From: Nitrososphaeria archaeon
Lineage (GTDB): Archaea; Thermoproteota; Nitrososphaeria; Geothermarchaeales; JDFR-13
Length of the DNA: 20,659 nucleotides
Reading direction: 5' to 3'
NCBI GenBank assembly: GCA_027047855.1
Contig: JALTTZ010000090.1
Span: forward strand, 1-20,659
Each line of letters opens with the position of its first letter. Position 1 is the first letter of the stretch. Under the pieces are notes generated by a model that did not search any database, was not told the DNA's origin, and saw only the letters and a list, made by a program, of their open reading frames with translations. Shown piece after piece: positions 1 through 20,659 of the stretch. The position numbers were made by a program, and so were the translations under genes.

Positions 1-1121
1 ATTATATCCCTAAGAGTCATTATCTTGAAAATCCTCCTCAACAACATCCTTGTCAAGTAACCCTCCTTCACATTAGAAGGCACAGCTCCATCTCTAATCA
101 GGAAAATGGCGGCTTTAGAGTGATCCAAGAGACGCATAACATCATCATAAAAGAATAATAAATCATTTACATACTCCCCCTCCAGACCAAGCTTGTCCGC
201 AATCTTGTCTCTAAGCTTCCGAACCTCATCCAACTTCTCGAAGTCGTAATGCGGACTATACAACGAATTCAGATAAAGGACGTCAGATGGAATATCTAAT
301 CCAATCCTATCTAGGAATTTATTAAGAACACCACCATAAATTGCATGAAAAGCGGAAGGAGAACCTTGTGAAAGCCAAGTCCATCTCTCAATACCATAAC
401 CAGTATCAACAGTAAACACCGGAGTCTCAACCAACTTATCATCCACTATTTTATACATCATAAATACCAAGGTAGAGACTTCGAGGCCATTGACTATACC
501 CTCGACATCAGGCCCAGCGTTACCGCCTCCAACCCAGAAGTGCTCCTTATAAGTAATATATTCTTCCGGAATTCCCAATACCTCAGTAGCAAACTCATGA
601 TGATAAGCTAGGGTGCCATCCTTCCAATAATAATATTCACCACCCTTGCGATTGAAAGCATGAGCACCACCCATCTCGAAAATAGTTAAATGCCTACCAG
701 CCGTCAACCCCACATTATTAATATCCTCGAACCTTAGGCATGGTTGGCTAACCACAAGTGGATTAGCTGGAGGACTACTAATACCAGCTGTCACATAGGG
801 TTGGAAATCAGCTATAGATGCGATAGTTACAAGAAGATCATTCCTCCACCTAGCAACAACTGGATACGGATCTATAATCGTGTGACCATTCTTCTCAAAG
901 AACTTCAGAAATTCCATCCTCATCTCATCGATAGAATACTTTCTCCTAGTAGGAGGATTCCTAAGAAAAGTATAATTTACGCACGGCGTCTCCCCACATA
1001 TATCCTGATCGGGATCCGGGGTCCAGAAATATGCACCACAAACTCTACACTTCTTTCTTGTGTAACCATGCTCCCTCATAAACTCAATATCAAACTCGTC
1101 TTCCCTAATCTTGAACTCCAA
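1..1121 (-). CDS. alaS: Alanyl-tRNA synthetase, N-terminal ~373 codons (the gene runs off the window start)
   Basis: My minus-strand translation reads (M)EFKIREDEFDIEFMREHGYTRKKCRVCGAYFWTPDPDQDICGETPC...VARWRNDLLVTIASIADFQPYV...RHLTIFEMGGAHAFN...GGGNAGPDVEG...VDTGYGIERW. This is the archaeal AlaRS N-terminal Cys-rich segment plus class II core pattern. It is missing from the ORF track because it is truncated by the window edge. The start is probably TTG 1121 (alternatives TTG 1142 or ATG 1079; an in-frame stop lies at 1143-1145). A TATA-like tatatataat sits at 1151-1160. Confidence 0.85.
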   Translation of the reverse strand, partial: MEFKIREDEFDIEFMREHGYTRKKCRVCGAYFWTPDPDQDICGETPCVNYTFLRNPPTRRKYSIDEMRMEFLKFFEKNGHTIIDPYPVVARWRNDLLVTIASIADFQPYVTAGISSPPANPLVVSQPCLRFEDINNVGLTAGRHLTIFEMGGAHAFNRKGGEYYYWKDGTLAYHHEFATEVLGIPEEYITYKEHFWVGGGNAGPDVEGIVNGLEVSTLVFMMYKIVDDKLVETPVFTVDTGYGIERWTWLSQGSPSAFHAIYGGVLNKFLDRIGLDIPSDVLYLNSLYSPHYDFEKLDEVRKLRDKIADKLGLEGEYVNDLLFFYDDVMRLLDHSKAAIFLIRDGAVPSNVKEGYLTRMLLRRIFKIMTLRDI

Positions 1122-1228
1122 CTCTATACACCAGACAATCAACTACACCATATATATAATCTAAGAAAATATGCACAAAAGAATAATTAAAAGTTAATTG
1201 AAGCCAAACTATATAGGTTTACAAAAAC

Positions 1229-1285
1229 AATCGAGACAAATAAATATAGATAAGGGGAGATAAACCCCCAATCAAATGGAGAATC
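1229..1285 (+). repeat. Intergenic copy of the tRNA-Met anticodon-loop intron sequence (GC hairpin GGGG-AGATAAAC-CCCC); it may also act as the rpl12 3' hairpin on the other strand
   Basis: aaggggagAtaaaccccc (1252-1269) matches aaggggagCtaaaccccc (9895-9912) at 17 of 18 positions in the same orientation. Both copies are flanked by aatcga upstream and ggaga(c/a)atc downstream. Confidence 0.5.
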
Positions 1286-1287
1286 AT

Positions 1288-1611
1288 TTAACCGAATAGT
1301 GCACCCAGACCCTCTAGAGCCTCCTCTTCCTCCTCTTCTTCCTTCTCTTCCTCAGCCTCTTCAGCCTTCTCCTCCTTGGCCTCCTCAGCCGGGGCCGCTA
1401 CTGGAGCAGCAGCAACAGTAGGCATAGCTACAGCAGACTCTAAAACCTCCTTAATATCGATAGTCTTTAATGAAGTCACTAATGATTTGATCATACCAGG
1501 GTCGGGCTCCTCACCAATAGCTTCCAAAACCTTCTTCAAATTCTCCTCATTTATCTCCTTTCCAGCTTCATACAGCAATAAAGCTGCATATATGTATTTC
1601 ACCATCAACAC
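1288..1611 (-). CDS. rpl12: Ribosomal stalk protein P1 (L12e/aL12)
   Basis: N-terminus [21 protein letters not shown]; Ala/Pro hinge; poly-Glu tail ending in the conserved stalk peptide [13 protein letters not shown]. The true start is probably ATG 1605 (MVKYIY). Confidence 0.95.
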
Positions 1612-1664
1612 CCCATCGAATCAATATACCTAATTAATTACCTATAATATTAGTATATAAATTT

Positions 1665-2522
1665 TTAAGCACTGACCTTCTCGTTCAAGAGCTTAGCTGA
1701 CAAATGAGCTTTTATCAACAGATCCTTGACAGTATACTTAGTTGGAATTCCTAACTCGATGGATACAGTTCTACCATTCATGAATGCCTTCAACAGTAGT
1801 GGCTTGACAGTGTATTTAGATGGATAACCAATCTTCATTGCCACCTTGAAGGCCGATTCGAATGTTCTTGCCAAGTCCTCTTTAATTGCTTCTATATCTG
1901 GAAGTAGATGCTCCTTCCTAATTATGATACCTTCCTTAAGGTCAACCGCGAACCTCATAACCATCTTAGACTTAATAGGCTTAATACCCAACTTACTGAG
2001 CAAATTAGCCAAGTTTGCAGATATTTTATCACCAGCCCTAGCAACAACCGTATCCTTCATCACGTTAATAGCTCCGCCAATAATCTTAGTTGGAATACCG
2101 AAGTTAGAGAACAGACTAATAATAGGGCCGGGTGGAATACCTGTATTACCCTCAGGGATAACTATGTCACCCGGAGCTATATCTCCGGGAGAAGCAGGCA
2201 GATCAACCTCGAACTTATCCAATTCCAAAGCAATCTCAATCGGATTCTTATTGGTAAAAATAAATAACACTTGACCCTTAAGATCATCGACTATTTTATT
2301 TGCCAACTCCGGATATAAAGTCTGCATAGCCTTGAAAAATATAGTCTTTTTACCACCCTTAATTCTAAACCCCATATCCTTCTGAAGATTCCTTACCTCT
2401 TGAAGCATGGAGGCCCTAAGCCTATAAGCATCAACAAATATGATATATCTATGCTCTGAAATTAACTTCTTAAATTCCTCAAACATCCTCTTCTTACGTT
2501 CCCTAGGGGATAACCTCAACAT
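1665..2522 (-). CDS. rplP0: Ribosomal stalk protein P0 (L10/uL10), 285 aa, without an acidic C-terminal tail
   Basis: It sits between rpl1 and rpl12, as in the conserved archaeal operon. The C-terminus carries repeated spine motifs GYPSKYTVKPLLLKAF and GIPTKYTVKDLLIKAH, typical of P1-dimer binding helices. Confidence 0.9.
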   Translation of the reverse strand: MLRLSPRERKKRMFEEFKKLISEHRYIIFVDAYRLRASMLQEVRNLQKDMGFRIKGGKKTIFFKAMQTLYPELANKIVDDLKGQVLFIFTNKNPIEIALELDKFEVDLPASPGDIAPGDIVIPEGNTGIPPGPIISLFSNFGIPTKIIGGAINVMKDTVVARAGDKISANLANLLSKLGIKPIKSKMVMRFAVDLKEGIIIRKEHLLPDIEAIKEDLARTFESAFKVAMKIGYPSKYTVKPLLLKAFMNGRTVSIELGIPTKYTVKDLLIKAHLSAKLLNEKVSA

Positions 2523-2542
2523 TCAAAACCACCACGTAAACG

Positions 2543-3202
2543 CTACATAACCCTAATTGAAGGGCCCATTGTAGTCTTAACATATATCTTCTTAATAAAT
2601 GCTTTCTCCGGCAACTTACCACTAATAGCATCAATAACAGCTAAGGCATTCTCCGCTAACTCCTCCTCACTCATATCCTCCGTCCCTATAGCAACAGCCA
2701 CCATGGGATTATTCCTAACATTGACCGAGACAGAGGAACGCAGACCCTCAACCACCGCCTTCACATCCACGTTAGGCGGCAAGATTTGAGGCATCTTATT
2801 GCGGGGCCCCAATACACTACCCATAGCCCGACCTATCTTAGCCATAAACCGAGGCTCAGCCAAGAAGAAATCATACTCCTTAGCCAATTTCTTAATATCC
2901 TTCTTAGATCCAGCAAAGTCGTCAATCTCCTTGTCACGAATAACCCTATCCACACCAGCTTTCTCGGCGGCCTCCGCCACAGCACCATCAGCAAACACTG
3001 CAATCTTCTTAACCTTAGAAGACTTGTGTGGAAGCCTTATAACCATCCTAATCCTATTCTCAGGCTTCTTCAAATCAAGACCGGAAATTGCTAATATCAA
3101 CTCAACAGATTGAAGAAAATTCCTCTTCTTACTACTCTCCTTAGCCTGCTTAATCGCCTTAACCAAATCCTCCTTACTAATTTGTCTATACAGTTGACTC
3201 AT
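2543..3202 (-). CDS. rpl1: Ribosomal protein L1 (uL1)
   Basis: 219 aa. KKRNFLQSVELILAISGLDLKKPENRIR...PRFMAKIGRAMGSVLGPRNKMP matches the L1 family pattern, and it sits in the L11-L1-P0-P1 operon position. Confidence 0.95.
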   Translation of the reverse strand: MSQLYRQISKEDLVKAIKQAKESSKKRNFLQSVELILAISGLDLKKPENRIRMVIRLPHKSSKVKKIAVFADGAVAEAAEKAGVDRVIRDKEIDDFAGSKKDIKKLAKEYDFFLAEPRFMAKIGRAMGSVLGPRNKMPQILPPNVDVKAVVEGLRSSVSVNVRNNPMVAVAIGTEDMSEEELAENALAVIDAISGKLPEKAFIKKIYVKTTMGPSIRVM

Positions 3203-3206
3203 CTAC

Positions 3207-3707
3207 CTAACTACCCCCATATATGACATCATCATACTTACCTTCCTTAACCAATCTAGTCACTTCCTTCGGATCCATATTCTCTACTTTAACACCCATG
3301 CTAACACACGTCCCAATTACTTGTAAAACTACTTTCTTAAGGTCACTTAAATTAATCTTTCTATTAACTATCTTAGCGATATTAACCACTTGTTCCATAC
3401 TCAAGTTACCCACAAACTCCTTGCCGGGATTGCTGCTTCCCTTCTCGATCCCAGCCTCTTTAGCTATGAGGGCTGAGGTTGTAGGTATACCGACCTCTAT
3501 CTCAAACTCCTTTGTATCGACATCGACAATTATCTTTACGGGCACCCTCATACCACGGAAATCAGCGGTTAACTCATTGATCTTATCCACAATCTGTTTA
3601 ACGTTAACTCCAAGTGGGCCTAAAGCCGGGCCTAGTGGGGGGCCGGCGGTCGCGGCTCCACCACTAACCAATGCCTCAACAACCTGTTTCTTCCCCATAT
3701 CCATCAC
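3207..3707 (-). CDS. rpl11: Ribosomal protein L11 (uL11)
   Basis: [21 protein letters not shown] is the L11 N-terminal signature. The GTG start at 3707 overlaps the spt5 stop (GTGA); alternative ATG starts are at 3704 and 3698. Confidence 0.95.
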
Positions 3708-4165
3708 TCCTCCTTCTTCTTAAGACTAGATACCGATATTATGATAGGTATAGGTGAAATAGACGCATCTTGAAGCTGTATTACAGCTTCGCGCCTATCC
3801 TTCTCACCTCTAATATTAATAACCTTGGCAACCATACCCCTAAAGGGTCCTGAAACAACCTCAACAATATCCCCTACCTCTATGACTTCCTCCTCCTTAC
3901 CGATCTCCAATAGAGTCTCTAAGTCCGAGTCACTCAACACACCAGGCAATATTTTCTTAAAATACTTGATGTTCTCAAAAGCCTTCACGACGTCGATATA
4001 CGCCGCAGCCTCAACAACCAACACACCCTTCATATTAGGAGGCTTAAAAATAGATTTAATCCTAAGATTACCCCCCGAATTCTTAACTTTAATCCATACC
4101 ATACGAGCTATATGCTCCTCCTGGCCGCTCGTCACCGAAACCATAAAAAACCTGCTGCTAGCCAT
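3704..4165 (-). CDS. spt5: Transcription elongation factor Spt5/NusG
   Basis: NGN-like N-terminus [17 protein letters not shown] plus a KOW-like [18 protein letters not shown]. It lies between secE and rpl11. I trimmed the tracked ORF (to 4219) back to ATG 4165, because the extension overlaps the secE 3' end. Confidence 0.9.
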
Positions 4166-4178
4166 TCCAACCGACCAC

Positions 4179-4334
4179 CTATATCGTAATGAAAAGACCA
4201 AATATAACACCAATAACATAAGATATAGAACCCAATATCAAAATACCTAAGAAAACTAGTTTTGTATATTGCCAATACTCCTTTTTATCCGGTTTTCTCG
4301 CCAGCTTCAACACATTAATATACTTCCTCAACAC
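4179..4334 (-). CDS. secE: Preprotein translocase subunit SecE (Sec61 gamma), 51 aa
   Basis: Not in the ORF track because it is short. My translation is (M)LRKYINVLKLARKPDKKEYWQYTKLVFLGILILGSISYVIGVIFGLFITI*. It has the LARKPxKKEYW motif followed by one TM helix and occupies the canonical position upstream of spt5. Start is GTG 4334 or TTG 4331, and a stop lies 2 codons upstream. Confidence 0.8.
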   Translation of the reverse strand: MLRKYINVLKLARKPDKKEYWQYTKLVFLGILILGSISYVIGVIFGLFITI

Positions 4335-4353
4335 TGGGCTTCACCACAGAACA

Positions 4354-4361
4354 ATATATAA
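4354..4361 (-). promoter_or_regulatory. TATA box (ttatatat on the minus strand) for the secE-spt5-rpl11 unit
   Basis: It lies 20-27 nt upstream of the secE GTG at 4334. This spacing fits a leaderless or near-leaderless archaeal transcript. Confidence 0.5.
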
Positions 4362-4435
4362 CGTACAATTCATTAATATCTTGATAATTAATTCAGTACA
4401 TATACTTAAATCTTAACACATCACCATACTAAAAA

Positions 4436-5254
4436 TTATGCTTTCTCATAACTAAATCCAACATCCTCAAACAACTGTATAAGCGTACGTCTATAAGCTG
4501 ACTTCAACCCCTTCCAATCAATCAACGCCTTCCTAGCATTCATAGACTTGCCGAATGCATCAAGAATTATCTCCCTGCTCACCCCCCTCTCAACACTATA
4601 TTTAGATAGGATGTGACCCACTGTATATCCCTTCTTAACAACTGCATTCGTAAATCTAGGTGCATAATGTGGCCCCCCAAAACCGACAAATATCGACTCT
4701 GAGGTATGCTGAGCCTCTTTATAGGACCCGATGGCGTCCAAAAGCGAGGATATAACTATCTCAGCAGCCTTCTTATCGGACCACTCATCATATGAAGATC
4801 CGATCTCAACGAAGAAAGAGGGGTTTCTCAACTCGGTTGGGCCATGGTGAGTAACCTCCATAGTCACAGTGTAATCACTACCTATATCCAGATTATTCTG
4901 ATATAACCTCCTAAGAACCTGGTTCATCAATGGAGGGTGACAGGGGGCCAGACTCATAGGCCTACCCCCCAGCATAGCCTCGTTTAAAGGATTACCAGTC
5001 GGGTGTACACTCAATGTCTTCATTCCTGACTGAGAACTATGTTTAGATAGAAATATGTTAACATCAGCCTCGATACCTTCGTCCACAAAATCGGTGGCGA
5101 TAATATCAACATCAACGACCTTTAATAACCAATCCCCCTCACGACCAACATAAAGTGCATCACCAACCAATCTGAAATCTACAAACTTCTTTAGAGTTTC
5201 TACTAGATTCCTCCCTGCAGGATCTAACGAGCTCGATATAAACAGTATCTTCAT
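4436..5254 (-). CDS. dtdA: D-aminoacyl-tRNA deacylase, archaeal DTD2 type
   Basis: FLSKHSSQSG...LSVHPTGN, EVTHHGPTEL..PSFFVEIGSS..EW, GGPHYAPRFT, GHILSKY and IDWKG match the DtdA/DTD2 pattern as I remember it from Pyrococcus. ATG 5254 overlaps the argF stop as ATGA; the tracked ORF extends to 5269. Confidence 0.8.
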   Translation of the reverse strand: MKILFISSSLDPAGRNLVETLKKFVDFRLVGDALYVGREGDWLLKVVDVDIIATDFVDEGIEADVNIFLSKHSSQSGMKTLSVHPTGNPLNEAMLGGRPMSLAPCHPPLMNQVLRRLYQNNLDIGSDYTVTMEVTHHGPTELRNPSFFVEIGSSYDEWSDKKAAEIVISSLLDAIGSYKEAQHTSESIFVGFGGPHYAPRFTNAVVKKGYTVGHILSKYSVERGVSREIILDAFGKSMNARKALIDWKGLKSAYRRTLIQLFEDVGFSYEKA

Positions 5255-6204
5255 AGACCCATTACCCATCTCAAGATAGCCTTCTGCATATGTAACCTAT
5301 TCTCAGCTTGGTCATACACTATCGATATTCCGGAATCGATAACCTCATCGGTAACTTCCTCACCCCTATGCGCCGGTAAGCAGTGCATGAAATACGTACG
5401 TTTACCAGTAGAAGTTATCAAGTCCATAGTTACACGATACTTAGGTATAAAGACCTTCAACCGTTCCTCCCTCTCCTTTTCCATACCCATAGATACAAAC
5501 GTATCCGTATATATTATATCAGCATCTTTGACAGCATCAGCTGGATCCCTAACAATCTCTACAGTAGAGCCTGAAACCTTACTAAACTCGACTGCCATAT
5601 TAACGATATCTGGATTAGGCTCATAACCCTCCGGCGTCGCTACGCTAATGTTAACACCAGTCTTTGCACAGCCTATGAGGAGTGAATTGGCAACGTTATT
5701 TCCATCACCTACATAAGCCACCTTAACACCCACAAGCCTACCCAACTTTTCATATATAGTTAATAAGTCGGAGAGTATCTGAACAGGATGACACAGATCA
5801 GACAACCCATTTATAACTGGTATATCGGCGTAATAAGCCAATTCTTTAAGATCAAGATGGCTAAACACCCTAGCCATAATAATATCCACATAACGGCTAA
5901 GTACACGTGCAGTATCTTTAATGGACTCGCCCCTACCCAACTGGAGATCATTCCAATTTAGATATAGAGCGTGGCCGCCCATCTGAAGCATAGCTACCTC
6001 GAAAGAGACCCTGGTCCTAGTTGATGGTTTCTGAAATATCATTCCTAGAACCTTTCCACTCATATCATTCGATACATCAATCTTACCTTCCTTAATCTTC
6101 TTAGCAGTTACAATCAGTTCCCATATATCTTCGGGTTCTAGATCTACAAGCCACAACAAATCCCTCTTAAACTTCAAGGAAACCACCCCATTATACAAAA
6201 ACAC
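5251..6204 (-). CDS. argF: Ornithine carbamoyltransferase
   Basis: FQKPSTRTRVSFEVA is the carbamoyl-phosphate site. DTFVSMG and HCLPAHRGEEV are OTC-type motifs, which argues for OTC rather than ATCase. Confidence 0.85.
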   Translation of the reverse strand: MFLYNGVVSLKFKRDLLWLVDLEPEDIWELIVTAKKIKEGKIDVSNDMSGKVLGMIFQKPSTRTRVSFEVAMLQMGGHALYLNWNDLQLGRGESIKDTARVLSRYVDIIMARVFSHLDLKELAYYADIPVINGLSDLCHPVQILSDLLTIYEKLGRLVGVKVAYVGDGNNVANSLLIGCAKTGVNISVATPEGYEPNPDIVNMAVEFSKVSGSTVEIVRDPADAVKDADIIYTDTFVSMGMEKEREERLKVFIPKYRVTMDLITSTGKRTYFMHCLPAHRGEEVTDEVIDSGISIVYDQAENRLHMQKAILRWVMGL

Positions 6205-6228
6205 TCTTTAATAATAGACCATACCATA

Positions 6229-7128
6229 CTAATGGAATATATTTTTTATGACTATATTTTTATCGAAAGGAACAAGGTCATCCAATCCCTGCCCCACACC
6301 CAAATATAATATCGGTTTCCTCAATGCATATGCAACCGTGAGTATAGAGCCTCCTTTAGCATCTCCATCTACCTTGGTGAAGATAACTCCGTCGACCCCA
6401 ACCTTCTCATTAAATTCAAGTGCTTGCCGATAGGCATCTTGACCAGTTAGAGAATCAAGAACTAATATTCTTAAATCGGGTTCGGCCACCTCAACGATCT
6501 TTCTAAGCTCATCCATCAAATTAATGTTGGTATGCTGTCTACCCGCAGTATCAACCAGAACAGCATCTATGCCTCTAGACTCCGCGTGAACTATGGCATC
6601 ATACGCCACCGCCGCGGGGTCGGCTCCATATTGCTGGGTAATAACCCTAACACCGAGTCTATCTCCCCACTCCTTAATCTGTTCTATCGCACCAGCTCTA
6701 AATGTATCCGAACAGGCCAAGACTACACTAAATCCATTCTTTTTTAATCTCCAAGCAATCTTCGCTATCGTCGTTGTCTTACCGACCCCATTAACACCCA
6801 AGAAAACAATCTTGAAAGGCCTTGAACTCCTCTCCTTTATATATTTAATCAGGTCTAACGAGCCTGCGGTATCCAGTATCTCGATAACAGCCTCTCTAAG
6901 TGCATCGAGAACTATCTTACTAGGATTACTGAACCTCTTAAATTCCCTCCCCATTACATTCTTCTCCAAAGATTCCTTGATCCTCTCAACAACTTCCAAG
7001 GAGACATCGTTCTGAAGAAGGAGGAGCTCAATATCACTAAAAACCTCCTCGAACTCCTCCTTCGTTAATTTCTTATACTTAAGTCCACTTATTAACTCAG
7101 AAAGCCCCTTCCTTAAATTATCGAACAT
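6229..7128 (-). CDS. ftsY: Signal recognition particle receptor FtsY
   Basis: SRP-GTPase motifs GVNGVGKTTTIAKIA, DTAGR and TKVDGDAKGG, preceded by an N-domain helical bundle. Confidence 0.95.
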   Translation of the reverse strand: MFDNLRKGLSELISGLKYKKLTKEEFEEVFSDIELLLLQNDVSLEVVERIKESLEKNVMGREFKRFSNPSKIVLDALREAVIEILDTAGSLDLIKYIKERSSRPFKIVFLGVNGVGKTTTIAKIAWRLKKNGFSVVLACSDTFRAGAIEQIKEWGDRLGVRVITQQYGADPAAVAYDAIVHAESRGIDAVLVDTAGRQHTNINLMDELRKIVEVAEPDLRILVLDSLTGQDAYRQALEFNEKVGVDGVIFTKVDGDAKGGSILTVAYALRKPILYLGVGQGLDDLVPFDKNIVIKNIFH

Positions 7129-7136
7129 CCACCTTA

Positions 7137-7571
7137 CTACCTCTCAGATGTTTTCTGCATCTTAAACTGTAGCTCAGTAATCTTGGCGGTTATCTCCTCA
7201 TACCTATTCCTGAGTTGATTAAGTAGATTAGTTCGATCCTGCATAAGCTTTTGGAGATTCTCAATACTCTTATTTACATATTCTAAAGCCGCCTCAAGAT
7301 CCTTCTCCAAGTAGATTCCAGCACCTACACTCACAACAATTTTTGATGGCCTAGTGATAACTACGGGAAGGTACACACCTCCCCCAATAGGCAGCAGAGT
7401 TTCATGTTCCGAGGCCTCAGCATCAGACTTATATTTCCTCAGTATATCGAGAGCGTTCCTATTCTCCATCAGACTCCTTTCAAGAGTAGCTAGTTCATTG
7501 TAAAGCGCCTCAATCAGATCAAGTATCCTCCTCTGCTCATAAACCAATGCAGCCAACTCCTCCCTACTCAA
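7137..7571 (-). CDS. pfdA: Prefoldin alpha subunit
   Basis: 144 aa with a coiled-coil / beta-hairpin / coiled-coil layout (LLPIGGGVYLPVVI...VGAGIYLEK). It lies in the conserved ftsY-pfdA-eif6 neighbourhood. Confidence 0.85.
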   Translation of the reverse strand: MSREELAALVYEQRRILDLIEALYNELATLERSLMENRNALDILRKYKSDAEASEHETLLPIGGGVYLPVVITRPSKIVVSVGAGIYLEKDLEAALEYVNKSIENLQKLMQDRTNLLNQLRNRYEEITAKITELQFKMQKTSER

Positions 7572-7573
7572 CC

Positions 7574-8251
7574 CTAATCCACCTCAAGAGCCTGGGTAAT
7601 GATCATCAACTCCCTACCCGTCGTGGATGTACCCACGAGGGCACCATAATCATTAGCAACTAATCCAGATGATATAAATTCCACACCACCATTAATAGAA
7701 CCATTATAAACAGAAATATTTAGAACATCCCTAATTAGTCGGGACTCATCCTCCTTAATAACGGAGGAGAAAACACCGCCCTTATTATTGGCTACACCCA
7801 GCGACCCAATATATGAAAAACGGCCTATCGTAGTCGAGGCAACCTCCACATCAAGGGTATCAGCAATGATCTTTCGTATGCTCGGAGCTATCAGGGGAGA
7901 GGCAATAGCCCCGGCATCATTAGCCAAAACCAAATTACCAAAAGTATTGAATTTAAAATCAACCACACTATAATTTATATCCAATTCACGCAACGAAGAA
8001 ACGAGATTCTCAATCGCGTAATCCTCCCAAAGCCGTGGAATTACAACTCCATTACTGTTGCACACGATGAAAGGGGAGAGGATCAGGGATGAAACGAGTT
8101 TAACAGGTATACCCTGTGTTTTAAGGACGTTCGCAGCCATCTCAACCTTATTCTTACTTAAATTAGAATGGTAGAGAAAATACTTATTCGTAGCCTTAAT
8201 ATAGAGACCAACATTATCGCCGCCAAAAACCTTAATCTTCATTAATGTCAT
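7574..8251 (-). CDS. eif6: Translation initiation factor 6 (aIF6)
   Basis: MKIKVFGGDNVGLYIKATNKY followed by pentein-like repeats (GNLVLANDAGAIASP, GSLGVANNKGG, GLVANDYGALVG). The start is trimmed to ATG 8251 or 8242, downstream of the rpl31e stop at 8278. Confidence 0.9.
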   Translation of the reverse strand: MTLMKIKVFGGDNVGLYIKATNKYFLYHSNLSKNKVEMAANVLKTQGIPVKLVSSLILSPFIVCNSNGVVIPRLWEDYAIENLVSSLRELDINYSVVDFKFNTFGNLVLANDAGAIASPLIAPSIRKIIADTLDVEVASTTIGRFSYIGSLGVANNKGGVFSSVIKEDESRLIRDVLNISVYNGSINGGVEFISSGLVANDYGALVGTSTTGRELMIITQALEVD

Positions 8252-8277
8252 TCCGTGAAAACACCAAGCCCACTCAC

Positions 8278-8676
8278 TCAATCCTTCGCTGGAAGAACCC
8301 ACACACCAGCATCCTCGGTCTTAACAACCCTAACTTTAATCCTCCTAGGTGGATTCCTAATCCCCCTACTCCAAATAATCTCATTAACCTCCTCTGAAAT
8401 CCTAATATTAGGATCCTTCATATGCCTCTCCATAAACCTCCTCAAAAAGGTAACCGCCTTCTTAGCCCTATGCAAACCACGCTTATACCTGAAAGCCTTG
8501 TATAAAGGAACTACATATATACGTTCCTCCAGAATCTTGGTACTCTCATCAACATATTTAAATAGGATATCCTCTTCTTCCTCCGCCTTCTCCTCAACCT
8601 CAGGCTTCTCCTCTACAGTCTCCTCAGGCTCTTCCTCAACCTTCTCTTCGAGACGCTCCTCAGCCTCACTAAACAT
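8278..8676 (-). CDS. rpl31e: Ribosomal protein L31e with a ~45-aa acidic N-terminal extension
   Basis: The core ERIYVVPLYKAF...HRAKKAVTFLRRFMERHM...IRISEEVNEIIWSRGIRNPPRRIKVRV is L31e-like. The only in-frame ATG/GTG/TTG upstream of this core is ATG 8676. Confidence 0.9.
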   Translation of the reverse strand: MFSEAEERLEEKVEEEPEETVEEKPEVEEKAEEEEDILFKYVDESTKILEERIYVVPLYKAFRYKRGLHRAKKAVTFLRRFMERHMKDPNIRISEEVNEIIWSRGIRNPPRRIKVRVVKTEDAGVWVLPAKD

Positions 8677-8695
8677 AGAAACACCACCTCATAAC

Positions 8696-8872
8696 CTACT
8701 TAAAGAATCGCTTAGTCTTCAACTTCAACTTAGTCCTACGCCAATGCCTCCTACTAGGTGTAGTCCGAACCCTACCATTAGTCTTAGCTATAACCCAGAC
8801 CGGGACACTTTTGTTACTCCTATACGCAGCCGCCAAATGCTTCTTAAACGCATATGTCTTAACCCTCGCCAT
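8696..8872 (-). CDS. rpl39e: Ribosomal protein L39e, 58 aa
   Basis: Not in the ORF track because it is short. My translation is [58 protein letters not shown]. It has the VPVWV and [11 protein letters not shown]39e signatures and the canonical position next to rpl31e. Confidence 0.9.
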
Positions 8873-8874
8873 AC

Positions 8875-9162
8875 CTAAAACCCCCTAATCCTAAAATCTT
8901 TCCTAGTCTGAACCCTAGCCAAAATACTCTTCAACTCACCATCACTAATCCTATGATCCAACCTACCCTGAACACCCAACTGAATAATAATATCCTCAAC
9001 CCTCCTAGCCAACTCAGGCTTAACGAGAGAGACCCTTCTAAGCCTCTCCCTAGCCTCAGGAGTAAGAAACTGCCTAAGAAGAGCCTGCCTCTTAACCTGC
9101 TCCTCCTTATCCTCATCCTTAGAGGGTTGCTGAGGCCCCCAATAACTCATAACCAAACTCAC
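8875..9162 (-). CDS. PDCD5/TFAR19-like DNA-binding protein
   Basis: [35 protein letters not shown] fits the PDCD5-like family pattern. It lies between rps19e and rpl39e, as in many archaea. Confidence 0.8.
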
Positions 9163-9614
9163 CCCACATACTCCTCATACCAAGGCTTAATATCGAGCTC
9201 CCTCTTAATACTAGCTGCCAACTTATCCAATAAACTACGGCCCTTAGACGTCAAAACCCTACCCTTAGGAGTCTTCTCAACCAAACCAGCCTCCTCCAAC
9301 TGCTGCAGAATCTTCCTAATAATAGCGCCACCACCCTTATAAAAATGCTCCGGCCGGACGCCCCTATCCTTACGCCCACCATACATAAGCCTCAAATCAT
9401 CAACACCCAAAGGCCCCTTCAAATACAACTTCCTCAGAATAGAGGCAGCCCTCTTATACCACCAATCCGGATCATCCGGAGGCCTCTCCCTAGAGACACC
9501 AGTCTTAACCCATAGACTCCACTCCGGAGGCCTAACACTCTCAACCTCAGACTTAATATACACACTCAACCGCTCAATAAAAACATCCGCAGGCACATCC
9601 TTAACACTAACCAC
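9159..9614 (-). CDS. rps19e: Ribosomal protein S19e
   Basis: VSVKDVPADVFIERLSVYIK...PEWSLWVKTGVSRERPP...WWYKRAASILRKLY...GGGAIIRKILQQLE matches S19e. The start is trimmed to GTG 9614, with a TATA box 21-28 nt upstream; the tracked ORF starts at TTG 9635. Confidence 0.9.
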   Translation of the reverse strand: MVSVKDVPADVFIERLSVYIKSEVESVRPPEWSLWVKTGVSRERPPDDPDWWYKRAASILRKLYLKGPLGVDDLRLMYGGRKDRGVRPEHFYKGGGAIIRKILQQLEEAGLVEKTPKGRVLTSKGRSLLDKLAASIKRELDIKPWYEEYVG

Positions 9615-9634
9615 TTCCACACACCCACACAACA

Positions 9635-9642
9635 ATTATATT
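9635..9642 (-). promoter_or_regulatory. TATA box (aatataat on the minus strand) for rps19e
   Basis: It lies 21-28 nt upstream of GTG 9614, which suggests a leaderless mRNA. Confidence 0.45.
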
Positions 9643-9704
9643 CAAATAACCCACAAACCCTATATTTATATCTTAACTAAAACAACAGAAATATATAAAC
9701 AAAA

Positions 9705-9766
9705 GGGTCAGAGAGACCAAAAACCAATCACCAAACAATCATAACTGCTCCAGATCATCATCCCCC
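9705..9766 (-). ncRNA. Candidate C/D box sRNA (62 nt)
   Basis: The minus strand reads GGGGG-AUGAUGA-UCUGGAGCAGUU-AUGA-UUGUUUG-GUGAUUG-GUUUUUGGUCUCU-CUGA-CCC. The C box (RUGAUGA) and D box (CUGA) are perfect, and GGG/CCC closes the terminal stem. The 43-nt interior divides into a 12-nt guide, a degenerate D', a 7-nt loop, a degenerate C' and a 13-nt guide. A TATA box lies 25-34 nt upstream and a T-rich tract (UUUUGUUUAUAUAUUU) follows. Confidence 0.6.
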
Positions 9767-9790
9767 AAAACAAAAAACAAACCAAAAAAC

Positions 9791-9800
9791 TATAAATAAA
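9791..9800. promoter_or_regulatory. Shared, apparently bidirectional TATA box (tataaataaa / tttatttata)
   Basis: Its right edge is 28 nt from the tRNA-Met 5' end (9828). Its left edge is 25 nt from the candidate sRNA 5' end (9766). No other TATA-like element lies between the two divergent RNA genes. Confidence 0.5.
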
Positions 9801-9850
9801 ACCAAAACAAAAAAATACAATATAGACGCCGGGGTAGCTCAGCCTGGCAG

Positions 9851-9872
9851 ACCCCCACACAGGGGGACCCAA
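9851..9872 (+). other. tRNA-Met intron 1 (about 22 nt) in the D-arm, a non-canonical position
   Basis: acccccacacagggggacccaa interrupts the D-loop/D-stem junction. Removing it restores the GCTC/GAGC D-stem. The exact cut is ambiguous by 1-2 nt. Internal hairpin: CCCCC-ACACA-GGGGG. Confidence 0.75.
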
Positions 9873-9887
9873 AGCGCCGGACTCATA

Positions 9888-9923
9888 ATCGAAAAAGGGG
9901 AGCTAAACCCCCTTAAAGGAGAC
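9888..9923 (+). other. tRNA-Met intron 2 (about 36 nt) at the canonical 37/38 position
   Basis: Removing atcgaaaaaggggagctaaacccccttaaaggagac restores the CTCATAA loop and the CCGGA/TCCGG stem. Confidence 0.8.
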
Positions 9924-9961
9924 ATCCGGAAGTCGCGGGTTCAAATCCCGCCCCCGGCACA

Positions 9962-9966
9962 TTTTT
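9962..9966 (+). terminator. Oligo-T (T5) immediately after tRNA-Met
   Basis: The sequence cacATTTTTatg follows the discriminator base directly. Archaeal RNA polymerase terminates at oligo-T tracts. Confidence 0.5.
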
Positions 9967-10023
9967 ATGTATCAATAAATTAACGAGGTTTTTAATCTAC
10001 GTAATTAATAAATAATTTGAAAG

Positions 10024-10554
10024 ATGGTTGCAATGACCTCGTTATATAGAAGGCCTGACATATATGATGCCATTTTCTCTTTGGATCCTATAATCGAGAT
10101 TAATTTTTACAAGGGAATAATTGAGAATTTCGGCATAAGGTTTGATAAACCTGGGGTCGGTGTAATAGATTTTGAGAATGGCACTGGCAAACTCCTCGGT
10201 AAATTACCTGCTGATAAGGCGTTTCTTCTGGGTGTGGATGTGAGTATGGATATAGAAAACATGGTGGGAAGTTTGATGCTATTATAGAAAGCATGAAGTC
10301 TGTACGAAGTCGTGTGGAAAATAATTGACATCAATCAACATCTCAATAAGATGGTAGAGGTAATCACTGTTAAGACAGGTTCAAAATTAGTTCTCCAACA
10401 TAGAGCAATGCTTACAATAATTAAATATGAAGAGTTCCGTAACATAGTTGATGATATAGGTTTTAGATTGGAGTATTGGCTAAAGCCCCTCGAAATAACT
10501 TCATTAAGAAAACCACAACAGGGAAGAATTATAGTAGTCCTTAGAAAGCCTTAA
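10024..10554 (+). pseudogene. Decayed class I SAM-dependent methyltransferase (in-frame stops, frameshift, degenerate motif I)
   Basis: The N-terminal ORF has YDAIFS...VIDFENGTGKL..LGVDVS, which is motif I with GCG replaced by ENG. It ends at TAG 10285-10287 and a TGA follows 2 codons later. The expected GKFDAII (post-motif II) is readable only in another frame at about 10263-10285. The C-terminal piece 10312-10554 returns to the first frame. The total length is far shorter than a normal methyltransferase. Confidence 0.6.
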
Positions 10555-10625
10555 CCGCCATATTTGATTAACAGCCGGAATCAGTATATTATGTTAAATA
10601 TTTATGTCTATGTTTAATTCTTTAT

Positions 10626-10829
10626 ATGCCGCTCATGATGCTGACTATTAAAAAGGGAGTTTATAAGAAGCTTTTGAAGTTGAATAGAAGATGTGAGCGT
10701 TTTAGCGGTTTGCTCCTTAAGTTGGTTAGGAGAGGTCGTAATATTGATATTTTATATGAATTGGCTGGCTCGGTAGATTGGATAGCTAAAGAGGAGTTGC
10801 TCAAAGATATTTATTCACGTAGGTTCTAG
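10626..10829 (+). CDS. Orphan small antitoxin-like protein (archaeal VapB / COG1753-like pattern)
   Basis: TIKKGVYKKLLKLNRRCERFSGLLLKLV resembles the (S/T)IxxxVYxxLxxLK...SFSDVIxxLl pattern of archaeal putative antitoxins. No PIN gene follows; 290 bp of non-coding DNA follows instead. Confidence 0.4.
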   Translation: MPLMMLTIKKGVYKKLLKLNRRCERFSGLLLKLVRRGRNIDILYELAGSVDWIAKEELLKDIYSRRF

Positions 10830-11119
10830 GTAGGAAAGTGTCCTTGAATAAAAGTCCTATTATAGATAATAAATGGAAGTCCAGATAGTGGGGCTGAATT
10901 AATAGTGAACATAGTTGATTCAGGAAAGAAGGTGGGTGCAATTCAATAACCCTTTTTATAAAGATTTATTCAAAATAAGTTGGAATGAGTGGCATCAAGA
11001 GATTATTGGAAATAGGCATCGTAGAGTATAACAAAGATATACAGCTATATTAGTGCTTCATGATGGTTATGCTACGTGTACGCTACAGATTTTTATGAAT
11101 TAGGATATAATTTTATTCA

Positions 11120-12487
11120 GTGATACATATGGAGACCGAGTATGTAAAAAGGGATTATAAGAAGAGGAGTTATTGGTTGGAGCAGTTGGGCGATATTACA
11201 CCTAATCCATCCTTGGAGGGAGAAGGTGAAACAGATATAGCAATTATAGGCGGTGGATACACTGGTTTATCAACAGCTTACCACCTAAAGACCTACGATA
11301 AAGGGGTTGAGGTTGCGCTTCTTGAGGCGGAAATATGCGGATACGGTGCCAGTGGAAGAAATGGAGGATTCAATATGACCCTGTTTGGCTTAACCCCGAC
11401 ACAGACTATGAATACTTTCGGGGTTGAGAAGGGCAGGGAGGCCAGGAAGTTTATGGAGGAGTCCGTAGACTACCTAGCCAATTTCATTAAGGAACATGAG
11501 GTGGACTGTGAATATGAAGGAAGCGGATACCTCTTAGTCGCAACTAATAAGGCCCAGGTAAAGAGACTTAAGGAGGAATTTAAGGCTGCTGAAGAGATGG
11601 ATTTCGAGGGTGTCGAGGAGTGGGATAGAGAGAAGCTTAGGGAGGAGTTTAATACCGATAAGTATTTATTGGGGTGGTTTGAGGAGAGGTGTGGAATACT
11701 TAATCCAGCTAAGTGGGCTAGGGAATTGAAGAGATTGGCTGAGGAAGTGGGGGCTAAAATCTATGAGTACTCGCCAGTATTAAAGGTTGAAAGGGATAAT
11801 GGGGATGGATATAAATATGTTTTGAGGACGCCTAAGGGCATATTGAGAGCCAAGAGAGTTGTGTTTGCCACAAATGCCTACTCAATATTGTTTCCAGAGC
11901 TCTATAAACTCCAGACACCGGCCTTCACAAGGATAGTCTTAACCGAACCTCTGACTGAGGAGCAGATGGAGAGCATTGGATGGAGAAGCAGAGCTGGTAT
12001 AGAGGATGCTAGGAACTTTATTCACTATTACAGACTGACCAAGGACAATAGGATACTATTGGGAGGCGGGGACGTCGGAGTAACCTATGGAAAAAACATG
12101 GAGAAAGACCTAGATAGAAAGAACTTTGAGGAACTAAAGAGATACTTACTGTGGGTCTTCCCCCAGCTAAAAGGCATAAAATTCACCCACGAATGGGGCG
12201 GCCCAGTCTCAATAACTCTCGACATGGCCCCAGCCATCGGATTCCTAGATAGAGACAAAACAATGATATATGCACTAGGCTACATTGGACACGGAGTCTC
12301 AGCAACATTCAACGTAGGAAGAACCCTAGCCGAACTCCTCCTAAACATAGATACACACCGAACCAAACTCTTCATCATAGGCCGAAAAATAAGTACATGG
12401 CCACCAGAACCACTCAGATACATCCTAAGCCAAATAATACGAGGCTACATGAGACTAGAAGACAAACTACGATACGGAGAAAAATAG
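11120..12487 (+). CDS. FAD-dependent oxidoreductase (DAO/glycine-oxidase superfamily)
   Basis: DIAIIGGGYTGLSTAYHL is the dinucleotide-binding GxGxxG motif, and the 455-aa length is typical of the family. The real start may be ATG 11129 (METEYV), which has a TATA-like tttttatgaatt about 30-40 nt upstream. Confidence 0.8.
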   Translation: MIHMETEYVKRDYKKRSYWLEQLGDITPNPSLEGEGETDIAIIGGGYTGLSTAYHLKTYDKGVEVALLEAEICGYGASGRNGGFNMTLFGLTPTQTMNTFGVEKGREARKFMEESVDYLANFIKEHEVDCEYEGSGYLLVATNKAQVKRLKEEFKAAEEMDFEGVEEWDREKLREEFNTDKYLLGWFEERCGILNPAKWARELKRLAEEVGAKIYEYSPVLKVERDNGDGYKYVLRTPKGILRAKRVVFATNAYSILFPELYKLQTPAFTRIVLTEPLTEEQMESIGWRSRAGIEDARNFIHYYRLTKDNRILLGGGDVGVTYGKNMEKDLDRKNFEELKRYLLWVFPQLKGIKFTHEWGGPVSITLDMAPAIGFLDRDKTMIYALGYIGHGVSATFNVGRTLAELLLNIDTHRTKLFIIGRKISTWPPEPLRYILSQIIRGYMRLEDKLRYGEK

Positions 12488-12490
12488 AAG

Positions 12491-12593
12491 TGGTGGGGCC
12501 GGCCGGACTTGAACCGGCGACCTCCCGGTCTTCAGCCTCGCCACGGTCCCACACAAAAACCGCTCGGGCGCTCTCCCGCTGAGCTACGGCCCC
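12491..12593 (-). tRNA. tRNA-Phe (GAA) with one non-canonical intron; CCA encoded
   Basis: The spliced reading is GGGGCCG-TA-GCTC-AGCGGGA-GAGC-G-CCCGG-CTGAAGA-CCGGG-AGGTC-GCCGG-TTCAAGT-CCGGC-CGGCCCC-A-CCA. The anticodon GAA is the complement of 12531-12533. Confidence 0.9.
12537..12564 (-). other. tRNA-Phe intron (28 nt) inside the 5' strand of the anticodon stem (about 29/30-30/31)
   Basis: Removing AGCGGTTTTTGTGTGGGACCGTGGCGAG restores the CCCGG/CCGGG stem. The cut site is ambiguous by 1 nt. Confidence 0.75.
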
Positions 12594-12779
12594 AATATTA
12601 TTAATGGTGTTCTTCGTATTCATAATAAATTGTTTTATGATATTTAAATCTAAAACCTATGATTTGCATAGATTTTTTAGGTACACAACTTTTTATATTA
12701 ATAAAGGTTCGACTTAAATTTGTCTACACCGAGGACAGCGGATTCTAAATATAAATATTAATTAGGAATAATTTTAAGA

Positions 12780-13577
12780 CTAAGCTTTTAATATGGTTAT
12801 TATATTATATACTATTCCATACTGCTTCTTCAATATACTGAAACCAATATTATTGAGAAAACTCTGGAGATCTCGTTTTCTAGAGATATCTATACGGTAG
12901 TTGTTACGATTTGTTTTGATGATGCCCCCTTTCTTAGTGATACATATTGTTCCAGCTCTGACGTTAATATATGGTCCAGTTGCAATTATATTGAAATATT
13001 TCTTCAGCAGATATTGTACATAGTATAGTAATGTTAAATTGTTGTTGTAAAGATGTATTCGTTTGCATCTATAGTTACATCCATCGCTATCATATATTCC
13101 CTTTAAGAAGTTCGCTACAGTCTCTTTATCATATTCAATATATTTCTTTAATGTTTCTAATGTTTGTTGTTTATACCATGTGTAAAACGCCTTAGAACGA
13201 TAGTATACTCTCCATCTATTGGATGCTTTACTCCACTCTGGTTCCTTATATTTCTTGCCAAGTAATATGGACATTGCTTTAGAAAATTCTTTAGCGAACT
13301 CATAGTCCCTAACCTTTAATTCAACTTCATATATGTTTCTTCTAGGCTTAACAAGGCACCCGTCTCCAAGCAGTACCCCTATCACATAGGCCAATCTAAT
13401 AGATGGTTCTGGATGCCACCTAGCGAGCCAAGGCTTCTTGCCTTCATATATCCAATCCTCGACCGTACGCTTCTTAACGCCAAGTCTCTTAGATATCTCA
13501 CTAAGCTTAAACCCATCCTTATACATATCTATAGCCATCTTATACTGATCATAGGAATAACTCCTGTATCCAGCCAT
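12780..13577 (-). CDS. Free-standing double-motif LAGLIDADG homing-endonuclease-like protein with an N-terminal HTH
   Basis: Two LAGLIDADG motifs are present: LAYVIGVLLGDGCL and VANFLKGIYDSDGC. The N-terminal HTH is LSEISKRLGVKKRTVEDWI. A GGAGGT Shine-Dalgarno-like sequence (13585-13590) lies 7 nt before ATG 13577; the tracked ORF starts at GTG 13583. The coding strand is A-rich with A-ending codons, unlike its neighbours. Confidence 0.8.
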   Translation of the reverse strand: MAGYRSYSYDQYKMAIDMYKDGFKLSEISKRLGVKKRTVEDWIYEGKKPWLARWHPEPSIRLAYVIGVLLGDGCLVKPRRNIYEVELKVRDYEFAKEFSKAMSILLGKKYKEPEWSKASNRWRVYYRSKAFYTWYKQQTLETLKKYIEYDKETVANFLKGIYDSDGCNYRCKRIHLYNNNLTLLYYVQYLLKKYFNIIATGPYINVRAGTICITKKGGIIKTNRNNYRIDISRKRDLQSFLNNIGFSILKKQYGIVYNIITILKA

Positions 13578-13876
13578 AAACACTACCTCCTATAACTTGT
13601 AAGAATAATACTTACGGGTGGCTCTATGTCCATATTATATGTGCCCACGATAACATAATCTGCAAAACATCGATGATGCAGGCCGATTCTCTCAACGAGA
13701 CTAGCTCCACTATATCACATCGTTTTAACATATAGCAAGAGTATATCTTGATAAAAGCCGGGTTAGACATTCTCCACATAATTAATTGCTATTTTATATT
13801 TAAACCAAGACTAGTATACAGAACATTATTTAAATTCGGGCAATTATAATGATCCATGTTCTATCTCAAAACTTCT

Positions 13877-14638
13877 TTATAACAGTACGATTGCTATTGC
13901 TCCTAGTAGTGTTATGATTGCTAGTATTAGTGTTAGTACGTATGTTTTTAGTTTCTTGGCTATTGTTAGGAGTGTTTTTAGTGTTGCTAGGCCGGTTATG
14001 TATGCGGTTGGCAATGCGGGCCACGCATTTAGAACCACCGGATTATTTATACTTAGGTAGATTGTAGACAGGATTACCACTGGAACAGAGATAAGATAGG
14101 ATAGTTTGAGGATATCCTGTGGCTTTAGACCTCCCATCGATAGACTGAACATGGTGACTGCGGAGCGGGATATACCTGGTATAACCGCTATTCCCTGGAG
14201 AAGGCCCGTCAGTAAAGCTAGCTTTGTCTGGCCTATAACTATATTCTCTTCTTGGGAAATTTTCATATTCAATGTCGTAGTTATGAGAAAGCCTAAACCG
14301 ATTATAAAGAGGATATATGGGCCGACGGCCACCTCCCTAACAAGCAGATATATAGGAAGCCCACTAAACAGGGACGCCAACGTAGCATAGAGAATAAACC
14401 TAAATAGATCCATGTCTCTAAATAGGAGGACATTAATCCAATCACGATAAAAAAAGGTCACGACCGCCAGCAACGTACCTAAATGCAGAAACAGAGCCAC
14501 ATCAACATAATTAATACTAACACCAAACAACTGACCAAATATGACTAGAAAAGCTTCACTCGACACAGGTAGCCACTCCAAAACACCCTGAATAAAACCC
14601 AACAAAATATACTCAATCATTCCAAACCACAACTGCAC
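13877..14638 (-). CDS. uppP: Undecaprenyl-diphosphatase (UppP/BacA family)
   Basis: A polytopic membrane protein with the N-terminal GFIQGVLEWLPVSSEAFLVI motif (UppP consensus E(F/W)LPVSSxxHL-like) and a later PGISRSAVT motif. Start is GTG 14638 or ATG 14620 (MIEYILLG). Confidence 0.8.
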   Translation of the reverse strand: MQLWFGMIEYILLGFIQGVLEWLPVSSEAFLVIFGQLFGVSINYVDVALFLHLGTLLAVVTFFYRDWINVLLFRDMDLFRFILYATLASLFSGLPIYLLVREVAVGPYILFIIGLGFLITTTLNMKISQEENIVIGQTKLALLTGLLQGIAVIPGISRSAVTMFSLSMGGLKPQDILKLSYLISVPVVILSTIYLSINNPVVLNAWPALPTAYITGLATLKTLLTIAKKLKTYVLTLILAIITLLGAIAIVLL

Positions 14639-14720
14639 TTGTCATATTTAGAGGGAGAATAGATATAAAAACATTATTAAAAACTATTATTTCTTACTGG
14701 TAATATTGTAAATAAGAGGT

Positions 14721-14809
14721 GGGCCCGTGGTCTAGCGGTAGGACAGGTCAGCCCCTAAGGCCGCCCTCGCAAGGCGGAGATCCGGGTTCAATTCCCGGCG
14801 GGTCCACCA
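14721..14809 (+). tRNA. tRNA-Ala (CGC) with a 15-nt non-canonical intron; CCA encoded
   Basis: The spliced reading is GGGCCCG-TG-GTCT-AGCGGTA-GGAC-A-CCGCC-CTCGCAA-GGCGG-AGAT-CCGGG-TTCAATT-CCCGG-CGGGTCC-A-CCA. The G3:U70 alanine identity pair is present. The anticodon CGC is at 14768-14770. Confidence 0.88.
14746..14760 (+). other. tRNA-Ala intron (15 nt) at about position 26/27, between the D-arm and the anticodon stem
   Basis: ggtcagcccctaagg must be removed to place position 26 next to the CCGCC stem. The cut is ambiguous by 1 nt. Confidence 0.7.
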
Positions 14810-14836
14810 CATATAATAGTCCCTACACATTAAGTA

Positions 14837-15322
14837 CTAGTATATTATATACCATGTGCCAAGGGCTATGGCGCAGATCTGGCCCTCCCGGTCAACGATC
14901 TTTCCTTCGCAGACGATGGTTTTCCTTCCTGTCCTGATTACTTTTCCAACTATTTTGAAGGGAGAATTGTTTTTGGCCATAGGTTTAAGGAAGTTTATCT
15001 TGAGTTCAAGAGTTACTTGATTATTCCCTGGATTAACTGTTAAAGCCGATGTGCCCATAACTTGATCTAGAAGCGCAGTAACTATGCCTCCATGAAGTAT
15101 TCCCCCTATCCGGGTATGCCGCTCATCGAATTTATAGAATGCCTCGGCCCTGCCCCTCGAAATATCCTCAAACATTAACCCAAGGAAATCATGCATAGGG
15201 CTATTTGCCTTAAACATATCATTTAACTGAGGCAGCCGTTCTTTAATTACTCCCTCGTCAATCATCCTTTGGAGAAATTTTATTGGGGATCTATAACTCT
15301 CCATACCTCTATTCACCATCAC
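14837..15322 (-). CDS. PaaI/hotdog-fold thioesterase family protein
   Basis: GGILHGGIVTALLDQVMG is the PaaI-type thioesterase signature, and the 161-aa length is typical. Confidence 0.8.
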   Translation of the reverse strand: MMVNRGMESYRSPIKFLQRMIDEGVIKERLPQLNDMFKANSPMHDFLGLMFEDISRGRAEAFYKFDERHTRIGGILHGGIVTALLDQVMGTSALTVNPGNNQVTLELKINFLKPMAKNNSPFKIVGKVIRTGRKTIVCEGKIVDREGQICAIALGTWYIIY

Positions 15323-15722
15323 CGTTTACCACTATGTCGTAAGTAAAGTCTGCACCAGCCTTCATCAGGGTTATCGAGGCACTACAATACTTATCTAGAC
15401 TTAGTTTCACCGCCTTCTCCACCGACTCCCTATCAACATCACCCTCAACAATATACCTTACCCTAACCTTCTCATAGATCCTGGGATAATCACCCCTCCT
15501 CTTCCCATCAATCTCGACGCGCAAAGACCTAAAATTCTTCCTCATCTTCCGAAGGATAGATACGACGTCTATCGCCGAACACGTGGCCGCTGCAATGAGA
15601 AGCAGCTCCATCGGAGAAAAATATTTTTTCTCCTCCTTCTTCCTACCATCCACGATAATAAGCCTCCCATCATCAGACTCAGCCAAAAAAACATAATTAT
15701 CGAGATATTTTATGGTAAACAT
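15309..15722 (-). CDS. OsmC/Ohr family (peroxiredoxin-like) protein
   Basis: 137 aa. Both conserved Cys contexts are present: LLLIAAATCSAIDVVSIL and LSLDKYCSASITL. Confidence 0.8.
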   Translation of the reverse strand: MFTIKYLDNYVFLAESDDGRLIIVDGRKKEEKKYFSPMELLLIAAATCSAIDVVSILRKMRKNFRSLRVEIDGKRRGDYPRIYEKVRVRYIVEGDVDRESVEKAVKLSLDKYCSASITLMKAGADFTYDIVVNGDGE

Positions 15723-15801
15723 TTACACCACCCATTAGATAACAAAATACATCAAACTCGCTTGATATAAAATATATAATTATTAATATCAGGTGACAAC
15801 C

Positions 15802-16275
15802 CTATATTGACTTTACAGCCCTCCATACAGCATCACCTATGTGATGCAAGTTCTTAACCACCTTTCCTTTAACCATTTGTGGAAGCATACTCGAATTCAC
15901 AAGAGCTACCCCAACCGCGATTACATTTCCATATTCCTCAACCTTCACCACCACAACATCATTAACACTAAAACTTGTGTAGGAAACTATGCCCGGCCTC
16001 ATCACATCGGCACCATTAGCAATGTATTTAACCGCCCCCTTGTCAACTACAACTAACCCATAACCCTCGAAACGGTCTATAGAGCTGATATATGGGATAT
16101 AAATACCCCCTACATTTACAATAGTAGGTTCATCATCAACAAGTATCAATTCACGATCCTTTACCACAATAGACTTTATATTCTTCGTCTTAGGCAGCTT
16201 ATGGCTCAACCCCCGCCTCACGATAGCCTTCAGTATCTCTTTATAACGTTTCTTACTAATCTGCCTAACCTCCAT
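15802..16275 (-). CDS. PUA-domain RNA-binding protein (MCT-1/Tma20-like)
   Basis: The C-terminal PUA pattern is VVVDKGAVKYIANGADVMRPGI...GNVIAVGVAL. The start is trimmed to ATG 16275 (MEVRQISKK); the tracked ORF extends to 16308. Confidence 0.75.
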   Translation of the reverse strand: MEVRQISKKRYKEILKAIVRRGLSHKLPKTKNIKSIVVKDRELILVDDEPTIVNVGGIYIPYISSIDRFEGYGLVVVDKGAVKYIANGADVMRPGIVSYTSFSVNDVVVVKVEEYGNVIAVGVALVNSSMLPQMVKGKVVKNLHHIGDAVWRAVKSI

Positions 16276-16316
16276 CCTACATACCCACCAAACCACACAA
16301 ATCCTCAATAGACCAT

Positions 16317-17255
16317 TTATTCATCTATAATTGTGAGCCAATACTTATATCTATCAACTTTACCCCTCACAACATCTTCATAGAGATCTTGAATGCGCCT
16401 CGTTATCCTACCAGGATTCCCATCACCTATAGTAAATCCATCAATCTCAACCACCGGACTTACCTCAGCCGCAGTCCCCACCATAAAAACCTCGTCAGCT
16501 TTATACAATTCACTAAGAAGAAGACGCTTCTCAACCACCTCCACTCCCAGTACTTCCCGAGCTAACAAAATAACAGTATCCCTAGTTATGCCTGGTAATA
16601 TATCACTCGATACTGGGGGAGTATATAGAAGCCCATTCTTAACAACAAAAATATTTTCACCACTACATTCTGCCACATAACCCCATTCATCCAGGAGCAA
16701 AACCTCATCCACACCCCTACCCCCTAACCTAGCTATAACGCTATTTACATAGTAACCCGATATCTTAGCATCCAAAGGCACACTAAACCTAGATAAACGC
16801 CTCCACCTACTTGTCTTCACCCTAGATCCTTTCCCAAAAGCCTCACCCAGATACTTACCATAACTCCACCCCCCGATAGCAATAGAATACCTATCACCAT
16901 ACCTAGACAGATCTATACCCAGATAATCATCCATATTGTAAAAAGCTATAGGCCTAATATAACCGTCCCCCAAGCCATTAGCCCTCACAACCTGGATTAC
17001 CGCATCCCTAAGCTCGTCTAAGGAATATTTAGAGACCATACCCAGAACACTCATCGAATACTGAAATCGCTTCAAATGATCATCCAACCTAAAAACGACG
17101 GTAGTACCCTCCCCAGTAGAATAACACCTAATGCCCTCAAAAGCCGCAGAACCATAGTGAAGAGCATGAGACATAACATGAACTCTAGCTTCACTCCACT
17201 CAACAAGCTCTCCATCGAACCAGATATACTTACCCCTAGGCAACCCACCCACCAA
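16317..17255 (-). CDS. ilvE: Branched-chain amino acid aminotransferase (fold type IV)
   Basis: HALHYGSAAFEGIRCY, a DAKISGYYVNS-type lysine context, ECSGENIFVVKNG..YTPP, ILPGITR and GTAAEVSPV match IlvE. Confidence 0.9.
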   Translation of the reverse strand: MVGGLPRGKYIWFDGELVEWSEARVHVMSHALHYGSAAFEGIRCYSTGEGTTVVFRLDDHLKRFQYSMSVLGMVSKYSLDELRDAVIQVVRANGLGDGYIRPIAFYNMDDYLGIDLSRYGDRYSIAIGGWSYGKYLGEAFGKGSRVKTSRWRRLSRFSVPLDAKISGYYVNSVIARLGGRGVDEVLLLDEWGYVAECSGENIFVVKNGLLYTPPVSSDILPGITRDTVILLAREVLGVEVVEKRLLLSELYKADEVFMVGTAAEVSPVVEIDGFTIGDGNPGRITRRIQDLYEDVVRGKVDRYKYWLTIIDE

Positions 17256-17382
17256 ACAAATAAAAAAGAAAGCATATACACAGAAACTATTTAAAACCTA
17301 AACTAAGCCTCACCAAACCACCGTATTAATGTGAATAATGATTATATACTTATATACATGTATTACAGCATATATTTCCATA

Positions 17383-17616
17383 ATGAAGAGGGTATTTAGC
17401 TTCAAGATTGATGAGGAATTGTGGAGAGAGATGAAGAGACATCCATATATAAACTGGAGTGAGGTTATTCGAGAAGCCATAGCAAAGAGGTTATCCCAAG
17501 AAAAAGGGAGCAGAGTGGGATACGCCGTTAAACTACACATGGAAGCACTATCCAAGATCCAGCCAAGCGACACAGACATAACCGAAATCATAAGAAAATA
17601 TAGGGATCGAAGATGA
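17383..17616 (+). CDS. vapB: RHH/CopG-type antitoxin (VapB-like)
   Basis: MKRVFSFKIDEELWREMKRHPYINWSEVIREAIAKRL reads as beta-strand, helix, helix. Its stop overlaps the PIN gene start (ATGA at 17613-17616). The start is trimmed from the tracked 17338. Confidence 0.75.
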   Translation: MKRVFSFKIDEELWREMKRHPYINWSEVIREAIAKRLSQEKGSRVGYAVKLHMEALSKIQPSDTDITEIIRKYRDRR

Positions 17617-18023
17617 AGACACTAATATTAGACGCATCGGTATTAGCAAAGACCTTCGTAAAAGAAGACAATAGCGACAAAGCAATGGAATTAATAGACG
17701 GATACCTAAAAGGAGAATACAGCATAATAATATCAGAACTAACCATATGGGAAGTACTAAACGCACTTAAGTACCATAAAGCATTCCCAAACGAGATGCT
17801 AGCTAAAGTAGGTGAAGCACTATACTACTACGGCTTCGAGATAACCAGCCTCAACCTAGAACTCATACTCAAAACCATCGAGATAGCAACAGAAAATAAT
17901 ATAACAATATACGACGCAACATACCTAGCACTCACAGAACTACATAAAGGCGAATTCATAACAGCCGACAAGAAACTATATGAAAAAATACACAGCAAAT
18001 ACCCAACCAGACTACTCAAATAA
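17613..18023 (+). CDS. vapC: PIN-domain ribonuclease toxin (VapC)
   Basis: MKTLILDASVL carries the first acidic residue. ISELTIWEV, IYDATYLALT and FITADKKL follow in the spacing typical of the PIN acidic residues. Confidence 0.85.
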   Translation: MKTLILDASVLAKTFVKEDNSDKAMELIDGYLKGEYSIIISELTIWEVLNALKYHKAFPNEMLAKVGEALYYYGFEITSLNLELILKTIEIATENNITIYDATYLALTELHKGEFITADKKLYEKIHSKYPTRLLK

Positions 18024-18101
18024 AATATCTACAGAAAATGAATGTCTGCATTAGAATCAAACCCACATATAAAAACAAACTTAGGTAAATAATTTCTGGA
18101 T

Positions 18102-19649
18102 ATGCTGCCGCACTTCACACCTATAGTAAGTCCCGAGGCCTTGGAACATATTGGCGGATTACTAGATGAATTCCAATACGCCATACTCCCCTACTATTTG
18201 GTTTGGCACGATGACCCCACCTCACTCAAACACGAGTTAAGCAAATATGATGTTGAGTGGATATTGTCAAGCATAATGCCTGACGAGGCTCTGCTGAGAA
18301 GTGATATACACATCCGGTTCCTCGAATTCGCGTCTAAAATGGGGGTTAGACACCTAGTTGTCTGGGATATGCCCACATACCTAGAGAATTATGAAGATAG
18401 CCTGAGGAATACCGAGATATCCATAAATAGGCTCCTATGGTTCAGAGAGAACTACCAACATAACATTATTCCATTGGCGAAGGGAGCTTATCCAGAACAG
18501 CTAAGGATATCCTTGGAGAACATATTAGGCTTAGGTTATGAAGTGGTCGCCTTCCACGTAAGTGAGTATCTAACAAGTAGATTGCCCCCCTATCCGTACA
18601 TAGATGACAAGACATTGACGGCCAAAGACTATATGATGCAGATGATCAAGGTCATAACTGAATACCCCTTCAATGAGATACTCTTGATTGGGGTGGGTAA
18701 TCCAAAGACGGTTAGGGAGCTGGATTGGGACGACAGGTTTAGATATGCCGGATACTCATGGTATATAGATGGAAAGAACTTCAGGCTATATACAGGCGAG
18801 AAGGTCATCGACGTCGGTTACAGATATTTTGAGTGTAGCTGCCCAGCCTGTAAATACACCCCACCATTAATTAGGAGAAGAACCTCCCTGCCCGGGCATA
18901 ATCTACTCATCATCCGGGGGGTTGCCGAGGATGAGGAGGTAATAGAGCCAAGGATATATGAACTCATAGCGGATCACCATGAGGACATCCTAATCATATC
19001 CGGCCTCTACGTCGGAAACAGATACAGTAGGTGGCGTGAAGCCATTAAAGTAATTGAGGAGATGGAGCCGAGCCACCTAATATTCCTGGGCAACACATTC
19101 CATGTAGGCGAAGACACCATATACAATATGTGGAGAGAATTCCTAGAATGGCTAGTAAACTATTGCAACGGAACAGGGACACTTATCCATGTGGTTAAGG
19201 GGGTTTGGGAGACCTGGCCTGTAGACATACTAAAAAACAGGTATACAGTATACCTCGGTGTAGAGGACCCCCTACAAACCAGGCTAGAACCTGAGGAGAA
19301 GTATCCCTTAGGCCTCCTCCATAGATTCTACACGCCCTCATGGACAAAGATGCACATAAGAAAATATACATTGGATGGATCGATAGACATATACGTATAC
19401 ACCCTAAACAAGTACCACGACACTCTAACCCCAGAAGAGGCTGAGGAGTGGCTCACAAACGAAAAACGATTCAAACAAATAGATATGCTATACACAGACC
19501 TAACAACCTACCCCATACTAAACCAAGAAGAGGGGATCGGAAGCCCAGGAATATGGCTAAGGAAGATAGAGGCAAGAACCCCATCCAAACCCGGGGCAAT
19601 ACACATAAACAACAAGGGAGAAGCAAAGCTAATAACACCAGAGGAATAA
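18102..19649 (+). CDS. Uncharacterised 515-aa protein: divergent TGT/DpdA-like transglycosylase barrel (aa 1-~285) fused to a degenerate calcineurin-type phosphoesterase-like domain (aa ~290-400) plus a C-terminal region
   Basis: Ordered motif matches to the tRNA-guanine transglycosylase family: FTPIVSP (aa 5-11), VVWDMPTY (86-93), LLIGVGNPKTV (194-204), ELDWDD (206-211), and CSCPAC-x15-HNL (245-268) as the Zn site. These are followed by ILIISGLYVGN (296-306), HLIFLGNTFH (325-334) and LIHVVKGVWE (361-370). Those three are spaced like metallophosphoesterase motifs I-III, but every metal ligand is substituted. This is a by-eye call and needs profile or structure confirmation. Confidence 0.45.
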   Translation: MLPHFTPIVSPEALEHIGGLLDEFQYAILPYYLVWHDDPTSLKHELSKYDVEWILSSIMPDEALLRSDIHIRFLEFASKMGVRHLVVWDMPTYLENYEDSLRNTEISINRLLWFRENYQHNIIPLAKGAYPEQLRISLENILGLGYEVVAFHVSEYLTSRLPPYPYIDDKTLTAKDYMMQMIKVITEYPFNEILLIGVGNPKTVRELDWDDRFRYAGYSWYIDGKNFRLYTGEKVIDVGYRYFECSCPACKYTPPLIRRRTSLPGHNLLIIRGVAEDEEVIEPRIYELIADHHEDILIISGLYVGNRYSRWREAIKVIEEMEPSHLIFLGNTFHVGEDTIYNMWREFLEWLVNYCNGTGTLIHVVKGVWETWPVDILKNRYTVYLGVEDPLQTRLEPEEKYPLGLLHRFYTPSWTKMHIRKYTLDGSIDIYVYTLNKYHDTLTPEEAEEWLTNEKRFKQIDMLYTDLTTYPILNQEEGIGSPGIWLRKIEARTPSKPGAIHINNKGEAKLITPEE

Positions 19650-19692
19650 CCGGCAGAGATTCATAACACAGAAAACACACTTAATTATATTT

Positions 19693-20586
19693 GTGGGGCA
19701 ATACTCCAGCGGCGAAACCCCAGAAACAAGAGAGACACAGCAACTAACCCTAGACATAAGCATCGACAGAGAAAAATACCTATACATACACCTAAAGAAA
19801 AGCATCCTAGAAAAACTAGGAATAAAAGAACCCGGCATCTACAAACTAACCCTAAAACTAAACGGAGAGACCTACACCACCTACATACACATCAAAAAAC
19901 TAAAGAAACAGAAACTAAACCTACCCCCAAAATACCAGGGCAAAACCAAAGCAACAATAACAAACATAGAAAAATACAACCTAGAAAAAATACTCCAAAC
20001 AATAAACAAACACTACAGAGAAGGCCATATAGACTACACAATAATCCAAGAAAATGGTAATAACTACCTCAAAATAGGTAACGTAACCAAAGAAATAAAG
20101 AAAATGAACATCAGAATCTACCAAGGCACAATAAACCTAGACATAGAGATAGACGCGGCACCAGAAAAAACCCTACGCCTACAAATAAGAATACAAGATG
20201 ATAAACCAGAACTATACTACAACATAAGAGGAAAATACACGTACTACAAAATAACAAAAATAAAAACAACACCAGATGTAACAGTACTAATATACAAAGA
20301 AACAGAAAAAGGAAAGAAAGTAGATAGACACGTATACATTCTTCCCACCGAAGTATCTAGAAATATGAAAAAGATCCTAGAAAGTCTGAAAATAAGAGAT
20401 TTTAGGTTTTTAGATAGAGAAAGAATGTTTGGACGTATATTTGAAGTATATAAAATAATTCTAGAACCTAAAACAAAACTACAAATAGATGCATTTTTGG
20501 ATTATACATACAGAATTTACTTTAGTACACCCAACTGGAGATATGGCCAACAAAGAAAGGGAAAAGATCGGACTTATCATTGCTGA
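19693..20586 (+). CDS. Lysine-rich 297-aa orphan protein, possible AbrB/SpoVT-like N-terminal DNA-binding domain
   Basis: The frame stays open across a T-poor region in which the other two frames are full of cTAAa/aTAAa stops. YIHLKKSILEKLGIKEPGIYKLTLKLNG resembles the AbrB-like (v)tIPKeireklGikeGdkv pattern. GTG 19693 is the only usable start upstream of aa 147, and it lies 43 nt after the preceding stop, so the two genes are probably co-transcribed. Confidence 0.5.
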   Translation: MGQYSSGETPETRETQQLTLDISIDREKYLYIHLKKSILEKLGIKEPGIYKLTLKLNGETYTTYIHIKKLKKQKLNLPPKYQGKTKATITNIEKYNLEKILQTINKHYREGHIDYTIIQENGNNYLKIGNVTKEIKKMNIRIYQGTINLDIEIDAAPEKTLRLQIRIQDDKPELYYNIRGKYTYYKITKIKTTPDVTVLIYKETEKGKKVDRHVYILPTEVSRNMKKILESLKIRDFRFLDRERMFGRIFEVYKIILEPKTKLQIDAFLDYTYRIYFSTPNWRYGQQRKGKDRTYHC

Positions 20587-20659
20587 GAAATTCTTAAAAA
20601 GAAAAGGATTCTCGATAGAAAGTTCGCTTCTCTATCGAGAAGAAACACGTCGAGGAATA
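20543..20659 (+). CDS. 5' end (39 codons) of an ORF running off the window; N-terminus resembles PD-(D/E)xK nucleases (YraN/Hjc-like)
   Basis: My translation is MANKEREKIGLIIAEKFLKRKGFSIESSLLYREETRRGI. The ExxGxxxAxxxLxxxGF pattern is typical of the first helix-strand of small restriction-fold nucleases. It overlaps the end of the 297-aa ORF by 44 nt in another frame. Confidence 0.3.
   Translation, partial: MANKEREKIGLIIAEKFLKRKGFSIESSLLYREETRRGI

What the first reader, a model, noticed from the sequence alone, without database searches (positions are those of the whole stretch)
12040..12593. Codon dialect flips inside the FAD-oxidoreductase gene for the ~450 bp that lie downstream (antisense) of convergent tRNA-Phe
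In one continuous ORF, codons at about 11560-11760 are roughly three-quarters G/T-ending. From about 12040 to the stop at 12487, roughly five-sixths are A/C-ending (cta, ata, aca, gca, cga, tac, gac). Both are hand counts. The flipped tract abuts the 3' end of tRNA-Phe (minus strand, 12491), so it is exactly where tRNA read-through transcription would run. In that tract the minus strand is G/T-rich, as the window-wide rule would predict for a minus-strand transcription unit. One caveat: a T5 tract lies right after the tRNA CCA and should terminate part of the transcription.
Basis: partly seen in the sequence, partly recalled or inferred. Interest (0 to 1): 0.6.

Follow-up and report, generated by a model that had tools for sequence, protein, structure and literature searches.

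The report
Codon flip between two tRNA genes
One archaeal gene really is written in two opposite codon styles, because in this lineage silent-site composition is set by the DNA strand and, locally, probably by distance to the nearest tRNA gene rather than by gene direction.

Summary
In ORF 11120-12487, G/T-ending codons make up 77% at 11560-11760 and 18% at 12040-12484. The change point is about 12050-12170. This is the largest within-gene swing among 1,224 ORFs of the genome.

G+T at silent sites follows the DNA strand over whole contigs, whichever way genes point. The A/C-rich 3' quarter is therefore the normal state of this contig's + strand. The oddity is a 2.2-kb neutral-to-G/T island that runs from the + strand tRNA at 9828-9959 to about codon 345.

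The gene was acquired from WOR-3-like bacteria, whose copies are flat. All four congeners share the flip. In three of them a 1.85-kb gene follows the stop, and in G001 this places tRNA-Phe 2.1 kb away. In those three the tract is eroding.

A tRNA-centred asymmetry does exist across the genus. Upstream of tRNA genes the tRNA-sense strand is A/C-enriched (-0.15, p about 1e-7). Downstream it is weakly G/T-enriched (+0.05, p about 0.01).

My best reading (0.5) is a strand-wide bias plus tRNA-centred local bias, with two convergent tRNA zones meeting inside the gene. The main rival (0.27) is a historical mosaic. The scan earlier noted tRNA-centred skew in an Asgard archaeon.

The parts
11120..12487 (+). 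FAD-dependent oxidoreductase gene (DAO family, 455 aa), the gene that carries the flip
   Evidence: Pfam PF01266, E = 7e-66, covering residues 39-406. The ORF is intact and collinear with its homologues.
9960..12050 (+). Counter-biased island where the + strand is neutral to G/T-rich at silent sites (0.45-0.80), inside a contig whose + strand is otherwise 0.03-0.38
   Evidence: The island begins right after the + strand tRNA. The ORFs at 10024-10287 and 10312-10554 have no Pfam hit.
12155..12487 (+). A/C-ending 3' tract of the oxidoreductase gene. G/T-ending frequency is 0.11 overall and 0.04 at codons whose amino acid is conserved with the bacterial homologues.
   Evidence: The level matches the most extreme native + strand genes of this contig.
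12491..12593 (-). tRNA-Phe(GAA) with a 28-nt intron, convergent with the oxidoreductase gene; encoded CCA, then T5
9828..9959 (+). Intron-containing tRNA gene at the left edge of the island. Silent-site G+T on the + strand jumps from 0.03-0.10 on its left to about 0.6 on its right.
   Evidence: Rfam, 48 bits; (second-largest dipole amplitude of 42 tRNA loci).
8278..9635 (-). L31e, PDCD5-like and S19e genes with extreme G/T-ending codons (0.83-0.94), lying upstream of the tRNA at 9828
12780..13583 (-). LAGLIDADG/HTH gene. It looks mobile: it sits at a different site in G002, which carries several copies. It separates tRNA-Phe from uppP in this genome only.
13877..14638 (-). uppP (BacA) gene with a second within-gene gradient (+ strand silent G+T falls from 0.82 to 0.15). 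In G002, where it directly abuts the upstream side of tRNA-Phe, the gradient runs from 0.97 to 0.32.
14721..14806 (+). tRNA gene at a third A/C-to-G/T step
   Evidence: Rfam, 44.7 bits.
14837..15322 (-). Thioesterase (4HBT) gene whose 3' part, next to the tRNA, is G/T-rich on the + strand (0.72). The same holds in G001. It is absent (0.45) in G002, where a LAGLIDADG gene intervenes.

Best explanation
Two layers of strand-asymmetric mutation bias set the silent-site composition of this gene.

Layer 1 (shown). In this genus of Geothermarchaeota-type archaea, one DNA strand of each contig is G/T-rich at silent sites whichever way the genes point. This is a Borrelia-like, replication-type strand bias. 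In this contig the minus strand is the G/T strand, so any + strand gene drifts to A/C-ending codons.

Layer 2 (shown statistically; its cause is inferred). Around tRNA genes, the strand that runs 5'->3' away from the tRNA is extra G/T-rich. The effect is strong for about 450-600 bp upstream and weak, with varying strength, downstream.

The oxidoreductase gene was acquired from WOR-3-like bacteria with flat codon usage. It lies between two convergent tRNA genes. Its last ~110 codons lie next to tRNA-Phe, where both layers push the + strand towards A/C. Its first ~345 codons lie downstream of the + strand tRNA at 9828-9959. There the local layer opposes the strand-wide one and holds the + strand neutral to G/T. 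The 'flip' is the place where the two zones meet.

The chemistry I infer is deamination (C>T, A>G) of whichever strand is left single-stranded. Replication would do this chromosome-wide. Outward transcription from the very active tRNA promoters (read-through downstream, antisense upstream) would do it locally. No transcript has been observed.
For: Layer 1. Adjacent ORFs of opposite orientation have anticorrelated G/T-ending frequency (r = -0.82), and those of the same orientation are correlated (r = +0.85). Whole contigs are uniform in + strand terms. The pattern holds for 356 genes validated by homology to a relative (r = 0.92; means 0.65 and 0.385).

Layer 2. In this genome the G+T skew excess on the tRNA-sense strand is -0.16 to -0.19 upstream and +0.06 to +0.08 downstream. 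Protein-gene controls give 0.00-0.03. At third codon positions the effect appears in neighbours of both orientations. It is also seen in the tRNA flanks of G001 and G002. Pooled over about 48 loci, the upstream excess is -0.151 +/- 0.024 (p about 1e-7) and the downstream excess is +0.052 +/- 0.018 (p about 0.01). The dipole is positive at 88% of loci.

Position matters more than gene identity. The uppP gradient is steepest (0.97 to 0.32) in G002, where uppP abuts tRNA-Phe. The thioesterase flip is present where the tRNA abuts (G000, G001) and absent where a gene intervenes (G002). In G001 a different, + strand ORF abutting the upstream side of the tRNA reaches 0.03-0.10, just as S19e does here.

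The oxidoreductase tract is most extreme in this genome (0.04, against 0.16 in G001 and 0.33 in G002). On the terminal branches of the three genomes with an intervening gene, it changes almost only from A/C to G/T (31:3, mostly A>G and C>T). On those same tips the 5' part shows balanced changes (26:29) instead of drifting to A/C. The bacterial homologues are flat along the whole gene.
Against: The mean downstream effect at tRNA genes is small. It is carried by T>A only, with no G>C component, and in this genome alone it is not significant (p = 0.15). Excluding this window, the near-versus-far shift in convergent downstream genes is +0.04 +/- 0.04, against +0.41 here.

The tract exists in three relatives where tRNA-Phe is not adjacent. 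An 11-nt identity between this genome's junction and a site 60 bp from the tRNA in G001 suggests the adjacency here is derived by deletion. In G001 the 5' part of the 616-aa gene, 250-700 bp downstream of tRNA-Phe, is only weakly A/C-rich on the + strand (0.32-0.47).

The tract's level (0.07-0.17) is also reached by + strand genes of this contig with no tRNA nearby in the window. Ribosomal-protein operon genes further from tRNAs show no extra bias, so high transcription alone is not sufficient. The tRNA loci of the three genomes are orthologous and therefore not independent. No expression data exist.
Confidence: 0.5

Rival explanations
1. Historical mosaic with no causal role for tRNA genes. 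The 3' quarter has sat on the A/C strand long enough to reach the local equilibrium. The island (9960 to about 12050) is younger or foreign DNA that has not yet equilibrated. It would be either incompletely ameliorated horizontally acquired sequence, or a replacement of the gene's 5' three quarters by homologous recombination with an allele from a lineage where the gene lies on the other strand.
For: The gene is of bacterial origin and was found only in this genus among 401 genomes of the class. The bacterial copies have G/T-ending frequencies of 0.49-0.59, like the 5' part here (0.52-0.59 at conserved codons). The tract's level is within the range of native + strand genes of this contig. Synonymous divergence between G000 and G001 is 0.21 in this gene against 0.43-0.57 in most flanking genes, which suggests exchange after the lineages split. 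The region is a rearrangement hot spot with a mobile LAGLIDADG gene and lineage-specific gain or loss of genes. In the 5' block the genus groups with P0003, and in the 3' block it does not.
Against: The transition is graded over 300-400 bp in all four lineages, not sharp. The 3' block does not reject the 5' topology (AU test p = 0.235). Amino-acid identity to the WOR-3 homologues is similar in both parts. No paralogue exists in the genome, and no donor lineage was found. Three other within-gene gradients within 5 kb all have their extreme at the tRNA-proximal end. The 5' part is not drifting to A/C in three lineages, although their flanking genes show the same strand bias.
Confidence: 0.27
2. 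The tRNA-centred asymmetry is real but comes from DNA synthesis rather than transcription. R-loops at heavily transcribed tRNA genes would prime short bidirectional replication or repair synthesis, so each tRNA gene would behave as a miniature origin. The gene would span the convergence zone between two such centres.
For: The dipole has the polarity of a replication origin (A/C on the left, G/T on the right of the + strand). This holds whatever the tRNA's orientation and whichever strand of the contig is G/T-rich. The decline between neighbouring tRNA genes is near linear in G002's uppP. Ordinary genes show no transcription-linked gradient.
Against: There is no direct evidence for it. The strength differs between the upstream and downstream sides, which a symmetric origin would not predict. 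The range is very short.
Confidence: 0.08
3. Sense strands are G/T-rich as a rule, and read-through from tRNA-Phe alone rewrote the last 450 bp as if they belonged to a minus-strand transcription unit.
For: The tract abuts the tRNA's 3' end and is most extreme in the only genome with that adjacency. A weak general downstream effect exists.
Against: The rule is false. The flip is present where a 1.85-kb gene follows the FAD stop (tRNA-Phe is 2.1 kb away in G001). There the DNA next to the tRNA is only weakly biased. A T5 terminator follows the CCA.
Confidence: 0.07
4. Selection rather than mutation. An antisense RNA, an overlapping element, or translational selection would constrain the silent sites of the 3' quarter.
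For: None found. The segment 11660-11840 is unusually conserved among congeners, but that lies in the 5' part.
Against: There is no minus-strand ORF of 80 aa or more and no Rfam hit over the tract. Silent sites there change freely and directionally between lineages. The same dialect is shared by unrelated genes on the strand.
Confidence: 0.03
5. Assembly artefact: a chimeric join of two contigs inside a conserved gene.
For: The genome is a 146-contig, 75%-complete metagenome bin.
Against: Four assemblies (G000, G001, G002 and the JGI metagenome contig L071) share the intact, collinear gene with the same flip.
Confidence: 0.02

Closest known systems
Strand-specific codon usage from replication-associated mutation bias (Borrelia burgdorferi, Treponema, Chlamydia muridarum PMC2089121, Lawsonia intracellularis PMC2671203; review PMC3269012)
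   Same: Silent-site composition is decided by the strand a gene lies on, not by its orientation. The G/T-rich strand carries more genes (175 against 107 validated genes). Genes on opposite strands use mirror-image codons.
   Different: It occurs in an archaeon, where strand-specific mutational skew is reported to be greatly reduced (PMC12999951). It is confined to one genus of its family. The link to replication direction cannot be shown in a fragmented bin. The known cases do not include a flip inside one gene.
Transcription-associated mutagenesis at tRNA loci (Thornlow et al. 2018, PMC6130373)
   Same: tRNA genes are centres of a local mutational anomaly in their flanks. The 5' flank is more affected than the 3' flank. 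A deamination-type signature is invoked in both cases.
   Different: That work describes eukaryotic Pol III genes, elevated rates within tens of bp, and no lasting compositional dipole. Here the effect is a strand-compositional shift over 300-600 bp (up to 2 kb) that reaches into neighbouring protein genes, in an archaeon. Neither expression nor mutation rate was measured.
Skew jumps with gradual decline between origins ('N-domains' of mammalian genomes; from my own knowledge, Touchon et al. 2005, not read here)
   Same: The profile has a sawtooth shape: abrupt upward steps at fixed points and graded declines between them (G002 uppP).
   Different: The scale is 1-2.5 kb rather than hundreds of kb, and the steps sit on tRNA genes, not on mapped origins.
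tRNA-adjacent genomic islands (integrative elements that target tRNA 3' ends)
   Same: Horizontally acquired cargo (the WOR-3-type oxidoreductase) lies directly downstream of a tRNA gene, with lineage-specific gene content between two tRNA genes.
   Different: No integrase is present, and I saw no repeat of the tRNA 3' end at the junctions I read. The compositional boundary lies inside a gene and is graded.

Membership tests
Replication-type strand-specific codon usage | Silent-site composition depends on the DNA strand and not on gene orientation | tested here: met
   r = -0.82 for adjacent opposite-orientation ORFs. For 356 homology-validated genes, r = 0.92 between strand baseline and G/T-ending frequency.
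Replication-type strand-specific codon usage | The sign of the skew switches at the replication origin and terminus | not testable with these tools
   The bin has 146 contigs, the longest 41 kb. Nearly all contigs are uniform. The only closed relative (G006) lacks the bias.
Replication-type strand-specific codon usage | Excess of genes on the G/T-rich (presumed leading) strand | tested here: met
   175 against 107 validated genes; 371 against 211 long ORFs.
Transcription-associated mutagenesis at tRNA loci | Flanks of tRNA genes differ from the background in a way that ordinary genes do not | tested here: met
   Upstream -0.151 +/- 0.024 and downstream +0.052 +/- 0.018. Protein-gene controls give 0.00-0.03. 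This measures composition, not rate.
Transcription-associated mutagenesis at tRNA loci | The 5' flank is more affected than the 3' flank | tested here: met
Transcription-associated mutagenesis at tRNA loci | Deamination signature (C>T, A>G) on the non-template strand downstream | tested here: inconclusive
   The downstream excess is T>A only, with no G>C component. Lineage-specific changes in the tract are transitions of the expected types.
Transcription-associated mutagenesis at tRNA loci | Effect scales with tRNA gene expression | not testable with these tools
   No expression data. rRNA, SRP RNA and RNase P RNA genes are not assembled in G000-G002.
Transcription-associated mutagenesis at tRNA loci | Effect confined to tens of bp around the gene | tested here: not met
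   The effect extends 450-600 bp upstream, and up to 2.2 kb downstream of the tRNA at 9828.
Recombination mosaic (tract of different origin) | The two parts have different phylogenies | tested here: inconclusive
   The position of P0003 differs between the blocks, but the 3' block does not reject the 5' topology (AU test p = 0.235). The 5' block rejects the 3' topology at p = 0.02.
Recombination mosaic (tract of different origin) | Sharp breakpoint | tested here: not met
   Graded over about 300-400 bp in all four lineages.
Recombination mosaic (tract of different origin) | A donor allele or paralogue exists | tested here: not met
   No close paralogue in the 75%-complete bin. No congener has a uniform allele. 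DNA of the 80%-identical P0003 could not be fetched.
tRNA-targeting integrative element | Integrase gene and a direct repeat of the tRNA 3' end | tested here: not met
   No integrase domain between the two tRNA genes. No tRNA-end repeat seen at the junctions I inspected.

The most novel reading that the evidence does not exclude
In this archaeal genus every tRNA gene would be the centre of an origin-like strand-asymmetry dipole reaching hundreds of bp to about 2 kb into neighbouring genes. This would be a lasting compositional footprint of outward transcription, or of R-loop-primed DNA synthesis. It may be visible because the lineage appears to lack the NucS/EndoMS mismatch endonuclease and so records strand-asymmetric damage. 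Codon usage inside a single gene would then be set by its distance to the nearest tRNA genes.
Probability: 0.35. Interest if true: 0.8.

Novelty: new variant of a known kind. Interest (0 to 1): 0.6.

Why it matters
If the reading holds, silent-site composition in this lineage is a high-resolution record of which DNA strand is exposed, at two scales. Chromosome-wide, it would make the direction of replication readable in an uncultured archaeon, against the current view that archaea barely show strand-specific mutation (PMC12999951). Locally, it would show that tRNA genes imprint their neighbours over hundreds of bases. That extends transcription-associated mutagenesis at tRNA loci from eukaryotes to archaea and to a much larger scale.

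It is also a practical warning. Codon-usage tests for horizontal transfer, expression level or gene calling will misfire in such genomes, because one gene can carry two 'dialects' without being chimeric. The possible link to loss of NucS/EndoMS offers a testable cause.

Tried and rejected
1. Recombination between inverted paralogues. The bin holds no close paralogue; the best other hits are 45% identity over 55 aa and 30% over 127 aa.

2. Assembly chimera. Four assemblies share the flip.

3. A general 5'-to-3' gradient within genes. The metagene profiles are flat.

4. Reading replichore structure from a closed relative. G006, sampled every 80 kb, has no strand-wide bias, so it was uninformative.

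5. Other stable-RNA genes as a test of the transcription idea. SSU rRNA, SRP RNA and RNase P RNA were not found in G000-G002.

The single metagenome scan did not return P0003's contig, but it did return a fourth congener.

7. Shadow-ORF artefact in my own gene calls. Some ORFs I called in the window are shadows of real genes (for example 3223-3723 and 8255-8878), so I repeated the key test on homology-validated genes only.

8. Insertion or deletion of the 616-aa gene. The rooted tree leaves both equally parsimonious. Junction microhomology favours deletion in this genome. Unresolved.

9. Pfam on the 616-aa ORF and the small island ORFs gave no hits.
Full report
THE OBSERVATION. The ORF at 11120-12487 (+) encodes a 455-aa FAD-dependent oxidoreductase of the DAO family (PF01266, E = 7e-66). 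G/T-ending codons make up 77% at 11560-11760 and 18% at 12040-12484. A single change point fits best at 12155, on a likelihood plateau from 12050 to 12170. The frequency is 0.57 before it and 0.11 after it, and none of 2000 permutations reached the observed gain. In 40-codon windows the change is graded over about 300-400 bp. Among 1,224 ORFs of the genome, this gene has the largest within-gene swing. The convergent tRNA is real: tRNA-Phe(GAA) at 12491-12593 (-), with a 28-nt intron in the anticodon stem, an encoded CCA 3 nt from the gene's stop, and a T5 run after it.

THE PREMISE IS WRONG. The window is contig C90 of a 1.37-Mb, 146-contig, 75%-complete archaeal bin. A congener's record is titled 'Candidatus Geothermarchaeota archaeon'. 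Across the genome, neighbouring ORFs of the same orientation have correlated G/T-ending frequencies (r = +0.85). Neighbours of opposite orientation are anticorrelated (r = -0.82). In + strand terms, whole contigs are uniformly G/T-rich or A/C-rich.

Some ORFs in my crude calls were shadows of real genes. I therefore repeated the test on 356 genes validated by homology to a relative. Genes on the G/T strand average 0.65 and genes on the A/C strand average 0.385 (r = 0.92). Plus- and minus-strand genes of one contig share the same + strand value. In this window the real + strand genes at 17613-20586 (a PIN-domain gene and its neighbours) have G/T-ending fractions of 0.15-0.40.

The bias therefore belongs to the DNA strand, as in Borrelia or Lawsonia (PMC2671203), and not to the sense strand. 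The A/C-ending 3' quarter of the oxidoreductase gene is the default state of this contig's + strand. The anomaly is a 2.2-kb neutral-to-G/T island that starts right after the + strand tRNA at 9828-9959 and ends near codon 345. The bias is specific to the genus. A closed genome of another genus in the family shows only a mild sense-strand preference.

HISTORY OF THE GENE. No close paralogue exists in the bin. Orthologues at 93-95% amino-acid identity occur in the two other genomes of the genus and on one JGI metagenome contig. None was found in 398 other genomes of the class. The next relatives, at 74-76% identity, are from WOR-3 bacteria. Then come Desulfobacterota and Spirochaetes at 55-60%. 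The gene was therefore probably acquired from bacteria.

The bacterial copies are flat, with G/T-ending frequencies around 0.5 along the whole gene. All four archaeal copies have the flip at the same place, so it arose in the archaeal lineage. In three of them a 616-aa ORFan gene on the minus strand follows the stop. In G001 this places tRNA-Phe 2.1 kb away. Adjacency to tRNA-Phe is therefore not needed for the flip to exist.

The junction in this genome reads stop codon, then AAG, then the tRNA end. It shares an 11-nt string with a site 60 bp from the tRNA in G001. This fits two microhomology-mediated deletions in this genome. A rooted protein tree places this genome as sister to the other three (UFBoot 95), which leaves insertion and deletion equally parsimonious.

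The 3' block shows no significant sign of a different origin. Identity to the WOR-3 proteins is similar in both parts. The 3' block does not reject the 5' topology (AU test p = 0.235). It does evolve faster at the protein level, as expected under a strong bias.

Rfam finds 25 tRNA genes in the bin. I measured G+T skew on the tRNA-sense strand relative to the contig baseline. The 0-300 bp downstream are slightly G/T-enriched (+0.06 to +0.08, s.e.m. 0.03). The 0-450 bp upstream are clearly A/C-enriched (-0.16 to -0.19, s.e.m. 0.03-0.05). This holds with this window excluded. Protein-gene ends give 0.00-0.03.

At third codon positions the upstream shift appears in both divergent (-0.12 +/- 0.05) and tandem (-0.07 +/- 0.02) neighbours. 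That argues for mutation rather than codon selection. For convergent downstream neighbours the shift is +0.07 +/- 0.04, or +0.04 +/- 0.04 without this window, against +0.41 for the oxidoreductase gene.

Thirty tRNA loci from the two congeners show the same picture. Pooled over about 48 loci, which are orthologous and so not independent, the upstream excess is -0.151 +/- 0.024 (p about 1e-7). The downstream excess is +0.052 +/- 0.018 (p about 0.01), and it is carried by T>A with no G>C component. The dipole is positive at 88% of loci. In + strand terms the polarity is always A/C on the left and G/T on the right, whatever the tRNA's orientation or the contig's baseline. This is the polarity of divergent transcription or of a replication origin. 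The skew does not reverse downstream of every tRNA, but a tRNA-centred asymmetry exists.

THE WINDOW AS A SAWTOOTH. + strand silent-site G+T steps up at each of the three tRNA genes. It goes from 0.03-0.10 to about 0.6 at 9828-9959, from 0.07 to about 0.5-0.6 at tRNA-Phe, and from 0.15 to 0.72 at 14721-14806. It declines gradually in between. There is a fourth step at about 13,700.

Comparison with congeners explains that fourth step. In G002 no LAGLIDADG gene separates tRNA-Phe from uppP, and uppP shows a smooth gradient from 0.97 to 0.32 away from the tRNA. The LAGLIDADG/HTH gene looks mobile, since it occupies another site in G002 and is present there in several copies.

Three natural comparisons agree in direction. 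First, the uppP gradient is steepest where uppP abuts tRNA-Phe. Second, the thioesterase flip is present where its tRNA abuts (G000, G001: 0.72) and absent where the LAGLIDADG gene intervenes (G002: 0.45). Third, the oxidoreductase tract is most extreme where tRNA-Phe abuts (0.04 at conserved codons, against 0.16 in G001 and 0.33 in G002). In G001 a different, + strand ORF abuts the upstream side of the tRNA at the island's edge. It reaches 0.03-0.10 at its tRNA-proximal end, as the minus-strand S19e gene does here. Position therefore seems to matter more than gene identity.

DIRECTION OF RECENT CHANGE. In a four-taxon alignment, terminal-branch changes in the 3' tract run almost only from A/C to G/T in the three genomes with the intervening gene: 22:0 in G002, 6:2 in L071 and 3:1 in G001. 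Most are A>G and C>T on the + strand. The sites that set this genome apart are A/C here and G/T in the others, 9:1. The protein tree puts most of that 3' block difference on the stem of the other three, since G000's own branch is near zero.

In the 5' part, the tips of the three relatives are balanced (26 G/T-to-A/C against 29 the other way). By my own rough estimate, this strand's baseline pressure would give a ratio near 3:1. The sites that set this genome apart are 21:8. The tract is therefore out of equilibrium wherever the tRNA is not adjacent. The island is not simply decaying to the strand baseline in those lineages.

Synonymous divergence between G000 and G001 is 0.21 in this gene, against 0.43-0.57 in most flanking genes. 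The 616-aa neighbour is only 66% identical between G002 and L071. An allele that evolved next to tRNA-Phe may therefore have spread among the lineages by recombination. This is inference.

VERDICT. I favour, at 0.5, a two-layer mutational explanation. A strand-wide, replication-type bias sets the baseline. A tRNA-centred local bias shapes the 5-kb region between 9,900 and 15,300. The gene spans the meeting point of the zones of two convergent tRNA genes. The cause of the local layer is not shown. Outward transcription with deamination of the exposed strand is the simplest idea, and it resembles transcription-associated mutagenesis at eukaryotic tRNA loci, where the 5' flank is also more affected than the 3' flank (PMC6130373).

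The main rival, at 0.27, is a historical mosaic. In that reading the 3' quarter is old and equilibrated, and the island is younger or recombined DNA. In its favour are the gene's foreign origin, the small average downstream effect, the persistence of the tract away from the tRNA, and the junction evidence for a derived adjacency.

CONTEXT. [quoted passage not shown] The scan's notes list several other archaeal windows with extreme strand bias. One of them reports skew centred on tRNA genes in an Asgard archaeon. I saw that note only, and it is an unchecked lead, not support.

As a possible cause I checked three repair families. EndoV and UDG are present in all three genomes of the genus. NucS/EndoMS (PF01939) was not found in any of them, although it occurs in 8 of 10 other genomes of the family. 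Each bin is 72-75% complete, so a chance miss in all three is roughly 2% if the misses are independent. One other family member without a NucS hit (G011) shows moderate orientation-independent bias, stronger than that of its NucS-positive congeners. Another (G008) shows little. This is suggestive only.

LIMITS. All genomes are fragmented bins. The tRNA loci of the three genomes are not independent. Substitution counts are small and polarised by parsimony.

Noticed in passing
whole genome G000 (all contigs); also G001 and G002: Silent-site G+T content differs strongly between the two DNA strands regardless of gene orientation (mean 0.65 against 0.385, up to 0.94 locally). This is unusual for an archaeon and absent from a closed genome of a sister genus.
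   Followed up: yes
G000, G001, G002 versus 10 other genomes of the family: The NucS/EndoMS mismatch endonuclease (PF01939) was not found in any of the three strongly biased genomes, but it is present in 8 of 10 family relatives. EndoV and UDG are present in all three. G011, which also lacks a hit, shows moderate strand bias.
   Followed up: partly
about 48 tRNA loci in G000, G001 and G002: The strongest tRNA-linked effect is upstream, not downstream. For about 450-600 bp the strand antisense to the tRNA is G/T-enriched, in divergent and tandem neighbours alike.
   Followed up: yes
window 11120-12487; L010-L014: The oxidoreductase gene looks like an interdomain transfer. Within the class it was found only in this genus, and its nearest relatives (74-76% identity) are WOR-3 bacteria.
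   Followed up: partly
window 11660-11840: This 180-bp stretch of the oxidoreductase gene is almost identical at silent sites in the three genus genomes compared, G000, G001 and G002 (0-3 differences per 28 codons, against 5-13 elsewhere). It may be a recent conversion tract or a constrained element.
   Followed up: no
window 12780-13583; G002:C90:1693-2487 and other G002 contigs: A LAGLIDADG/HTH gene occupies different tRNA-adjacent sites in different congeners and is multi-copy in G002, which suggests a free-standing mobile homing-endonuclease-like gene.
   Followed up: partly
G001:C135 (L007), G002:C38 (L008), L071:2111-3958: A 616-aa ORFan with no Pfam hit lies convergent to the oxidoreductase gene in three congeners and is missing here. 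It is only 66% identical between G002 and L071, although the adjacent oxidoreductase is about 93% identical.
   Followed up: partly
window 9828-9959, 12491-12593, 14721-14806: All three tRNA genes carry introns. The one in tRNA-Phe sits in the anticodon stem (position 31), not at the canonical site. Default ARAGORN missed two of the three and miscalled the third as tRNA-Pyl.
   Followed up: partly
window 8278-12487 versus G001: Synonymous divergence from G001 falls from 0.43-0.57 to 0.38, 0.32, 0.23 and 0.21 on approaching the tRNA-flanked region. This may reflect extreme codon bias or a recent recombination tract.
   Followed up: partly

What the first reader, a model, noticed from the sequence alone, without database searches (positions are those of the whole stretch)
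18102..19649. 515-aa protein: TGT-like barrel with intact Zn motif but rewritten catalytic strand, fused to a metallophosphoesterase-like domain in which every metal ligand is replaced
N-terminal half, in family order:
- FTPIVSP, compared with TPxFMPV.
- VVWDMPTY, where TGTs have the catalytic (D)SGG(F/Y)Q. The Asp and the aromatic residue are kept and the glycines are lost.
- LLIGVGNPKTV, compared with LFG(V/I)GxPxxI.
- ELDWDD, compared with G(V/I)DxFD.
- CSCPAC-x15-HNL, compared with the CxCxxC...HNL zinc site.

The barrel starts at residue 5, and the Gly-motif-to-Cys distance is about 48 aa, which is much shorter than I recall for tRNA TGTs. This compactness is as I recall for DNA-acting DpdA-type enzymes.

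C-terminal half: ILIISGLYVGN, HLIFLGNTFH and LIHVVKGVWE have the strand-loop spacing of calcineurin/LpxH-type motifs I-III (DxH, GD, GNH[DE]). The residues at the ligand positions are G/Y, N and K-G-V-W, so this would be a pseudo-phosphoesterase that probably serves as a binding or scaffold module. I know of no described TGT-phosphoesterase fusion.
Basis: partly seen in the sequence, partly recalled or inferred. Interest (0 to 1): 0.8.

Follow-up and report, generated by a model that had tools for sequence, protein, structure and literature searches.

The report
TGT-like reader paired with MGQ-tailed nuclease
This archaeal gene encodes a tRNA-transglycosylase-like barrel that has lost its catalytic nucleophile, fused to a dead phosphoesterase domain, and it always sits just upstream of a nuclease-like gene whose product starts Met-Gly-Gln-aromatic, which suggests it controls that nuclease by gripping its N-terminal tail, as a recently described anti-phage system does.

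Summary
The ORF (18102-19649, +, 515 aa) is real and belongs to a conserved, unannotated archaeal family.

- **N-terminal half:** a TGT fold with an intact CxCxxC...H zinc site. The position of the Asp nucleophile is variable (R214 here), so it is not a DpdA- or TGT-type transglycosylase. A pocket of 12 residues is essentially invariant in 46 unique homologs.
- **C-terminal half:** a true Metallophos homolog (hhalign 99.3 %). In the window's clade every metal ligand is replaced. The wider family keeps motifs I, II, IV and V.
partly wrong. VVWDMPTY matches the second Asp motif (LDIPT), not DSGGFQ.
- **New result:** in about 47 of 55 non-redundant loci the next gene starts [start]-Gly-Gln-[Tyr/Phe/His/Leu], with synonymous codon variation. 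These partners are otherwise diverse and nuclease-like (PD-(D/E)xK motif, LAGLIDADG-like). A third gene follows.
- **Relatives:** TGT-only relatives precede TIR or nucleotidyltransferase-like proteins that start Met-Gly.

This matches the Cap10-CdnD arrangement of type IV CBASS, but without a QueC homolog. Best reading: a Cap10-like reader of the partner's N-terminal tail in a conflict cassette. Binding itself is inferred, not shown.

The parts
18102..19649 (+). Gene 1: 515-aa two-domain protein (TGT-like barrel plus degenerate Metallophos domain)
   Evidence: ORF list and translation. 100 % identical to P0001. AF2 model pLDDT 87.9.
18102..18941 (+). TGT-fold (beta/alpha)8 barrel with zinc subdomain, residues ~1-280
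   Evidence: Foldseek top hit 1iq8 ArcTGT, E 1.2e-10. hhalign against true ArcTGT 97.5 %. PADLOC model PDLC00912 'TGT', E 3.9e-8.
18267..18284 (+). S56-S57-I-M59-P-D61 loop, equivalent of the DSGG(F/Y)Q strand/loop. S56 and D61 are invariant in the whole family
   Evidence: hhalign pairs D61 with the Asp of TDSGG; manual motif alignment would pair S57 with it. Unresolved.
18363..18380 (+). W88-D89-M-P-T-Y, equivalent of the FLD130IPT / FD156EC base-reading Asp motif. W88 and D89 are invariant
   Evidence: HMMER alignment to 1iq8, hhalign, 46-sequence table.
18480..18485 (+). K127-G128, at the position of Q169 (ArcTGT) / Q203 (bacterial TGT); invariant Lys
   Evidence: Cap10 also reads the base with a Lys (K154); whether K154 is the equivalent position was not tested.
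18555..18569 (+). H152-V-S-E155-Y156, replacing the GG-V-V substrate-pocket strand of ArcTGT. H152 is invariant; E155 and Y156 are nearly so
18741..18743 (+). R214, the position aligned with the covalent nucleophile Asp (D249 ArcTGT); variable in the family
18834..18899 (+). Zinc site C245-x-C247-x2-C250 ... H266-N267-L
   Evidence: Aligned with C279/C281/C284/H307 of 1iq8. Present in 38 of 46 unique homologs.
18948..19646 (+). Metallophos-derived domain, residues ~283-515, with all metal ligands replaced (G301, Y303, N331, V367, Y431/Y433, L467, T469)
   Evidence: hhalign against stand-alone Metallophos_2 proteins 99.3 %, E 4e-20. Alignments A2 and g1. Pfam Metallophos E 0.026, sub-threshold.
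19693..20586 (+). Gene 2 (partner): GTG start, product begins M-G-Q-Y-S. A-type partner, cut in this assembly by a 1-nt insertion near 20533. In frame +1 the sequence continues to the window end and beyond into a PD-(D/E)xK-like domain
   Evidence: The 99.9 %-identical contig L084 has an uninterrupted ORF of at least 380 aa.

Best explanation
Gene 1 is the first gene of a conserved three-gene archaeal cassette.

Its N-terminal half is a TGT-superfamily barrel. It keeps the zinc subdomain and a strictly conserved ligand pocket (S56, D61, W88, D89, K127, H152, E155, Y156, W220). It has lost the Asp nucleophile, so it binds rather than exchanges.

Its C-terminal half descends from an LpxH/YfcE-like metallophosphoesterase. 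That domain still has motifs I, II, IV and V in most of the family. In the window's clade it has lost every metal ligand and serves as a scaffold.

The most likely ligand of the pocket is the flexible N-terminal tail of the protein encoded immediately downstream. After removal of Met1, that tail exposes Gly2-Gln3-(Tyr/Phe/His)4, possibly carrying a 7-deazaguanine-type adduct. This would work the way Cap10 holds the N-terminus of the CD-NTase in type IV CBASS. The complex would keep the nuclease-like partner in check (PD-(D/E)xK-like here) until a trigger releases it, as in a defence or conflict module.

Shown: folds, homologies, residue conservation, loss of ligands and nucleophile, gene order, and the MGQ motif.

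Inferred: physical binding of the tail in the pocket, any adduct, regulation of the nuclease, and the defence role.
For: - TGT fold and zinc site.
- The nucleophile position is variable while 12 pocket residues are invariant across 46 unique proteins of 22-50 % identity.
- Metallophos homology with ligands lost only in the window clade.
- The downstream gene starts [ATG/GTG/TTG]-GGN-CAR-[Y/F/H/L]. The automated count was 40 of 55 non-redundant loci. Most starts lie at offsets of -19 to +16 nt. Gly and Gln codons and the start codon all vary.
- Only M1, G2 and Q3 are conserved across partner classes.
- Partners are nuclease-like. A-type partners have invariant D342/E355/K357 in an alpha-beta-beta-beta-alpha-beta context. 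Weak Hjc, LAGLIDADG and HTH Pfam hits.
- The partner model has a disordered tail, residues 1-34.
- The family profile also retrieves TGT-only proteins. Their next genes are ThsB-TIR proteins starting MGGSS / (GTG)GGGIR, one of them in a type I R-M island with a caspase-like protease, and an NTase-like protein starting MGVKY.
- The published precedent is Cap10. It binds Gly2 of CdnD bearing 7-amido-7-deazaguanine, and N-terminal Met-Gly motifs are essential (bioRxiv 10.1101/2025.04.06.647259). QatB has an MGTS motif (PMC13279940). TIR operons with cap9/10/11 are reported (10.64898/2025.12.03.692087).
- The PADLOC 'TGT' model PDLC00912 hits at E 3.9e-8, whereas the DpdA and Pfam TGT models do not.
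Against: - Tail-in-pocket binding is therefore an analogy.
- No QueC/Cap9 homolog lies near any locus, so a deazaguanine adduct has no obvious writer.
- Cap10 keeps its nucleophile Asp and lacks the zinc site. This family is the reverse.
- No sequence hit to Cap10 in the PDB copy. That PDLC00912 is the CBASS-IV model rests on my memory.
- Neighbourhoods are not obviously defence islands. In the window the cassette sits near housekeeping genes, and none was found on viral contigs.
- The partner fold is unassigned by Foldseek.
- In this assembly the partner gene is frameshifted.
Confidence: 0.45

Rival explanations
1. Nucleic-acid base sensor. The TGT-like barrel flips out and reads a guanine or 7-deazaguanine in DNA or RNA without excising it, as a non-catalytic TGT paralog. 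It then recruits or licenses the downstream nuclease, acting as a type IV restriction-like module against modified viral genomes.
For: - Retained base-reading Asp (D89), the Lys at the Gln position, and the zinc subdomain that in TGTs lies next to the nucleic-acid site.
- Nuclease-like partners.
- Non-catalytic TGT paralogs exist (QTRT2; PMC5699537).
Against: - It does not explain the near-universal Met-Gly-Gln-aromatic N-terminus of otherwise unrelated partners.
- It does not explain the Met-Gly tails of TIR/NTase partners of TGT-only relatives.
- No PUA or other RNA/DNA-binding extension.
Confidence: 0.2
2. Writer rather than reader. The TGT-like domain itself attaches a nucleobase (for example the nitrile of preQ0, by ArcS-like amine addition) to Gly2 of the partner, without a QueC homolog. 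The Metallophos domain, where active, edits or removes the adduct.
For: - No Cap9/QueC in any locus, yet the same N-terminal-glycine arrangement.
- ArcS is a TGT paralog that makes archaeosine from preQ0-tRNA by an amidotransferase step rather than base exchange (PMC5699537). My recollection, unverified here, is that it adds a lysine amine to the preQ0 nitrile.
- The invariant pocket includes possible acid/base residues D61, E155 and H152.
Against: - Purely chemical analogy.
- The proposed ArcS catalytic motif PCX3KPYX2SX2H lies in its C1 domain. This protein has no ArcTGT/ArcS C1, C2 or PUA domains.
- No mass-spectrometric or structural evidence.
Confidence: 0.15
3. A genuine 7-deazaguanine transglycosylase acting on DNA (DpdA-like) or tRNA, with a scaffold domain.
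For: TGT fold, zinc site, retained D89, compact barrel.
Against: - The nucleophile Asp is absent and that position is not conserved.
- The substrate pocket is rewritten.
- No hit to the DpdA or TGT models.
- No dpd, queC/D/E or folE neighbours.
Confidence: 0.05
4. Accessory gene of a selfish nuclease element (a homing-endonuclease-like or toxin-antitoxin-like cassette) with no role in immunity. Gene 1 simply neutralises the nuclease.
For: - LAGLIDADG-like and PD-(D/E)xK-like partners.
- Three copies in one genome, two of them tail to tail.
- Patchy distribution.
- An RHH-PIN pair sits next to it in the window.
Against: - Not mutually exclusive with the best explanation; the mechanism would be the same.
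- No repeats, integrases or target-site evidence were examined.
- Absent from IMG/VR contigs.
Confidence: 0.1

Closest known systems
Cap10 of type IV CBASS (TGT-family protein that binds the deazaguanylated N-terminal Gly of the CD-NTase CdnD; bioRxiv 10.1101/2025.04.06.647259, cited as Science 389:1347, 2025)
   Same: - TGT-fold protein encoded next to a partner whose N-terminus is Met-Gly-... on a disordered tail.
- A base-reading Asp and a Lys in the pocket.
- tRNA-binding domains absent.
- Hit to the PADLOC 'TGT' model.
   Different: - Cap10 keeps the nucleophile Asp (D248) and lacks the zinc site; here the nucleophile is gone and the zinc site is kept.
- No Cap9 (QueC-like), Cap11 or CD-NTase.
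- The partner motif is MGQ[YFH], not M(G/S)G(G/S)GG.
- The partner is nuclease-like.
- Fused to a Metallophos domain.
- Found in Thermoproteota archaea.
Archaeosine tRNA-guanine transglycosylase (ArcTGT, P. horikoshii 1iq8)
   Same: Best structural and sequence match. Barrel, LFGxGxP strand and CxCxxC...HNL zinc site align.
   Different: - No nucleophile Asp.
- GG-V-V pocket replaced by HxSEY; Gln replaced by Lys.
- No C1/C2/PUA domains.
- Below all TGT family thresholds.
DpdA (DNA 7-deazaguanine transglycosylase)
   Same: A compact TGT-superfamily protein without a PUA domain, in a non-tRNA context.
   Different: DpdA conserves D95, D249 and the preQ0 pocket and sits in dpd clusters (PMC5699537). 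None of this holds here, and the PADLOC DpdA model does not hit.
QTRT2 / ArcS: TGT paralogs that do not act as transglycosylases
   Same: Precedents for TGT-family proteins kept for binding or for different chemistry. QTRT2 lacks the active-site Asp.
   Different: Both act on tRNA and keep tRNA-binding architecture. No phosphoesterase fusion and no N-terminal-glycine partner.
Calcineurin-like metallophosphoesterases of the YfcE/LpxH/PdeM type (Pfam PF12850/PF00149)
   Same: The C-terminal domain is homologous over about 200 residues with the same motif order.
   Different: All ligands are replaced in the window clade. Even the 'active' relatives replace the Asn/His of motif III (GNHD becomes GC[SC]D, GDA, GSH) and carry an insertion of about 60 residues between motifs III and IV.
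QatB-QatC (qatABCD) and Thoeris operons with cap9/cap10/cap11
   Same: The same logic: an N-terminal Met-Gly tail (MGTS in QatB) is essential and is inserted into a queuosine-pathway-derived enzyme.
   Different: Those systems are built around a QueC-family enzyme. Here there is none, and the tail partner is a nuclease-like protein.

Membership tests
TGT / ArcTGT (PF01702, TIGR00432) | (beta/alpha)8 TGT barrel | tested here: met
   Foldseek 1iq8 E 1.2e-10, 287 PDB hits at E<=1e-3. hhalign against P0099 97.5 %.
TGT / ArcTGT (PF01702, TIGR00432) | Zinc site CxCxxC...H | tested here: met
   C245/C247/C250/H266 align with C279/C281/C284/H307.
TGT / ArcTGT (PF01702, TIGR00432) | Covalent nucleophile Asp (D249 Ph / D280 Zm) | tested here: not met
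   Aligned residue is R214. The column is R/C/I/A/F/V/S/K/Y in 46 homologs.
TGT / ArcTGT (PF01702, TIGR00432) | General acid/base Asp of the DSGG(F/Y)Q motif (D95 Ph / D102 Zm) | tested here: inconclusive
TGT / ArcTGT (PF01702, TIGR00432) | Score above the curated family threshold | tested here: not met
   No Pfam TGT or NCBIfam TgtA hit at E<=10.
TGT / ArcTGT (PF01702, TIGR00432) | Base-exchange activity on tRNA | not testable with these tools
   Needs a biochemical assay.
DpdA | Conserved D95/D249 and preQ0 pocket (V197/V198 region) | tested here: not met
   R214 at the nucleophile position; H152-V-S-E-Y156 in place of GG-V-V. Definition from PMC5699537.
DpdA | dpd / preQ0-synthesis gene neighbourhood | tested here: not met
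   No such genes in the precomputed Pfam annotations of the look-up loci. The only conserved neighbours across about 70 loci are the MGQ-partner and a third gene.
DpdA | Match to a DpdA profile | tested here: not met
   The PADLOC DpdA model PDLC02807 hits the true ArcTGT P0099 but not this protein.
Cap10 (type IV CBASS accessory TGT) | TGT-fold protein paired with a partner bearing an N-terminal Met-Gly tail | tested here: met
   MGQ[YFHL] start of the next gene in about 47 of 55 loci. Disordered tail, residues 1-34.
Cap10 (type IV CBASS accessory TGT) | Catalytic Asp/His pair (D248/H226) retained | tested here: not met
   The nucleophile position is variable. TGT-only relatives do keep an [AC]DG[FI]xTQxH motif.
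Cap10 (type IV CBASS accessory TGT) | Operon with Cap9 (QueC-like) and a CD-NTase | tested here: not met
   Neither is seen in any locus.
Cap10 (type IV CBASS accessory TGT) | Partner N-terminus physically bound in the TGT pocket, with an NDG adduct | not testable with these tools
Needs AF3, a structure or mass spectrometry.
Calcineurin-like metallophosphoesterase (PF00149/PF12850) | Homology / fold | tested here: met
   hhalign 99.3 %, E 4e-20, 199 columns. The family profile retrieves stand-alone Metallophos_2 proteins.
Calcineurin-like metallophosphoesterase (PF00149/PF12850) | Metal-binding motifs DxH, GD, GNH(D/E), H, GHxH | tested here: not met
   G301xY303, G330-N331, G366-V-W-E, Y431/Y433, L467/T469.
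Calcineurin-like metallophosphoesterase (PF00149/PF12850) | Score above the Pfam gathering threshold | tested here: not met
   15.4 bits against 21.5.

The most novel reading that the evidence does not exclude
The cassette is a QueC-independent archaeal counterpart of N-terminal deazaguanylation systems. Gly2 of a nuclease effector would carry a nucleobase or other adduct that the nucleophile-less TGT barrel writes (ArcS-like chemistry) or reads. The fused metallophosphoesterase would be the eraser or trigger, active in most of the family and fossilised in this clade. If so, the newly discovered nucleobase-protein conjugation would extend to archaea, to nuclease and TIR effectors, and to a new enzyme architecture.
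Probability: 0.2. Interest if true: 0.9.

Novelty: new variant of a known kind. Interest (0 to 1): 0.72.

Why it matters
Use of queuosine-pathway folds to modify or grip the N-terminal glycine of immune proteins was only discovered in 2025 (type IV CBASS, then QatABCD and some Thoeris operons). It is known only together with a QueC-family writer.

This family would widen that picture in several ways:
- The TGT-type reader can stand without QueC.
- It can lose its nucleophile.
- It can be fused to a phosphoesterase.
- It can be coupled to nucleases.
- It occurs in Thermoproteota archaea.

The family also gives a sharply testable prediction: residues 2-4 of the partner sit in a pocket lined by D61, D89, K127, H152 and Y156.

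Finally, it is a clean natural series for studying how a two-enzyme fusion decays into a double pseudo-enzyme while its pocket stays under strong selection.

Tried and rejected
- **Family libraries on the protein:** Pfam and NCBIfam gave nothing above threshold.
- **PDB by sequence:** single sequence and profile gave only ArcTGT. The TGT-only relative P0113 gave nothing and no Cap10.
- **Broad alignment A3 for collection scans:** too divergent. The narrower A4 worked.
- **Viral contigs:** no relative.
- **Partner and third genes:** Pfam, PADLOC and PDB profile searches gave only weak hits such as Hjc, LAGLIDADG_3, HTH and DUF1823. Foldseek of the partner model found nothing at E<0.01.
- **Window partner against other partners:** blastp found nothing. 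An HMM of A-type partners linked them (E 1.7e-7).
- **QueC-like function in the third gene:** by eye, the one gene B sequence printed (L007) has no SGGxDS PP-loop motif. This was not searched systematically.
- **Nearby PUA-domain protein (15802-16308) as a split ArcTGT module:** rejected. Among these loci it recurs only in contigs 95-100 % identical to the window over gene 1 (L006, L083, L084).
- **Literature:** searches for a TGT-phosphoesterase fusion found none.
Full report
**1. The observation**

It is a real, conserved gene:
- The 5.8-billion-protein collection holds 23 relatives at E<=1e-59. Most are 514-546 aa and all are unannotated.
- A profile of 19 of them finds 128 cluster representatives at E<=1e-3.
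- DNA scans find 13 loci in GTDB species genomes and 62 in JGI metagenomes, and none in IMG/VR.
- The named hosts are Candidatus Geothermarchaeota, Nitrososphaeria, Thermoprotei and Thermofilaceae.

The window itself is archaeal chromosome. It carries the L10/L1/L11/Spt5 genes, FtsY, prefoldin, eIF6 and S19e. Over gene 1 it is 95 % identical at protein level to a Geothermarchaeota MAG.

**2. The N-terminal half**

An AlphaFold2 model built on the family alignment is confident (mean pLDDT 87.9, pTM 0.83). Foldseek against the PDB puts P. horikoshii ArcTGT first (1iq8, E 1.2e-10, 306 columns), followed by dozens of bacterial TGT entries. hhalign of the family profile against a genuine ArcTGT found in the profile search (P0099, Pfam TGT E 1.5e-74) gives 97.5 % probability, E 8e-12.

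How the motifs align:
- The zinc ligands C245/C247/C250/H266 align with C279/C281/C284/H307.
- VVWD89MPTY aligns with FLD130IPT, the second base-reading Asp motif. It does not align with DSGG(F/Y)Q.
- The DSGG strand corresponds to ILSSIMPD61.
- Gln169 is replaced by K127.
- The GG-V-V pocket strand is replaced by H152-V-S-E-Y156.
- The covalent nucleophile D249 aligns with R214.

In an alignment of 46 unique family members (22-50 % identity), that nucleophile column is R/C/I/A/F/V/S/K/Y. By contrast, S56, [S/A/T]57, M59, D61, W88, D89, K127, H152, E155, Y156, G197 and W220 are essentially invariant. So the pocket is under strong selection, but the chemistry of base exchange through an Asp-ribosyl intermediate is not available.

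Pfam TGT, NCBIfam TgtA and the PADLOC DpdA model do not hit. A PADLOC model named 'TGT' (PDLC00912) does, at E 3.9e-8.

**3. The C-terminal half**

Pfam gives only a sub-threshold Metallophos hit. However, the family profile retrieves stand-alone proteins that pass Metallophos_2 at 1e-9 to 1e-16. hhalign of residues 283-515 against them gives 99.3 %, E 4e-20 over 199 columns.

- ILIISG301LY303VGN is motif I (DxH).
- FLG330N331TFH is motif II (GD).
- VKG366VWE is motif III (GNHD).
- In addition, Y431/Y433 stand for HGH, and L467/T469 for GHxH.

Every ligand is therefore replaced.

Longer relatives (530-628 aa) with the same two-domain architecture keep DxH, GD, HGH and GHxH. Motif III is unusual even in them: GC[SC]D, GDA or GSH. 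Loss of the ligands is confined to the window's clade.

**4.

In the window, a GTG at 19693, 44 nt after the stop, opens an ORF whose product begins (M)GQYSSGE.

The same holds across the loci I fetched:
- The gene immediately downstream starts [ATG/GTG/TTG]-Gly-Gln-[Tyr/Phe/His/Leu].
- An automated count gave 40 of 55 non-redundant loci.
- At least seven more were missed only because of coordinate conventions or a longer spacer. These include the window, L001, L019, L020, L021, L022 and L038.
- Two further loci have Met-Gly-Glu.
- Typical spacing is -19 to +16 nt.
- All four Gly codons, both Gln codons and three start codons are used, so the constraint is on the protein.

Beyond residues 1-3, the partners share nothing family-wide. 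They fall into several classes:
- An A-type of about 400-425 aa with invariant D342, E355 and K357. The AF2 model places these in an alpha-beta-beta-beta-alpha-beta arrangement, the classic PD-(D/E)xK layout.
- A class of about 450-490 aa with weak HTH and LAGLIDADG hits.
- Classes of about 650-700 aa and 211 aa.

The model of an A-type partner has a disordered tail of 34 residues.

A class-specific third gene follows. It has no informative family match.

The degenerate-Metallophos clade coincides with the A-type partners.

**5. The window's own partner**

The 297-aa ORF is a truncated A-type partner (HMM E 1.7e-7).

The window is identical to an ENA contig of 36.5 kb (L083). A 99.9 %-identical contig from another run (L084) lacks one A at about window 20533. 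There the ORF runs on for at least 380 aa through GIDIIAS...IYFIEVKAT. In L083 the remainder is called as a 125-aa ORF, followed by the third gene (332 aa). Both lie beyond the window.

The frameshift is either an assembly error or a very recent lesion.

**6. Relatives that point to the mechanism**

The family profile also hits TGT-only proteins that share the LSS[IV]M[PE]D, KG and FH motifs. They keep an [AC]DG[FI]xTQxH motif that may be the nucleophile.

Their next genes are:
- a ThsB-type TIR protein starting MGGSSRGE (L086);
- a TIR protein starting (GTG)GGGIRGE, followed by a second TIR and a caspase-like protease, next to a type I R-M system (L087);
- a protein starting MGVKYSS with a GSSDVD nucleotidyltransferase-like motif (L088).

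This is the arrangement described for type IV CBASS:
- Cap10, a remodelled TGT-family protein, holds Gly2 of the CD-NTase.
- That glycine carries 7-amido-7-deazaguanine installed by the QueC-like Cap9.
- The M(G/S)G(G/S)GG motif is essential.

QatB (MGTS) with QatC, and some Thoeris operons with cap9/10/11, follow the same logic.

**7. Interpretation**

I conclude that gene 1 is a Cap10-like reader of its partner's N-terminal tail, not a transglycosylase, and that the cassette is a nuclease-based conflict module.

The steps that are shown are the folds, the homologies, the residue conservation and losses, the gene order and the MGQ motif. The steps that are inferred are binding of the tail in the pocket, any adduct, regulation of the nuclease and the biological role.

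Points against this reading:
- No QueC homolog lies near any locus.
- Cap10 keeps its nucleophile and lacks the zinc site, the reverse of this family.
- I could not model the complex.
- That the PADLOC model is the CBASS-IV one rests on my memory.
- The neighbourhoods are not clearly defence islands.

The rivals are a nucleic-acid base sensor, an ArcS-like writer, a true DpdA-like enzyme, and a selfish nuclease element. They are weighed in the report sections.

**8. Novelty**

I found no paper describing a TGT-phosphoesterase fusion or this cassette. The kind of system, a queuosine-pathway fold acting on an N-terminal-glycine tail, has been known since 2025. This architecture, its host range, the MGQ-aromatic motif, the nuclease partners and the absence of QueC are new. 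I therefore rate it a new variant of a known kind, with high interest.

Noticed in passing
window 20527-20540 (indel at ~20533); L083 10628; L084: The partner gene carries a 1-nt insertion (CCCAACTGG against CCCACTGG) relative to a 99.9 %-identical contig from another sequencing run. This splits a ~422-aa ORF into 297 aa plus 125 aa. It is either an assembly error or a very recent frameshift.
   Followed up: yes
window 17383-17616 (+) and 17613-18023 (+): An RHH_12 / PIN toxin-antitoxin-like pair with overlapping genes lies directly upstream of gene 1. PIN genes also sit just upstream of the cassette in L001 and L005, though on the other strand.
   Followed up: partly
P0033, P0036, P0038, P0053 (N-termini); TGT-only P0076, P0089, P0139, P0145: Most longer relatives carry a 70-130-residue N-terminal extension rich in Cys (CxxxCxxC(P)x5CGG(C)...). 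It resembles radical-SAM/SPASM-type Fe-S cluster motifs. The window's clade lacks it.
   Followed up: no
L007 7995-15612 and L001/L012 (MTMA02000006.1, Ca. Scotarchaeum otlingeri JdFR-13): One genome holds three copies of the cassette. Two are adjacent and tail to tail, with different gene orders (1-A-B on the + strand; A-B-1 on the - strand).
   Followed up: partly
L087 6001-8867 (GCA_009771185.1) and L086: A TGT-only relative is followed by a ThsB-TIR protein with a Met-Gly-Gly N-terminus, a second TIR and a caspase-like peptidase C14, beside a type I R-M system. No QueC-like gene lies within 6 kb. This may be a Cap9-less TGT-TIR system.
   Followed up: partly
window 18981-18986 (E294-D295): An invariant Glu-Asp pair just before the degenerate motif I strand is specific to the clade that lost the DxH/GD ligands. 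It could be a replacement site or an interface.
   Followed up: no
window 14721-14809 (+): ARAGORN calls an 89-nt 'tRNA-Pyl (CTA)'. The length and anticodon suggest an intron-containing or mis-typed archaeal tRNA.
   Followed up: no
window 12780-13583 (-): A 266-aa HTH_23 plus LAGLIDADG_3/WhiA-like protein lies in the variable region between housekeeping genes. It is unrelated by blastp to the LAGLIDADG-like partners of the wider family.
   Followed up: partly
window 15802-16308 (-): A stand-alone PUA-domain protein lies 1.8 kb from a TGT-like gene. It is tempting to read it as a split ArcTGT module. However, among the loci fetched it is seen beside gene 1 only in contigs 95-100 % identical to the window over gene 1 (L006, L083, L084).
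   Followed up: partly
window 1-10000 against 10000-12000: GC skew is strongly negative (-0.25 to -0.43) over the minus-strand ribosomal/translation gene block and flips to about +0.3 at 10-12 kb. It tracks coding strand.
   Followed up: no
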